Shown: piece by piece, positions 1 through 64,000 of the stretch
Layout of the letters: each line of letters opens with the position of its first letter
Position numbering within the stretch: position 1 is the stretch's first letter
Assembly: GCA_039029275.1 (NCBI GenBank)
Contig: JBCCGL010000014.1
Location: 49,961-113,960, forward strand
Length of the DNA: 64,000 nt
Reading direction: 5' to 3'
From: Pseudomonadota bacterium
GTDB lineage: Bacteria; Pseudomonadota; Gammaproteobacteria; JBCCGL01
The notes under the pieces: generated by a model
Seen by the model: only the letters and a program-made list of their open reading frames with translations
Told to the model about the DNA's origin: nothing
Databases searched by the model: none
Position numbers and translations under genes: made by a program

Positions 1-188
1 ATTTACGCAATTGTAAACTACGCGTTCTGGCCCGCTTTCGACGCGCAACAACTGCCGCGCAAACGTTTTTCGTGTACCCATTGGTGAGCACACCTTGCAT
101 ATTCGCAGGACCGCGATAAATACTACTTGATGAAAAGGTTCCCGAGTTTGGGGGAATCCAAATACTGGCTATTTTCGTAAGTTCGATC

Positions 189-734
189 ATGTCTAACGCT
201 CCGTCACCCGTCGATCAATTTATGTATTGGCAGTGCCGCATCCGACAGGACTCGGTGCGCACCGGCGGTGGCCGCCCGACTGCTGGTATGCAACCGGCCG
301 TTTTCCTCAACTCGGGCGGGGAAGCCATTGGCCGAATCAACACGCTGATTGTGAAATCCGATAGCACGGGTTACATCACTCACTTCAGACACATCGTCAA
401 AAAGACGCAGGATCCTTCAGCGCGGTTAAAGTCCGCGTTACAAGTGCTATCTGAAGCGTACTATCAGCAATCAAAAGGGTTTTCGACCGAGTTGCTGGCG
501 TTATTCTCGGTTGATTCCAACCTGGCCAACACGATTGTCAACGCTGGAGAGTGCGTGCTCGATTTTCAGCAAGATGCGCATCATCATCGCTTGCGCTGCC
601 AGGCCCGTGAACTCGAAGAAAACGAAGACGGTCATCAGGCAATCTACTGGCACAACCACATGTTTAATCCGCGCATGCCCGGTCGCGTGCGTGTCCTCGG
701 GTTTCAGCCGAAAAACTCGCCGGCATCCGAATAA
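189..734 (+). CDS. conserved hypothetical protein (possible FMN-binding split-barrel-like fold)
   Basis: 181-aa ORF with protein-like composition (WQCRIRQ..GGRP and YWHNHMFNP segments); fold is inference. Confidence 0.6.
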   Translation: MSNAPSPVDQFMYWQCRIRQDSVRTGGGRPTAGMQPAVFLNSGGEAIGRINTLIVKSDSTGYITHFRHIVKKTQDPSARLKSALQVLSEAYYQQSKGFSTELLALFSVDSNLANTIVNAGECVLDFQQDAHHHRLRCQARELEENEDGHQAIYWHNHMFNPRMPGRVRVLGFQPKNSPASE

Positions 735-901
735 CTTAACCCCCAAAATCTCCGCTTCCAGCCCGTTCGTCCCTCTCTTTAGAATTCCACGATTTGGACG
801 CTACCCAATTTGAGTGACTGCAGTTTGACCGGTGAATTTTGAACCGGACTGTTATCCAGTCCGTTCAATTCGCGTCGCAAAACCAAAATCGGGATCCATA
901 G

Positions 902-2110
902 TTGGCACATCAGGATAAAGATCTCTCAGATTCACTGGCCAGAAGCGAAGCTCGATTTCGAGCTTTCGCCGAGTGTGCGTCCGACTGGTTTTGGGAGATG
1001 GATGCACACCTTCGCTTTATCTGGTTTTCTGATCGGTTTCAGGAAATCACGGGCGTGGATCCTCAGCAATTGTTGGGCAAGACCCGTGAAGAGACGGGAA
1101 TTCCTGATGTCGACCCCGCCGAGTGGAGCGAACACCTGCGTTGCCTGCATGCACACGAAGCGTTCAACAGTTTTGTTCACCCGCGACGACAAGCAAATGG
1201 TGAACAAGTCTGGCTCTCGATTAGCGGGCGGCCCCACTTTGATTCTGAGGGGCGTTTTGTCGGTTATCACGGTGTCGGGCGTGACATCACGCAACAACGC
1301 TTGTACGAAGAGGGCTTGAAGCATCAGCGTAGAAAACTCGAAATGGAAGTTCGGCGACGAACAGTGGACCTTGAGAATGCAATGCAAAAGGCTGAAAAAG
1401 CGAATCTCGCGAAGTCCGAATTCCTGGCCAATATTTCGCACGAGTTAAGAACGCCAATGCATGGCATTACCAGTTTCGCCAAACTTGGTATCAAAAAATC
1501 GACCTCCGGGGATCCGCAAAAAATGGGCGGATACTTCCAGAGAATCGAAACCAGCGCCGACCGACTAATGGCCCTCCTTAACGATCTTCTGGATCTATCC
1601 AAGCTTGAGGCCGGTCATTTTGAAATGAATCTGGAATGCACATGCTTGCATCAGTTGTTGCACAGCGTTATCGACGAGCTATCCGCGCGCTTGCAGGAGT
1701 CGAGGATTACGATTTCGGTGAGCAACTTGATACCCCAAACCGACACTGTGATTGACAAGGCCAAGATGGCGCAAGTCATTCGAAATTTACTGGTGAACGC
1801 GTTCAAATTTTCAAAAGAGGGTTCGCACATAGAATGCGAAATCTCGGGCTCTCACGATTCGCATATTGAATTAACGATTCATGATCAGGGAGTCGGCATT
1901 CCAGAAGACGAATTGAATCAAATCTTTGACAAATTCGTGCAAAGTTCCAAAACGAAGACCGGTGCCGGCGGAACTGGGTTAGGTCTCGCGATCTGCAAGG
2001 AAATAGTCGAAATGCACGGAGGGACGATTAGCGCGAAAAACAACGAACGTGGTGGAGCGAGCTTTACTGTTTCAGTGCCTAAATCTCACTCAAATTCGCA
2101 AGTGGCATAA
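902..2110 (+). CDS. cytoplasmic PAS-domain sensor histidine kinase
   Basis: PAS (ASDWFWEMD...GRDIT), H-box FLANISHELRTP, N-box NLLVNAFKF, G-boxes DQGVGIP and GGTGLGLAI; no TM segment. Confidence 0.92.
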   Translation: MAHQDKDLSDSLARSEARFRAFAECASDWFWEMDAHLRFIWFSDRFQEITGVDPQQLLGKTREETGIPDVDPAEWSEHLRCLHAHEAFNSFVHPRRQANGEQVWLSISGRPHFDSEGRFVGYHGVGRDITQQRLYEEGLKHQRRKLEMEVRRRTVDLENAMQKAEKANLAKSEFLANISHELRTPMHGITSFAKLGIKKSTSGDPQKMGGYFQRIETSADRLMALLNDLLDLSKLEAGHFEMNLECTCLHQLLHSVIDELSARLQESRITISVSNLIPQTDTVIDKAKMAQVIRNLLVNAFKFSKEGSHIECEISGSHDSHIELTIHDQGVGIPEDELNQIFDKFVQSSKTKTGAGGTGLGLAICKEIVEMHGGTISAKNNERGGASFTVSVPKSHSNSQVA

Positions 2111-2234
2111 GTCTCGCACAACTGTGTTCGGTCACCTCAACACCAAACTCAATTGGCGTGAAACCCGCTCGTCAAGTCCTAAAGGTTGATCGTGTTTTTG
2201 CAATACGAAAAAACTACAAAAACAGGATAGAGCG

Positions 2235-5200
2235 TTAATCACCTACCGCTTTTGCAGCCGGGATGTCGGGGTTGCTGTCGTCTTCGTTTTTGTCGAGCAC
2301 CGACCGCAGCGCCTCGCACACGATTACGAAGTCGCGTTGTAATTTATCCAGGTAAATTCCTGCCGCTGATAAGTCATTATCGGCCGCGCTTGATTCTACC
2401 AAGGCACATATTTTAGAAAAATCTGTTGCGCCCAAGGTCGCACTGCTCGACTTAAGTGAATGCGCGGCGAGGTGCACTGGCTTATTGTCGCCCCCCTTGA
2501 TTCCGTTGCAGATATCCTGGACGTAGCTCGGTGATTTTTCCAAATACAATTCTGTAAGGCGGTTAAACATACTGGGTTTGCCCGGCTTTTTGCGCGCGCG
2601 CAATGCGTTGACTATGTCTAACTCCAGTACACCATCATCAAACGTGTCGGAGTGTTGCACAACTACATTAGGTGAGGTTCGATTGAACCTTTGTCGATCG
2701 GTATATTTTTTGTCATCGCTTATCCATCGGTCCAGCATGTTGCAGAGGCTTTTTTCCGTAAAAGGCTTTGCCAGATAGTCGTCCATACCGGCTTCTATAC
2801 AACGCTGCTCGTCTCCTTCGAGTGCATTTGCAGTCAGTGCGGCGATGGGAGTTCGCATTTTTTTGGTTTCTGATTCCATTTGGCGAATTTCCTGCGTGGC
2901 GGTAAATCCGTCCATCAACGGCATCTGACAGTCCATCAAAATTAAGTCATATTGGGTGGCCTCCCACGCGGCTACCGCTTCGTTTCCATTGCTGGCATGA
3001 TCGAATGTAAGACCGATCGCTTTGAGTAGCTCGCCCGCAAATTCGGCATTTACCTCGTTGTCCTCTGCCAGAAGAACATGGCCGTTAAACTGTCGGTAAA
3101 CCCGCTCTTCTTTTCGGTCATCTCGGGCGGACGAATTGCCCAAATCGAGCGACGACCGTACGACGGTGTATAAATCTGATTGCCGGATTGGTTTGTTTTG
3201 GTGAAATCGAATCCCAACTTCTGCGTATTCAGATTCACTGATTTGATCCGCAATTGAGCTCAATAAAATCCGCGGCACATTATCCAGATTCGACAAGCGT
3301 TTTAGTGCGCGCGATAGTTGTATACCGTTCATTTCCGGCATGTGCATATCTAATACGATAACATCGACATCGGTTAGCATTGCCTGTCGATCAGTGAAAT
3401 GTTTTATCGCTTTTTTAGGGTGATTGAACAATGTAACCGCGGCGCCCTTGGACTCGAGTTGCGATTGAAGTATTTCCAGGTTTGTGCTGTTGTCATCTAC
3501 CACTGCAATGTGAAGATCGGTGAGATCTATTTCATGCGTCGCATTTTCTTGCTCTTCAACTTCATCAAGCCTGGCGGTGAACCAGAAAGTTGAGCCAATA
3601 CCTTGTGTGCTTTTGGCTCCAATTTCACCTCCATGCAGCTGAGCGAGTTGTCCGGAAATTGAAAGCCCAAGCCCGGTTCCACCGTATGTTCGTGATGTAG
3701 ACGAGTCCGCTTGAGTAAAGGCTTCAAAGATAGACTTGATTTTAGTTTTGGGTATTCCAATCCCAGAGTCGCGAACTGAGAATCTCAAGGTTGCAGTGCC
3801 ATTGAGTTCTTGAGTGTTTTCCACACGTATAGCGACTTCGCCGGTGTCGGTGAATTTGATCGCGTTGCTCAAGAGGTTAATTAAAATTTGCCGCAAACGA
3901 TTACTGTCACCAACGTACAGGTCCCGCGGTAAATCGATCATGCAGCTGAGTTCAAGACCTTTCTTTTGCGCTGATTCGGCAAAAATTTCTGCAAGATCTT
4001 CAACCATTTCACGAACGTTAAAAGGCGTCAAATGGAGGTCCAACTTTCCGGCCTCGATTTTCGAAAAATCAAGAATGTCGTTTATCACCGCGAGTAACAG
4101 CTCGGCTGAACTGCGAACCAGCCCGGCAAAGCGCCGCTGTTTTGAGTTAAGTTCAGTCTTGAGTAAGAGGTCTGTCATGCCCATCACTCCATTGATCGGG
4201 GTGCGAATCTCATGACTCATATTGGCCAGAAAGTCCGATTTCGCCTGGTTAGCAGAATCCGATTTTTCCTTTGCCCGTACCAACTGGTCTTCCTGTAGCA
4301 GCGCATCGCGCATTTGCCAAAATGTGCTGCCCAGATTATCTATTTCATCGTTGACTGGAGGCGGAAGCGTGATATCAAAATTCTTCGTCCTGATTTTGTG
4401 CGTTGCCTCGACAATATGCTGCATCCGCATAACCATCGAACGACTGAATCGAAATGCGAGTGCGACGGTAGTGAACAAAGCAACAGCCCCTACAAACAAT
4501 AAGGAGGCAATCAGTTGGTTGATGCTTTCAAATGCGCTGCTTTTTTCTTCGAGTACGTGAACCATCCAGTTTGTGTCTGAGGCACCAGAGATCGAATGTA
4601 CCGGTCGCGTAGCAACAACGTAATCAGTATTGTTGATGGAAATCTCATCAAACGACGATTGCGGCGAGAGTCTCGCTTGCACATTGCCCAGTTGAGAATA
4701 AAGTATTTTGCCGCTCACACGGTCTGAGATAATCACGCTATTGGTTAAAAGATGTTCATCTCCCGGTGCGACCCATTGCTCAAGTTCTTGCGTTAAGACA
4801 CCCCAATCCATTTCTACAAGCAAGGTTCCGATTAGTGTTTTACTACTATAATGTGCAACGATAGGCTGCTGCAGTAGAACCGAATGGAGGTTTATGTCTT
4901 CCGAGTTATACACCAATTGCTGGGGATAACGTAAAGAGAGATTAACGCCGTAGCGATCGTCGCTTATTCGATCCAGTGATATGAATTCCTGTGTTGAAGA
5001 AATTAACTCACCTTCGTCATTCGTGACCGAGATCCACTTGAATTTTGGGTAATCGATAATGAGCTCGAAAAGGTGGGCTGCTATATCTTGATGTGCATCG
5101 TCAAAAAGTGTGTCCTGCATTACCGGTTGTTTTGCCCATGAAGACAAATCTGTTGCCGCAACTTCGATCTCGCGCTGCAGATTTTTCGCAAAGCGCTCAG

Positions 5201-5336
5201 CGGAAGTTTCAAGGCTCGTCGCGACCTTATCGCGAAGTGATCCCCCTGCTATGTAAATTGCAAATGTCAGGATCGCCAGTAGCGGGAGTACCGTGCACGC
5301 GACACCAAAAATGCCGAACTTTCGATTTAGGTTCAT
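2235..5336 (-). CDS. membrane hybrid sensor histidine kinase (periplasmic domain, HAMP, HisKA, HATPase, two receivers, Hpt)
   Basis: Two TM helices; [12 protein letters not shown]; [10 protein letters not shown]; GGTGLGLSI; receivers VVDDN..LDMHMP and LAEDN..MDCQMP; Hpt AHSLKSSS. Confidence 0.93.
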
Positions 5337-6196
5337 AGCTTTTTGTTCTTCTTGACTGGGTTCTTTTTAACGCCAATGACCGTCCAGAACGCAGATTTTT
5401 GTTGAGCGATTTCATATCGATTGTCGTGCCCATCATCAATGATGCGTTCCTGCAGGGGCGATTCGAGTAGTGTTTGGGTGCAAAGCCCTTGTTCAGACAA
5501 GACTGCTGTACGTTGCGTGCTATCCAGATCTGACCGTCGACACACATTCATCGCCGAAAGCCGGCTATCGGCAAACACGGTGCCCGCTTCATTTACAGCG
5601 ACGACATAGACACCGTCTTCGGACCTGAATTTATTAAAAAACGGGAGCTGATAGTTAACCAGTTTTTGTGACAGATAAACGACACCTCTTTTTACATTTC
5701 CAATCTTGATGGGCGTCGCGTATGTCATAACCATGCAGCGGTTCTCGCTGAAATCATGGCCGATGGAAACACTGACTGAATTAGGTTTTCGTTCGAACGC
5801 TTCGTCAAAGAAGGTGGGCGTCGCGACTGACAATGTTGTGTGATCGTCAACTTGACCATTGTTGGCGCGCGAAATCACCCCGCCCGCATTGTTAAGCGTA
5901 CCGACCGAATCCAATTTCAGCGTTAACTGAAGATTGAGAGAAAGTCGGTCAATTCGTGCTTTGGCAGCAGTCCTGGATTTGTCGTCTGCTGCGTTGAAAT
6001 AGTCCGCAAACGCTTCGTCCTGGGCGAAAGCAAGTAAACGTTTCGTCGATTTTCGCTGAATCAAATCGAGAACGGCAGACTTCTGGGAAACAAGCTCATC
6101 GAGAAGTGATGTACTTGTTGCTTTGCACACGCTTGCCACGGCAAGCAAGGAAGCCATCGCAAGCAGTTTCAACATCATTTTTGAGTAAACGCGCAT
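5333..6196 (-). CDS. secreted/periplasmic Cache-like sensor protein
   Basis: Signal peptide; YATPI..GVV and [15 protein letters not shown] segments resemble dCache domains; ATGA overlap with kinase start. Confidence 0.6.
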
Positions 6197-6253
6197 ACAG
6201 CCCGAAAACCAATCCGGAACGACAACAGTGGTAGCGGCGGAGTCGCGTGAGAC

Positions 6254-7015
6254 TTAAACCACGGATCGGATGAGTTTTTTCAGATCTCTGTAGCCGTCGA
6301 GCAGGCGTAGCGAAGGGCGTCCCAAATGGGCCTCGGGGACTGGGTAGACGCGTTGATTGCGAACGGCACCGACGTTGGCAAACGCAGGGTTTTCGAGGAC
6401 GACCTCAGCGCGGTACTTCTCGGCCTTAACGCCGCACCAGGACATAACAACCAGATCAGGATTGAGTGTGGCAACTTCGGTGTCGTCCATAGGGCGGCTC
6501 TTGATGGCCTCGTCGGCAAGCACATTTTCCGCACCGCACAGCTCGAGAAGGTCGTGTGCCCAACTCATCGAACCGGGCGCAATTACGGGCTTTGGCCACC
6601 ACTGCAGGAGCACGCGCGGTCGTGTGCGATGTGTGATCGGGACCAGCTCAGCCTTGGCGTCGCCTATCAACTGCTCTGCACGTTCAGCAACGCCAAGATG
6701 CTTACCAATCAAGCGGATATCGGCAAACACATCTTCGAGCGAGCACGGCTCCGGCGCGAGGTATGGCAACCCTGCCCGTTCGAGGTTGGTAACCACGCGT
6801 TCGTGACCGGGAACGGTCAGTGATGCCAGCACCAGATCAGGCTTTAGAGCCTTGACCTTGTCGATCTCTATATCGAGATCACGACCGACACGGGGCAGCT
6901 TGGCAACGACTTCTGCCGGGTAGTCCGAGTCGCTGTCAACGCCGACTAATAAATCCGCGCAATCGAGCGCGCAGACAATTTCGGTGTTGGAGCAGGTCAG
7001 TGAGACGATGCGCAT
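6254..7015 (-). CDS. BtuF-like cobalamin/Fe-chelate binding protein (helical-backbone family)
   Basis: MRIVSL..SNTEIV.AL...LVGVD..SDYP, KPDLVLAS and RPS.RL motifs. Confidence 0.8.
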   Translation of the reverse strand: MRIVSLTCSNTEIVCALDCADLLVGVDSDSDYPAEVVAKLPRVGRDLDIEIDKVKALKPDLVLASLTVPGHERVVTNLERAGLPYLAPEPCSLEDVFADIRLIGKHLGVAERAEQLIGDAKAELVPITHRTRPRVLLQWWPKPVIAPGSMSWAHDLLELCGAENVLADEAIKSRPMDDTEVATLNPDLVVMSWCGVKAEKYRAEVVLENPAFANVGAVRNQRVYPVPEAHLGRPSLRLLDGYRDLKKLIRSVV

Positions 7016-7066
7016 TCAGGGTTCGGACAAATCGAAAAACCGAAAAAGCGTACCACTCTTGCGAAT

Positions 7067-7092
7067 TGGATTCCCGCTTTCGCGGGAATGAC
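7067..7092. repeat. REP-like extragenic palindrome (TGGATTCCCGCTTTCGCGGGAATGAC)
   Basis: ATTCCCGC-TTTC-GCGGGAAT hairpin in an intergenic gap; resembles the widespread GTCATTCCCGCGAAAGCGGGAATCCA repeat family; single copy seen. Confidence 0.75.
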
Positions 7093-7131
7093 ATAAACTT
7101 ATTAGGCTGCGGAACCGTACTTGTCAATCGG

Positions 7132-8319
7132 CTAAAAGTAATACCCCAACTCAACCTGCAACACATCGTCATCTGCTGCACCTGCGAGGACCGGATCATC
7201 ATCCGCACCGCTGATCGCGCGCACTTCGACATCGAGCTTAAAACTCTCCCCTATTCGACGGGTGGCTTCAAGACTGACCGAAGTCGCACCACCGTCCTGA
7301 TCGACAATTGCGCCTAACAGAAATTCAGTGGACTGCTCGTCGTTCCACACCCAGCGCAAACCAACGAGTACATCGTCCTGAAACGCTTGCGATTCATCGC
7401 GCTCGTCGTAGAGGTACTCGCCGATCACTCCGAGGTCGGCGTCGCTTTCGAAGATGCCGACAAACGTGTATTCGAACCCCGCGACGGCTGCTCCGTAATC
7501 ATCCTGCGCATCCGTCTCTACCGCAATCGCTTCGACCTTCCACAGCCAGTCTTCGGTTGTCGCCTGCGCGTCAATTCCGGTTTGCGCGATTTGATCGTAG
7601 TGTGGAATCAAAACCGGCTCGCCGCCGTCCAGCCCCGCAACCAGCCGCGGTTCACGCGCGGTGCCGTTAAAGTGCGAGAGTCCGATATCCCAGATATCGA
7701 AACTGTGGCTCCAGCGGATGGCGTAATCCTTGTTTTCTTCTTCGTCGCTCGACTCGAACACGGCGTTATCCGTGTCGACGCGCAGCGGCAGTGACGGACG
7801 CCCTTCCAGGCTCGCGAACTCGCGTTCACGAAACAGCGGCATATAGAAGAAATCGACCGTGCCCCATTCGTTGGTGAAGTAACTGAAGTTGATCATCGGT
7901 TGCCCGAGCTTGTCTTCGCCATCAATGTTTTCGACATTGTCGGTCTGGTTGATGATATCGACCAGATGGCGCGACTCGGTCACGCCCCAGAACACTTTGC
8001 TCACGCCGACGCGCAGTTCGAATACATCGCCATAGAACAACCACGCGGCTTCGCGCAGGTCGGCGTGGGTACGCTCGTCGTCGTTTTCGTCGAGGCGCAA
8101 AAAAGGCGTAACAACCAGATTGTGCGCGTCGTGCTCAAACGTGTGGTAATACTCCGCCTCAAGATAACCTGAGAGATTCGCGTTGTGCTGTTCGCTGCGC
8201 GTCGTCGATTCGAAAAAGTGGCGAGACTCCAAGGCCACATTGCCGGACCAGTCGCCCGCCTGCACCGAAGTCAGCGCAGGTAGGACGAATAAAATAAAGG
8301 CTGATCGTGCTGTGCGCAT
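7132..8319 (-). CDS. putative outer-membrane beta-barrel protein
   Basis: Signal peptide from ATG 8319, alternating beta-strand pattern, C-terminal ELGYYF. Confidence 0.75.
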   Translation of the reverse strand: MRTARSAFILFVLPALTSVQAGDWSGNVALESRHFFESTTRSEQHNANLSGYLEAEYYHTFEHDAHNLVVTPFLRLDENDDERTHADLREAAWLFYGDVFELRVGVSKVFWGVTESRHLVDIINQTDNVENIDGEDKLGQPMINFSYFTNEWGTVDFFYMPLFREREFASLEGRPSLPLRVDTDNAVFESSDEEENKDYAIRWSHSFDIWDIGLSHFNGTAREPRLVAGLDGGEPVLIPHYDQIAQTGIDAQATTEDWLWKVEAIAVETDAQDDYGAAVAGFEYTFVGIFESDADLGVIGEYLYDERDESQAFQDDVLVGLRWVWNDEQSTEFLLGAIVDQDGGATSVSLEATRRIGESFKLDVEVRAISGADDDPVLAGAADDDVLQVELGYYF

Positions 8320-8326
8320 CGAATGT

Positions 8327-9142
8327 TTACTTCGCGCGTTTGAGCACATTCTTGTTAAAGTCCTTGTCGCCTAATCCAACATTAAACGTGTAATCGCTCC
8401 ACGCCAGCGTGGTGGTCTTACCGTTTTGATGATTGACCATATGCATTTCATGCGCGCGCCAGAACTGTCCAAGATACTGTTTGTAATCGCGCCATTCCAA
8501 CGTTTTCAAAAGCGAATCTTTGCGGTCATAAAATTCAGTTTTAAGTGCAATGTATTCTTCCTGATCGATCCAGGCGATCTGGCGCTTATAGCCCGAATTT
8601 TTGTACGCGGGATAGCGCTCGACCACAAATACTTTTTTGCCGTTTAATTCCTCATCGCGTAAATATTTGTAGGTGTACTTATCAACCTCCTGCGAGCTGA
8701 TGTCCTCGTACGCGAATTCAGAACCCATAAACGGGCCGGATTTGTTCTTCGACGAAATGCGCTTAACGCGCTTCAGCGCCGGTAAATAAATCCACTGCTC
8801 ATCCGGCTCCAGGCTGTGCGAGTAGGTTAAAAACGCGGTGCCTTTGACGTCGGCGGGTTTGTCAAAAATCGACATGCTCTTGTCGCCGTCTCCGTCAATC
8901 TCCAGCGTTTTCACGCGCACCTCGCGCGTCGAGGTGTCGCCCTTGCGATTTTTGAGCGTCATGGTCATTGCCGCTTCGCTGTCGCCGAAGCCGGTGTCGC
9001 GGCGATCGGCCTCAACCGCGATTTCCATGCCTTTTTCTTCAGGTGTTTGCGCATGGGCGATTCCTGCTGCTGCAGTTGCGATTAATAGTGCGCCGCCAAG
9101 TGCGTGAACTGTGGTGGCGCGTGCGATATTCAAAAATTTCAT
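8327..9142 (-). CDS. outer membrane lipoprotein-sorting (LolA-like) protein
   Basis: Signal peptide; PADVKGTAFL, QWIYLPALKRVKRI and FMGSEFAYED motifs. Confidence 0.85.
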   Translation of the reverse strand: MKFLNIARATTVHALGGALLIATAAAGIAHAQTPEEKGMEIAVEADRRDTGFGDSEAAMTMTLKNRKGDTSTREVRVKTLEIDGDGDKSMSIFDKPADVKGTAFLTYSHSLEPDEQWIYLPALKRVKRISSKNKSGPFMGSEFAYEDISSQEVDKYTYKYLRDEELNGKKVFVVERYPAYKNSGYKRQIAWIDQEEYIALKTEFYDRKDSLLKTLEWRDYKQYLGQFWRAHEMHMVNHQNGKTTTLAWSDYTFNVGLGDKDFNKNVLKRAK

Positions 9143-11424
9143 TTGGAGTTCCTCTCTACCAGCATTAGTAACGGTGGCAAAAACAAAAAGTCGATAATCA
9201 GTGCGAATGAAATGGTCAGCGCGGTGACCAACCCCATGTCTGCGTTCAAGGTGAAGGACGAGTTCGCGAGTACCAGAAAGCCCGCCGACAATACAACGGT
9301 GGTGACGAACAGCGCGACGCCGACGGTTGAGAACGCATAGCGAACGGCGGCTTCGGGGTCTAACCCTTTCTCTCGTCGTGCGCGCAAATACTTGCTCAAA
9401 AAGTGAATGGTGTCGTCAACCACAATTCCAAGCGTCATCGCAACGATAACGGAAAGTGCCAATCCAACCTGACCGACCGTCATTGCCCAAACACCGAACG
9501 CGACGCCTGCGGGTGCAAGGTTTGGTATCAGGCTAAGCAGTCCAAACTTGAACGAGCGCAGGGCGAAGATCAACAGCGCCGAAATCAGAACCAGAGCGAT
9601 ACTGGTCCCGGACAGCATGCTGATGATGTTGCGCATTCCGATGTGCGAGAACATCAGCGTTGGGCTGGCACCGTGCGTGAGCAGGGCAGGCGTATTTTCT
9701 TCCATCCAGTTGAGCACGCGCTGTTCAAACTCCAGCGTGCGAACCGAGGAAATGGTTTTCAGCGTGACCTGCATACGCGTGGCGGATTTATCCACGTTAA
9801 CCTGATTGTTTAGATCAAGGCCGTAGGGCAGCGACATTTCGTACAGGAGTAAATACTGTGCGGCGAGTTCGCGTTCCTCTGGCAGGCGATAGTAGTCGCT
9901 GTCGTCGCCGTTCATGTTTTTGTTCAGCGTGCGCATCACTTCGCCGTAACTGTTCACGTGAATCACTTCGGGCTGTTGTTCGATCCAGCGCTCGAACTGT
10001 TCCAGCTGGCGCAAAAACTCGGGCTCGCTGATCCCGCTCGATTCCTTGGCGTCGAGCGAATAATCGATAAAGTACATGCCGGACAAGTTGTCGGTGATGT
10101 AGTCGGTTTTTGCGCGAAACGGCACGTCGGTGTCAAAGTACTCAACAAAGACGTCGTTCAATTCGTTACGCGGAATCAGCGCGGCAAACACAATGATCAG
10201 GCCGCCCATGATCCAGAACAGCGGGCGTCGCTTGCCGATAACAAAGTCGGCGATTCGATCCATGGTCGTAGTTTTTCCGTCCTCCACGACTTTTACTCGT
10301 ACCGGCAGAACAGCCATGACTGCCGGTAAAAACGTTACCGACAAAATAAACGCGTACAGTACGCCGACCGCGACGATATTGCCGAGATCGCGAAACGGAG
10401 GCGCGTCGGAAAAGTTCATGCTCAAAAATCCGATCGCTGTTGTGATCGACGTGAGCAGTACCGGGTTAAAGTTAATTCGCAAGCTCTCAACAATCGCTGC
10501 GCGTTTTTCCATGCCGTTGCGCATGTTATGCAGCATCGTTACCAGTATGTGCACGCAGTCTGCGACAGCCAGCGTGAGAATCACAATTGGAGCGTTGGCC
10601 GAAGGCGGCGTCAGTTTTATTCCTGCCCAGCCGGCACTGCCCATCGCCATCATTACAGACATAACAATAATAATCAGCGTGGCGACCGTGCCAGTCACAC
10701 TGCGCAAAAAGATAATCAGCCCGGCAATAAAAATGCCGAACATGATTGGGTACAGCGAGGCAAAATCGAGTTGCGTTGCTTCCGGAAACGCCTGATTCAT
10801 CATCACGACACCGGTGTCGTAAAACGCGATATTCGGATACTTGGCCTCCATCTCCGCAAGTAGATCGCGGGTAAAGTTGACCACCTGCGGCAGCTCGGTG
10901 ATCTCGTCGAGACCGGGCGTTTCAACTGTAATGTTTACGCCCGTAACATGGCCGCTGGGTGACACCAAACGGTTCACCAAACGAGGCTCGGCAAGCGCGA
11001 CTTTTTTAATCTGTTCGAGGTCGGACGGTGTCAGATACTCAGCTTCTTCGACTAAATCCTCGACGATCAAGTCGTCTTCTTCTGCATAGGTGTATTGGAA
11101 GTTGCTGATTGAATCGACGCGAATCGAGTAGGGAATCTGCCAGCTTTGTTCGGTCAGGTCGACAACCGCGGCAAGCGTTTCGGGGGTGAACACGTCGCCG
11201 TCTTTGGGCTCGAGCATAATCAGCACGTTGTCGTTTTTGGTGTAGGTATCCTGCATGCTCTCGAAGGCTTCGAGCTGCGGATTGCCCTCGCTGAAGAACA
11301 CGCGGTAGTCGTTAGTGAAAACCAGGTTCTGACCGCCTGCGCCCAGCAGCATGGTCATCACGATAGTGGCGGCGATGACCAGCCATCGAAATCGTATTAT
11401 CTGTTCGGCGTATCGGGTGACCAT
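9139..11424 (-). CDS. MMPL/RND family transporter
   Basis: Two repeats of TM + periplasmic loop; TLAVADCVH and LGIVVDDTIH motifs. Confidence 0.9.
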   Translation of the reverse strand: MVTRYAEQIIRFRWLVIAATIVMTMLLGAGGQNLVFTNDYRVFFSEGNPQLEAFESMQDTYTKNDNVLIMLEPKDGDVFTPETLAAVVDLTEQSWQIPYSIRVDSISNFQYTYAEEDDLIVEDLVEEAEYLTPSDLEQIKKVALAEPRLVNRLVSPSGHVTGVNITVETPGLDEITELPQVVNFTRDLLAEMEAKYPNIAFYDTGVVMMNQAFPEATQLDFASLYPIMFGIFIAGLIIFLRSVTGTVATLIIIVMSVMMAMGSAGWAGIKLTPPSANAPIVILTLAVADCVHILVTMLHNMRNGMEKRAAIVESLRINFNPVLLTSITTAIGFLSMNFSDAPPFRDLGNIVAVGVLYAFILSVTFLPAVMAVLPVRVKVVEDGKTTTMDRIADFVIGKRRPLFWIMGGLIIVFAALIPRNELNDVFVEYFDTDVPFRAKTDYITDNLSGMYFIDYSLDAKESSGISEPEFLRQLEQFERWIEQQPEVIHVNSYGEVMRTLNKNMNGDDSDYYRLPEERELAAQYLLLYEMSLPYGLDLNNQVNVDKSATRMQVTLKTISSVRTLEFEQRVLNWMEENTPALLTHGASPTLMFSHIGMRNIISMLSGTSIALVLISALLIFALRSFKFGLLSLIPNLAPAGVAFGVWAMTVGQVGLALSVIVAMTLGIVVDDTIHFLSKYLRARREKGLDPEAAVRYAFSTVGVALFVTTVVLSAGFLVLANSSFTLNADMGLVTALTISFALIIDFLFLPPLLMLVERNSK

Positions 11425-11475
11425 GTTCCTGTGCTCCTGGAAAGGTTGGTGGTTTAAAAAGTGTCGTTGGATATA

Positions 11476-12219
11476 TCAGCGACTACTGCTGAGCGCGAGC
11501 AGTTGCTTGTGTTCATCGGGAAACACTTCGGCATAAATGCGCTCTTTCAGCAGCAGAGGGTCGTTGTCGCTGGAAAGCGGTTTCCATCCCATGCCATCAA
11601 GCGTGCACTGCATCACGCGCATCATCGATGCGGTGGGGTCAGGCAGGCCGATTTCGTCGAAATCGATATCATATGTTTGCAGTACCAGTGCGCCGTAGGA
11701 CGAGGCCCACACGCCAAAAACCACGTCGAGCGGTGTCATGCCCGGCGGCAGCACAAGGTCTCCGCTCTGCGTACCGTCCTGGATGATGCCGACGATCAAA
11801 CCGATGATGCGTTGCTCGACCTCGACGTGCGCGTCGTTGCTTGCATTGCAAATTTTTTCGCGCACTGATCCGCTTTTGATCACCTGAATAGTGCTGAATT
11901 GAAGCGGGTTCAATTTGGCGTAGAGCGCGTGTGCGATACCGATTGCTGTCATGCGCTCGCGCGAGGTGCCGTTGAACGCGCTGGCGCGTTCAAACAAATC
12001 ACCCAGCACCGCCATGCTGCGCAAGCAGATCGCGATCAGCACCTCCTCTTTGTTAGGAAAGTGCTGGTACACCGTACCCTTGGAGTATTCGGACAGCTCG
12101 GCGATGCGATCCATGCTGAGCGCCTGGTGCCCGCCGTCGGCGATCAATTGCTCGGCGATGTCGAGCATCAAGTCGCGACGCTGCAAAATCTCGCGTTGTT
12201 TGCGGGTCAGTTTAGTCAT
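11476..12219 (-). CDS. TetR/AcrR family transcriptional regulator
   Basis: N-terminal HTH SMDRIAELSEYSKGTVYQHFPNKEE. Confidence 0.9.
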   Translation of the reverse strand: MTKLTRKQREILQRRDLMLDIAEQLIADGGHQALSMDRIAELSEYSKGTVYQHFPNKEEVLIAICLRSMAVLGDLFERASAFNGTSRERMTAIGIAHALYAKLNPLQFSTIQVIKSGSVREKICNASNDAHVEVEQRIIGLIVGIIQDGTQSGDLVLPPGMTPLDVVFGVWASSYGALVLQTYDIDFDEIGLPDPTASMMRVMQCTLDGMGWKPLSSDNDPLLLKERIYAEVFPDEHKQLLALSSSR

Positions 12220-12250
12220 GGGCGGCGATCATAGACGCATTGTCGATAAA

Positions 12251-12263
12251 TGACAAGTTGTCA
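12251..12263. promoter_or_regulatory. putative TetR operator palindrome TGACAAgTTGTCA
   Basis: Perfect 6-1-6 inverted repeat about 30 bp upstream of tetR. Confidence 0.5.
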
Positions 12264-12406
12264 AAAAAATACTTATCGTCATTATTCGAGGTTTCGTCAG
12301 GGTTGGATCACCGGATTGCAGAACGGCAAGTGTCCATCACTGCATTCCGCTATCAGCCGGCGAGGGCGCTATACTCCCGCGCGTTAACTGACCCGAGAAT
12401 CAAACA

Positions 12407-12895
12407 ATGTTGTGGAATCCCCGCCTGCTTTTCCTTGCCCAGTTTGCAATCTGTGCCTGCCTGCTGAGCTATGGCTACTACCTGCAATACGTCGAATTTC
12501 TCGATCCCTGTCCCTTGTGCATGGTACAGCGCGTGTGTTTTTTCCTCGTCGGTGCGGTTTCGCTTGTCGCCGCAGTACACGGGCCGGCGATTGTAATGCG
12601 GCGGGTGTATGCCTCGCTCGCGGGTCTGGCTGCGCTGGTTGGCGCACTGGTAGCGGGACGACAGATCTGGCTGCAGCATACGCCCGGCGCGGAGATGCTT
12701 GAATGCGGCGCGGGGCTTGGCACTATGCTCGAAACCATGCCGATTTTCGATGTGATGTCCAAGATTCTCAAAGGCACCGGCGATTGTGCCACCGTGCAAT
12801 GGACATTTATGGGCTTGTCGATCCCGGAGTGGGCGATCGTGTGTTTTATTGCGATGTTGTTGGTTAATATTGTGCTGATCGCTCGCCGCGACTAA
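12407..12895 (+). CDS. dsbB: disulfide bond formation protein B
   Basis: Four TM helices, PCPLCMVQR motif, second Cys pair (EC...GDC), GLSIPEW. Confidence 0.92.
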   Translation: MLWNPRLLFLAQFAICACLLSYGYYLQYVEFLDPCPLCMVQRVCFFLVGAVSLVAAVHGPAIVMRRVYASLAGLAALVGALVAGRQIWLQHTPGAEMLECGAGLGTMLETMPIFDVMSKILKGTGDCATVQWTFMGLSIPEWAIVCFIAMLLVNIVLIARRD

Positions 12896-12960
12896 CAGGC
12901 TGTGGAAAATCTATCTGCTGTGCATCAATTGCTTCGAAAACATTTTTTGGCCGCCTGTTA
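12893..12960. mobile_element. MITE-like remnant with terminal inverted repeats
   Basis: TAACAGGC(TGTGGAAAA)...(TTTTTTGGCC)GCCTGTTA bracket 68 bp; no transposase. Confidence 0.45.
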
Positions 12961-13000
12961 CTGATACAAATGAATTGTTCGCTGAGATTGGGGAAAGCTA

Positions 13001-13699
13001 TTGGCTAAAGATAAGAAAAAATCGAATTCAAATATTCTGCAATTGTGGCCCACCCACGTGATGAATAAGCGGTTTTCGCATTTTCAAAAAGTGAACCCCG
13101 CGCTTATCCAGCTTTTCAATCAGCATATGGACAAGGAGAACGTCAAGAACCGACACGCTTACGCGAGTCACGACCGCCTGCTTGCGGAGTACCCCAATCA
13201 CACCGAACTGGGCGAGCTGGCGCAATTTATCAAAGACAATGTATTTGAGCTGGCTGCGGAGGTTAACGGTCAATACTGGGGTCAAAGAGCCAGCATCGAA
13301 ATCTTCATGACCGGCATCTGGTTTCAGATCTCAAATAACTACAACTTTCACGAGACGCACACGCACGGCAACTGCTCCTGGTCCGGGGTTTATTACGTGC
13401 AGTCCGGCAATGCGAGCAAAGGGCCGGAGGACCACGTCGGCAAGCAACCCAACGGCGTTACCCGGTTTTACGGCCCGGGTCTGGACATCGGCGGCGGCGG
13501 CCACGGTGAGGCAGGCAATTTATATCTGCACGATTACGCCTACGATTCCTACCCGCAGGACGGCAAGCTGGTTATTTTTCCGTCGCACTTGAAGCACATG
13601 GTATTTCCGTATAACGGCGAGCAGGATCGCATCGTTGTGTCATTTCATGTGCAGATTAAAAATTCGCAGGGGGACACCTGGAATTACCAATTTCGATAG
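13001..13699 (+). CDS. putative 2OG-Fe(II) oxygenase (TIGR02466-like)
   Basis: HTH.N..WSGVYYV, GKLVIFPS.L.H.V and R..VSF motifs. Confidence 0.8.
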   Translation: MAKDKKKSNSNILQLWPTHVMNKRFSHFQKVNPALIQLFNQHMDKENVKNRHAYASHDRLLAEYPNHTELGELAQFIKDNVFELAAEVNGQYWGQRASIEIFMTGIWFQISNNYNFHETHTHGNCSWSGVYYVQSGNASKGPEDHVGKQPNGVTRFYGPGLDIGGGGHGEAGNLYLHDYAYDSYPQDGKLVIFPSHLKHMVFPYNGEQDRIVVSFHVQIKNSQGDTWNYQFR

Positions 13700-13705
13700 C
13701 GTGCG

Positions 13706-14848
13706 CTAACGGTACACGCGTGGCACCCGCGTGTTGATATTGGTTAAAACTTCAAGCGGGATTGTATTCGCCCACTCGGCGAGATTTTCGACGGTAATCG
13801 ACGCATCGCCGTCTTTACCGAGCAACAACACCGAGTCGCCGTTGAACGCCGAGTCATCGCCGATGTCGATCATGATTTGATCCATGCAGATTCGCCCGAC
13901 AACCGGGTAGCGCTTGCCACCAATGACGACTTCTGCGCGCCCCGACATATTGCGAAAGTATCCGTCACCGTACCCAACCGGGACGGTAACAACGCGAGTG
14001 TTTTTATCTGTCTGCCAGGTTGAGCCGTAGCTGACCGGGTGTCCTGGTTTAACCACTTTGAAATACACCACGCGCGACTTCCAGTTCATCGCGGTGCGTA
14101 GCGGCAATCCGTCGATGGCCTTCCCTGTCGGCGATACGCCAAACAACATGCGACCGGGGCGAACCAAATCGAGATTCGCGTCGGGAAATTGCGCGATCGC
14201 GCCGGAGTTGGCGGCGTGCCTCACAGGCGTTGGTAAGCCGTGTTTGTCAAACAACTCGCACACCGATAAAAAACGCTCGAGTTGCACACGTGTATAACTC
14301 ATATCGTCTTCGTCCGAGCTGGCGAAGTGCGTGAATATGCCTTCTATTTCGCACCAGCGGCATTCGCCGGATGCCAGTATCAAGGGTTCGGCGCTGTAGT
14401 AGTGCACGCCGATTCGCTCCATGCCGGTGTCGATTTTTACGTGCACTTTGGCGCGCTGCTGACGTTGCTTGGCAAACGATTCGATTTGCGCGAGCTTGTC
14501 CACCGACGACGCGGTAAGGGTTAGATCGTGTTCCAGAAACAGCGGAATCTGATCGCCCAGAATCCCCCCCATTACCAAAATGGGTGTCGTGATTCCGGCC
14601 TTGCGCAGTTTGATCCCTTCTTCCAGAAACGCCACGCCGAAGTAAGGAACCTCATCTTTTTCCAATCTCCGGGCGACTTCGACCAGGCCGTGTCCGTACG
14701 CATTGGCTTTGATCACGGCCATGGTAGGGCGGTGGCCGACGTGCGCGCATATCGAACGATAGTTATCGCAGATCGCCTCGAGATCGATTTCGATATGCGT
14801 GGGCCGAAGCGCTTCGGCTTCATCGATGGTCGGGTGGTGAATCGGCAT
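13706..14848 (-). CDS. alr: alanine racemase
   Basis: AVIKANAYGHG PLP-lysine motif, KIDTGMER.G, GYGDGY, GRICMD. Confidence 0.95.
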   Translation of the reverse strand: MPIHHPTIDEAEALRPTHIEIDLEAICDNYRSICAHVGHRPTMAVIKANAYGHGLVEVARRLEKDEVPYFGVAFLEEGIKLRKAGITTPILVMGGILGDQIPLFLEHDLTLTASSVDKLAQIESFAKQRQQRAKVHVKIDTGMERIGVHYYSAEPLILASGECRWCEIEGIFTHFASSDEDDMSYTRVQLERFLSVCELFDKHGLPTPVRHAANSGAIAQFPDANLDLVRPGRMLFGVSPTGKAIDGLPLRTAMNWKSRVVYFKVVKPGHPVSYGSTWQTDKNTRVVTVPVGYGDGYFRNMSGRAEVVIGGKRYPVVGRICMDQIMIDIGDDSAFNGDSVLLLGKDGDASITVENLAEWANTIPLEVLTNINTRVPRVYR

Positions 14849-14923
14849 CTTCGGGCGTGTGCAAAAAAACGCCACCATTTTGGTGATGAAAGACCTGTGA
14901 TTCAAGCGCCGCAGTGTGTTGCG

Positions 14924-15649
14924 TCACTCGGCCTCAGCTTTGCCCAGCTCCTGAAACTGGGCGTAAACCTCCGGATCAAATCGGCGCGCGGACGTGACCT
15001 TGTCTATCGGCAACACCACGACAAAATCGTCCATATCGAGCTCTGCGAATCGCTCATCTGTTTTGTCGAAGATTTCCGCGTAGTACGTCGTGAACTCAAC
15101 CTTGTGTTGCGGCGTGTTTCTGTAGCCGGATATAACGGGAATCAAACTGAAATAGCGCCGCTCACCGTTTGCAGGATCCGATGTCGTGTACACCCAGCCG
15201 ACGTAAACTTTGTCGTCATCCATCGTCACCATAACCATGTTGTCGGATGCGACAGCGTCGACCAGCAACAGCTCAAAGTCGTTTTGCGCAAGTGCTTCGT
15301 AAAAATGCGTTTTGTTGACGATCAGTTTGTTGGCAGCCAAGGCTGCCCATTGAGCCAGAAACGGAGCCGCTATTAGCGCTGCAAGCAACAGTTCTTGCAG
15401 AGTGATTCTCTCGTTAATTGAATAATCGAAAAGCGTTGTGTTCACAATCGACACTGGCAACAAATGGTAAATCAGTGCCAGCAGACAAACGGTGAGCACC
15501 GACAGCAACATGCCGTAAAATGTCGCCTCGAAATACAGTCGATGGCCTTGCTCGCGCGCCAATCGATAGCGCGTTGCTTCCCAATGTTTTACGAATCGAT
15601 ACCCGGCAACGATTGCCAGAAGCAGAAAAGGCGCGAGCCCGAAATCCAT
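14924..15649 (-). CDS. uncharacterised membrane protein (about 3 TM + soluble beta-rich C-terminal domain)
   Basis: 241-aa ORF; hydrophobic N-terminal half, then VTMDDDKVYVG...LIPVISGYR...FTTYY...FVVVLP. Confidence 0.75.
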   Translation of the reverse strand: MDFGLAPFLLLAIVAGYRFVKHWEATRYRLAREQGHRLYFEATFYGMLLSVLTVCLLALIYHLLPVSIVNTTLFDYSINERITLQELLLAALIAAPFLAQWAALAANKLIVNKTHFYEALAQNDFELLLVDAVASDNMVMVTMDDDKVYVGWVYTTSDPANGERRYFSLIPVISGYRNTPQHKVEFTTYYAEIFDKTDERFAELDMDDFVVVLPIDKVTSARRFDPEVYAQFQELGKAEAE

Positions 15650-15673
15650 TTTCGGTGTTTTAAGAGAGTGCGC

Positions 15674-15832
15674 TTATCGCCGGTTTTGGCGAATCTTGGC
15701 GATGCTCGCGAGTTGTTTTTGCGCTTTTTCCGAGCTGATGATTTTTTTCGGATCCTTATATACCGCGCCGGTTTCAGATACTTCCACGCCGGCGCGCGTT
15801 AGCTTTTCTGCAAATTGCTGACTTTTGGTCAT
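15674..15832 (-). CDS. small basic hypothetical protein (52 aa)
   Basis: ATG at 15832; co-oriented and ending 24 bp upstream of the membrane-protein gene. Confidence 0.6.
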   Translation of the reverse strand: MTKSQQFAEKLTRAGVEVSETGAVYKDPKKIISSEKAQKQLASIAKIRQNRR

Positions 15833-15935
15833 TGCATTGGTACCTGTTTGTAGAGTCGTCAAAATCGCTTTGAATGCAATATATCACGCCCGCGAGTTAA
15901 TCATAGTCGATTCTGACAGGCGCGTTGCCACGTCG

Positions 15936-16952
15936 TCAGTCCCACACCAGCGGCGGCTCTTGTAAAGCAGCAGCTTGTTCGCGCAAGGCGAGTATGTGTT
16001 CATCCCAATAGCGCGCGCTGCCAAACCACGGAAAGGCGTGTTGAAAAGCCGGATCGTCCGCGCGCCGCGCCAGCCACGCTGCGTAGTAGACGATTCGCAG
16101 GGTGCGCAGCGGCTCAATCAGGCGCAATTCACGCGGGTCAAATTCACGAAACTCGGTATAACCAAACAACAGGTCACCGAGTCTCGCGGTTTGATAGGTG
16201 CGGTCGCCGGAAAGAAACATCCACAAGTCCTGCACTGCCGGGCCGGTGCAGCAATCATCCAGATCCACAATGTTTAATGTATCGTCGCGCCACAGCAAAT
16301 TACCGGGATGAAAATCACCGTGGATTCGCAAAGTGTTGACGTCGTCGAGGCCATCAAGCGCGATCGTTATGCGTTTTTCGATATCGGTAATTAAGCTCGA
16401 ATACGGCGTCTGCAATTCCGCAGGCAGCTGATTGTGATTGATCAGGTAGTTCGCACTCTCGCGGATGCGCTGTGCCAAATCCAGAACCGGCCGATGCGAA
16501 AAAGATTTTGTCTCGCCGATCAAATGCATCTGCCCGAGAAATCGCCCGATGATCTCCAGATGCTCGGCGCTGTCGAGTTCGGGTGCACGGCCTCCGCGCC
16601 GCGGATACAGCGCAAAGCGATACAACTCGTGCCGAAACAATGTTGAGCCGTGCTCGGATCGCATGGGTGCGACAACCGGGAGTTCGGCGTCGGCGAGTTC
16701 CTGACTGAACGCGTGCTCTTCTTCGATTGCTTCGTCGCGCCAGCGTAGCGGTCGGTAGAACTTGGCGATGATCGGGTCGGCTTCATCCAGCCCAACCTGA
16801 TAGACGCGATTTTCGTAACTGTTCAAAGCCAGTAGTCGGCCGTCGCAAACGAATCCCTGCGCCTCGATCGCGTCGAGAATTGCATCGGGCATCAGCGCCT
16901 GAAACGCGCGTGTTTGTTCGTCAGTTTTGCCTATGTCGTCGCCTGGGTGCAT
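15936..16952 (-). CDS. srkA: stress-response serine/threonine kinase (SrkA/RdoA/YihE)
   Basis: LNSYENRVY, KFYRP.RW, HGDFHPGN, DLDD, GPAVQDLWM motifs. Confidence 0.92.
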   Translation of the reverse strand: MHPGDDIGKTDEQTRAFQALMPDAILDAIEAQGFVCDGRLLALNSYENRVYQVGLDEADPIIAKFYRPLRWRDEAIEEEHAFSQELADAELPVVAPMRSEHGSTLFRHELYRFALYPRRGGRAPELDSAEHLEIIGRFLGQMHLIGETKSFSHRPVLDLAQRIRESANYLINHNQLPAELQTPYSSLITDIEKRITIALDGLDDVNTLRIHGDFHPGNLLWRDDTLNIVDLDDCCTGPAVQDLWMFLSGDRTYQTARLGDLLFGYTEFREFDPRELRLIEPLRTLRIVYYAAWLARRADDPAFQHAFPWFGSARYWDEHILALREQAAALQEPPLVWD

Positions 16953-17060
16953 CGCTAAATCTTAACGGGCGAACGCCCAGCAATCATCATCTAATAAAAA
17001 CTTTTTCGCGGTTTCAGGTGCCGTCGCGTTACTATATTGATAAAGAATCGGAAAAAAATT

Positions 17061-17531
17061 GTGGCGAACATTTCTGAATTGATTGAAGTGGGCTGGCGTG
17101 AATGGGTAGCATTGCCCGAGCTTGGATTGCACGCGATTAAAGCAAAGATCGACACCGGAGCCAAAACCTCAGCTCTGCATGCATCGTCAGTTGAACGCAT
17201 TCGCGCGGATAATCGCGACCGCGTTCGCTTTGTTATGCATCCCTTGCAGCGCAGCGAAACACCGACAATTCAATGCGAAGCCGACTTGCTCGATGTGCGC
17301 GATGTGACGGACTCTGGTGGCCACAAGGAATCGCGCCTGGTGATCGAAACGCCGTTAAAGGTGGGCGAGCACAGCTGGCCTGTTCAGATTACGCTTACCG
17401 ATCGCAAAGGCATGCGATTTCGCATGTTGATCGGGCGGCGTGCTATGGTGGGTCGAATTGTGGTTAACCCCAAAGCATCGTACTGTGTGGGCAAACTGAA
17501 TCCCACGGCGCTGTACAACGCACGCCGGTAA
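17061..17531 (+). CDS. RimB-like retropepsin-fold protease ('ATP-dependent zinc protease' family)
   Basis: VGWREW, AKIDTGAKTSALH, R..MRFRMLIGR; directly upstream of rimK; start codon uncertain. Confidence 0.85.
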   Translation: MANISELIEVGWREWVALPELGLHAIKAKIDTGAKTSALHASSVERIRADNRDRVRFVMHPLQRSETPTIQCEADLLDVRDVTDSGGHKESRLVIETPLKVGEHSWPVQITLTDRKGMRFRMLIGRRAMVGRIVVNPKASYCVGKLNPTALYNARR

Positions 17532-17545
17532 AGGAGATAAGCTGA

Positions 17546-18451
17546 ATGAGAATTGCAATCTTGTCGCGCAACCGAAAGCTCTACTCCACCAAGCGCCTGA
17601 TCGAAGCTGCTGAAGAGCGCGGTCACGAAGTGCGGGTGATCGACGTGTTGCGTTGCTATATGAATATCACCTCGCATAAACCGAGCGTGCACTTTAAGGG
17701 CGATAATCTCGAAGGCTATGACGCCGTCATTCCTCGCATTGGTGCGTCGGTAACCTCATACGGCACGGCCGTGCTGCGGCAATTTGAGATGATGGGTGTG
17801 TATCCCTTGATCGAATCCGTGGCGCTCACGCGTTCGCGCGATAAGCTGCGCTCTTTGCAACTACTCTCGCGCAAGGGAATCGGCATGCCGGTTACCGGCT
17901 TCGCCAACAAGCCTGACGACATTCGAGATTTGATCAAAATGGTGGGCGGCGCGCCGCTGGTTATCAAATTGCTCAAAGGCACGCAGGGTATCGGTGTGGT
18001 GCTGGCAGAAACAGCCAAGGCGGCGGAAAGCGTTATCGAGGCGTTCATGGGCCTCAAGGCGGACATTCTCATACAAGAATTTATCAAAGAAGCCGGCGGC
18101 TCGGATATTCGCTGTCTGGTCGTTGGCAACAAAGTTGTCGCGGCGATGAAACGTCAGGCGGCTCCGGGAGAGTTTCGTTCCAATCTGCACCGCGGCGGAT
18201 CGGCAACGCTAATCAAAATTACGCCGGAAGAGCGATCAACCGCGGTGCGCGCTGCAAAAATTCTCGGGCTGGGCGTGGCGGGCGTCGATATTCTCAGATC
18301 GAATCACGGCCCCGTGGTGATGGAGGTGAACTCATCGCCCGGTTTGCAGGGAATCGAAGAAGCCAGTGGCAAAGACGTCGCGGGCATGATGATCGAGTAC
18401 ATTGAAAAGAACGCCAAGGCGGGCAAAACCAAAACCAAAGGCAAAGGTTGA
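17546..18451 (+). CDS. rimK: 30S ribosomal protein S6 glutamate ligase RimK
   Basis: [47 protein letters not shown]. Confidence 0.96.
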
Positions 18452-19527
18452 CCGTAGCTCGACGACCCGTTGCCAGCATGAAGCAAGCTCTGATTATTGG
18501 CGGTGTGGAGATCGCGCCGGGCACGCGCCGGCACGTCGATCTGGCGCTGCCACCCCTTTATACGCACTCGACAATGTCGATGCCGGTGCACGTTATCAAC
18601 GGCCGCCGCGATGGACCGCGTCTGTTTGTCAGCGCAGGGATTCACGGTGATGAAATCAACGGCGTTGAAATTATTCGACGTTTACTCAGCACCAAGGCCC
18701 TGAGTCGAATGCACGGTGCACTGATCGCCGTGCCTGTGGTGAACGTTTACGGATTTGTTTCGCGATCGCGATATTTGCCTGATCGCCGCGATCTCAACCG
18801 CTTTTTCCCCGGGTCGGAAACCGGTTCGATGGCCTCGCGATTGGCTGAATTGTTTACCCGAGAGGTTGTGGATCCATGCACGCACGGAATCGATTTGCAC
18901 ACGGCTGCAATCGGTCGAGACAACCTGCCGCAAATCCGCGCCGCGCTTGATGCGCACCCAGATACTGAAGCAATGGCATGCGCATTCGGTGCCCCCGTCG
19001 TGATCGATTCTTCGTTGCGAGAAGGATCGTTGCGCGCGTCGATGGCGGATCTGGGCAAACCCGTCCTTTTGTACGAAGCGGGCGAAGCACTGCGTTTTGA
19101 CGAAGTCTCCATACGGGCGGGCGTCAAGGGTATTCTGCGTGTGATGCGAGCAATTGGTATGTTGCCGAAACAGTCCTCAAAACGTCGCGGTCACGCGCCC
19201 CTGATTTCGAAAGACAGCGTCTGGATGCGTGCGCCACAAAGCGGCGTCTTGCGCGCACAGGTACCCCTGGGTGCGCAGGTCGATGTCGGCGATACACTCG
19301 GCGTTGTAGCGGATACGCTGGGTGAGTCAGAGGCGATGGTCGCAAGCGAAGTCGCGGGAATCGTGATCGGGAAGACCAATCTGCCGCTGGTGCACGAGGG
19401 AGAAGCCGTTTTTCACGTCGCGTGTTTTCGCTCACCCGATAGTGCCGCTCAGGCGGTTGAGGCGTTTCAGGAAGAGCATCAACCGCTCGATGGTGAAGGT
19501 GAAATCAACGAGCCTCCACTTGTGTAA
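18448..19527 (+). CDS. succinylglutamate desuccinylase/aspartoacylase (M14) family hydrolase
   Basis: [29 protein letters not shown]. Confidence 0.9.
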
Positions 19528-19624
19528 TTGCGATGGCTCGCGAGGAACTAAACTTCACACCATCAGTGTTTACAAACAGAATTGCATTGCGCGTGTGATA
19601 AGACAAAACGAAGTGTGAAACGAT

Positions 19625-20095
19625 ATGTTGATCAATAAATCGAGAGATCAATTGGATAACCTTGAAAAAGCGTTTAGGCACACCGGCAATTTGCTGGTTA
19701 CGACCTTTCACTATTTGGCGTTATTCATCATCGGCGCCGCCATCGTCTGGTCGGGTGTACACGAACTCTTGGAAATGCTCGGTAGCGGCGAGATGACTAT
19801 CGACGATATTCTCTTGCTGTTTATTTATCTTGAACTTGGCGCAATGGTTGGGATTTATTTTAAAACCAAGCGTATGCCGGTTCGATTTCTTATTTACGTT
19901 GGTATCACTGCCTTAACCCGCATGTTACTCGGCGATATTCTTCATCACCACGATAACCCGGGCATGGGAATTTTGATCATTTCGGGCGGCATTTTTATTC
20001 TTGCGCTTTCGGTTCTCGTTATACGTTATGGCTCATCCAAATTCCCTGCGCCGCCGAGCGCAAAATTTGATGATGCCGACCTGAATACTGAATAA
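19625..20095 (+). CDS. phosphate-starvation-inducible PsiE family membrane protein
   Basis: DILLLFIYLELGAMVGIYF and PVRFLIYVGITAL.R. Confidence 0.85.
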   Translation: MLINKSRDQLDNLEKAFRHTGNLLVTTFHYLALFIIGAAIVWSGVHELLEMLGSGEMTIDDILLLFIYLELGAMVGIYFKTKRMPVRFLIYVGITALTRMLLGDILHHHDNPGMGILIISGGIFILALSVLVIRYGSSKFPAPPSAKFDDADLNTE

Positions 20096-20111
20096 CTTTT
20101 CGGAGGACAAA

Positions 20112-20552
20112 ATGTATTGGACGGTTTATTTGTCGGGTGAAATCCACACGGACTGGCGCGATCAAATCGTTGAAGCGTGCGCCGCTCTCGAACTGCCTAT
20201 GGAGTTTACCTCTGCGGTGACGGATCACGCGGCGAGCGATGCCGCAGGCGATCACCTGGGTGAGGAAGACAAAAACTTTTGGCGTGATCATAAATCGTCA
20301 AAGGTCAACGCGATCCGAACCAGAAACCTGATCGAGAATTGCGATATCGCGGTTGTCCGATTTGGCGACAAATACAAGCAATGGAACGCGGCGTTTGATG
20401 CGGGCTACTGTGCGGCCGTCGGAACGCCCTACATCACCTTGCACGATGACGATATTGTTCATCCCTTGAAAGAAGTTGACGCCGCAGCGATGGCGTGGGC
20501 AACAACGACCGATCAAGTCATCGAAATTTTACGTTACGTCACGACGCAATAG
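20112..20552 (+). CDS. YtoQ family protein (nucleoside deoxyribosyltransferase-like fold)
   Basis: VYLSGEIHTDWR, FGDKYKQWNAAFDAG, HPLKE. Confidence 0.88.
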   Translation: MYWTVYLSGEIHTDWRDQIVEACAALELPMEFTSAVTDHAASDAAGDHLGEEDKNFWRDHKSSKVNAIRTRNLIENCDIAVVRFGDKYKQWNAAFDAGYCAAVGTPYITLHDDDIVHPLKEVDAAAMAWATTTDQVIEILRYVTTQ

Positions 20553-20571
20553 TGGCTTGGATCGTTACCGG

Positions 20572-21297
20572 ATGAGCGATCAAAAGCGCGTCACTGCAGC
20601 AAGCATCACAAAAGCGCTACGCGCGCTCGGTGACGGCAAAATCGCCGAACACTCCCAGCGATTTTTTAAAACCGGCAAAGGACAATACGGCGAGGGTGAT
20701 GTATTTATCGGCGTGCGCGTGCCGGCGGTTCGCGCGCTGGTTCGCGAGTCTCGCAATATTTCGCTGACTGAAACTGAAAAACTTCTTAAGTCAAAATATC
20801 ACGAGGTGCGTTTGTGCGCCGCGTTGCTGTTAGTCGAATTATTTCAGCGCGGCGATGAGCCGCAAAAAAAGTCAGTTGTTGAACTGTATTTGCGTAGCAC
20901 GTGCCACCTCAATAATTGGGACATCGTTGATTGTTCGGCGCACAAAGTGGTTGGCCCGTGGCTGGAAAACCGGAGCCGTAAAACACTCTACAAATTTGCA
21001 AAATCACAGCATTTGTGGGAGCGGCGCATCGCGATAATGTCGACGTTTCATTTCATTTATCAAAATGATTTCTCGGATACGTTGGCGATCGCGGACATAC
21101 TGCTACATGACAGTCACGATCTGATTCACAAAGCCGTGGGTTGGATGCTGCGCGAAGTGGGCAAACGCGACAAAAAAATTGAGAAAAATTTTCTTAAAAC
21201 GCGCTACCAGACAATGCCGCGAACGATGCTGCGCTATGCGATTGAGAAATTTCCAGAATCAGAGCGACAGCGTTATTTGTCAGGGCGTATAACGTGA
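20572..21297 (+). CDS. DNA alkylation repair protein (AlkD family)
   Basis: RFFKTGKGQYGEGD, NNWDIVD, WERR, HDLIHKAVGWMLRE, MPRTMLRYAIE. Confidence 0.88.
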   Translation: MSDQKRVTAASITKALRALGDGKIAEHSQRFFKTGKGQYGEGDVFIGVRVPAVRALVRESRNISLTETEKLLKSKYHEVRLCAALLLVELFQRGDEPQKKSVVELYLRSTCHLNNWDIVDCSAHKVVGPWLENRSRKTLYKFAKSQHLWERRIAIMSTFHFIYQNDFSDTLAIADILLHDSHDLIHKAVGWMLREVGKRDKKIEKNFLKTRYQTMPRTMLRYAIEKFPESERQRYLSGRIT

Positions 21298-21813
21298 GTG
21301 AAGTTCACGCAGTCGGTTGATGCCCGTGCTCAATCCGTCCAACGGAAAATTCAGCGTAAATTCCTCGACGAGGTAATCGTGAAAGGTGATCTCGGCGTTT
21401 TCACTTTTAACGAGTAAGTCGAAAAATAATTTGGGATTGCCGTGTGAGGCCACACAGGGTGAACCGCATTCGGCCAGCGACACGACATTGTTTCCGTCGA
21501 AGGTTAAATTGCCGCGGGAAAATGACGTTTGCCACTCCTTGTCGATCTCCATTCGATAGGTGTTACCGTCGACATAAATGCGCGGGATCATTGCTCTGAA
21601 GTCAGGGCGCGGTTTGTAGATGATTACCAGATTGAGATTGCATCGGATGTCCCCAGCACCGCCGTAGTCAATGCACCAGATTTCCCAATCGCCGTGCGCT
21701 TCCGACGCGACAAGTTTGTTGTCGGGATTGCCATCGTGCGCGGCAGCGGCCCCTGCGGCCAGCGCAAAAATCAGCGATGTTACAAGGACAAGGAATTTCG
21801 ACATGGTCTGCAC
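21280..21813 (-). CDS. invasion-associated locus B (IalB)-like periplasmic protein
   Basis: Signal peptide, HGDWEIWC, paired cysteines, F.LDGL C-terminus. Confidence 0.6.
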   Translation of the reverse strand: MQTMSKFLVLVTSLIFALAAGAAAAHDGNPDNKLVASEAHGDWEIWCIDYGGAGDIRCNLNLVIIYKPRPDFRAMIPRIYVDGNTYRMEIDKEWQTSFSRGNLTFDGNNVVSLAECGSPCVASHGNPKLFFDLLVKSENAEITFHDYLVEEFTLNFPLDGLSTGINRLRELHSRYTP

Positions 21814-21859
21814 CTCTATTTTGGTAGTAGAGTGTGCAGACCTATGTATAGTTCAACCG

Positions 21860-22402
21860 CTACGCCGCCTTCGCGTTCTTGGCGGTAAATTCCAGATTCT
21901 TTAAGGTCTTTGCGCACGCAACTGCCGCCTCAGCGCCCTTGATCTGGAAGTGCTCGAAAAAGAATCGCTCGTGCGCGTCGCTTTCCTGAAAATGATGCGG
22001 TGTCAGCACCACGGATAGAATCGGTACTTCGGTTTCCAGCTGAACCTGCATCATCGCGTCCAGAACGGTGCCGGCGACGAAGTCGTGCCGATAGATTCCG
22101 CCGTCCACGATTAACCCGGCCGCAACAATAATTGCGTACGTGCCCGTTTTTGCGAGCAATTTTGACTGCAAAGGAATTTCCAAACTGCCCGGCACTTCGA
22201 AGAAGTCCATCTGCGTTTCATCAATTCCGAGCACATTGCACTCGGTGATGAATGATTCGCGCGATTGGCTGACAATGCCGCTGTGCCATGCGGCTTGAAT
22301 AAATGCGATGCGTTTTCCACTTTCGAGCAAGCGAAACCCTTCGTACTGGGCGACATTACTGCGCGTGGTGAGATTGGTCTGATCCATTGTGATTCCCCTC
22401 AT
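21860..22402 (-). CDS. ribH: 6,7-dimethyl-8-ribityllumazine synthase (type II, RibH2-like)
   Basis: AAWH, VPGSLEIP, GGIYRHDFVA and VLTPHHF type II signatures. Confidence 0.9.
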   Translation of the reverse strand: MRGITMDQTNLTTRSNVAQYEGFRLLESGKRIAFIQAAWHSGIVSQSRESFITECNVLGIDETQMDFFEVPGSLEIPLQSKLLAKTGTYAIIVAAGLIVDGGIYRHDFVAGTVLDAMMQVQLETEVPILSVVLTPHHFQESDAHERFFFEHFQIKGAEAAVACAKTLKNLEFTAKNAKAA

Positions 22403-22465
22403 CTATTATTCACAGGATCAGGGCGAAGGGAGGTTTAAATAGCGGGATCACCGCATGTTTTGCTT

Positions 22466-22615
22466 CCCATTCTCTATCATCCGGACTATTACCGTCGGCT
22501 TTGGAATCGCACCAAATCTGCTGACCTTTTAGACAAGCTAAAAGCGCTCGCGGGCTTAACGGGCTAAACCCGAATCACCGCCGGTGGGGAATTGCACCCC
22601 GCCCCGAGAACACAC
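22466..22615 (-). ncRNA. FMN riboswitch (RFN element)
   Basis: Minus strand reads TTCTCGGGGCGGGGTGCAATTCCCCACCGGCGGT...AGCCCGCGAGCG...GTCAGCAGATTTGGTGCGATTCCAAAGCCGACGGTAATAGTCCGGATGATAGAGAA, upstream of ribH. Confidence 0.95.
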
Positions 22616-22738
22616 GGTCGTTCGATTACGACCGCCTACACGCAAGTATATAGTGTGCCTGTTACTTTTTTAAAGCGTGGGCGGACAATTTTGTCGACGC
22701 GGCGTCGCGCAGAATTTTTCGTCCTGGAGGGATGTTCT

Positions 22739-23638
22739 TTATCGCCGCACGGCAATGATGCCCGCGGCCACAATCAGCACCATTCCCGCAATTGATGTGT
22801 TATCGGGTATTTCGCTAAAGAACAGAATCCCCCATATCACAGCGAAGCCGACATAGGCGAAATCAAACGTCGCGACAAGCGATGATGCGCCGATCTGATA
22901 GGCGATGGCGGCACCCACGCTCCCGATCAAAATCGCCACAGTGAGAACGCCGATGATCAATATCCCGTCGCCGCTTAGTGTAGGCCACGATGGGGACAAG
23001 AACGCCAGTGAAGCATGATCATTGCTCGTTTGACCCAGGACGCCGGTTGCCACCAAGCCGAACACGATGAAGGCAATGTTGAGCGCGGCTGAGAGCACCA
23101 GCGGATGCTCGTCGCGACATTTGGTACGCGTCAAGATCATCGCGAGCGCGAACAATATTGCCGAAACCAACGGCAACAAGGCGTAGCGATTAAACTCATC
23201 GGCTGCTGGTTTCAATATAAGAACGACACCGATAAATCCCATCGCAATTGCGGCCCAACCTGCGCGCGATACTCGTTCGCCAGTGAACAACGCCGAAAAC
23301 AGAGTAATAAAAATGGGCAACGTGTAGTAAGCGGCGGCGGCGTTGGAAAAAGGGATGTGTGGCAGCGCGGCGTAGTACGCCACCCACATGACCACGAGCA
23401 TAGCGCTGCGGACTGATGTCCATAACAGTCTGCTCGGGATCAGCGCGACCGATGAGAATCGTAGCCGCAAAATGAGGAACAAAACCGGAAGCGCGAGCAA
23501 CGAACGCAGAACGAAAATTTGCCACAGCACCAGGTCGGCGCTGACATTCTTGATGAGCGCGTCGCCAAACGACAGCGCCAGGACCGTTAGCAGAATGACC
23601 GCTACGGCCAGGCGATTATTATCGACCTTGTCATCCAT
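22739..23638 (-). CDS. DMT/EamA family transporter
   Basis: About 10 TM helices; YTLPIFITL, GERV, LILKP motifs. Confidence 0.88.
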   Translation of the reverse strand: MDDKVDNNRLAVAVILLTVLALSFGDALIKNVSADLVLWQIFVLRSLLALPVLFLILRLRFSSVALIPSRLLWTSVRSAMLVVMWVAYYAALPHIPFSNAAAAYYTLPIFITLFSALFTGERVSRAGWAAIAMGFIGVVLILKPAADEFNRYALLPLVSAILFALAMILTRTKCRDEHPLVLSAALNIAFIVFGLVATGVLGQTSNDHASLAFLSPSWPTLSGDGILIIGVLTVAILIGSVGAAIAYQIGASSLVATFDFAYVGFAVIWGILFFSEIPDNTSIAGMVLIVAAGIIAVRR

Positions 23639-23658
23639 ATCGAATCACAAAATTGAGA

Positions 23659-24558
23659 TCAGGCGGACTGGCTATCACGGCCATGCTCGTCAAACAAAAA
23701 GTCGCGAAACGAGCGCACTGTCGGATTGGCCAAAGACCCGCGAGGGTACACGATGAAATAGCAAAACGTATCACGAAGACACACCTCAAACGGTACGGTT
23801 AATCGCGCGCTCGCCAGATGTTCTTGCACAAAGGCGTTGCGCACCAGCGCGAGCCCATCGCCGTTCAACGCCGCCGCGATGGTTGCAGCGTGATCTCCCA
23901 ATAACGGGCCGTGACGAACATCCAAATCGGTAACACCGGCGTTTATGGCCCACTGGTTCCAGTCTTCGTAGCTCTCCTCGTGGAGCAAGGGGTAATCTGC
24001 CAATTGCTCAAGACTCGAGGGAGCGGGGCGTCCGTCAGCCAGGATCGGCGCGCAAACCGGCATCAAATCCAACTTCATCAACAATTCACTCTCGGTGCCG
24101 GGCCAATCGCTTTTGGGCGCCGCTCGAACAGCGATATCAACGCCATCGGTGAAATCGCTGACCGTTACGGAGTGATCCAACTTCAACTCGATGTCGGGAT
24201 GCGCACGCCAAAAACGCCCCAGACGCGGGACCAGCCATTGCGTCCCGAACGCGGGAGTAACAGACACCGTGAGTTTGCGCTGCGTGGTCGGATTGCGGAT
24301 CTCCTCGCTCACTTCCGCGATGGCATCGAGCGATGGGGTTGCGACGTCCAGAAGCATGTTGCCAGCGTCTGTCAGCAGCAGGCGACGCGGGAGTCGTTTG
24401 AACAATGGGGCGCCGAGGTATTCCTCCAGTGCCTTTATCTGGTGGCTGACGGCGGTTTGCGTCACAAACAGCTCATCCGCGGCCCGAGTAAAACTCAGGT
24501 GACGCGCGCTGGCCTCGAAGGCACGCAGAGCGTTTAGCGGTGGGAGTGATCTATGCAT
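23659..24558 (-). CDS. LysR family regulator (GcvA-like)
   Basis: LPPLNALRAFEASARHLSFTRAADELFVTQTAVSHQIKALE. Confidence 0.93.
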   Translation of the reverse strand: MHRSLPPLNALRAFEASARHLSFTRAADELFVTQTAVSHQIKALEEYLGAPLFKRLPRRLLLTDAGNMLLDVATPSLDAIAEVSEEIRNPTTQRKLTVSVTPAFGTQWLVPRLGRFWRAHPDIELKLDHSVTVSDFTDGVDIAVRAAPKSDWPGTESELLMKLDLMPVCAPILADGRPAPSSLEQLADYPLLHEESYEDWNQWAINAGVTDLDVRHGPLLGDHAATIAAALNGDGLALVRNAFVQEHLASARLTVPFEVCLRDTFCYFIVYPRGSLANPTVRSFRDFLFDEHGRDSQSA

Positions 24559-24571
24559 GAGAAAAATTCAT
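24557..24571. promoter_or_regulatory. LysR recognition site ATGA-N7-TCAT
   Basis: T-N11-A palindrome overlapping the LysR start codon in a divergent intergenic region. Confidence 0.6.
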
Positions 24572-24666
24572 TTGTACGAAATTATTCATCGTTTGAGAGC
24601 TTTATTAAAATTAGCCAAAATTCTTAACAAGCGAAATGTATCGTGAATTAGTCATGAGATATTATT

Positions 24667-24876
24667 ATGTTTCAAATCATATCAGAAAGCTTTGCACGCG
24701 CCACCGGTATTGAATCTGATCGCGATGTTCGCGTGCAAGAAGCGCAGGCGAAGCGCTGGCGTACAGACGCTATCGCAAGCAAGGAGCCCAATGATCGGGT
24801 TCAATCCGAACGATCAGACGACGACGCATTGCAGTTGGGTGAAGTGAAATTTGAGTACAACAGGGTGATGATATGA
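24667..24876 (+). CDS. small hypothetical protein
   Basis: 69-aa ORF divergent from LysR; ATGA overlap with the DUF1127 gene. Confidence 0.5.
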   Translation: MFQIISESFARATGIESDRDVRVQEAQAKRWRTDAIASKEPNDRVQSERSDDDALQLGEVKFEYNRVMI

Positions 24877-25085
24877 ACACACAGTTACTGACAAACCCAT
24901 GCGCAACAAGGCAGGGCACGCACGGCGTGTTGGCGTCTCTCGAGCGCCGAATTGCTGCTTTGCTATGCGCGATCTTTTGCGAATCCAGTCGCGCCGAAAC
25001 CAGACGTCAACTTAAGAATCTGGATGACCGACTTCTGCGCGATATCGGTTTGACCCGCGAGGACGTCGACTACGGGGATTTTTAG
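24873..25085 (+). CDS. DUF1127 (YjiS-like) small protein
   Basis: TRRQLKNLDDRLLRDIGLTRED signature. Confidence 0.85.
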   Translation: MNTQLLTNPCATRQGTHGVLASLERRIAALLCAIFCESSRAETRRQLKNLDDRLLRDIGLTREDVDYGDF

Positions 25086-25172
25086 CGCTGCGGTTGCGCG
25101 GGACGCCGTTGAAAGGTGCAGCGTCGGTGCAAAGTCGCCGGCGCTGCTCTGTGTGGGGTCGGTCTCCGTCGA

Positions 25173-25790
25173 CTAGAACGCCAGATGCAGCCCGCACTCG
25201 CGTTTGGGTTCGCCTTTAGTCGGGTCGAAGTAGTTGGTCTCCGATGGCAGGTCGTGGTCGCGCAGGTACGCATTGATGTCTGTACTGGTCCAATCCAAAA
25301 GCGGGTAGATCTTGTCGTAACCCTTGGGAGACTTGTGCACAGCTTGCAGACCAGCCCGGTGCTCGGTTTGCTCGTGGCGCAAGGCAGAAAACCAAACGTC
25401 TGGCCGCAAGGTGTTGAGCGCACGCTGGAAAGGTTCCAGCTTCACCTGTTGCGTAAAGCTCGCGTGCTCGGGGTCATCGAGTGAGGGGACGCCCTCGAGT
25501 ATCGGTTTCCCGCGCGGTTGCCAAATACTCAGATTGAGCGCGAGCCGTTCGCGCAAGTGCGCGGCAAATGCGTGAGTGGAGCGCGTGTTATGACCGGTGT
25601 CGACCCAAACGACGGGTATATCTGGCGCAACCTGGGTAAGCATATGCAGCAGAACCGCTGATTCCGGTCCAAATTTTGTGGTGACGATAGGACGTTCAGC
25701 GCGTTCAAGTGTTTGCGTAATCAACGCTGAATGCGATGTCTGGTTGATCGATCCGGCCTCGTGATGTGCCTGACTCATGTTCTTTGCCAT
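25173..25790 (-). CDS. cysH: phosphoadenosine phosphosulfate reductase family protein
   Basis: WVDTG, KLEPF, P.LDWT and C-terminal ECGLH. Confidence 0.8.
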   Translation of the reverse strand: MAKNMSQAHHEAGSINQTSHSALITQTLERAERPIVTTKFGPESAVLLHMLTQVAPDIPVVWVDTGHNTRSTHAFAAHLRERLALNLSIWQPRGKPILEGVPSLDDPEHASFTQQVKLEPFQRALNTLRPDVWFSALRHEQTEHRAGLQAVHKSPKGYDKIYPLLDWTSTDINAYLRDHDLPSETNYFDPTKGEPKRECGLHLAF

Positions 25791-25909
25791 ACCAGTGTTT
25801 CAAGTGGGAGTGCAATAATAGTGGCCTTGGTATGCCCATAAAAATAATATATTTGCACATTAAAATTCTCTATTTGAATATGAATTGGAATCGATCCCAC
25901 GGTTAAATC

Positions 25910-27118
25910 ATGAGTGTACCCAGCGAGTCACGCCCCTTCTTCAAGTCGATTGTGTTGCCGCTCGCGGTAGCCGAGACGATTATCTGGGCAAGTATTTTCT
26001 ACTCGTTTCCGGCGCTGTTGCTGCAATGGGAGCGACATACGCACTGGTCCAAAACTGAGCTCACCGGCGCGTTTTCACTGGCACTGCTCGCATCTGCGCT
26101 GTGTGCACCGGCCGCTGGCCGGCTGATCGACAGGGGATATGCGCGCGAACTTTTTACCAGCGCGACCGTGCTGGGCGGTGTGATGTTGATCGTTTTATCG
26201 CAGGTTGAATCGCTGTGGCAGTTTTATGTCGTGTGGTGCGTGATCGGCGCGGCGATGGCGGGTTCGCTTTATGAGCCGTGCTTCGCCGTTTTAACGCGCG
26301 CGCTAAAAACCGATTCCAAGCGCGGTATCGCTGCACTCACGCTGATCGCAGGGTTCGCCGGCACGATTTCCTTCCCGTTGCTGAATGCGTTTGCCGATGC
26401 CTGGGGTTGGCGAATGGCTCTGCAAGTGACGGCGTTGTTGATGTTGTTAAGCGCTCCCGTTTTGGTGTGGCGGTCGGTGGGCGCGGCCGAGAACCTGAGC
26501 TCAACCGGCGCTGAACAAGAAAAGCCCGACGCGCGCATGCCCTCGGATGTTTTCCGCAGCACTACCTTTTGGTTACTGGGTGTTTCATTCGCGATGATTG
26601 CGCTTTCGCACGGTGTGTTGATCACGCACATTCTTCCTCTTCTCGATGATCGCGGGGTTCAGGCGGAGACCGCTGTATTGGCAGCAGCCATGATTGGCCC
26701 AATGCAGGTGCTGGGTCGCCTTTTGATGGTGGCGGTTGAGGGTCATGTCGCGACAAAAACCGTCGCGCAGTTCAGCTTCATTGCGATGGGGATTGCCGCG
26801 CTGTTTCTGTTCGCCGTTACCGCTTCAGCGGAATTATTGGTGATCTTTGTTGCGGTTTACGGCGCCGCTTATGGCGTGACCAGCATCACGCGGCCGGTCG
26901 TTATCGCCGAATTTTTGGGGCAGGAAAACTACGGCGTCATAGCCGGCGTGCTGGCCACGCTTTATTTGCTTGTGGTAGCAGCGTCACCATCGATTGCCTC
27001 ACTGCTGTGGGAATTGGCCGGCTACGACAGCGTGATTACGCTTGCGATTATCGCGTGTGCGATCGGGTGGGTGTGTTTACTTCTGGCGTCGAAGCGCGCA
27101 GCCGCCGCGCAGTCTTAA
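25910..27118 (+). CDS. MFS transporter
   Basis: About 12 TM helices, GRLIDRG loop motif. Confidence 0.88.
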   Translation: MSVPSESRPFFKSIVLPLAVAETIIWASIFYSFPALLLQWERHTHWSKTELTGAFSLALLASALCAPAAGRLIDRGYARELFTSATVLGGVMLIVLSQVESLWQFYVVWCVIGAAMAGSLYEPCFAVLTRALKTDSKRGIAALTLIAGFAGTISFPLLNAFADAWGWRMALQVTALLMLLSAPVLVWRSVGAAENLSSTGAEQEKPDARMPSDVFRSTTFWLLGVSFAMIALSHGVLITHILPLLDDRGVQAETAVLAAAMIGPMQVLGRLLMVAVEGHVATKTVAQFSFIAMGIAALFLFAVTASAELLVIFVAVYGAAYGVTSITRPVVIAEFLGQENYGVIAGVLATLYLLVVAASPSIASLLWELAGYDSVITLAIIACAIGWVCLLLASKRAAAAQS

Positions 27119-27168
27119 GTTCTGCGTCGGTTGGTATACTCTAGCGGATAACTGACAAGGAGCCTCCA

Positions 27169-28254
27169 GTGCTAGAAACACTAAAAGCCGACATCCAACC
27201 CTTTCTCGACGTGTTCGGCAGTAATGCGTATGTGCAGTCACTGGTGGTTATTTGCGCTGCGTTCGTATTGGCGATGATTATCGACCGAGTGATCGTCAGC
27301 AGTGCAAAAAAACTCGCCGCAAAAACGAGCGCAGAGCTCGACAATCACATTATCGAGCTCGTGCATAAGCCGGTTTTTCACTCGGTCATACTGATCGGTC
27401 TCGCGATCGCCTTGCAGCTCATCGATCCGGGTGAGCATGTGACCCGGGTCGCCGGCTCGCTGTTGACTACCATCGCGCTGATTATCTGGTCGCTGTTCAT
27501 TTTTAAGCTGCTGCGATTGCTGTTGCGCAAAATGGCGGCGAACCCCTCCCGTTTCTCGGTGTTGCACGCGCAAACGCTGCCACTCTTCGAGAACCTTGCG
27601 CTCGTCGTGATGATCAGTATCGCGATTTACTACGTTTTTTCTGCCTGGCATATCGACATGACAGCGTGGTTGGCGTCTGCAGGTATCGTTGGTATCGCGG
27701 TGGGTTTTGCCGCAAAAGATACTCTGGCCAATTTGTTCTCCGGCGTATTTATTCTGGCGGACGCGCCGTACAAAATCGGAGACTACGTGGTGCTCGACTC
27801 GGGCGAGCGCGGCGAGATCACGCACATCGGTATTCGCAGCACACGGATGCTGACGCGTGATGACGTTGAAGTTACGGTGCCAAATTCGGTTATGGGCAAC
27901 ACGAAAATTATCAATGAATCCGGCGGGCCGCACGAAAAATTTCGCGTGCGAGTGCAAGTGGGAGTCGCCTACGGCAGCGACATCGACAAGGTGCGTGAGG
28001 TTTTAATGGATATTGGCGTCGGCGCGGAGTCGGTTTGCGACGAGCCGGAGCCGCGCGTGCGTATGCGTGCATTTGGCGCCTCGAGCCTCGACTTTGAACT
28101 GCTGTGCTGGGTTGATCAGCCGGTGCTGCGCGGGCGCGTACTCGACGCGCTGAACTGTACGGTGTACAGACGTTTCATTGAAGAGGGAATTGAAATTCCC
28201 TACGCCAAACAGGATGTCTATATTAAGGAGATGCCAGGCTCGCCGTCTATATAG
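27169..28254 (+). CDS. small-conductance mechanosensitive channel (MscS family)
   Basis: AVGFAAKDTLANLFSG, PYKIGD, GIRSTR, VPNS, GIEIPY. Confidence 0.92.
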   Translation: MLETLKADIQPFLDVFGSNAYVQSLVVICAAFVLAMIIDRVIVSSAKKLAAKTSAELDNHIIELVHKPVFHSVILIGLAIALQLIDPGEHVTRVAGSLLTTIALIIWSLFIFKLLRLLLRKMAANPSRFSVLHAQTLPLFENLALVVMISIAIYYVFSAWHIDMTAWLASAGIVGIAVGFAAKDTLANLFSGVFILADAPYKIGDYVVLDSGERGEITHIGIRSTRMLTRDDVEVTVPNSVMGNTKIINESGGPHEKFRVRVQVGVAYGSDIDKVREVLMDIGVGAESVCDEPEPRVRMRAFGASSLDFELLCWVDQPVLRGRVLDALNCTVYRRFIEEGIEIPYAKQDVYIKEMPGSPSI

Positions 28255-28269
28255 AGCGCAACCGTGCTT

Positions 28270-29271
28270 TTAGCCGATCCCGGTTGCCTCGCGCAGCGAT
28301 TTTAAGAACGGCACACTAATCGCCCGCGCTTTTTCCGCGCCCTGTTGCAGCGCGGTCTCGATTTTTTGCGGTTCTCCCATCAGTTCGTTATAACGTTCGC
28401 GCGGTTCGCTGAGCAGCCCGTTTAAATGTTCGAACACCGTCTGTTTGGCCTCGCCCCAGGCGATTCCGTCGGCGTACGCTTGTCGCATCGCGTTTGCCTG
28501 TGCGTCGTTCGCGAATGCCCGATAAATCTCAAACAATGTATTGCCTTCCGGATCTTTTGGCTCACCGGGTTCAAGCGAGTTGGTCTTGATCTTCATGATC
28601 GATTTGCGGAATTTCTTTTCCGGCTCAAACAGCGGAATTGTATTGTTGTAGCTCTTGCTCATCTTGCGACCGTCGAGCCCCGCGAGCACGGCTGTTTTGT
28701 CATCGACGACGGCCTCTGGCAGTACAAAGTGTTCACCGAAGTGATGGTTAAACCGTTGCGCGATGTCGCGCGCCATTTCCAAATGCTGAATTTGATCGCG
28801 GCCGACCGGCACCTTGTGCGCTTTGAACATCAAAATGTCGGCGCTCATCAATATGGGGTAGCTGAAGAGACCCATCGTGATGCCTTTGTCCGGGTCGGCT
28901 TCGCCTTGCTCCACGTTTTCCTGCACAACAGCTTTATACGCGTGCGCGCGATTCATTAATCCCTTGGCTGTCATGCAGGTGAGTAACCAGGTCAGCTCCA
29001 TGATTTCAGGAATATCGGACTGGCGATAGAAGGTGACTCGATCCGGGTCGAGTCCAAGCGCTAACCACGTTGCTGCAATCTCGATGCGGGACTGGTGAAC
29101 CTGCGCCGGGTCGTGACACTTGATCAGCGCGTGGTAATCGGCGAGAAAGTAGAACGCGTCGATATCATTATTGAGACTCGCATCGATGGCGGGTCTGATC
29201 GCGCCGGCGTAATTACCGAGATGCGGGGTTCCGGTGGTGGTGATGCCGGTCAGGTAGACGTTTTTATTCAA
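28270..29271 (-). CDS. trpS: tryptophanyl-tRNA synthetase
   Basis: HLGN (HIGH) motif, VPVGRDQ.QHLE, KMSKS; probable TTG start at 29271. Confidence 0.95.
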
Positions 29272-29500
29272 TGAACGGTCCAATAATCGAGCGTTTTTCG
29301 CTCTGAAAAACGACAAAACTGCCCAGTATACGCACCGGGTTGAGCAGAAACAAAAGATTAGCATTCGAATTTGGTAAGTTTACTTCGTTGCAATCTTGGA
29401 TATGATCGGGCATACACGTAGATGCTGTTTGCCAACACTAACAACAATCAGCGAGGGGCTACGAAATCTACTCTTAAATTTATAACGAAAAGTTAAAACG

Positions 29501-30757
29501 ATGAAAAATACCCTACCTATTGTTTTGATCACGTCAGTTTGTGCGGTATCGATCGCGCACGCTGGCGGATATCGGGTTTCTTTACAAGGCCAGAAAGCGC
29601 AAGGCATGGCGCACGCAGGCGTGGCGATGAGCGAAAGTGCGGAAGCCGTATTTTTTAACCCCGGCGCAATGACCGATATCGACAAAGGCGAATTCACCGG
29701 TAGCCTAAACGCTACTCTTGGTACATCGGTGTATCAAAATGAGGATACCGGCGCCAGCGCAGAAACCGACAGCCCGCTTGGCACACCGCTGAACGCGTAC
29801 TTCTCCCAACCGATCAGCGATGATCTTTCATGGGGCGTCGGCGTTTATACGCCCTACGGCAGCTCGGTCGAGTGGGAGAAAGACTGGGCCGGTTCGCATC
29901 TGGTTAACGATATTTCTCTGGCGGCGGTTTTTATACAGCCGACCTTGAGCTATCGCATTAACGAGTCATTCAGCGTGGGTTTCGGCCCCGCATACGTCAC
30001 CGGCGGCGTCGAATTTAACCGTAATATTTCCACAAGTCTGGTAGACGAAAACGGCGACCGCGCCAATGTCACGCTGGACGCATCGGGTGTCGACGCCTGG
30101 GGTTACAACATAGGCCTTCTCTACAAACTGAGCGATAAAACGCAATTTGGGGTGAATTATCGAGGAGAAGTGACGCTTGAAGCGCGAGGTGAATCAGCGG
30201 AATTTGACAATATTCCGACATCGCTGCAGGCCGCGTTTCCGGACACGACGTTCGACGCCGATCTCGTTCTACCTGCGGAGCTGACCATCGGCGTAAGCCA
30301 TCGTGCCACAGACAAGATGACTGTCGCGATCGATGTAAACCGCACCTACTGGGATGCTTACGAAGAGTTACGTATCGAATTCGATGCGCCCAGTGTTCCG
30401 ACCTCGGTCAATCCACGCAACTACCACGACTCCAACATCGTTCGTTTTGGCATGCAGTACGACTACAACGACTCGTGGACGCATCGCGCGGGTATTTACT
30501 TCGACAGCTCACCGATCAGCGACGGCTTTTTTGCCCCTGAAACACCGCGCAACGATTCAATTGGTTACACCTATGGTACGACCTACCGACAAAGTGACAA
30601 GCTATCGTTCGATTTTTCCCTTCTGTACCTGACGTTTAGCGAAATCGATAACTCGTACGACTTCTTCGTGGACAGCGGTGGTGTGACACAACCTTTTTCC
30701 GGTACCTACAAAACTAACGCCTACAACGTTGGTTTCGGCCTCACTTACGCGTACTAA
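29501..30757 (+). CDS. OmpP1/FadL family outer-membrane long-chain fatty acid transporter
   Basis: Signal peptide, FFNPG hatch motif, YTPYG, PAEL, terminal aromatic residue. Confidence 0.88.
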   Translation: MKNTLPIVLITSVCAVSIAHAGGYRVSLQGQKAQGMAHAGVAMSESAEAVFFNPGAMTDIDKGEFTGSLNATLGTSVYQNEDTGASAETDSPLGTPLNAYFSQPISDDLSWGVGVYTPYGSSVEWEKDWAGSHLVNDISLAAVFIQPTLSYRINESFSVGFGPAYVTGGVEFNRNISTSLVDENGDRANVTLDASGVDAWGYNIGLLYKLSDKTQFGVNYRGEVTLEARGESAEFDNIPTSLQAAFPDTTFDADLVLPAELTIGVSHRATDKMTVAIDVNRTYWDAYEELRIEFDAPSVPTSVNPRNYHDSNIVRFGMQYDYNDSWTHRAGIYFDSSPISDGFFAPETPRNDSIGYTYGTTYRQSDKLSFDFSLLYLTFSEIDNSYDFFVDSGGVTQPFSGTYKTNAYNVGFGLTYAY

Positions 30758-30762
30758 AAAAC

Positions 30763-32265
30763 ATGAATATTCAAAACGACAAACGCCAAAGCTTCAAAAA
30801 AATTGGTCTCGTATTCGCTGTTGCTGCAGCGATTGGCCTCACCGGCTGCGATCCTGAATTCTCAAACTCGGTAGATGACACGTCACAGTTCAGTGCGGGC
30901 GATGCTGACTTTGCCCGCTTCGTCGCGGTCGGTGATTCACTCACCGCGGGTTTTGCAGACAGCGCGCTCTACATCCACGGCCAACAGAATTCCTACCCGG
31001 CGATTCTGGCACAACAGTTTGCACTGGTTGGCGGAGGCGCATTCACTCAACCCCTGATGAATGACAATCTCGGTGGTTTGTTGTTAGGCGGAAATCCGAT
31101 CGCGGCCACGCGACTTGTGCTAACCGGCCCGTCTCCGGACGCACTTTCGCCCGCACCGATTTCCGGTGTACCGACGACAGAAGTACAAGATGTCTTGAAT
31201 GGTACCTTCAACAACATGGGCGTACCGGGTGCAAAATCTTTCCACCTTGGATTTGTCGGCTACGGTGACGTTGCTGGGGTCGCCGGCGGCACAGCCAACC
31301 CGTACTACGCTAGGATGGCGATGAGCTCGGTGTCGACCATGATCGCTGATGCCGCGAATCAAGGCCCCTCGTTTTTTATCCTCTGGATTGGTAACAACGA
31401 TACGCTGAGCTACGCGACCACCGGAGGCATCGGTGTCGACCAGCTCGGCAATCTGGATCCGACGACCTACGGTAGCAACGATTTAACTGATCCATCGGTA
31501 TTCGCTAGCGTCTTTTCGCAGTACGTTACCGCGCTGACTGCAGCGGGTGGTAAAGGCATATTAATCACCCTGCCCGATGTCACGTCCATTCCATATTTCA
31601 CAACGGTTCCGTTCAACGCGATCCCCATGGATCAGGCCACGGCCGATGCGTCCAACGCCGCGTATGTGGCCTACAACGGGGGTCTTCAGGTTTCGGGTAT
31701 TCCGGCAGCCGAAGTCGCACAGCGCACTATCAACTTCGTCGCGGGACAAAATGCCGTAGTCATCGAAGACGAAACACTGACCGATCTCACCGGAGGTGGT
31801 TTGCCTTCGATCCGACAGGCCACGGCTGACGACTTGATCGTTCTGCCGGCGTCGGCCACGATTGGCACGCTGGCGGATCCGATGAATCCGGCTTCCGTTA
31901 TCGGCGTTGGTGTCGCGCTGGGAGACGGTGATGTGTTGACCGCGAGTGAAATCGCGTTGGTTGCGGCGGCGAATACCGCTTACAACACGACGATTGCCGG
32001 TATCGCGGCGGGCAACCCCGATCTGGTGCTGTTCGACGCCGCAGCGATCTTTGCTGACATCGCGGTAAACGGTATCGACTACGGTTCAGGTATCGCCACG
32101 ACAACATTTGCAACAGGAGGTTTGTTCTCGCTTGACGGTGTGCACCCGACCGCTCGCGGGTATGCGATTCTCTCGAATCTCATCATGGAAACGATTGAAA
32201 ATGAGTTTGGCGCAGTCTTGCAACGCGTTGACCCGGGGGCTTATACCACCACGTTTGTTGAGTAA
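30763..32265 (+). CDS. GDSL/SGNH family lipolytic lipoprotein
   Basis: Lipobox-like LTGC, GDSLTAG, NMGVPG, WIGNND, DGVHP. Confidence 0.88.
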   Translation: MNIQNDKRQSFKKIGLVFAVAAAIGLTGCDPEFSNSVDDTSQFSAGDADFARFVAVGDSLTAGFADSALYIHGQQNSYPAILAQQFALVGGGAFTQPLMNDNLGGLLLGGNPIAATRLVLTGPSPDALSPAPISGVPTTEVQDVLNGTFNNMGVPGAKSFHLGFVGYGDVAGVAGGTANPYYARMAMSSVSTMIADAANQGPSFFILWIGNNDTLSYATTGGIGVDQLGNLDPTTYGSNDLTDPSVFASVFSQYVTALTAAGGKGILITLPDVTSIPYFTTVPFNAIPMDQATADASNAAYVAYNGGLQVSGIPAAEVAQRTINFVAGQNAVVIEDETLTDLTGGGLPSIRQATADDLIVLPASATIGTLADPMNPASVIGVGVALGDGDVLTASEIALVAAANTAYNTTIAGIAAGNPDLVLFDAAAIFADIAVNGIDYGSGIATTTFATGGLFSLDGVHPTARGYAILSNLIMETIENEFGAVLQRVDPGAYTTTFVE

Positions 32266-32314
32266 GCGTCGCCGCTTGCGTAACACGCGCTTATTTATCA
32301 ATTCTCACGCAGTG

Positions 32315-32344
32315 CGCGCTGGCTTAATGCCAGCGCGTTTGTTT
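32315..32344 (+). terminator. putative intrinsic terminator
   Basis: 9-bp stem CGCGCTGGC-TTAAT-GCCAGCGCG followed by TTTGTTT, downstream of the GDSL gene. Confidence 0.6.
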
Positions 32345-32421
32345 AATTAAGCGGGTACTCAATCACAGAGAAACAAAGACAAAGCGTTTGTCTTGATAAG
32401 AACGCGTCCGCGAAACCACGG

Positions 32422-34083
32422 TCACTTTGCTGGCGCCTGTTGCTGCAGAAAATCTTTTCGCTTTTTTTGTTCAGCTTCGAGCTCCGCCTCATCCCAGTAG
32501 CCGATGATAATGCCCTCATCAAGCGTCGAATCGTAAACCTGTAAAGCATCATCAAAGGATTCGATAAACTCATTGCTCAGCGTAGTGCGTGTTGGCGGGT
32601 TTATCGCCCAGCTAAACAGCAGTTCTTTCATGCGGTTTAATTGATTTTGAAACTCGGGATTTTCGGCCAGATTGTCGAACTCGTTTGGATCGCTTTCCAG
32701 ATCAAACAGCAGGGGTGGCAGATTGATCGAGTGGATCATTTTCCAGCGGCCGTCGAACACGATAAATATCCTCGCATCCCTGGCGCTGACGCCGACCGCT
32801 AACCGCGCCGGGTCAAATGAGTAGTCGTATTCAGAAAAAACGGCTTCGCGCCATTCGCTGGGTTTGTCACCGCGCAGCAGCGGTGTCAGCGATCGACCCT
32901 CCAGAATATGCGTAGCGGGTTTTCCGCCGAAAAAGTCGACAAGCGTTGGCGCGACATCGATTAGCTCGACCAGCTCATCGCTCGCGCAGCCGCGTGACTG
33001 GTCTGCCTCTGGACTTGGGTCATAAACGATAAGCGGAATTCGCATGGACTGTTCGTGGTAAAGGTACTTCTCGCCCAACCAGTGATCGCCCAGATATTCG
33101 CCGTGGTCAGACGAAAAAATGATCATAGTCGAATCCCACAATCCGTTTTCTTTTAAAAAGCTGAACAGCAGGCCGAGTTGATCATCGATTTGCTTGATCA
33201 GGCCCATGTAGGCCGGAATGACTCGTTCCCTTACTTCGTCGCGCGAAAAGTTTTTTGAAAACTTCATGTCCATAAACGCGCGATTGAGCGGGTGGGGCGA
33301 TTGCCTTTCCGACTCGTCGCGCACCACTGGCAACAGGTGCTCGGTGCAATACATATCGTGATAAGGAGCGGAAACCATATAAGGCCAGTGTGGCTTGATA
33401 TACGACAGGTGCATCGACCACGGCCGTCCGTCTGCTTTTGCCTCGCGAATAAAATCCATCGCCCGTCGTGTCATATAGGGGGTTTCGGCGTGCTCGTTGG
33501 GGATGCGCGCGGGTTTGTCCGCGTGGGCCCAAAGCCAGCCGTTTAATATTTCGCCGTTGGGGCCTTCCGCAGAATTGGCCCAGTGCTCCCAGGGGTTGTC
33601 CGCTTCAAATCCGTTTGCGGCCAGATAGGCGTCGTAGTCGGGTGCGGGGTCGTAATCACCGTCGGGATGCAGGCCGTCGTCGCGTTCGTAAACCTCAAAC
33701 CCGCATTGCGCTATGCGCTGTCCAATTTTGGAGTCATGCGGAATGCCTAAGCGATCGAGGCCACGTTTATCTGCGACCATATGCGTTTTACCGACCAGAA
33801 CGTTGCGCACACCGAGCGGTGCGAGGTGATCGCCCAATGTGAGTTCGCCCGCATTGAGCGGGACCCCGTTCCAGGTTGAGCCGTGGCTTCGCATATACCG
33901 GCCCGTGTACGCCGACATTCGCGACGGCCCGCACACCGTTGATTGGACGTAAGCGCGGTTGAACTTCACGCCTTGTTCAGCGAGCGAGTCAATATTGGGC
34001 GTATGAAGATGGGGGTGACCGTAGCAGCTCAGGTAGTCCCAGCGCAGCTGATCACACATGATCCAGATGGCGTTTTTTTGCAT
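32422..34083 (-). CDS. sulfatase / phosphonate monoester hydrolase family enzyme
   Basis: CGPSRMSAYTG formylglycine motif, DQLR, KPHWPY, SDHG.YLGDH. Confidence 0.9.
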   Translation of the reverse strand: MQKNAIWIMCDQLRWDYLSCYGHPHLHTPNIDSLAEQGVKFNRAYVQSTVCGPSRMSAYTGRYMRSHGSTWNGVPLNAGELTLGDHLAPLGVRNVLVGKTHMVADKRGLDRLGIPHDSKIGQRIAQCGFEVYERDDGLHPDGDYDPAPDYDAYLAANGFEADNPWEHWANSAEGPNGEILNGWLWAHADKPARIPNEHAETPYMTRRAMDFIREAKADGRPWSMHLSYIKPHWPYMVSAPYHDMYCTEHLLPVVRDESERQSPHPLNRAFMDMKFSKNFSRDEVRERVIPAYMGLIKQIDDQLGLLFSFLKENGLWDSTMIIFSSDHGEYLGDHWLGEKYLYHEQSMRIPLIVYDPSPEADQSRGCASDELVELIDVAPTLVDFFGGKPATHILEGRSLTPLLRGDKPSEWREAVFSEYDYSFDPARLAVGVSARDARIFIVFDGRWKMIHSINLPPLLFDLESDPNEFDNLAENPEFQNQLNRMKELLFSWAINPPTRTTLSNEFIESFDDALQVYDSTLDEGIIIGYWDEAELEAEQKKRKDFLQQQAPAK

Positions 34084-34170
34084 GATAAGTCCAGTGTGAT
34101 CGGTATTAATTGAGCCGTCAAATCACTAAAAAAATAAAAGCTGTCAGCGTAACGTACAGCTCAATTTTGT

Positions 34171-35055
34171 TTAAACATTGGATGCGTTTATCCCGCAAAT
34201 CCAGTCAAAAAATTGCCTGGCTGCTGTTTTGTTTTTTGCATACGGCATTAGACATGCGAAGTAGCCACGCGATGTGCGCAATCGATGATCACACGCGTAG
34301 ACGAGCTTTCCGTCGTCGATTAAGTCGTCGAGCAGTCCGGTCCATCCGAGCATTACGCCTTGCCCGCTGAGCGCCGCTTGCAGGTACACCATAAAACTGT
34401 TGTAGCGCGCGGTGATTGCGTCAACCGGGTGTGCAGTGGTCTTGCCAAAAAACGTTTCCCAGTCATCAAGGTGTGATGGATTGTTCAGGAGTAACAGTTT
34501 TTCGTGCGCCAGTTGTTTGAGTGAAAACGCGCTTCGGTTATCAAGATAATCCGGACTGCAAACTGCAATCATGTTCTCCTGCATGATTCGCGCACTGTGT
34601 GCGCTCGGAAGCGAGTTCGGATCGCCAAATAGAAGAATGACATCGCCTTGCGTTTGGTCCTATGCGCGACTGAGATCGCGCGTGTGAAGCTCGATATCGA
34701 CGTCAGGAAAGCGTGCAGCAAAATCCGGCAGCCGTCGCATCAAATAGCAACTGGCGAGTCCAATGGTTGCATTTACATGCAGTTTTTGCGCGTGCGATTT
34801 CGCGCGCAGCTCAGCTACCGCTGACTGGATTTGTCCCAATCCAGCGCTGACCGCGCGATGCAGAGCTTCGCCATCGTCTGTAAGCGTCAGTCGAGGTTTG
34901 CTGCGCACAAACAACGGAGTGTTCAAATCATTTTCCAATGCGCTGATCTGCCGGCTCACGGCGGGCTGGAGTAAGCCGAGCTCGTCCGCCGCGCGGGTGA
35001 AATTCAAGTGTCGTGCAGCTGCATCAAAGGTGGCGAGTTGCTTGAGCGTTGACAT
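34171..35055 (-). pseudogene. LysR family regulator interrupted by in-frame TAG at 34660-34662
   Basis: HTH ORF and substrate-binding ORF lie in the same frame: HTRDLSRA*DQTQGDVILLFGD. Confidence 0.85.
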
Positions 35056-35060
35056 TAAAA

Positions 35061-35077
35061 CATTCCATTCAGGAATG
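35061..35077. promoter_or_regulatory. LysR-type palindrome CATTCC-N5-GGAATG
   Basis: Inverted repeat between the divergent LysR and MmgE/PrpD genes. Confidence 0.5.
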
Positions 35078-35159
35078 ATGAATATACCGAAATTCGTTCT
35101 TTTAAATCGCGTGATTTGAATAATAATCGAAAGACACCATTCTCTGGGTGAACAAGGTA

Positions 35160-36542
35160 ATGGGAGCCGAGTCGACCTCAACCATCCGCACGCTGGCCGG
35201 CTTTATCTCGCAATCGGAGTTGGCGCCTTCGCGCGTTGCGCGCGAGCAGATTCGTCTCGCGCTGATCGACACGCTGGGCTGCATTATCGCTGGCAGCCGC
35301 CTGCCCGTGGCAGCCAAGACGCGCACCGCGATTGCCGACGCGATGATGTTTGGCGCGGAAGGGTCGTTTGTTTTCGGGACGAAGAATAGAGCACCGCCAA
35401 TGACGGCGGCCTTTCTTAACGCAACTGCGGGACATGCGCTTGAGTTCGACGATTGGGAGATTCCCGGCAATACACACCCCAGCATTGTTTTATTCCCCGC
35501 GCTTTTGGCAGCATCAGTAAAAGGTGCCAGCGGCAATGCGCTTGTCGACGCGTACACGGCGGGGTTCGAAGTCATCGCGCGTCTGGGTGACGCGATGAAT
35601 TTTGAGCACTACGACAGGGGTTGGCATACGACCATGTCGCTGGGCTGCATTGGGGCCGCGGGTGCGGTCGCGCGTCTTTGGCAATTGCCTCTTGAGCACA
35701 CCGCTAATGCCCTGTCGATAGCCGTCACCCGAGCTTCGGGTTACACCTGCCAGTTTGGCTCAGACGTCAAAGCCTTGCACGCGGGTTTCGCGGCCGAGAT
35801 CGGCGTACAGGCCGCAACGCTCGCGCGCGCGGGCGTTTGCGGCCAGGCCCACGCAATCGATCACCCCAAAGGCTTCGCCGCGTTGCTTGCGCATACCGAC
35901 AAACAGCGCGTCGAAAATGCAATGAAAAAAGTGGGAACGACGCTGGCGATTGACGAGTACGGATTGCTATTCAAACCGTGGCCAAGTTGCGGATATACGC
36001 ATCGACTCATGTGTTGCGCCATTCAACTGCGCCACGAAAAGATCGACCACAAAAGAATTACGGCGATAGAAATGCGCATACCCGACTTTCACGCTGCGAT
36101 CTTGCCGTACCAAAAACCGAGCGATCGTCGTGAGGCACTTTTCAGTTTACCGTTTTGTGTCGCGATGGCCTTACTCGAAGGGCACCTGTCGCCGAATGAC
36201 TTGGCGACGCAAACGTGGAACAGGGACGATGTTCAGGCACTAATATCGGTGTGTTCGCTGAATCCGTTTACACCGCAAAAACCTGAACTCAATTACGACG
36301 CCGAACAGCCCGATCAATTGATACTCACGATGGCAGACGGGCACGCATTCGAGGCGACGTGTGCGTACCCGCTTGGCGCACCGCAGAATCCGATGAGCGC
36401 AGAACAAATCGTCAACAAGTTTTGCGACAACACCGGTTTATCGCGAGACGCACAAATTGTCGCCAGCCTACTCAGTTGGCAACAAAACGATAACGTGTGC
36501 GACATCGTCGCAGTATTGGGAGAACGCAATGGCAAAACGTAG
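35160..36542 (+). CDS. MmgE/PrpD family protein
   Basis: NATAGHALEFDD, THPS, GWH.T, KALHAG, KPWPSCGYTH, G.PQNPM. Confidence 0.9.
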   Translation: MGAESTSTIRTLAGFISQSELAPSRVAREQIRLALIDTLGCIIAGSRLPVAAKTRTAIADAMMFGAEGSFVFGTKNRAPPMTAAFLNATAGHALEFDDWEIPGNTHPSIVLFPALLAASVKGASGNALVDAYTAGFEVIARLGDAMNFEHYDRGWHTTMSLGCIGAAGAVARLWQLPLEHTANALSIAVTRASGYTCQFGSDVKALHAGFAAEIGVQAATLARAGVCGQAHAIDHPKGFAALLAHTDKQRVENAMKKVGTTLAIDEYGLLFKPWPSCGYTHRLMCCAIQLRHEKIDHKRITAIEMRIPDFHAAILPYQKPSDRREALFSLPFCVAMALLEGHLSPNDLATQTWNRDDVQALISVCSLNPFTPQKPELNYDAEQPDQLILTMADGHAFEATCAYPLGAPQNPMSAEQIVNKFCDNTGLSRDAQIVASLLSWQQNDNVCDIVAVLGERNGKT

Positions 36543-38055
36543 CAGCGGCGGTCGTGCCGCGCGACAGGCTGAACGCGCAGGTGGCGCGGGCTCCGGGCCG
36601 ACAGTCGCAATCTAGCCGGGGATTGTTGGCGGGCGATATCAACCGCTGAGCACAAAAGATGTGCAGCGGGTGCATGAAACGGCGCTGCGCATTCTCGAAG
36701 AAATTGGTTTGAAGGGAGCGACGCCGCGATGTATCGAAACGTTCATCAGGCACGGAGCAGAAGTGACGCCCGACGGTCGTTTATTGATGCCCGCAAAGCT
36801 GGTCGAATCTGCGCTCGCAAACGCAGGTCGCAATTTCACGCTGTTTGCGCAAGATCCCGACCATGACCTCGACCCATCCGGTACGCGCATTCACCTCGGT
36901 ACCTCCGGTGCGGCGGTGCACGTGATCGATTCTGAAACACGGGAAGTGCGCGACTCGACCTTACGAGATCTTTACGACATGGCGCGACTTGCCAATGCAC
37001 TGCCCAATATTCATATGTTCCAGCGCACGGTTGTCGCGCGCGATTTGACTGATCCACGCGAAATGGATTTGAACACGATGTACGCGTGTGCTGCGGGTAC
37101 GTCAAAACACGTTGGCAGTAGTTTCACGAGCGCCGACCACATGCGCGACGGGATTGAGATCCTGCATCTCATTGCGGGTGGCGAGGACGCCTGGCGCGCG
37201 CGACCGTTTTTGTGCGTCTCCACGTGTTTTATCGTCCCGCCACTAACTTTCGCAGAAGAAGCTCTGGGTGTGATCGAATGCGCCGCCGATAGTGGAACCC
37301 CGCTCAAACTTGTTTCCGCCGGGCAAGCGGGCGCGACCAGTCCCGTGACCTTGGCGGGTGCGGTCGCTTTGCAAACAGCCGAAGTTGTCGCAGGGCTTGT
37401 ATACGTAAATTTACTCAACCCCGGATTGCCCGCGCTATTTGGCGCGCTGCCATTTGTGTCTGACTTGCGCACCGGCGCAATGTCTGGTGGCAGCGCGGAG
37501 CAGGGGTTGTTGATGGCAGCGTGCGCGCAGATGGCGCAGTTTTACGATATTCCCTGCGCCGTTTCTGCAGGCATGACGGACGCCAAGATGCCCAACTTTC
37601 AGGCCGGCTATGAAAAAGGCGTGACCGAGTTGCTTAGCGCGCTGGCAGGAGCCAATTTGATTTACGAAGCGGCGGGCATGTACGGTTCCTTGCTGGCGTG
37701 TTCCGCGGAGAGTTTTGTTCTCGATAATGACATGATCGGTGGGATTTTACGTGCAACGCGCGGGATCGAAGTCGATGAAGAAACGCTTGCTTTCGATGTG
37801 ATTCGAGACGTATGTATTAACGGCCCCGGACATTTTCTTGGGCACGAGCAAACACTGCATAGGATGCAAAGTGATTACTACTACCCTGAGTTGGCGGATC
37901 GCACTACTCCGCAGGAGTGGCGAGACACCGGTGCGCCGGATTTATTGGAACAGGCAAGGGAGAGGACGAAGGAAATTCTAGCAAGCGAAAAACCGACTCA
38001 CATTGCGTCCAACCTCGATGCGTACATTAGAGAACGTTTTCCCATTCGGTTGTAA
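36529..38055 (+). pseudogene. trimethylamine methyltransferase (MttB superfamily, non-pyrrolysine type) with in-frame TAG at 36613-36615
   Basis: MAKRSSGGRAAR...TVAI*PGIVGGRYQPL continues in frame into the 464-aa ORF (AGATSPVTLAG, SDLRTGAMSGG, GPGHFL). Confidence 0.8.
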
Positions 38056-38135
38056 CCCGTGCCGATAAATTGCCACAGATACTTCGAGTGATATACAGCC
38101 TCGTTTTAATTTATTTGCACTGTTGTTTGTGACTG

Positions 38136-38513
38136 TTACGAAATTTCATCAGTCCGCACGATCAAAAATAGCATTATTAACAAGCCGCTTAAAACCCCGA
38201 TTGAGGAAATGCCAAGAACTGGCCCCAACGACTGTGCGTTGAACTTGCCTGCGAACATCAGATAAAGGCCGATTAGCAAAACCACGGAGCTAGCGTGGTG
38301 GACGTAGAACTGAAGTTGGGCGACGCCACCAGAAGGGTTTCCGAGCCAAAGTTTTTGGCATACTCCGTATATAAATGACAATAAGAATCCCACCAGCATG
38401 ATGTGGGCGTGAGTTACGAATTGACTATGGTCTTTTGATGCAGCCATGTATATGCCGAGTACCAGACCAACGATTGCGTATACAAAAGATGTGACTAGAA
38501 ATTTTTTATCCAT
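38136..38513 (-). CDS. small 4-TM membrane protein
   Basis: GIYMA..DH...THAHI.LVG motif, hydrophobic. Confidence 0.7.
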   Translation of the reverse strand: MDKKFLVTSFVYAIVGLVLGIYMAASKDHSQFVTHAHIMLVGFLLSFIYGVCQKLWLGNPSGGVAQLQFYVHHASSVVLLIGLYLMFAGKFNAQSLGPVLGISSIGVLSGLLIMLFLIVRTDEIS

Positions 38514-38848
38514 CGCTTCACCCTTGGTACGTGTTGAACTTAAACAGCTTAAGTCAGGTTAACACGTCTGCGGGATGTAGACTGCTAGAATACTTTCTCG
38601 TGAGAACTGCGATAGAAAAATATTTTGCGTCGTGCGATGCGTCAAGCGAAACCGGGCTTGAATATCTGGAACGGGCTGCGACAAGACGTTAGCTTTGTGC
38701 GTGACGTCATTATGTATTAAGTTTTGGGGGACTTGGTACAACCGATGCTATTTCAAATTCGGCAATTAGTGGTACGAAAAACGCAAATACTTCAGTCATC
38801 GCAAAAAGGGTTTGGCGAATTCATCTGTTTCAAAATCGAATCGAATTT

Positions 38849-39220
38849 TTACGCAATTTTCAAAAACTTTCCTGCTCTAACTCTATTCGGTAAACACGTT
38901 TCCGTCATCACCATACACGGTGTAAGCTTGTCGGCGTAACCGATGTCAAAAAGCATCCCCTGCGAAATCTCACCTGCCATTTTTCGCTCAGGCAAATTAA
39001 CCACAAATAGTGCCTGTTTACCTTCGATCTCGTCAGGATTATCCCGTTCTTGTTTTATGCCGCTGAGAATCGAGCGGGCATGATCGCCAAAGTCCACGCT
39101 CAGCTTCATCAATTTGTTTGATTTCTCCACTTCCTACACATGCATAATTGTTCCAACCCGAATATCCAGTTTTTCCAAATCCGCAAACTCAACTAAATCG
39201 TTTATGGGTGCTTGCTTCAT
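38849..39220 (-). pseudogene. tRNA-binding (Trbp111/CsaA-like) protein with in-frame TAG at 39134-39136
   Basis: LEKLDIRVGTIMHV*EVEKSNKLMKL.VDFG...VVNLPERKMAG..SQGML. Confidence 0.85.
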
Positions 39221-39368
39221 ATATGATGATTTTCAAATAATCGCTAATCTGGGTTAAGTCAGATTTTTGGCAACTATTGTTGATACTGGTGATTGATGAA
39301 TCAGTAATTGTCACACACTAACCCTGATTTTTCTGCGAAAGTCAAAATTACAGACCTCGAAAACACTG

Positions 39369-40478
39369 TTATTGAATGCGTATTTGTCGCACCGCGAACA
39401 ATCCATCTGGAGTGTTTATACTTCCGCTGTTTATGAAATTGACTCGCTTTGAGTCAAAAGCCGCGTGCAGGGAGTTTCCAGCGATATCTTCGATTTGGGA
39501 ATCTACAAGCAGTTGATAAGGTCCAGCGCTCCATGGGCGTTTCGGCGCTAGTGTCCATTGACGATCGTTGATCGAAACGTGACCATCGACACGTTCGCCG
39601 TGAGCGTCAACGAGTTGAATCATTCGCGGCAGCATGCCGGCATCCATTATTCTGTCGAACGTAACAGTTAACGAACTTTTTGAATTGCTTGGGGGTGATT
39701 CGATATGCCAACGTTGCGGCGAAATTGCGCGACGTTCTGCGGTATGTACATGAATTATTTTTGATTCGTCTTTACCGATTTCCACGCCCTCTGCGCTTTC
39801 CATTAAACCAGAAACAATCAATGTGTAAGTTTGATTTCCGTTCAAAGGTGTGCCGGCTCGAACGTTCGGCCCTACACCTCGCTTCAGGCGCCCGGGGTCT
39901 AGTAATAATGTCAGTCGTCTTTGACTGTTGTCCCACAGTTCCGTCGCCAAATTCAGGAACGGATCTGCGATCGTCTGACCTGCGCTGTTTTCGATACGAA
40001 TCTTGTCTCGCGCCTGGCCGCGTGCCATAGGTTCTGAAAAAGTTAGATAAAGTCTAAGCGTATTTTCGGGTATCTGCGCCGCCGTCGGCGAAACGGACAG
40101 GACCCGTGGTGAGGAGTTTTCGCGTTTGTCTATCGTAAAGCGTGCAAAAACGGGTGCCTCCATCGATGACATGTTCACCCCGACAACGTACTCTTCACCG
40201 GCTTTTAATCTAAACCTCGGTGAGAGTCGCAACACATCGGCGTTGCGAGTTGCGGTAAACAGCATCGAACGACCGGTTGCTGACGAAGCATGACGGAGTT
40301 GAATTTCGCCCGACTCAATTTCAGTTGAAAGCACTGTTGTCGCTTGGAAGCAGCACACAACAACCGCGTTAGCGTTTACATCATAACGCGCAGCGACTTC
40401 GGCTTTGAGTCCAAGGGACAAAAACAGTAGCGCGCCAAACACTGCTCGGCGCGCAAGTCTGTGAGCGACGGACATCAA
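39369..40478 (-). CDS. secreted hypothetical protein with Ig-like (Big_5-like) repeats
   Basis: Signal peptide; VLSVSP..PEN.LR.Y.TFSEPM, LTVTFDRIMD, EDIAGN. Confidence 0.65.
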   Translation of the reverse strand: MMSVAHRLARRAVFGALLFLSLGLKAEVAARYDVNANAVVVCCFQATTVLSTEIESGEIQLRHASSATGRSMLFTATRNADVLRLSPRFRLKAGEEYVVGVNMSSMEAPVFARFTIDKRENSSPRVLSVSPTAAQIPENTLRLYLTFSEPMARGQARDKIRIENSAGQTIADPFLNLATELWDNSQRRLTLLLDPGRLKRGVGPNVRAGTPLNGNQTYTLIVSGLMESAEGVEIGKDESKIIHVHTAERRAISPQRWHIESPPSNSKSSLTVTFDRIMDAGMLPRMIQLVDAHGERVDGHVSINDRQWTLAPKRPWSAGPYQLLVDSQIEDIAGNSLHAAFDSKRVNFINSGSINTPDGLFAVRQIRIQ

Positions 40479-41701
40479 TTATATTCAATCGGCGGCGCGG
40501 ATTTGTAGCCAAATGGGTCAGGCCCGTCGGCCCAATTCATTTCCACTACGTGATCTGCGCGATCAAAAAAGAATGGCATTGGCAAGGTATGAAGCTGAAT
40601 ATTGCGCGGGTCTTCTGGACTCTGTCGAACCACTACTGCCCAAGTGTCATCAACGGTATCCAGATGCAGGGTTCCGCTCATTGGCATGGCATGTTGTTCA
40701 ACGCCCGCAACTGAGAAGACCGGCTTAACCCCGGTTCCATGAGGCATCGGGTCAGCAGTGGCCAATGCGCCCAATGATATTTGCGCTGCGCTGCGATTAG
40801 TGTTAGTCACCAAAACGTTGTCTGATTTGTCCCAGGCATTTGTAAACTGAATGATATCGATTGGTGTGTTGCCGAATCCCATTTCACCAATCATCGTTCC
40901 GCGCACTTTGGCGCCGTCTTTTAGATCTTCCAAGGGTATGCGCACAACGGGCGTACATGCGTAAACCGCAATGAGGGTGGGCTCGCCCTCCAGCTCTACA
41001 ATCGTTTGTGTAATAACGGGCGCTCGAGTTTCATACTGCGCGTGTACCGCATGCCAAATTTCAACCGATGTTGTCTGTACGTCGCCAGTAAAGGGGTACG
41101 CGATACGACGCAGTTTTGAGCTGAATTCCTCGTTGGAAATTCCGGCGACGATAATCTCACCCTTGTGATAATCAATGTCGGTGATGGCGAGATTGTTCAG
41201 CGGTTGGCCAAACTCAAGTGTTTCATTCTGCGGAACCGGTCCAACACTTGTCTTTGTATGTTTGGCTGTACCCAAATCTACAAGCTCAAGTTTTCCTTTG
41301 TTAACTGCAAATATGACGGCTTCAGCGTTCGGCCCATGACCCCGGTGAACTGATAGAAAGACTTGACGCGTGGCTTTATGCACCACCATGTCGTTGATTT
41401 CGACGTCGTGCGGTTCGACGCCCAACTGCGCCGCTATCTCTCTATCCAGACCGTTGAGAATGGTGCGCCCCTCAAATGTTTGCGCGCGGCCAAGTCGATA
41501 ATCGGCTTGGTCGCTAAGGTGTTTATCGTTCAGATCAAACGCGTGGACAACACCCGCTTTTGAATCGCCTACGAACAGAACATTGTCACTATCAAACGCC
41601 AGGGCGCCTGCAGACTTGAGTGGCGAACCGGCTGCGAGTGCTACTTGCATGCTTGCCATTATCAGTGCGCTGACAGAGATCAAAGAATTGAGTTTTTGCA
41701 C
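40475..41701 (-). CDS. secreted hypothetical protein, probable beta-propeller
   Basis: Signal peptide; blade-like ALAFDSDNVLFVGDS, INDMVVH and ITDIDY segments. Confidence 0.7.
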   Translation of the reverse strand: MQKLNSLISVSALIMASMQVALAAGSPLKSAGALAFDSDNVLFVGDSKAGVVHAFDLNDKHLSDQADYRLGRAQTFEGRTILNGLDREIAAQLGVEPHDVEINDMVVHKATRQVFLSVHRGHGPNAEAVIFAVNKGKLELVDLGTAKHTKTSVGPVPQNETLEFGQPLNNLAITDIDYHKGEIIVAGISNEEFSSKLRRIAYPFTGDVQTTSVEIWHAVHAQYETRAPVITQTIVELEGEPTLIAVYACTPVVRIPLEDLKDGAKVRGTMIGEMGFGNTPIDIIQFTNAWDKSDNVLVTNTNRSAAQISLGALATADPMPHGTGVKPVFSVAGVEQHAMPMSGTLHLDTVDDTWAVVVRQSPEDPRNIQLHTLPMPFFFDRADHVVEMNWADGPDPFGYKSAPPIEYN

Positions 41702-41780
41702 CTAAGGCTCCGTTTGTATTTCGACGTGCACACTATAATCGTTGCCCCAATTCGAATAGTTGCTAATATTCGCCCGGCTT

Positions 41781-41797
41781 GTTCTAGTTTGGAGAAC
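41781..41797. promoter_or_regulatory. LysR-type palindrome GTTCT-N7-AGAAC
   Basis: Inverted repeat immediately upstream of the LysR start in a divergent gap. Confidence 0.5.
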
Positions 41798-41801
41798 GAA
41801 G

Positions 41802-42686
41802 ATGGGGCAGCTAGAAGACCTTCGCGTATTCGTCGCCATTGTCGATAGCAACGGAATCTCTCGAGCCGCAGAGGAATTGCACATCGCCAAATCGGCGGTT
41901 AGCCGAAGGCTGAGTCAGTTGGAAGACCGCTACGAGGTGCGCTTAATCGATCGAGAACGCGGTGCCTGGATGCTGACCGACGCAGGTCGAGAGCTTTATC
42001 AGCGTGCGCTGCGCCTGGTTAACGAAAGCGATGAATTGGATGCAGATTTCAAGCAGCCCGCTTTTGTGTTGGCCGGGCCACTGGCCGTATCCGTACCCGC
42101 AGAGTTCGGCCTGGCGTTTCTGCAAGCGACGTTGGTGGACTTTCAGACTCGCCATCCAGAAATACAGTTTTCCGTCGATTTCGACGATCGCCGGGTCGAT
42201 CTTGACCGAGAAAACTATGACATCGCAATTCGTATCACCGATACATTAGATTCCGAACTTGTTGAGCAGCCCTTGGGTAAAATGTGTCGAGGTCTTTTTG
42301 CGAGCCCGGAATATATTAAAGGCGCAGGTATGCCGCGAACGTTCGAAGAACTCGCAGCCCATCGACTCTTGTACTACGGCAAAGAACGACGGTGTGAATG
42401 GGTTTTTGGAAAAGGGCAAGAAGAACGCAAACTGACTTTCACTCCAGCGCTTAACTCTAACAGTGGCCAGTTTCTTTATCAGGCTACATTGCATGGCCTT
42501 GGTATTTCAAGATTGCCACTCTTCATCGCAAACGAGGCGAAGCAGGATGGACGGTTAATCACGCTATTGCCTGAACTACAGATTCGTACTTATTCGATCA
42601 GTCTTGTTTATCCGTCCAATCGCAGAGTCAATCAACGAATGCGCGTATTCGCTAAAGAGATGTCGCTAGCCTGTGAAGCGCTTTAG
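41802..42686 (+). CDS. LysR family regulator (CrgA/DmlR-like)
   Basis: LRVFVAIVD..GISRAAEEL.IAKSAVSRRL, DIAIRI, ASPEY. Confidence 0.92.
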   Translation: MGQLEDLRVFVAIVDSNGISRAAEELHIAKSAVSRRLSQLEDRYEVRLIDRERGAWMLTDAGRELYQRALRLVNESDELDADFKQPAFVLAGPLAVSVPAEFGLAFLQATLVDFQTRHPEIQFSVDFDDRRVDLDRENYDIAIRITDTLDSELVEQPLGKMCRGLFASPEYIKGAGMPRTFEELAAHRLLYYGKERRCEWVFGKGQEERKLTFTPALNSNSGQFLYQATLHGLGISRLPLFIANEAKQDGRLITLLPELQIRTYSISLVYPSNRRVNQRMRVFAKEMSLACEAL

Positions 42687-42767
42687 AAGTCGCGGCGCGC
42701 TAAAACGCAACGCCGCTGTATATTCTGTACCGTGTTTGCTAAGAATGGATGATGTGAGAGTCAGCAC

Positions 42768-43139
42768 TCAACGTTTATTGATCGCCCAGATTCCGGGGCC
42801 TTTCGCCGCCATATACAGGAATGCGAAACTGTAAAACGCGGTAATTTCACCACCGTTCGCAATTGGAAACGGATGGTTTAGGCCGTGTACCAGCCAATAA
42901 CCCACCGCCATTGTTCCGCTGGCGATGAACGCGGCGAATCGGGAATAGAATCCAACTATAATCAAAGCGCCCGCCACTATTTCAATAATGCCAGCAGCGG
43001 TACTCATCGGGTTTAAATCGTATGGAAACGAAATTGGAAAACTGAACAACTTTTGCGTTCCGTGGCATAAAAATAGAAACCCGGTCACCACTCGGAAAGC
43101 TGCGTAGGTTTGCTCAGTGAAGCTGTTCAAAATATTCAT
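42768..43139 (-). CDS. DoxX family membrane protein
   Basis: HGTQKLF, AAFIASG.MAV.Y, NGGE, GPG.W. Confidence 0.88.
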   Translation of the reverse strand: MNILNSFTEQTYAAFRVVTGFLFLCHGTQKLFSFPISFPYDLNPMSTAAGIIEIVAGALIIVGFYSRFAAFIASGTMAVGYWLVHGLNHPFPIANGGEITAFYSFAFLYMAAKGPGIWAINKR

Positions 43140-43252
43140 AATATCCTCCTCAAGTTAAAAAATACCTATTTCGTTGGTAACACTGAATAAAGTAGATGAC
43201 ATAATGTGTAGCAATTTCGCAGACAGAATGCGTATGTGAGTTAAGCGAAATA

Positions 43253-43870
43253 TTATTTGCGTTTACCAATACAAATCAGTGCTGTTGGTTTAATTGACTC
43301 ATTAACGCCCAATAATTTTTGTACTTTCTCATCGTCGAATCCCCCGACCAAAACTGCGCCTAAATCAATACAACTCGCTTGTAGCTGAACATTTTGTGCG
43401 ATCGACCCTGCTTCCAAGTAAATATAGCGGTCGCCTCTTTTGCCGCGTGGCGGCTGTTCGAAAAAATGAGTTTTCATCAGTTCAAAATCAGCAGTTAAGA
43501 CCAGGATCATCGCTGCTTCAAGCCCCCATGGTTGGTGATCAATCGCTGCACTAAAAAATTCTTTTCGAAAATCTTTTTTAGTCTTTAAGTCGAGAGAGTG
43601 TTCGTGTGAGCAATATTGAAAAATTCCCGGAGATAAGTCAGATATATTTACCACGACAACATATATTTGGCTCGGGTACTGGGCGCCAGCTGACGGTGTG
43701 GTTCGTTTGTTTTCGGAACCGGTTAGTCCTTGCGCTGCCCACAGTAAAACGGATATTTCACGTAAGTCAATCGATGCTTCTGAAAATTCTCGATAACTCC
43801 TGCGCTTTGCAATAACGCTGTTTAGCGACTTGGTATTTGTGGTATCTGGAGGAGGAAGGTCAATTTTCAT
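43253..43870 (-). CDS. SagB/ThcOx-like nitroreductase family protein
   Basis: RRS.REF, LLWAAQG, RTTPSAGA.YP, LEAG.IAQN..L. Confidence 0.88.
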   Translation of the reverse strand: MKIDLPPPDTTNTKSLNSVIAKRRSYREFSEASIDLREISVLLWAAQGLTGSENKRTTPSAGAQYPSQIYVVVVNISDLSPGIFQYCSHEHSLDLKTKKDFRKEFFSAAIDHQPWGLEAAMILVLTADFELMKTHFFEQPPRGKRGDRYIYLEAGSIAQNVQLQASCIDLGAVLVGGFDDEKVQKLLGVNESIKPTALICIGKRK

Positions 43871-43889
43871 TGCGTATTTTGATTTTTTG

Positions 43890-43965
43890 TACCTGTGCTT
43901 TTGGCTTAGCGGTGCCAGCGCCGATTTTCAGTGCCTTGTGAGCGAACTTGAATTGCGCATAAGTG
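43890..43965 (-). repeat. degenerate attC-like element
   Basis: Minus strand GCAATTCAAGTTCGCTCAC...GGCACCGCTAAGCC; shares AAGTTCGC with the 46385-46452 element. Confidence 0.35.
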
Positions 43966-44014
43966 ATACCCGCTGATGTGAGTCTTCTTTAATCAGACAA
44001 AAAATTCAGAGAGA

Positions 44015-45277
44015 TCACGGCTCTGACCGTTTCCCGGTAATTAATCGCGCACCGCGACCGTAGGTGACATATTGTCTTAACCAGTTCAATGCAACCAGAA
44101 TTGGACTTCGCACGCCAATAAGGAAATAGATGTGCGCGATCCCCCAAATCCACCAGGCGACGAGTCCGGTAAGCCGCATAAATGGCAATTCTATCACGGC
44201 AGATTTTCGTCCAATGGTTGCCAGATTACCACTATGGCGATAGCGAAATACGGTGGGCGGAGATTGTCCGGTTATGCGTGATTGGATCAGCCCTGCAACA
44301 AACCGCCCTTGCTGTTTTGCGGCAGGCGCAATCCCCGGCACTGGCGCACCCTGATCATCGTTAACGGCTGCAGTGTCGCCAATAACAAATACGTTGGGAT
44401 ATCCAGCAATGGACAGATCGTCTTGCACCAGCGCTCTTCCCGCAGAATCGCTTTCCACACCCAGCCACTGTGCTGCAGGCGATGCTGCGACGCCCGCTGC
44501 CCACAACACTGTTGCCGAGGGGATTTGGGTCTCAGCGACAACAACGCCGTCGCTGTCGCACAGGGTAACGGCGTCACCAAGACGTACGTCGACCCCGAGC
44601 GATTCAAGCGAACGTCTGGCGTAATCAGAAAGTTCCTGCGGCATGGCGGGCAAAACCCGCAGGCCTGCCTCGATCAATATCACCCGAGCGCTGCGCGAAT
44701 CAATATGTCGAAAATCGGAAGCCAGCGTCCATTTCGCCAGTTCCGCAATCGTGCCGGCCAGTTCCACACCGGTTGGCCCTGCACCGACGACCACAAATGT
44801 GAGTAGACGCTGGCGCTCGCTTTCCTCATCTGTCATTTCGGCTTTTTCGAAGGCGAGCAGAACACGCTGCCGGATCAGCGTTGCATCGTCGATGCTTTTA
44901 AGACCTGGCGCAAACGCCTCCCATTCTTGATGGCCAAAATAGGCATGTCGGGCTCCGGTGGCGAGTATCAAATAATCAAACGGAATCCTGCGTGCTTTAG
45001 TTACGACATTGTTTGTATCAAGGTCCACATCGCAAACCTCGTCGAGAAGCACCGTGACATTTTTTTGATCACTCAAAATGCCGCGAATTGGCCAGGCAAT
45101 ATCAGACGGTGCCAGACCCGCAGTCGCTACCTGATAGAGCAGCGGCTGAAACAAGTGATAATTCTGCCGATCAATCAGCGTTATATTGACGTCGGTTTTT
45201 CGTAGACCCAAGGTAGTGAAGAGTCCACCGAAACCTGCGCCTACTACAACAACTTGAGGCTTATCGGGGTTTTTCAT
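44015..45277 (-). CDS. type II NADH dehydrogenase-like FAD-dependent oxidoreductase
   Basis: VVGAGFGG, FQPLLYQVATAGL, VVGAGPTGVELAG, WAAGV, IGD. Confidence 0.9.
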   Translation of the reverse strand: MKNPDKPQVVVVGAGFGGLFTTLGLRKTDVNITLIDRQNYHLFQPLLYQVATAGLAPSDIAWPIRGILSDQKNVTVLLDEVCDVDLDTNNVVTKARRIPFDYLILATGARHAYFGHQEWEAFAPGLKSIDDATLIRQRVLLAFEKAEMTDEESERQRLLTFVVVGAGPTGVELAGTIAELAKWTLASDFRHIDSRSARVILIEAGLRVLPAMPQELSDYARRSLESLGVDVRLGDAVTLCDSDGVVVAETQIPSATVLWAAGVAASPAAQWLGVESDSAGRALVQDDLSIAGYPNVFVIGDTAAVNDDQGAPVPGIAPAAKQQGRFVAGLIQSRITGQSPPTVFRYRHSGNLATIGRKSAVIELPFMRLTGLVAWWIWGIAHIYFLIGVRSPILVALNWLRQYVTYGRGARLITGKRSEP

Positions 45278-45359
45278 TAATGTCGCCAAATGTGTGCACC
45301 AGAGGCCAAACGCGAGACCGTATGGTCTGCGATTGTGACTGGGCTAATTCTAAAGTACT

Positions 45360-45890
45360 TCAATGTGCGTGATTGTGGTTTCCGCTTCCACTTGAATACC
45401 CCCGAAGAGAGTCGTACATCTTTACTTGATGATGAGACAGAACATTTTTCATCTTCAGATGAGCAAGTAAGTGAGTACCGCGAAGCATTGCTCTGGTTTT
45501 GCCAATTTTTAAGAGCAGGGGATCGAGTGTCGAGGCTGATATCTGCTTACTCGAAAAAAGTATATCCAGCTCTTCTTCGTATTTTACAAGCTGAGTTCCA
45601 AGGTAAATTGCTTTTTCGCGCATCTTTTCAAATATTAGATTTGTTTGTTCAATCTGATGCGCAGACAGGTGTAGTTGCTCAGTCAAATCGAGCACATGCC
45701 GAGGCCCCGGGTAGTGATTAAGCTCTGCCGCTTTAGCAAAGCCCATGCCGTGACCTTTCAGCAACGCAGCAATCTCATCAGGTGCAAGTGATTTGATATT
45801 TTTTGTTTCCTCTCCCGCATAAGGGGATTGTGTGGAGGCCAAGGATAGATTCGCGCCGACGAAAAACAGGATGGCAAATATCAGTCTCAT
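45360..45890 (-). CDS. Spy/CpxP-like periplasmic protein
   Basis: Signal peptide, SPYAG, GMGFAKAAELNHYPGP.HVL, LSHHQ..YD.LRGY, His-rich tail. Confidence 0.75.
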   Translation of the reverse strand: MRLIFAILFFVGANLSLASTQSPYAGEETKNIKSLAPDEIAALLKGHGMGFAKAAELNHYPGPRHVLDLTEQLHLSAHQIEQTNLIFEKMREKAIYLGTQLVKYEEELDILFSSKQISASTLDPLLLKIGKTRAMLRGTHLLAHLKMKNVLSHHQVKMYDSLRGYSSGSGNHNHAH

Positions 45891-45964
45891 ATCAATTTTC
45901 CTACGTATCGTAATACCCGACATCAGCGCCAAACCGACTGCGCGTTTTTGCTCGCCGGCATTGC

Positions 45965-46372
45965 TCATTTTCGATCATAAGGAACCACTGCGATCGGAGT
46001 GAGTTCTACCAGAAAATCCTCGTGGCCAAGACCAGCTACCCTAACAGAGGTGCTGACAGGAGGGTTCTCTTGCGTGAGGAATTCGTTTCGAACCGACTGT
46101 ATCTTAGGTAAATCTTCCAGATAGAGACAATACGTGGTGATGGACACAATATCCTCAAGTTTTCCACCGACTTCATTCAGAAGAGATTCGATGTTTCGAA
46201 AGCACTGTCGCGTTTGTTCCGCGACATCACCTCTACCGACTATATTTTCTTCCGCATCCCAGGCGACTTGCCCGGTTAAGTAGATGAGGTTTCCTGCGGG
46301 TGGAATGACACCCATGCTAAAACCACGTCCGCGAGATTTCCATACCGATTCCGATTCAAAAGATTTACGCAT
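45965..46372 (-). CDS. RidA family protein
   Basis: IYLTGQVA, EQT.QCF.NI, P.ST.V.V.GL...LVE. Confidence 0.85.
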   Translation of the reverse strand: MRKSFESESVWKSRGRGFSMGVIPPAGNLIYLTGQVAWDAEENIVGRGDVAEQTRQCFRNIESLLNEVGGKLEDIVSITTYCLYLEDLPKIQSVRNEFLTQENPPVSTSVRVAGLGHEDFLVELTPIAVVPYDRK

Positions 46373-46384
46373 GCGAAGATTCAG

Positions 46385-46452
46385 TTAGTGCCTCAATTTA
46401 GGGGTCCAGCGAGAAAGCGCAATCGAAAGCGCGAACTTAAGCGGTATAGTTC
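46385..46452 (-). repeat. degenerate attC-like element
   Basis: Minus strand GAACTATACCGCTTAAGTTCGC...CCCCTAAATTGAGGCACTAA, starting just after a stop codon. Confidence 0.4.
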
Positions 46453-46454
46453 TT

Positions 46455-46922
46455 TCAAACGTCTATCTCTCTCACTGAGCGATTGATTTCGTCCTGGCAC
46501 GATTTGTCGATTTCTATCTTTTTTCCGTCATCCATCTTTTGGTCAACAGACGTTGTCTCGACCACGTACATCGGCTTCGCAGAGAGTAGCGAAAACGGAA
46601 TGTTATAAACAACCCCGCTGTTCTCATCAGACCACGTGAAGACCACATGTGGCGGTACGTCTGTTTGGTGATGAAACCAGGTGCCTCTTATCTTTTGAAT
46701 TTCTCCCACAAAATACTGATCCATGCATTCGGGAATAGTCATTTCCAGATTCTTCGCCTGAAACGTTCGAGTAACCACATCGAATTTTACGGGTTGCACA
46801 TATTCGGGAATTTCGAGGATAAATCCTTTCTCGTCCATTTCCAGCTCGGCATTGTCGTGTGCGAGACACATCTTCGCGAATAAAAGTATCAGTACTAATC
46901 CAATTCCAACGATTTTTTTCAT
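46455..46922 (-). CDS. secreted hypothetical protein
   Basis: 155-aa ORF with signal peptide, AT-rich. Confidence 0.65.
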   Translation of the reverse strand: MKKIVGIGLVLILLFAKMCLAHDNAELEMDEKGFILEIPEYVQPVKFDVVTRTFQAKNLEMTIPECMDQYFVGEIQKIRGTWFHHQTDVPPHVVFTWSDENSGVVYNIPFSLLSAKPMYVVETTSVDQKMDDGKKIEIDKSCQDEINRSVREIDV

Positions 46923-47171
46923 TTGATTCGATTTTTAACGCATCGGTAAATCACAAGCGCTTAAGTGCATAAAGCAGGTTAAAGATGGGGCGGTGCAAAC
47001 AACGCTTTGAATCTTTTCATAGACCGCTGCGCCTTTTCAAGGCATCAGGCGAGCAAGGGCTCTGGAATACCGTTTTTGGTATTGCTTTTTTAAATCAACC
47101 GGATCGAAATATATCCATATCCGCAGGGGTGCACAATCTGATATAAATTCGCACATTAAACGCGGACTTTA

Positions 47172-48187
47172 TTGAAGCAGGACACCATGTTGCAACCTCA
47201 ACTCAATTTGGAAAGCCTTGCCCGCAAGCTCGACGCGGGTGGATTTAATCCAGATGACGCCGCCGAATCGCTGACGTTACCATCTGTTTGGTACTACGAT
47301 TCGGAAATTTTTGAACTGGAACAGCAGCGTTTGTTCCTGCGTGCGTGGGTTTACGTTGGGCATGTTACCGATCTGAATGCACCGGGCAGGCAACTTGCTG
47401 CTCATGTGGGTGATCAGGCTGTTCTTGTAATCCGAAACGATGAGAACGAATTGCAGGCGTTCGACAGCGCTGATCTGCGCCCGGTGCGAGTTGAGGTCTA
47501 CGCCGGACTTTTGTTTGTAAATTTCGACACAGACGCCGTGCCGCTGGCCTCGCAGGCGAGCCAGCTTCTGGAAGCGATCAATCGGGTTTGCCCGGATTTA
47601 GCACACATGAAATGCGCGCACCGTGCGACACGCGACGTTGCGGCAAACTGGAAAACGATTGTTGATAACAACCACGAGTGCTACCACTGCGCAGTGAACC
47701 ACCCCGATTTAATGGCGATGACCGATTACTCCGCGCGCGCGACCTGGTCCGATGAAGGCATCACGTTTGTCCACACGCTGGACGGCTACAGTGAGGATAG
47801 CGCGCCATTTACCTGCGAGCATTCAGGGACCGAATCGCTCTACAGTTTTATCTTCCCGACTGCGATCCCGCTTTTCTTTGCTGGGACCGGCGGTCTGGTT
47901 CTGTTTCACATTCGGCCGACCGGCCCGCAGACGAGCCAAATTGGGCATGACTTTTACTTCCCCGATGGTACGTCAGCAAAGGCGCAGTCTGAATTCATCG
48001 ACTACATCACCCAAACGCTGGCCACCGAAGACGTGGGGTGGGCCTGTGCGTGAAGGTGCAAGAAGGGTTGAACTCAAAAGGATACGTTCAGGGGAAGTTT
48101 GTTGTGGACTATGACAACTTTGGGTTTTCGGAGCACCATGTCCATTTTTTTCAGGCACTGGCATACCGAGCGCTTGTGGAGGCTTGA
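47172..48187 (+). pseudogene. Rieske oxygenase alpha subunit lacking the [2Fe-2S] domain, with a 5-bp duplication frameshift
   Basis: ELQAF joined directly to DSADL with no CxH...CxxH; NWK..VDN.HECYHC retained; GTGGG duplicated at 48033-48042 and removing one copy restores DVGLCVKVQEGL..EHHVHFFQ to TGA 48187. Confidence 0.85.
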
Positions 48188-48193
48188 TCTAAA

Positions 48194-49480
48194 GTGGAGT
48201 CGTATTGGGCCGAAACTGCGGGGGCGGATCAAGCTTGGCCGACCGTGCAGGGGGCGCTAACAGCAGACGTTGTAATCGTTGGCGGCGGATACCTCGGGCT
48301 CTCCTGCGCTCTGCAACTGGCGGCGCAGGCCACAAATGTGATCTTGCTGGACGCGCAAACCCCGGGTTGGGGGGCGTCCGGGCGCAACGGTGGCCAGATC
48401 ATCCCGGGCCACAAATACGAACGCACCGATCTGGTCGAAAAGCTCGGGGAAGAGCGCGGCGGGCGCCTGTTTTCCTGGGCGGGAACGTTTGCCGATCAGA
48501 CGCTCGATCTAATCGAACGTTATCAGATTGACTGCGACGCCTCTCAATCTGGCTGGATTCAGCCAGCGCACGCAAAATCTGTCCTCGACAAGATGATCAC
48601 GCGAGTGCGCGAATGGGAGCAGGAAGGTGCCAACCCAAAAATTGTCGACGCAGCGGAAACATCGCGCTTATTGGGTACAGACTGGTACAAGGGCGCGTAT
48701 GTGGATCCGCGCGGTGGTCGTCTGCATCCGCTCAAATACGCGCGCGGTCTTGCCAGAGCCGCCGCCGACGCTGGAGCGTCGATCTTCGCGAATTCTGCTG
48801 CGACAAAGTTGGAACGCGTATCCGGCAAGTGGAACGTTTCGACAGCGTCCGGAACCGTTTTTGCAGAACAGGTGCTGATTTGTACCAACGCCTACACAGA
48901 AGCGGGCGATCATTTAATCAAAGGCCTGTACAAAAGCGTTGTTCCATTCCCGTCCTATATCATCGGTACAGGCCCGCTGACCGACAATCAGCGCGAGTCG
49001 ATCCTTCCCGACGGTCAAACAGCGGCAGACCTCAAGCAACTGATCAACTACTTCCGGCTTGAGGCGGATGGGTGCTTCCTGTTCGGTGGGCGTGGTCCGC
49101 TGCGCGAAACGGATGATCCCGGTGTATATGAGCCCATCCGTCGCAAGATGTTGGAGTTTTTTCCACAGTTGGCTGCTGTGCCCATGCAATACGGCTGGAG
49201 CGGGCGGGTCGCGCTTACATCTGATGGTTTGCCGCATTTGCATAACGCTGCGCCGGGTCTTTGGGCGTCGCTCGGGTGTAACGGGCGCGGGGTGGGATAT
49301 GCGACCGGAACCGGTAAGCTGCTCGCGGAGTTGATACAAGGATCTGACCCGGCACAGTCGCCGATTCCAATTACACCGGTTTCGCGCATACCGTTTCATA
49401 GTCTTTATTTGCTCGGTGCGGGGATTGCTGTGTGGCACAAGAACCGATGCGATCAGGTAGAGCGCAATCGGTCGGCTTAG
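48194..49480 (+). CDS. FAD-dependent oxidoreductase (DAO/PuuB-like)
   Basis: VGGGYLGLS, GASGRNGG, CTNAY, GCNGRG. Confidence 0.9.
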   Translation: MESYWAETAGADQAWPTVQGALTADVVIVGGGYLGLSCALQLAAQATNVILLDAQTPGWGASGRNGGQIIPGHKYERTDLVEKLGEERGGRLFSWAGTFADQTLDLIERYQIDCDASQSGWIQPAHAKSVLDKMITRVREWEQEGANPKIVDAAETSRLLGTDWYKGAYVDPRGGRLHPLKYARGLARAAADAGASIFANSAATKLERVSGKWNVSTASGTVFAEQVLICTNAYTEAGDHLIKGLYKSVVPFPSYIIGTGPLTDNQRESILPDGQTAADLKQLINYFRLEADGCFLFGGRGPLRETDDPGVYEPIRRKMLEFFPQLAAVPMQYGWSGRVALTSDGLPHLHNAAPGLWASLGCNGRGVGYATGTGKLLAELIQGSDPAQSPIPITPVSRIPFHSLYLLGAGIAVWHKNRCDQVERNRSA

Positions 49481-49530
49481 CTGTAGCAAACAGCGCAAAC
49501 GATTGGGACTAGATTGATATTTTTGTTTTC

Positions 49531-49588
49531 GTTGTAGCGCGTCGGTTCAGCGAGCGGTGTGAGGTCAGGCTGAATGTGCTGGCTAAGA
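49531..49588 (-). repeat. degenerate attC-like element
   Basis: Minus strand TCTTAGCCAGCACATTCAGC..ACCTCACACC..GCTGAACCGACGCGCTACAAC; TTCAGC/GCTGAA arms pair. Confidence 0.45.
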
Positions 49589-49614
49589 GTTTTGTCATCA
49601 GGTTTGTTGGCAAA

Positions 49615-50352
49615 CTATTTTATCCATATTCCATGCGTTTGGACCTTACTAAATCTATGGTTACTGGAAAGCGAAAGCACGATGCCGTGAAACCTTGGCC
49701 TTGACCCGATCTGTGTTTGATTCTCCAGCCTTAAAGTGGCATTTGAGAGCGGGTATATCCGGTCATTGGAATGAGATGAAATTTTTAACGCTCGTAGCAA
49801 ATTCTCCACTTTTTCGCTCGATCCCAGCCACACCTCATTGATGCCAGATACCCCATTTCTGTGACTGGTGGCTGTTTGTGTGCTGGTATCCTTCTTGTGG
49901 TTCTCGATTAAGAAAATGTGTTCCAGACCGGACCCCGTTGGAAAGGTTAGGTAGTTCCAGAGGCGTCCTGGCTGAACGTGATGGTCGATGCTTTCTGACC
50001 TCAGTTGTTTTGAGGCGTTGTTTATGTCAAAGCCGCTGAGGGCGACAAATATACCTCCCTCTGAACTGGCAAGAAATTTCGAATAAATTTGCGCCAGTGG
50101 GTCGTTGGAGGTGCCAAGCACAGACATCAATTCGATTTCGGTTCCGTCAGAAAATTCGACAAAGGAATTGATTAAACCATTGTTGTGCACTTTGCCGTCT
50201 TTTACTGTAAATCCGTATTTTTTAAAAATCTGATTAGAGGTTTGTAAATCGTGCACTGCCAAAACGACGTGATCGAGCCTCGGATTATCACCATGAGCAG
50301 GAGAGAAAACCACGAGGCCGAGAAGAATGCAGGATGATAAAAGTACTCTCAT
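49615..50352 (-). CDS. VOC/glyoxalase-like protein with signal peptide
   Basis: LDHVVLAV.DL, GF....G..H.NG..N, IELM. Confidence 0.75.
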   Translation of the reverse strand: MRVLLSSCILLGLVVFSPAHGDNPRLDHVVLAVHDLQTSNQIFKKYGFTVKDGKVHNNGLINSFVEFSDGTEIELMSVLGTSNDPLAQIYSKFLASSEGGIFVALSGFDINNASKQLRSESIDHHVQPGRLWNYLTFPTGSGLEHIFLIENHKKDTSTQTATSHRNGVSGINEVWLGSSEKVENLLRALKISSHSNDRIYPLSNATLRLENQTQIGSRPRFHGIVLSLSSNHRFSKVQTHGIWIK

Positions 50353-50356
50353 AAAA

Positions 50357-50423
50357 ACTCTTAAGGTTCTGCGTCATTGCCGCAGTTCTGCTTCGTACAC
50401 CTGAATGCGTTTGCCTGGTTACA
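50357..50423 (-). repeat. degenerate attC-like element
   Basis: Minus strand TGTAAC...AAACGCATTCAG...TGACGCAGAACCTTAAGAG between two co-oriented genes. Confidence 0.3.
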
Positions 50424-50438
50424 AGACGCGGTTTTTGC

Positions 50439-51028
50439 TTACCTTTTACTCCCGGATACCACGTAGGCTGACGTCGGGAAAGCAGCGGTGCCGCCAGGTG
50501 TTTCAAATTGCGATAGCTCGACGTCAGCCATTTCTACTAGTTGAATGAGTTGAGCTTCGGTTAGCGCGTCATCTTCAGTCCAACCCTTGGCACCCGTATG
50601 GATCCATTCGTTAATCGAGTTAAAGTTACCTGTACCACCATGACCTTAAATTAGAAAGTCGCCAAGGTTGAGCGGCTTGAACAACTTTTCAAGTACGGCC
50701 GAATCACCCATTGCATAAGGAGTGCTGTCTATTTCTCCACCGAGAAATTTCTGCCATAGGTACTCTTCCGCCGCGAGACCCGGATTGTTTTCGAGTTCGT
50801 CCCAAACCAGTACTGCCAAATGACCATTTGGCTTTAGTACCCTGTGCATTTCTTTTACAGCAGTTTCCTTGTTTTCGAAATACATCAAACCAAATTGACT
50901 GACAACGCAATCGAACTGTTCGTCGTCAAACCGAAGGCCTTCCGCCGGTGAAGTAATCCACTCCATGTTGGAAGATTTCCGCCTGGCAATTGCTAACATC
51001 CCCTGGTTGATGTCTACGCCTACAGTTC
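50439..51028 (-). pseudogene. class I SAM methyltransferase remnant (5' truncated, in-frame TAA at 50646-50648)
   Basis: VGVDINQGMLAIA...FDCVVSQFGLMYF...RVLKPNG...FLI*GHGG...FPTSAYVVSGSKR*; motif I missing. Confidence 0.8.
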
Positions 51029-51775
51029 TTCAGACAGTGTGGCGACAATAGGCTCGCCCCTTGTCACAATAATAGTGTGTTCAAATTGCGCGGATAGATT
51101 CGCGGGATGGCCAACGAGTGTCCATCCATCACTCGCCTCGGTTACAGATGTGCTTTTCGTGGACAAAAAGGGCTCAATTGCTATTACTTGACCGAGTTGC
51201 AATCGTCGTGTGTCGTGACGGTTAAAGTAGCTGACAATGCCCTCAGGCTCTTCGTGTAGGCTTCGACCGATTCCGTGACCGGCGAGATTCCTGATTGTTT
51301 TGAACCCGTGCGACTTCGCAGTGCGCTGAATGGCTTTTCCGATTCTATTTATAGGCGCACCAGCTCTCGCTTCCGATAGAGCACGCTTTAATGCCTGCTT
51401 CGCGGCATGACACAGTCGCGCTTTAATTTTTGCTACGGGGGGAACGACAGTCGTGCCACCCGTATCAGCGAAATAGCCTTCCAACTCAGCGGAAACATCA
51501 ATATTCACAACATCCCCTGCCTGAATAATTCTCTTGCCAGGAATGCCATGAGCGGCTTCATTATTGATACTGATGCAAGTCGTACCGGGAAAGTTATAGG
51601 TAACTCTGGGTGCTGATTTGGCTCCCATGCTTTCAAGAAGCGCCGCACCTAGTTCATCCAACTCCGCTGTCGTGATTCCTGGCTCAACAGCACTCAACAT
51701 TGCATCGCGCACCGTGGCAACGGCCCGCCCGGCATTCATGATGCCATCGATATCGTTCTGGCTCTCTACTGTCAT
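51020..51775 (-). CDS. map: type I methionine aminopeptidase
   Basis: CISIN.EAAHGIP, NIDVS, FADT, GHGIG.SLHEEP, IEPF, SAQFEHTI. Confidence 0.93.
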   Translation of the reverse strand: MTVESQNDIDGIMNAGRAVATVRDAMLSAVEPGITTAELDELGAALLESMGAKSAPRVTYNFPGTTCISINNEAAHGIPGKRIIQAGDVVNIDVSAELEGYFADTGGTTVVPPVAKIKARLCHAAKQALKRALSEARAGAPINRIGKAIQRTAKSHGFKTIRNLAGHGIGRSLHEEPEGIVSYFNRHDTRRLQLGQVIAIEPFLSTKSTSVTEASDGWTLVGHPANLSAQFEHTIIVTRGEPIVATLSEEL

Positions 51776-51801
51776 ATATGAACCTTGATTTTTTGATCGA
51801 C

Positions 51802-51849
51802 GGATAATGCTGCTATCAGTGGAGCATGTAGTGTATTCGCTTGTTTGGC
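51802..51849 (-). repeat. degenerate attC-like element
   Basis: Minus strand GCCAAACAAGCGAATACAC...CCACTGATAGCAGCATTATCC right after a stop codon. Confidence 0.45.
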
Positions 51850-51852
51850 TTG

Positions 51853-52233
51853 CTAGGAATTTTCACAGTCAACAACCTCATAGCCAACACCAGTTGTATC
51901 GTTTTCTAATACCGCAACATCAAAATATTCAAGTTCTTCAGCATCGGGTAGATTAGAACGAGGGATTAGGTGAAGATTGATGTCAGTTGTCCCTGCACCG
52001 CAGACCGCAAGCACGACTAGATTCGTTTCAAAACCACAATTAGACGATATTACGTCTATTCCGCGGCGAATAAGTAGCAACGCGCTTTCTTCAACAGATT
52101 CCCCTGAATGCTCGCATTGAATTGCACCTGTGCTTTTAAATACCGTTACCGTGTTAGCGTCTTCTGGGGAACCATTGCTGCCACCACAGCTAACCAAGAT
52201 TGAGATGGCAGAAATTGAGAATATGCGATACAT
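51853..52233 (-). CDS. hypothetical lipoprotein
   Basis: Lipobox-like LVSC, several Cys residues. Confidence 0.7.
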   Translation of the reverse strand: MYRIFSISAISILVSCGGSNGSPEDANTVTVFKSTGAIQCEHSGESVEESALLLIRRGIDVISSNCGFETNLVVLAVCGAGTTDINLHLIPRSNLPDAEELEYFDVAVLENDTTGVGYEVVDCENS

Positions 52234-52241
52234 CAGTTTTT

Positions 52242-52317
52242 CCTCAAGCGAATCAAATCAACGGACTCAGTAGGTGTGAGGTGACTAGTAATGTTCGACT
52301 GCATGCGCTTGTTAAGC
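52242..52317 (-). repeat. attC-like element (best preserved)
   Basis: Stop codon lies inside GCTTAAC (RYYYAAC), then AAGCG spacer and CATGCAGTCG; right arm CCGTTGAT...CGCTTGAGG is eroded. Confidence 0.6.
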
Positions 52318-52701
52318 CTCGGACTGAATCTTCGCAATCTCGTCGTAACAATAGCTAGTAATTTCGAAAGGATTTTCATAAGGATCTGAAAAGTAAATTG
52401 ACCACGATAGCTCGTGGTCGTTTTCAACAAATAATACTCCGTGAAAAGTTAGCTTTTTTTTCCAAGCCAGATAATTTTCTGAGTCTACTGAAAATGCAAT
52501 TGTGGTGGATTTTTTATCTTTGTTTTGAAAAAGTGCTAGATGAACACCACCGTTCGAAATAGTTAGCGGCCCTCCTTCTATAAACCATTTTTCAAGAGCG
52601 TTGACACGTGAGAAGTCCAAAACCTCTTTATACCACCTTTCCGCCTCAAGCCTATTTGGTGCATAGACATGAACGTGATCAATTTTCTCTAATTCAGGCA
52701 T
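52312..52701 (-). CDS. VOC/glyoxalase family protein
   Basis: IDHVHV, WY..VL.F, DH..SWSIYF.DPY.NP.EI. Confidence 0.85.
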   Translation of the reverse strand: MPELEKIDHVHVYAPNRLEAERWYKEVLDFSRVNALEKWFIEGGPLTISNGGVHLALFQNKDKKSTTIAFSVDSENYLAWKKKLTFHGVLFVENDHELSWSIYFSDPYENPFEITSYCYDEIAKIQSEA

Positions 52702-52921
52702 ATTTTGTGTGCACTTCAACTGAAGTATAACAGCGCGCTAATGAGACTTTCGGCCACCTTAACTGTATTATAAGGAATCTATATAACAACACAGTATCCT
52801 CTCGTGTGTTCATGCATCTTTCTGAAAAACAGGCGAAAACAACACATTAGAAATTCTTACTGCGTTTTTACTCGCGCAATCGATTCAAAAAACGTTCGAT
52901 TCCGCGACACCCGTTCTACAA

Positions 52922-54568
52922 TTACGCTGACCGCAACGGCGCATTCGCCGGGCGTTCCGGAGTTCGCTGTTCCTGCCCCAGCACAAAATCAGCCGCGCGC
53001 GCTGCGATCATTTGCGTGGGTGCGTTGAGATTTCCGCTAACAATATCCGGCATAACCGATGCGTCGATCACGCGAAGATTGTCAATTCCGCGCACGCGCA
53101 TTTCGCCGTCAACGACTGCCATTTCATCCATGCCCATTTTGCATGTGCCGCAGGGGTGGTAGTCGGTCGAGACGGTCGCGCGCACAAACGCTTCGATTTC
53201 ATTGTCACTTCTGACATCCGGCGCAGGTTCGATGCGTTTGCCGCGAAATTCGTCGAAGGCCGGTTGCATCATGATTTCCTGCATTTTCTTGAACGCCTCA
53301 ACCAGTTCATGTACGTCGAAAGGATCGGACAAATAGTTGAACTGTTGCGACGGTCGATCCGCGGGATTAAGTGACTGCAAACGAATCTGACCTTTGCTGC
53401 GCGGGCGCAATTGATCGACGTTAATCTGATAACCCTGAAACAGTTTGATGCGCGTGCCTTCGTAGGTGTTGTACACGGGCGTAAAGTGATACTGCAAATT
53501 CGGGTATTCGACCTCGTCGTTGCCGTAGACAAGCCCACCCATCTCCCAGACGTTCGATGCAGCCACACCGGTGCGTGTCAACATCCACTGAGCACCGACT
53601 CTGAGCTTGTGCAGCGGGTTGCTGAGATAATTCAGCGTGATGGGTTTGGTGCATTCGAACGCGGTATCGATCGACAAATGATCCTGCAAATTCTGACCAA
53701 CGCCGGGCAAATCCAAAACCGGATCGATTCCGTGCTCGCGCAAATGATCGGCAGGGCCAAGCCCGGACAGCATCAACAGTTGCGGCGTTCGAATCGCGCC
53801 GCAGGACACAATAACCGATTTGCCCGCGTGGATCGTGTGCTGCTCGCCGCGCAGCGAAACGCGGACACCTCGCGCGCAATTGTTTTCGACAATAATTTTT
53901 TCGACCATTACGTCGGTTTGCAATTGCAGATTGGCGCGTGACAGCGCAGGCTTTAAATGCGCGACCGCGGCACTTGAACGTCGACCGTTCTTTGTGGTGC
54001 TGTCGAACCTTGCAATGCCTTCGGGTTTGTACCCGTTTAAATCGTCGGATGTGCCCTGACCGGATTGTTCGCCCGCTTCCATCAGGGCGTCGAACAAAGG
54101 GTTTTGTAACTTGCCTTTGGTAACACCCAGCGGGCCGCTGTCGCCGCGCCACTCGTTCGCACCTCGGTCTGAATTTTCACCGGCTTTAAAATACGGCAGA
54201 CAATTGTCGAAGCGCCATTCGGGCAAATTATGATTTTCCGCCCAATAGTCGTAGTCGCGCGGATGGCCGCGCATATACACCATCGAATTGATCGACGACG
54301 AACCGCCGATCACTTTTCCGCGCGGCATTTCGACTTCGCGATCATCACACTGCGCCTGCGGATCGGTTTTGTAGTTCCAGTTAATGCTCGGGTCTTTGTA
54401 GACGCTGTAAACGCCAGCGGGAATATGGATCAGCAGTTTGTGATCCATTGGTCCTGCTTCAAGAATCAGCACGCTGTGATCGCCACTCGCGGATAGTTTG
54501 TTTGCCAGCACGCACCCGGCTGAACCCGCGCCGAGGATGATGTAGTCGTATTCGGGTTTGAATGTCAT
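52922..54568 (-). CDS. betA: GMC oxidoreductase, choline dehydrogenase-like
   Basis: YDYIILGAGSAG, RGKVIGGSSSIN.M.Y.RG, VGQNLQDH, YHPCGTCKMG, GNLNAP; ATG at 54568. Confidence 0.75.
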   Translation of the reverse strand: MTFKPEYDYIILGAGSAGCVLANKLSASGDHSVLILEAGPMDHKLLIHIPAGVYSVYKDPSINWNYKTDPQAQCDDREVEMPRGKVIGGSSSINSMVYMRGHPRDYDYWAENHNLPEWRFDNCLPYFKAGENSDRGANEWRGDSGPLGVTKGKLQNPLFDALMEAGEQSGQGTSDDLNGYKPEGIARFDSTTKNGRRSSAAVAHLKPALSRANLQLQTDVMVEKIIVENNCARGVRVSLRGEQHTIHAGKSVIVSCGAIRTPQLLMLSGLGPADHLREHGIDPVLDLPGVGQNLQDHLSIDTAFECTKPITLNYLSNPLHKLRVGAQWMLTRTGVAASNVWEMGGLVYGNDEVEYPNLQYHFTPVYNTYEGTRIKLFQGYQINVDQLRPRSKGQIRLQSLNPADRPSQQFNYLSDPFDVHELVEAFKKMQEIMMQPAFDEFRGKRIEPAPDVRSDNEIEAFVRATVSTDYHPCGTCKMGMDEMAVVDGEMRVRGIDNLRVIDASVMPDIVSGNLNAPTQMIAARAADFVLGQEQRTPERPANAPLRSA

Positions 54569-54569
54569 T

Positions 54570-55448
54570 TCAGTTTTTAGACTGCAGTTGCTTGAGAGGC
54601 GCGTCTTCGCGCCACGTGGTACGCCACATGCGGCGTCTCGAATTGTGGATGTCGTACGGTGTACCGGCGTGCAGCACCCTGCGATTGTCCCACAGCACAG
54701 CATCACCTTTTTGCCACTGGTGTCGATAGCGAAATTCGTCCGCGCATGCGTGATCGGTAAGCGATTCGATAAACGTTCGCGTCGCATTTTCTGTCCAACC
54801 GTCGATGCGCAGACTCACCTGATTGCCAAAGTAGAGCGCGCGCCTTCCCGTAAGCGGATGGCGACGAACCAATGGCCGCCAAACGGATTCGTACTTGCGT
54901 TGTGCTTTCTCGAAGGCGTGACCCTGTCGTTCGAGATATCGCTCCAGGCCGCTCGCGCTGGTTTCGATAAACATGGTTTCGTAATCTATTTTTTGCTGTG
55001 CGCTCAGCGCATCGTAGGCGCTGTACATACACGCAAACAAGGTATCGCCGCCAGACTCGGGCACTTCCAGCGCGTACAGCAGCGACGCCCGCGCAGGCAC
55101 TTGTCGGTGAATGTGATCGGTATGCCACTCGAGCTCGCCGTCTGCTTCGGCGGGAGAAAACGTGACCAGTTCTTTGCCCGTATTTCCAACCACAAAAATT
55201 TCGTCGTGCTGTGGCAGGCGAGCGTTTCCGAGTTCGGTCAATTCCAGTGATGCAAACGCGCGGCTGAATTCGACCAACTGTTTAGCCGACAAATCCTGCG
55301 CAGGAAAAACCAATACCCCAAATTTTTCTAAGGCGTGTTCAATTTCATCGATCAGGTTTGCACCGGGAATTTCCTGAAGCGACACATTGCAAACGCGCGC
55401 ACCAACTGTCGTATTCAGTGGAGTGATTTCGAGGGTCGCGTCAGTCAC
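54570..55448 (-). CDS. TauD/TfdA family 2OG-Fe(II) dioxygenase
   Basis: WHTD, GGDTLF, PLVRRHP.TGR, WDNR..LH. Confidence 0.9.
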   Translation of the reverse strand: MTDATLEITPLNTTVGARVCNVSLQEIPGANLIDEIEHALEKFGVLVFPAQDLSAKQLVEFSRAFASLELTELGNARLPQHDEIFVVGNTGKELVTFSPAEADGELEWHTDHIHRQVPARASLLYALEVPESGGDTLFACMYSAYDALSAQQKIDYETMFIETSASGLERYLERQGHAFEKAQRKYESVWRPLVRRHPLTGRRALYFGNQVSLRIDGWTENATRTFIESLTDHACADEFRYRHQWQKGDAVLWDNRRVLHAGTPYDIHNSRRRMWRTTWREDAPLKQLQSKN

Positions 55449-56295
55449 TGAAACTTCTTACAACTGAAGCGCTGATGCGGACCAGCAACCACAAAAACAG
55501 CAGAGGGAAAAACACGGTTTGCAGGAGAAAAACCACGATCAAGTGAACGATGTGTTCGCTCGCGGTGGCGAAGCGCTGTTTGTACTCGGCGATGCGCGCC
55601 TCGACATTGAACGTTTGCGTGGTGCGATCGTACCAGCGTTCGATTCGCGCCAAAAAGCTCTCGTTGCCGCTACTCGCTGCCTGCTGTTCCGCAGCCTGCA
55701 ATGCTTCGACTTCGTCGCGCGTTTGCTCCAGCGCGTTGTATGACTCGCTGAAACGCGTATCCAGAAAAGACTGATACACCCAGTCGTTGACTATCACGAC
55801 TGCGGGCACCGCCAATCGCACCAACAACACCAGTAATGCCGCTTTAAGAAAAAGACTGCGCCACCGGCTTGCGACGAGTTGCGGCTTCCACAAACACACC
55901 AGCACAAACAGACACGCCACGATCATCGCACCCTGCAAAAACGCGGATGACCCCATCTCGATCATCAGCTTTTGCGCCCCCAGCGAGGTGCTGGCAAGCA
56001 GCATGATCCACGAGAAACGCTCGATCAGGTCGTTAACCGGATCGAACACCTGACCCGGCGTCAGTATCACCCCGACTCCGGCGGGCTCAATCGCAAGCTC
56101 GGTGCCTTGCACCACAGACACAACCGCGTTAATGCCGCGCACCACGGCAAAGGTGACAAGCGCACGCTCGAAGGCCGCATCGACCGGCTGCGCCGCGCGT
56201 TTGTCTATGGTTTGCGTCAAGGCCAAAATTGCGACGGCGCAGACCAGCGCGGTGGTCAGTACTCGCAGCACACCTATGGTACGTGATTCACTCAT
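55441..56295 (-). CDS. hypothetical membrane protein
   Basis: Several TM helices; R.INA..SV.Q and G...DP.NDL.ERFS segments; overlaps the tauD-like start. Confidence 0.7.
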   Translation of the reverse strand: MSESRTIGVLRVLTTALVCAVAILALTQTIDKRAAQPVDAAFERALVTFAVVRGINAVVSVVQGTELAIEPAGVGVILTPGQVFDPVNDLIERFSWIMLLASTSLGAQKLMIEMGSSAFLQGAMIVACLFVLVCLWKPQLVASRWRSLFLKAALLVLLVRLAVPAVVIVNDWVYQSFLDTRFSESYNALEQTRDEVEALQAAEQQAASSGNESFLARIERWYDRTTQTFNVEARIAEYKQRFATASEHIVHLIVVFLLQTVFFPLLFLWLLVRISASVVRSFSD

Positions 56296-56397
56296 GTGCC
56301 TATGGTATGCAGCGCGAGGCAAGATGGCAAAGCCCGCACTTGAACGATTGCTATCGCCTCTGCTAGCGTAGTCAGGATCTATCAGGAGTTACCCCGT

Positions 56398-57387
56398 ATG
56401 CGTCCCTCACCTGTTTCCGCGACCGTCGATTTTGAGCAAGACGGCGTGCAACACGGCTTTTTGAAATTGCCCTGCTCGCGCGACGAGTCGGCCTGGGGCG
56501 CGTTGATGACGCCGATTACCGTTGCCAAAAACGGCGACGGCCCAACCGCGATCATCACCGGTGCCAATCACGGCGACGAATACGAAGGTCCTGTGGCGAT
56601 GTGCAAATACGCCAGCAGTATCGATCTGGACGAAATTACCGGCCGCGTTATTCTCGTGCCGTTTTTTAACTTTCCCGCGTTCAAGGCCGCCAAGCGCACG
56701 TCACCGATCGACGGTGGTAATATGAATCGTGTTTTTCCCGGCAGACCGGATGGCAACTTTACCGAGAAAACCGCGGATTATTTCCAGCGCCATTTACTCC
56801 CGATGTGCGACTACGTTCTGGATTTTCATTCCGGCGGCAAGACGCTGGACTTCGTACCATTCGCCTGTGCGCACATTTTGCCAGACAAGGATCAAGAAGC
56901 GCGTTGTGTTGCAGCAATGAAGGCTTTTGCCGCACCGTACAGCATGATGTTGCTCGAGATCGACGCTACCGGAATGTACGACTCTGCCGCTGAAGAAATG
57001 GGTAAAGTGTTTGTCTCGACCGAACTCCGCGGCGGCGGCACGTCCACCGCGGAAACGGTCAAATTCGCCGAAACCGGGCTGCACAATTTTCTTGTGCACG
57101 CCGGTATAAAAAAAGGCGAGTTAATCCCACGCGAGACCGTGTTTCTGGATATGCCGGATGGCAACTGTTTTGTCACCTGCGAGCACGAAGGTTTACTGGA
57201 AATGTGTGTGGACCTCGGGCAGACGGTGAACGAGGGGGATGTGATCGCGCGCATTTACGACATGAATCGCACCGGCACGGCACCGGTTGAGTACCGCGCC
57301 AAAATCAGTGGCATGCTGGCGCAGCGCCATTACCCCGGATTGATCGCCTGCGGTGATGCGCTCGCCGTTATTGCGGTGGTCAAATAG
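56398..57387 (+). CDS. doeB: N(alpha)-acetyl-L-2,4-diaminobutyrate deacetylase (ectoine catabolism, DoeB/EutE)
   Basis: VDFE.DGVQHGFLKLP.SRD.SAWG, GANHGDEYEG, NMNR.FPG, DFHSGG, TELRGGG. Confidence 0.85.
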   Translation: MRPSPVSATVDFEQDGVQHGFLKLPCSRDESAWGALMTPITVAKNGDGPTAIITGANHGDEYEGPVAMCKYASSIDLDEITGRVILVPFFNFPAFKAAKRTSPIDGGNMNRVFPGRPDGNFTEKTADYFQRHLLPMCDYVLDFHSGGKTLDFVPFACAHILPDKDQEARCVAAMKAFAAPYSMMLLEIDATGMYDSAAEEMGKVFVSTELRGGGTSTAETVKFAETGLHNFLVHAGIKKGELIPRETVFLDMPDGNCFVTCEHEGLLEMCVDLGQTVNEGDVIARIYDMNRTGTAPVEYRAKISGMLAQRHYPGLIACGDALAVIAVVK

Positions 57388-57395
57388 GCACCGAT

Positions 57396-58097
57396 ATGAC
57401 AGTACCAACAACCGAACTGGGCACGACGACAGACGTTAAAGCCCTGCGCGCAATTTTTGACCCCAACGGTTTGCATCTGGTCGACCTCGGCTGCGGCGCC
57501 GGTGATCTCGCGCGCAAACTTGCCTACGTTGGCGCGACCGTCCTGGGCGTCGAGCCGGATGCCGCGCAAGCGGAGAAAAACGCCGCCGCGACAGCGGTCG
57601 ACCGCGTCAGCTTTGTGCAGGCGTGTGCCCACGAAATGCCGGTCGACGAAGGTTCATCCGACGGTGTCATGTTCAGCTTGTCGTTGCACCACGTACCAAA
57701 AGATCTGATGCAGGCATCAATCGAAAAAGCCATTGGCGTATTAAAACCCGACGGTTTTCTCGCCGTAGTCGAACCACTTTTTGCCGGTTCTTATAACGAT
57801 TGCATCGAGCTTTTTCACAACGAAGAAGCCGTGCGCAAAGACGCAGAAGCGGCGGTCAAACAATTTGCCGCGCCTCACTTTGACCGCTGGCAGCAATTTT
57901 TTTACACCACCGAAACGCACTACGATAATTTTGACGAATTCAGCGATCGATACGTCAACATGACGTATCTAACCTTTCACGCAGATGTCGTGCGCTCAGA
58001 TGTCGTCAGGCAACGTTTCGAAGCCTGCCGCGAGGGTGACAGATATTGTCTGCGCTCACCCATGCGTATCGATTTTTTCACCGCAAAGAAACACTAG
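57396..58097 (+). CDS. class I SAM-dependent methyltransferase
   Basis: VDLGCGAG, GVEP, SLHHV, LKPDG. Confidence 0.88.
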   Translation: MTVPTTELGTTTDVKALRAIFDPNGLHLVDLGCGAGDLARKLAYVGATVLGVEPDAAQAEKNAAATAVDRVSFVQACAHEMPVDEGSSDGVMFSLSLHHVPKDLMQASIEKAIGVLKPDGFLAVVEPLFAGSYNDCIELFHNEEAVRKDAEAAVKQFAAPHFDRWQQFFYTTETHYDNFDEFSDRYVNMTYLTFHADVVRSDVVRQRFEACREGDRYCLRSPMRIDFFTAKKH

Positions 58098-58101
58098 GAA
58101 C

Positions 58102-58737
58102 ATGGCGTTTGACACCTGGCTGGCGTACGCCATTGCAGCGACGATAATTGTCATTATTCCGGGACCGACAATTTTACTGGTGGTTGCGCAGTCGGTGCGG
58201 CACGGTTCGCGCGCGACGGTTCCGCTAACGCTTGGCGTTATGTGCGGCGATGCCGTCGCACTGGTGATGTCCTTACTCGGTCTCGGCGCGATTCTGGCAA
58301 CGTCGGCGGTCTTGTTTACGGCGGTCAAATGGGTGGGCGCGGCGTATTTGATTTACCTCGGTATCAGTATGTGGCGCTCGCCGGTTCAAGAAAACTCTAA
58401 AAATGTCACGCAACAAGAGCCGCTGCCGAGGCGATCACGCGCCCTGTTCATGCACGCGTTTGTTGTCACCACGTTTAACCCCAAAGGCATCGTATTTTTT
58501 ATGGCGTTTCTGCCGCAGTTTGTGAACCCCGCCGGCGACGTTGTATGGCAGCTGGTGATTTTGGGCAGTACGTTTGTGGTAATCGGTACGATCAACGCAG
58601 CACTCTACGCTGTTTTTGCCGGCGCACTGAAAAAATTTCTGGCCAGAGAAAGCGCGCAACGCTGGTTTAATCGCGGCGGCGGCACTGCATTGATCGGTGC
58701 AGGTGTGTTTACTGCGGCGCTTGAGCGGAACGCGTAA
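58102..58737 (+). CDS. LysE/RhtB family translocator
   Basis: IPGP, KWVGAAYLIYLG, NPKG..FF.AFLPQF. Confidence 0.9.
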   Translation: MAFDTWLAYAIAATIIVIIPGPTILLVVAQSVRHGSRATVPLTLGVMCGDAVALVMSLLGLGAILATSAVLFTAVKWVGAAYLIYLGISMWRSPVQENSKNVTQQEPLPRRSRALFMHAFVVTTFNPKGIVFFMAFLPQFVNPAGDVVWQLVILGSTFVVIGTINAALYAVFAGALKKFLARESAQRWFNRGGGTALIGAGVFTAALERNA

Positions 58738-59644
58738 ACCAAGTAGTGATGCGTTCAAAATTGACGCCGAACAAAACCAGCACAATTCCGAGCAAGTGAA
58801 TGACGGTAAACTCCTCACCGAGAAAAGTCACCGCAAGCAATGATGCAATGACTGGAATAAAATTGTAGGCGATCCCGCCCAGAGCCGGGCCTCCAAGGCG
58901 CACGCCTTTCAACCACAGAATGCCCGACACGATTGACGGAAAAATCGCAACGTAAGCCAACACGCTGACTGTCTGAGTCGAAAGCGGCCAATCACTTTTT
59001 CCGGTCATAACGTCGAATAGATAAAAAGGCAGAATGCCAATCAGACCGAGTACGATGTTGACGAACAAAAACCCGCTAACCGAAAACGTATTCGGCAATC
59101 GTTTGAGGTAAACCGAGTAAACGGCAAAAACGACGATGGACGTGAGTATGAGTCCGTCACCGGGTGACAGCGCCGAGAGCACACCGCTCTGCAGACCGCC
59201 CGCAGCGAAGATAACCAGTGCGACGCCGCTGAGCGAAAAAAAGAGCCCCGCGACTTTTTTGCTGCCAATTTTTTCGACACCCATCAGCCACGACAGCATA
59301 AAAATAAACACGGGCAGCGACGCAGAAATAATCCCGACTTTGGTTGCGGTAATCCATTGCATCGACCAGTACTGAAACGTGTTGTAAATCGTGATGCTGA
59401 AAAACGCGAGCAGGGTGATTAGCTTCCAGTGCTCACGATAAAACTCGCGCTCGCGCACCACGATCGGAATCGCGAACGGCGCGAGCACAACGCACGCGAG
59501 TGCCCAGCGCCAGAACGATAGCGAGAACGGCGGGATGGTATCGACGATTGACTTGCCGATCACGGTATTGCCCGCCCAAAAACTCACCGCCAAAAGCAAA
59601 TAGAAAAACGCCAGGCGTGCCGGCCGTGGATTTCCGTCGCTCAA
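58709..59644 (-). CDS. DMT/EamA family transporter
   Basis: About 10 TM helices, PPFSLSFWRW, FLGE. Confidence 0.88.
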   Translation of the reverse strand: MSDGNPRPARLAFFYLLLAVSFWAGNTVIGKSIVDTIPPFSLSFWRWALACVVLAPFAIPIVVREREFYREHWKLITLLAFFSITIYNTFQYWSMQWITATKVGIISASLPVFIFMLSWLMGVEKIGSKKVAGLFFSLSGVALVIFAAGGLQSGVLSALSPGDGLILTSIVVFAVYSVYLKRLPNTFSVSGFLFVNIVLGLIGILPFYLFDVMTGKSDWPLSTQTVSVLAYVAIFPSIVSGILWLKGVRLGGPALGGIAYNFIPVIASLLAVTFLGEEFTVIHLLGIVLVLFGVNFERITTWFTRSAQAPQ

Positions 59645-59662
59645 AGTGGTGCTTCCTGTTGC

Positions 59663-60007
59663 TTACTTGGCCGCGATAACTCCGATCTCGACGAGCAAAT
59701 CGGGGGAGGCGAGTCGCGCTTCGATACAGGCGCGCGCCGGAGCATGGCCCTCGGGCACCCAGGCATCCCACACCTCGTTCATTTGGGCGAAATGGCCAAT
59801 ATTGGCGACCCAAACCTGCGCCGAAAGAATCTTGGTTTTATCGCTGCCAGCCTCTGCCAATAACGCATCGATCTTATCCAGCACTTGCTGTGTTTGTGTC
59901 GCGATGTCGGCGTCGCGATCGCTGGCGACCTGCCCGGCAAGGTAAACGGTATCGCCGTGAATCACGATCGGGCTCATGCGTTTGTTTGTATTGATTCGTT
60001 CAATCAT
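59663..60007 (-). CDS. RidA family protein (YoaB-like)
   Basis: [33 protein letters not shown]. Confidence 0.9.
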
Positions 60008-60154
60008 TGCTGGTTTGTACCTCTTGTTTGACGTGCGAAGGGTACCCTGTGTCAAACCGAAACTCGACCGATTTGTGTGGCGAAACCATCCTCTCAGGCG
60101 ACATGCCAAAACGCGTGTTACGATTTGGCGCAACACTGAATCGGAAAATTCCCC

Positions 60155-60868
<714 letters not shown>

Positions 60869-60880
60869 TTGACGCCGAAC

Positions 60881-61801
60881 TCATTGCGGCGCGAAAAGAT
60901 TTTCCTCCAACCACGATTTGACTGTTTTGACATGTGCGTGCAAGGCGTTCGGATCCGCCGATAGGAAATGGCATCTGCCGGTGCACCAGACGTGATCACC
61001 GAGTCGCTGGAGTAAGCCCTGCGCAAGCAATCCGTCCACCATCGGCTGCCAGCCCAATGCGATGCCGTGTCCGCCGAGCGCCGCCTGCAATAGCAAGTCG
61101 TAATTGTTGATCAACAGACCTTGCGGATTCGCCTCGCGCGGCTCGCCGAAGTGGGTGAACCACTCAGCCCAGCCAATCGGCGATTCCCGCAGGTCGCGCC
61201 AGTGCTCCGGGTCGAGATGCAACAAACGATCAGCCGGCAAGGACTCTGCGCTCGCCTGTCCCAGAGATTCCACCAGCGCCGGGCTGCACACCGGAAACAT
61301 GCACTCCTCAAAAAGAACGGCTGCATCTTTCGGAACGCGGGATTGATCCGAGTAAGAAATGGTCAGATCGACCTGCTCGCGGCTGGCGTCGATATGGCGA
61401 TCCACCGCGAGCACGCGCACGTCGACGTTTGGATTGTGCGCGCGAAACGCGGCCAGTCTGGGCATCAGGCAGTGTGTCGCCATTGCCACGCTCAGTCCAA
61501 TTGTGACGGGGTGTCGATCACCCTGGGCGCGCAGCGAAGTGGCGCATCGCGCGATTTCGCCCAGCCCGTTGCCAACCACTGCATGCAGCTCGAGACCGGC
61601 CGCGGTCAACGCCAGAGATCGATGCCGGCGGGTGAACAGCGCCACCCCCAGGTTGGATTCCAGCCGCTGAATTTGCTTGCTGACAGCCGCCTGCGAGATA
61701 TGCAGCTCGTCCCCGGCACGGGTAAATGACAGCAGTCGGCCGGCGGCTTCAAATGCGCCGAGCGTGCTGATGGGTGGCAGAGAGTCGCGGATTTTTCGCA
61801 T
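60881..61801 (-). CDS. LysR family regulator (GcvA-like)
   Basis: LPP..TL.AFEAAGRLLSFTRAGDELHISQAAVS. Confidence 0.92.
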   Translation of the reverse strand: MRKIRDSLPPISTLGAFEAAGRLLSFTRAGDELHISQAAVSKQIQRLESNLGVALFTRRHRSLALTAAGLELHAVVGNGLGEIARCATSLRAQGDRHPVTIGLSVAMATHCLMPRLAAFRAHNPNVDVRVLAVDRHIDASREQVDLTISYSDQSRVPKDAAVLFEECMFPVCSPALVESLGQASAESLPADRLLHLDPEHWRDLRESPIGWAEWFTHFGEPREANPQGLLINNYDLLLQAALGGHGIALGWQPMVDGLLAQGLLQRLGDHVWCTGRCHFLSADPNALHAHVKTVKSWLEENLFAPQ

Positions 61802-61814
61802 AACTCAATGTTAT
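61800..61814. promoter_or_regulatory. LysR recognition site ATAAC-N5-GTTAT
   Basis: Perfect palindrome at the LysR start in a divergent gap. Confidence 0.6.
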
Positions 61815-61904
61815 CCGAAACCTGGAAATTGTCATTTGAAAAATGTGCGTTTCGAGTTTAGTTTTTCACCATACCCAATGCGACTTTTCGGAGTTCAACA
61901 TAAG

Positions 61905-62690
61905 GTGACTGACAATAACGAATCAGTGCTCGCCATTATCGGCGGCGGGCAGTTGGCTAATTACTTTTTGGCTGGTTTACGGCAGTCCGGCGATTCGCGT
62001 CGCGTGGTGCTGAGCCCGCACAATCGCGCCAAAGCCGAAGACCTTGCCACCCGCTATAGCTGCGAGATCGCCAGTGACAACCAAAGTGCGGTCGATCAGG
62101 CTGATCTGGTACTCCTGGCAACGCGGCCGGATGTAGCCGAAGCCGCGCTCCAAGCGCTCGAGCTGCACGATGCGCAAACGGTGGTATCGGTTGTCGCGGG
62201 AATCGGCCTCGACCGGCTCGAGCCGCTGGCCGCACCGGCCAGGGTTGTGCGCAGCCTGCCCGTGTGTTGCGCCGAAGTCGGCACCGGCGGTATGCCGCAG
62301 TTTCCCGCTGATGCACGCGTGACGGGTTTGCTAAGTACCATGGGCCGCGTGGTGGTGATGGACGACGAGGCGAGCTTCGACACCATGGCTGTCACCGGCT
62401 GCGCGATCATCTGGTTTGCGCAAATGATCGCCGAGCTGCAAAAGTGGTTGCAAGCCAACGGTGTCGCCGAGTCGCAGGCGCGGTCGATGGCGCTGCTCAC
62501 AGCGCAAGGCGCGAGCGGTCTGCCGCTGGCTAAACCGGATCTCCCCGTGCAAGCGCTGGTTGACTCGATTGCGCGCGACGGCACCTTCACCCTGATCGGC
62601 ATGGATATCCTGCGCGAGCAGGGTGGTTTCGATGCCCTGCACAGTGCGTGCGACAACATACTTGGCCGCTTTCAGGCTGCGAATAATTAA
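61905..62690 (+). CDS. pyrroline-5-carboxylate reductase-like NAD(P)-binding protein
   Basis: IIGGGQLA, LLATRP, VSVVAG, VRSLP, GTFT..G; start codon uncertain. Confidence 0.75.
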   Translation: MTDNNESVLAIIGGGQLANYFLAGLRQSGDSRRVVLSPHNRAKAEDLATRYSCEIASDNQSAVDQADLVLLATRPDVAEAALQALELHDAQTVVSVVAGIGLDRLEPLAAPARVVRSLPVCCAEVGTGGMPQFPADARVTGLLSTMGRVVVMDDEASFDTMAVTGCAIIWFAQMIAELQKWLQANGVAESQARSMALLTAQGASGLPLAKPDLPVQALVDSIARDGTFTLIGMDILREQGGFDALHSACDNILGRFQAANN

Positions 62691-62702
62691 GGGGAATGCA
62701 CC

Positions 62703-63884
62703 ATGCTCTCTTCCGACATGATTACTGCGATCAATCTTGACACCGCCAATGCCACCGGCATGCCGAACAAGGCCTACACCGATGCGGACTTTCTACTGGC
62801 GGAACGCGAACGCGTTTTTGCGCCGAACTGGGCCTGCCTCGCGTTTGAATCGAGCATGCCGCAGCCCGGTCACGCCAAGCCGTTTAATTTTATCGGTTTG
62901 CCGCTGATGGCAGCGCGCGACGACGATGGTGAGTTACGCATTTTTCATAACGTTTGCAGTCATCGAGGGCAAATACTGGTTCACGGCGAGTGCCGCATGC
63001 GCGGCGGCCTCAAATGCCCTTATCACGCGTGGAACTACGCACCAAACGGCGAGCTGCGGGGCACCCCGCACATCGGCGGCACCGGCGTGCACGAGATCGC
63101 GCAATTCGACCGCAGCAAGCACGGACTAAAGCGTGTGCGCTCAGCAATTTGGATGGGAATGGTATTTGTCAATTTGTCCGGCACCGCGGAGGCGTTTGAC
63201 GATTACATCGCGCCGCTAAAAGCGCGTTGGGAAGCATTTTGCGGCGACGGCGAACTCGCGAAAGTCGGTGCGATTACACGCTGCGAACCTCAGTGCATGA
63301 CGTTGGACACCAACTGGAAACTCGCGGTTGAGAACTTCTGCGAGTCCTATCACTTGCCCTGGGTTCACCCCGAATTGAATCGCGTATCGAGGTTGAGTGA
63401 CCACTACAACATCACGCTCAACCACAATTTCGCCGGACAAGGCAGCAATGCCTATACGCGAAGCGGCGAGACCGATTCGCAGTTGCCTGCGTTCACCAAC
63501 TGGCCTGTCGAAAAAATCAAACAAGCCGAGTACATCGCGTTTTATCCGAACCTGTTGCTCGGCATCCACGCCGACCATGCGTTTGCGATGATTGTTGAGC
63601 CGCTTGCTCATAATAGATCTGCGGAGTACTGGCAGCTCTTTTACATCGACGAATCTGCAACGTCGGACCACTTGAGCGACACCCACGAATCCCTGCTCGG
63701 CTTTTGGCGCGATGTATTCGCCGAGGACATCGACGCGGTCGAGGGCATGCAGCGCGGACGCTCTTCACCGGGCTTCGGCGGCGGCGCGTTTTCTGCTGTC
63801 ATGGATGTTCCCACGCACCACTTCCATCGCTGGGTGGCGAATTGTTTTACCGACAACGCGGCACAGGAACGCTCGCTGTCCTGA
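62703..63884 (+). CDS. Rieske oxygenase alpha subunit (choline monooxygenase-like)
   Basis: NVCSHRG...CPYHAW Rieske ligands; NWK.AVENFCESYH.PWVH; ED...VEGMQ.G. Confidence 0.9.
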   Translation: MLSSDMITAINLDTANATGMPNKAYTDADFLLAERERVFAPNWACLAFESSMPQPGHAKPFNFIGLPLMAARDDDGELRIFHNVCSHRGQILVHGECRMRGGLKCPYHAWNYAPNGELRGTPHIGGTGVHEIAQFDRSKHGLKRVRSAIWMGMVFVNLSGTAEAFDDYIAPLKARWEAFCGDGELAKVGAITRCEPQCMTLDTNWKLAVENFCESYHLPWVHPELNRVSRLSDHYNITLNHNFAGQGSNAYTRSGETDSQLPAFTNWPVEKIKQAEYIAFYPNLLLGIHADHAFAMIVEPLAHNRSAEYWQLFYIDESATSDHLSDTHESLLGFWRDVFAEDIDAVEGMQRGRSSPGFGGGAFSAVMDVPTHHFHRWVANCFTDNAAQERSLS

Positions 63885-63911
63885 TCGACAAAAACTCGCT
63901 ACCATCGTGGA

Positions 63912-64000
63912 ATGGCGAGTGATGCAGATTTAGTCAACCAATCGGCAATCGAGGTTCTGGCGCTGCTGCGCAGCGGTGATGTGTCGCCGCTGGATTTGCT
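63912..64000 (+). CDS. probable amidase, N-terminus (runs off window)
   Basis: MASDADLVNQSAIEVLALLRSGDVSPLDL resembles the amidase-signature family N-terminal helices. Confidence 0.6.
   Translation, partial: MASDADLVNQSAIEVLALLRSGDVSPLDL

Follow-up and report, generated by a model that had tools for sequence, protein, structure and literature searches.

Probable remains of a small integron cassette cluster with eroded attC sites in a low-GC3 island of a gammaproteobacterial genome

Introduction

In a working integron every cassette is terminated by an attC site, the bottom strand of which forms a hairpin whose right arm carries the GTT core cut by the integrase IntI. Clusters of attC sites without an integron integrase are termed CALINs and are proposed to be degraded integrons (PMC9024848). 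The attG route of insertion and the abundance of two-cassette CALINs are described in bioRxiv 10.1101/2022.09.11.507474. Both kinds of element, CALINs as degraded integrons and SALINs as stray cassettes, are known, and the locus reported here leaves the current picture unchanged.

The locus lies in a 64,000-nt stretch of contig C14 of a gammaproteobacterial genome (the window), for which a sequence-only reading had proposed a fossil array of about a dozen cassettes. It resembles a CALIN (PMC9024848) in its same-strand cassettes, the attC-derived sequence behind open reading frames and a contig without integrase, and its host genome also carries a complete integron and other CALINs. CALINs are, however, defined by at least two attC sites detected by covariance model, and the sites in the window fail the model. 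With right arms and fold gone from these sites, the locus is at a stage past catalogued CALINs. With SALINs (bioRxiv 10.1101/2022.09.11.507474) the locus shares cassettes off any integron platform, a resident integrase in the genome and a neutral intergenic position, whereas a SALIN has one detectable, excisable attC and the window has serial relics, none found by the full model. The resident integron on contig C1 and the array on contig C9 have attC subtypes in common with the locus (left arm TAACAAGCGCATGCAGyCGGAC and the C1:330993 type), and likewise a stop codon inside R'', low GC3 and short genes; unlike the sites in the window, theirs have retained their TAAC...GTTA cores along with covarying stems and stable folds. 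Chromosomal integrons of Xanthomonas with inactivated integrases, reported in PMC12444791, are alike in persistence and decay within a lineage.

Materials and Methods

Models of attC were built from the genome's own real attC sites and the window was tested against these, with about 3,950 gene-downstream controls as the comparison set for both half-site and full-length tests. The full covariance model, R1, is specific to this lineage and uncalibrated for attC types from elsewhere. The background gene set is the output of a crude ORF caller, and an excluded zone at C9:140-161 kb was delimited partly on weak matches. The genome is a metagenome-assembled bin, and C1 and the window are assigned to one cell by binning. 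An Rfam search of the window gave no attC match; Rfam, which has no attC model, is silent on the genome's real 17-site array too, and its null result on the window is therefore uninformative. Loci with homologues of the VOC gene came from an alignment-based scan, a scan with the single VOC protein having given nothing.

Results

The resident integron and other attC sites of the genome

Contig C1 carries a complete integron in which intI (368.8 bits against a cut-off of 265, TIGR02249 profile) is adjoined by 17 attC sites with covariation in 8 of the 12 modelled pairs. Model R1 recovered 15 further attC sites beyond its training set at five or more other loci, none of them on the window's contig. 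At least five integrase-less attC clusters occur elsewhere in the genome, and contig C9 has an attC array with a truncated integrase. Genes in the real arrays have a mean GC3 of 0.44. The real attC sites score 13.0-29.1 bits with the left-arm PSSM and fold at a mean of -16.9 kcal/mol (n=31, z -3.1).

The sequence-only reading had stated that there was no integrase. This holds for C14, where no TIGR02249 match was obtained and the best tblastn match of the resident IntI had an E of 1.5 and fell outside the region. It does not hold for the genome, given intI on C1. The window thus has no integron integrase nearby, as a CALIN has none, and the set of intI, attI and cassette array that makes a complete integron is present on C1 and not in the window.

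A low-GC3 island between two native genes

The region under study and its principal members, other than the relics and the genes next to them, are as follows.

ending at 38055: left border gene, MttB-family
38136..52719, no strand assigned: low-GC3 accessory island with sharp edges, delimited by GC3
47172..49480, plus strand: block of native composition inside the island, GC3 0.63 for both genes
47172-48184, plus strand: Rieske-oxygenase alpha-subunit pseudogene, recognised by a profile gap and a frame change
48194-49480, plus strand: intact DAO-family oxidase, GC3 0.63
ending at 52922: right border gene, GMC oxidoreductase

Eighteen gene-sized ORFs lie within 38136-52719, 15 on the minus strand and three on the plus strand, and GC3 is 0.35-0.52 in 16 of them, no higher than the genome's 18th percentile. 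Among the 18 flanking genes listed, GC3 runs from 0.53 to 0.71, and the two border genes are at 0.60 and 0.63. In GC3 the island genes resemble the array genes. The AT-richness noted in the sequence-only reading is therefore borne out, and the gene families it named were all correct according to Pfam and NCBIfam profiles. Its description of minus-strand genes fits 15 of the 18 but passed over the three plus-strand genes and the large genes that are not cassette-like. The less cassette-like members are LysR, the Rieske-oxygenase pseudogene and the DAO oxidase, all on the plus strand, a 424-aa NDH2-type oxidoreductase and a pair of 408- and 369-aa genes. No tRNA genes were found in the window, and counts of promoter-like and terminator-like sites did not exceed the shuffled expectation.

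At least three genes of the island are broken, and the statement that many genes remain intact has to be qualified accordingly. In the Rieske pseudogene the profile match passes from position 77 to 146-148 across only 4 residues, so the Rieske part is missing, and Ring_hydroxyl_A positions 5-165 lie in one frame and 169-201 in another.

The attC relic behind the VOC gene

The right end of the island holds one gene and one site of particular interest.

52312..52701, minus strand: VOC/glyoxalase-fold gene, 129 aa, ATG at 52701, Pfam PF00903, cassette 1
52241..52320, minus strand: attC relic 1 (site 52317), with a near-intact left arm (R''-L'') at 52293-52317 overlapping the VOC gene's TAA stop

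The left arm at 52317 begins GCTTAAC at an offset of -3 from the stop codon, exactly the position seen in many resident cassettes. It scores 25.7 bits with the left-arm PSSM, within the range of real sites; the best of the 27 other non-array places genome-wide with a left-arm score of at least 15 reaches 19.8 bits. It is identical to the attC site at C1:248918 in 24 of 28 positions, a value unique genome-wide outside the arrays. The fitting alignment gave z 5.71, reached by 0 of 3949 controls, and the four best local matches of 52317 among 4055 gene-downstream segments were all real attC sites on C1. It was the only site to stand out in strict local Smith-Waterman alignment against single attC sites. 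A profile of 31 attC sites run with nhmmer matched only 52317 outside the arrays (E 1.3 genome-wide, the first non-array match) and was too insensitive for the other named sites. The right arm and fold of this relic are lost: the full covariance model gave 9.7 bits (E 3.3), the best in the region, with its right arm taken inside the next gene, and the bottom strand has dG -7.1 (z 0.2). Taken together the left-arm matches argue decisively for 52317 as an attC relic.

The VOC gene is intact: in an alignment of 20 sequences it keeps each of the 29 invariant columns. Its GC3 of 0.35 falls at the 0.3rd percentile. The nearest named homologue belongs to Enterovibrio calviensis (67% identity); a canonical attC follows it, beginning at the stop codon and in the same register (22.9 bits with R1, E 0.0085). 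Among VOC homologues at large, an attC match at the gene end was found in 1 of 80 genome loci and 0 of 80 metagenome loci. Two metagenome loci, L144 and L145, have attC matches about 550 nt downstream of the VOC homologue, with identical coordinates and score.

A second relic and two probable ones

Three further sites and the genes beside them were as follows.

51853..52233, minus strand: small lipoprotein-like gene, 126 aa, lipobox read from the sequence, cassette 2
51798..51860, minus strand: attC relic 2 (site 51858), both arms recognisable and eroded
51020..51775, minus strand: second, accessory type-I methionine aminopeptidase (map), TIGR00500, 264.8 bits against a cut-off of 171
50439..50999, minus strand: methyltransferase pseudogene, with a partial profile match and an in-frame stop
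49615..50352, minus strand: Glyoxalase_3-domain gene, 245 aa, Pfam PF13468, GC3 0.50
49526..49590, minus strand: attC relic 3, probable (site 49588), from half-site and profile tests
43886..43946, minus strand: attC relic 4, probable (site 43944), of which the left arm alone remains

Relic 2 has about 10 nt deleted relative to the resident attC at C1:330993-331059, with 43 of the 67 attC nt identical. Its fitting z of 5.11 was reached by 1 of 3949 controls and lies above all 6000 of 6000 random genome windows, and its combined left- and right-arm PSSM score of 19.0 was reached by 1 of 3950. The left arm is identical in 20 of 28 positions (8 of 3949 controls reach this). This is the sole site with any right-arm score, a weak 9.2 bits, and its fold is unremarkable (dG -4.4, z -0.5). 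The comparisons argue strongly for 51858 as an attC relic. The lipoprotein-like gene belongs to no Pfam or NCBIfam family and is a near-orphan with one other homologue in a search of 5.8 billion proteins; its GC3 is 0.35.

The map gene shares 33% identity with the copy on contig C3 and has no orthologue in the genome of a sister species (G001), where the best match is 35%; no attC relic was found downstream of it in half-site, gapped-profile or fitting tests. The methyltransferase pseudogene is truncated at its 5' end at the map junction and has an in-frame TAA at 50646-50648, after which the frame continues to a TAA at 50439-50441; it covers positions 74-149 of 223 of a UbiE-type model and 30-94 of 95 of Methyltransf_11. 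The Glyoxalase_3-domain gene is a possible cassette.

In relic 3 the left arm is altered from TAAC to TAGC and from AAG to CAG, the L stem is reduced to 6 bp and the R' core reads CGCTACA. Site 49588 has a left-arm PSSM score of 13.2 (reached by 6 of 3950 controls), a gapped-profile p of 0.009, a fitting z of 3.86 (47 of 3949) and an identity of 19/28 (69 of 3949); in the unbiased scan of the island it was not significant, at 0.012 per window. Relic 4 lies 71 nt past the stop of the NDH2 gene and about 20 nt ahead of the nitroreductase start. Site 43944 is identical to the sister-species attC at G001:2649959 in 21 of 28 positions, a value that 0 of 3949 gene-downstream controls reach and that occurs at 25 other places genome-wide; its PSSM score is 12.3 (9 of 3950 controls), and it does not rise above background in the fitting alignment or the right-arm tests. 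The tests that single out 49588 and 43944 give p of about 0.002-0.04, and both are moderately supported as candidate attC relics.

Tests across the region

With filters off, R1 gave nothing significant in the region (best 9.7 bits, E 3.3), and a pair of covariance-model attC sites within a few kb, as in a CALIN, was not found with it. No right arm stood above background by identity anywhere in the region, and a right arm (L' plus an R' core GTTRRRY) 50-140 nt away and pairing with the left was not found. The bottom strands of the relics do not form the stable imperfect hairpin of a cassette site: dG ranged from -2.2 to -8.2 kcal/mol with z from -2.6 to +0.7, the four supported relics falling between -0.7 and +0.7. 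An attC left arm at or just after a same-strand stop was present at 52317 and, weaker and above controls, at 51858, 49588 and 43944, and was not found at the other 14 gene ends. The unbiased scan of the island supported two sites individually. In a PSSM scan (left arm at least 9.9) the region was the only non-array place with left-arm matches on three genes in an 18-gene window. No supported relic was found between 38.1 and 43.9 kb (the left 5.8 kb) or behind the map, methyltransferase, secreted protein, RidA/202-aa, nitroreductase, DoxX, tRNA-binding and 4-TM genes.

These results divide the seven attC-like spacers of the sequence-only reading. Four can be retained, namely 52317, 51849 (our 51858), 49588 and one given as 43965 that really lies at 43944; the attC resemblance of 50423, 46452 and 43247 was no better than that of controls. 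The suggestion that erosion had carried the sites below standard detection agrees with the nil result of the model built on the genome's own sites and the recovery of relics by half-site and fitting tests, and mutation of the right-hand cores agrees with there being no recognisable right arm above background at the relics. The proposed folding of the spacers gave z of about 0 for relics against -3.1 for real sites. The 10-mer ACCTCACACC does occur in both spacers named, but not beyond chance: the pair ranks 221st of 4055 in similarity, and by our own arithmetic one or two shared 10-mers are expected among about 2.2 kb of spacers. The shared 8-mer AAGTTCGC lost its significance, having three occurrences against 3.73 expected, and it is located at 42 rather than 52 in the last digits, that is at 43942, not 43952.

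Discussion

The relics occupy attC positions behind same-strand ORFs, their structure is lost and the genes are of foreign composition. The alignments show these putative relics to be homologous to resident and sister-species attC subtypes. We consider it likely that the right part of the region is what remains of a small cassette cluster from the lineage's own cassette pool. A cassette origin is certain for 51.8-52.8 kb, probable for 49.5-52.8 kb, and the cluster possibly extends to 43.9 kb. The sequence-only reading is thus partly confirmed, and we take the locus to be a decayed CALIN that holds from two to four or five cassettes. Since only four sites have support, about four or five cassettes are bounded, and the fossil cassettes of the sequence-only reading survive in that number and not as a dozen-cassette array.

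With no recognisable right arm or stable fold, the relics are very probably dead sites. If they can no longer recombine, their genes would be fixed in place. Left arms survive to a varying degree, with right arms, GTT cores and fold gone and no integrase nearby, and among the immobilised cassette genes some may have been kept (VOC) while others rot (methyltransferase, tRNA-binding protein). On this account the locus would exemplify a post-mobile fate of cassettes, in which the sites sink below covariance-model detection and the cargo is partly intact and partly rotting.

How the cassettes reached this place is a separate matter. The sister genome has the same attC types and several integrases at differing stages of decay (one intact, one full-length with a stop codon, several truncated), and its attC sites, in small clusters or singly, are spread across at least 14 loci. 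Several of its attC clusters adjoin integrase fragments, and integrase loss is thus common in the genus. One possible though rather unlikely course is that no platform ever stood here and that the resident integrase put one or more excised cassettes into an ordinary site (attC x attG), which then decayed. The relic arms do match resident attC subtypes, the contig has no intI trace, the cluster sits between the stops of the convergent native genes DAO and GMC, the sister genome has scattered clusters and single sites, and the attG route and the abundance of two-cassette CALINs are documented in bioRxiv 10.1101/2022.09.11.507474. However, the fragments beside sister-genome clusters show that an integrase may simply be lost, two to four serial relics of different subtypes look like a piece of an array, and no recognisable junction sequence discriminates the two routes. 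In a synteny comparison with G001, the only same-genus genome, the GMC gene alone has an orthologue (73% identity), and because its surroundings differ no empty site or orthologous integron locus can be demonstrated there.

Less probable again is that the full 14.7 kb of the island, with about a dozen genes between 38.1 and 52.8 kb, was one fossil array with most attC sites eroded past recognition. Its uniform composition, sharp borders and array-like GC3, the strand common to 15 of 18 genes, the spread of supported relics over 43.9-52.3 kb, the many spacers of a size for attC plus UTR and the repeated decay of integrons in the genus would all suit such an origin. Set against these are the stretch from 38.1 to 43.9 kb without a supported relic, eight genes or groups (map to 4-TM) with none behind them, and a plus-strand block of native GC3 in mid-island. 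The divergent LysR and 2.3-kb two-gene unit are ordinary operon architecture, and the other attC clusters hold no homologues: neither the 14 attC loci of the sister genome nor the arrays of this genome encode a homologue of any island protein, save for one RidA paralogue at 34%. It is equally doubtful that the entire low-GC3 island shows a sedentary chromosomal integron at its end stage, within a genus where integrons have been gained and lost again and again, with cassette genes steadily handed to the chromosome and left arms outlasting right. If it were true, lineage-specific half-site models could reveal, and roughly date, fossil arrays that are invisible to standard tools.

Chance resemblance in ordinary intergenic DNA with no integron history is very improbable: at most one site responds to the full model, strict local alignment and right-arm tests, and the shared k-mers are at chance level, but it is already contradicted for 52317, whose PSSM score and identity are both unique genome-wide outside the arrays and which lies at -3 from a stop, and for 51858, which beats every random window, and is possible for 49588 and 43944 individually.

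For the small decayed cluster that we favour, the practical point is that relics can be recovered with half-site models derived from the genome's own attC sites and set against gene-downstream controls, and such recovery bears on tallies of integron-derived accessory DNA in chromosomes. No RNA sequencing runs holding the stretch were listed and no variants of the locus were seen in sequencing runs, of which one marine metagenome run, a possible source of this DNA, carries the whole stretch and the others carry only scraps.

The resident integron and its attC sites

A complete integron integrase gene was found on contig C1 of this genome (TIGR02249, 368.8 bits, where the cut-off is 265); contig C9 carries a truncated copy. 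Seventeen attC sites lie upstream of the C1 intI; their TAAC...GTTA cores are invariant, and their alignment contains compensatory changes in 8 of 12 predicted pairs. The whole locus (C1:327994-338499, loci L007 and L001, outside the window) is a complete chromosomal integron in which these model-detected sites stand behind minus-strand cassettes; its integrase is a 326-aa stop-to-stop frame above the TIGR02249 cut-off, and one extra 138-nt site was detected by pattern only. A covariance model made from the 17 sites (R1) matched 32 sites in the genome, a metagenome bin with 94% completeness and 0.9% contamination. Fifteen matches lay outside the training set and were spread over five or more integrase-less clusters on C1, C2, C7 and C9; none of the 32 was on the contig of the window. 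Rfam gave no attC match on the window; since the real array gives none either, Rfam has no attC model.

Integron sequences elsewhere in the genome
C9:161000-168205, truncated intI (146-aa ORF) and adjoining attC sites
C1:246040-250365, C1:278968-280586, C2:372877-373881, C7:9968-11899 and C7:71071-71160, other attC clusters and lone sites lacking an integrase (at least five)
C11:29376-29495, IntI-like patch of 40 residues

Weak left-arm matches extend to C9:142 kb, and this stretch may be another eroding array.

The three contigs of the sister genome, of the same genus, contained 30 R1 matches at 14 or more loci. Its integrases include an intact one, a full-length one interrupted by an internal TGA, another broken by a TAG, and several fragments from the N-terminus; attC clusters adjoin most of these. 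Integrases at different stages of decay are seen, for example, on its contig C1 at 2643003-2650495, 700526-709556 and 341555-351978, indicating that integron decay is common in the lineage. No homologue of the island proteins and no match to the window flanks was found at the attC loci of the sister genome.

Gene content and composition of the island

The region at 38136-52719 contains 18 gene-sized ORFs, of which 15 are minus-strand and 3 plus-strand. The gene families named in the sequence-only reading, which had taken this region for a fossil cassette array, were recovered with Pfam and NCBIfam.

Island genes identified by Pfam/NCBIfam
52312-52719, minus, VOC
51020-51775, minus, type-I methionine aminopeptidase (map)
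50646-50999, minus, methyltransferase fragment
49615-50352, minus, Glyoxalase_3
45965-46372, RidA
43253-43870, minus, SagB-type nitroreductase
42768-43139, minus, DoxX
38849-39130, tRNA-binding domain

Less cassette-like genes, which that reading did not mention, are also present: a plus-strand LysR regulator facing a pair of 408 and 369 aa, a 424-aa NDH2-type oxidoreductase, and a plus-strand Rieske-oxygenase alpha subunit with a DAO-family oxidase. The genes had been described as AT-richer, and in 16 of the 18 GC3 is indeed low, 0.35-0.52 (no higher than the genome's 18th percentile), versus 0.60 and 0.63 in the border genes, an MttB-family gene ending at 38055 and a GMC oxidoreductase gene ending at 52922. 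Only the plus-strand oxygenase and oxidase depart from this, each with 0.63. Genome-wide G+C is 52.8% and mean GC3 0.58; genes of the real attC arrays average 0.44. By this measure the region is an accessory island with sharp borders.

The VOC gene is intact, keeping 29 of 29 invariant columns in a 20-sequence alignment. At least three island genes are disrupted: an in-frame TAG interrupts the tRNA-binding gene at 39134-39136; the methyltransferase, missing about 70 N-terminal residues, is interrupted by an in-frame TAA at 50646-50648, beyond which its frame continues to 50439; and the oxygenase is without its Rieske segment and frameshifted near its end. The map gene (minus strand) directly abuts the 5'-truncated methyltransferase and is a divergent second copy, 33% identical to the one on contig C3; a search of the sister genome gave no orthologue. 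Accessory peptide deformylases are reportedly carried in mobile elements (PMC12690207), and may offer a parallel. The SagB-type nitroreductase/dehydrogenase (TIGR03605, 102 bits, above cut-off) adjoins the DoxX protein, itself a weak HvfX-like match, within 42768-43870 (minus), and the two could be a piece of a peptide-maturation cluster.

Tests for eroded attC sites

By the standard type of test there is no attC in the window. A covariance-model search, one of the checks suggested in the sequence-only reading, gave nothing significant over the window with our own model R1 and filters off; the best match in the region (9.7 bits, E 3.3, 52188-52317) takes its right arm from inside the next gene. 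We then scored 25-nt left-arm (L) and right-arm (R) matrices from 31 confirmed attC sites over the 100 nt downstream of 4,056 crudely called genes. The controls were the ~3,950 genes of this call that lie outside attC arrays. Weak matches partly determined one zone left out of the controls; re-including it would add two genes to the counts at L >= 12. Because the region had been picked for its likeness to attC, weight was placed on scans of the whole genome and not on p-values from the region alone.

Gene ends above controls (minus strand, named by left-arm position)
52317, VOC, L 25.7 bits (real sites 13.0-29.1), offset -3 from the stop, reached by no control
51858, lipoprotein, L+R 19.0, reached by 1 of 3950
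49588, Glyoxalase_3, L 13.2, reached by 6 of 3950
43944, NDH2, L 12.3, reached by 9 of 3950

The remaining island gene ends were ordinary against the same controls. The next-best left arm after that at 52317, among 27 further places in the genome outside arrays, scored 19.8, and outside known arrays only here do three genes with L >= 9.9 fall in one 18-gene window. A gapped profile ranked the sites identically. End-to-end fitting of each real attC gave z 5.71 for VOC (0 of 3949 controls), 5.11 for lipoprotein (1 of 3949) and 3.86 for Glyoxalase_3 (47 of 3949), with other gene ends of the island at background. An unbiased both-strand scan compared 1,974 windows of the island with 6,000 drawn at random from the genome; only 52.2-52.36 and 51.75-51.93 kb stood out. 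Strict local alignment supported 52317 only. When the 30 sister-genome sites were added to the left-arm comparison, 43944 agreed with one of these left arms at 21 of 28 positions, a value reached by no gene-downstream control and met at 25 other places when all genome positions are counted. No right arm of the region rose above background.

Of the proposed attC-like spacers, those at 52317, 51858, 49588 and 43944 were supported; those at 50423, 46452 and 43247 never rose above background in any test. Two spacers do share the 10-mer ACCTCACACC, but these are otherwise unlike (rank 221 of 4055), and by our arithmetic one or two shared 10-mers are expected among spacers. A shared 8-mer was at chance level, and one of its positions had been placed 10 nt off.

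Anatomy of the four relics

The sequence at 52317, GCTTAACAAGCGCATGCAGTCGAAC, is the R''-L'' arm found in a resident subtype that occurs on C1, C9 and also in the sister genome, and the TAA of its core is the VOC stop codon; beyond the left arm, similarity to the closest real site falls to about half. Site 51858 aligns over its full length with resident site C1:330993-331059 (43 of 67 nt identical, ~10 nt deleted), and carries the right core CATTATC, as originally noted, where the resident site has CGTTAGC. At 49588 two of the six bases that are invariant in real left arms are lost, and the right core is CGCTACA. In all four relics (43886-52320) the left arm, on the stop-codon side, has kept more of its sequence than the right. 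Their predicted folds are -3.7 to -7.2 kcal/mol (z -0.7 to +0.7), the 31 real sites averaging -16.9 kcal/mol (z -3.1), and from these folds we infer that the four would be beyond recombination.

Homologues of the cassette genes

Homologues of VOC are patchily distributed over Gammaproteobacteria, Betaproteobacteria and others. The closest named one among 80 genome loci is from Enterovibrio calviensis (67% identity), where an R1 match (22.9 bits, E 0.0085) runs from the stop codon in the same GCxTAACAAG register, with a fold z of only -0.34. R1, which is uncalibrated for foreign attC types, matched at the VOC gene end in none of the other 79 genome loci or 80 metagenome loci. Two metagenome loci (L144, L145) have R1 matches ~550 nt downstream, with identical coordinates and score. 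In a Pseudobacteriovorax MAG (L027, 2891 onward) the homologue ends in GCT TAA CAAAGCAAACC..., which looks like the left arm of an attC and keeps the same register; R1 gave no match on this locus, and from its sequence it could be one more eroded cassette. Only one homologue of the lipoprotein turned up in a large protein collection.

Interpretation

The region is best read as holding a cluster of cassettes that came from the lineage's own pool, lacks an integrase and has decayed. This is certain for the VOC and lipoprotein cassettes; out to 49.5 kb it is probable, and out to 43.9 kb possible. Clusters of attC sites without an integron integrase (CALINs) are conceived as degraded integrons (PMC9024848). 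The cluster agrees with that concept; none of its sites passes the covariance model, which places it outside the operational definition. Off-target cassette insertion by IntI is described in a preprint (bioRxiv 10.1101/2022.09.11.507474), and arrival of the cluster by this route is a possible alternative.

Other features of the window

An Rfam PYLIS_3 match (58.8 bits, 37573-37672, plus strand) lies within the MttB-family methyltransferase ORF at 36661-38055, which has no in-frame stop and at least 12 paralogues in the genome; the match is probably coding-sequence similarity and not a pyrrolysine insertion element. An FMN riboswitch (114.9 bits) is present at 22465-22615 on the minus strand.
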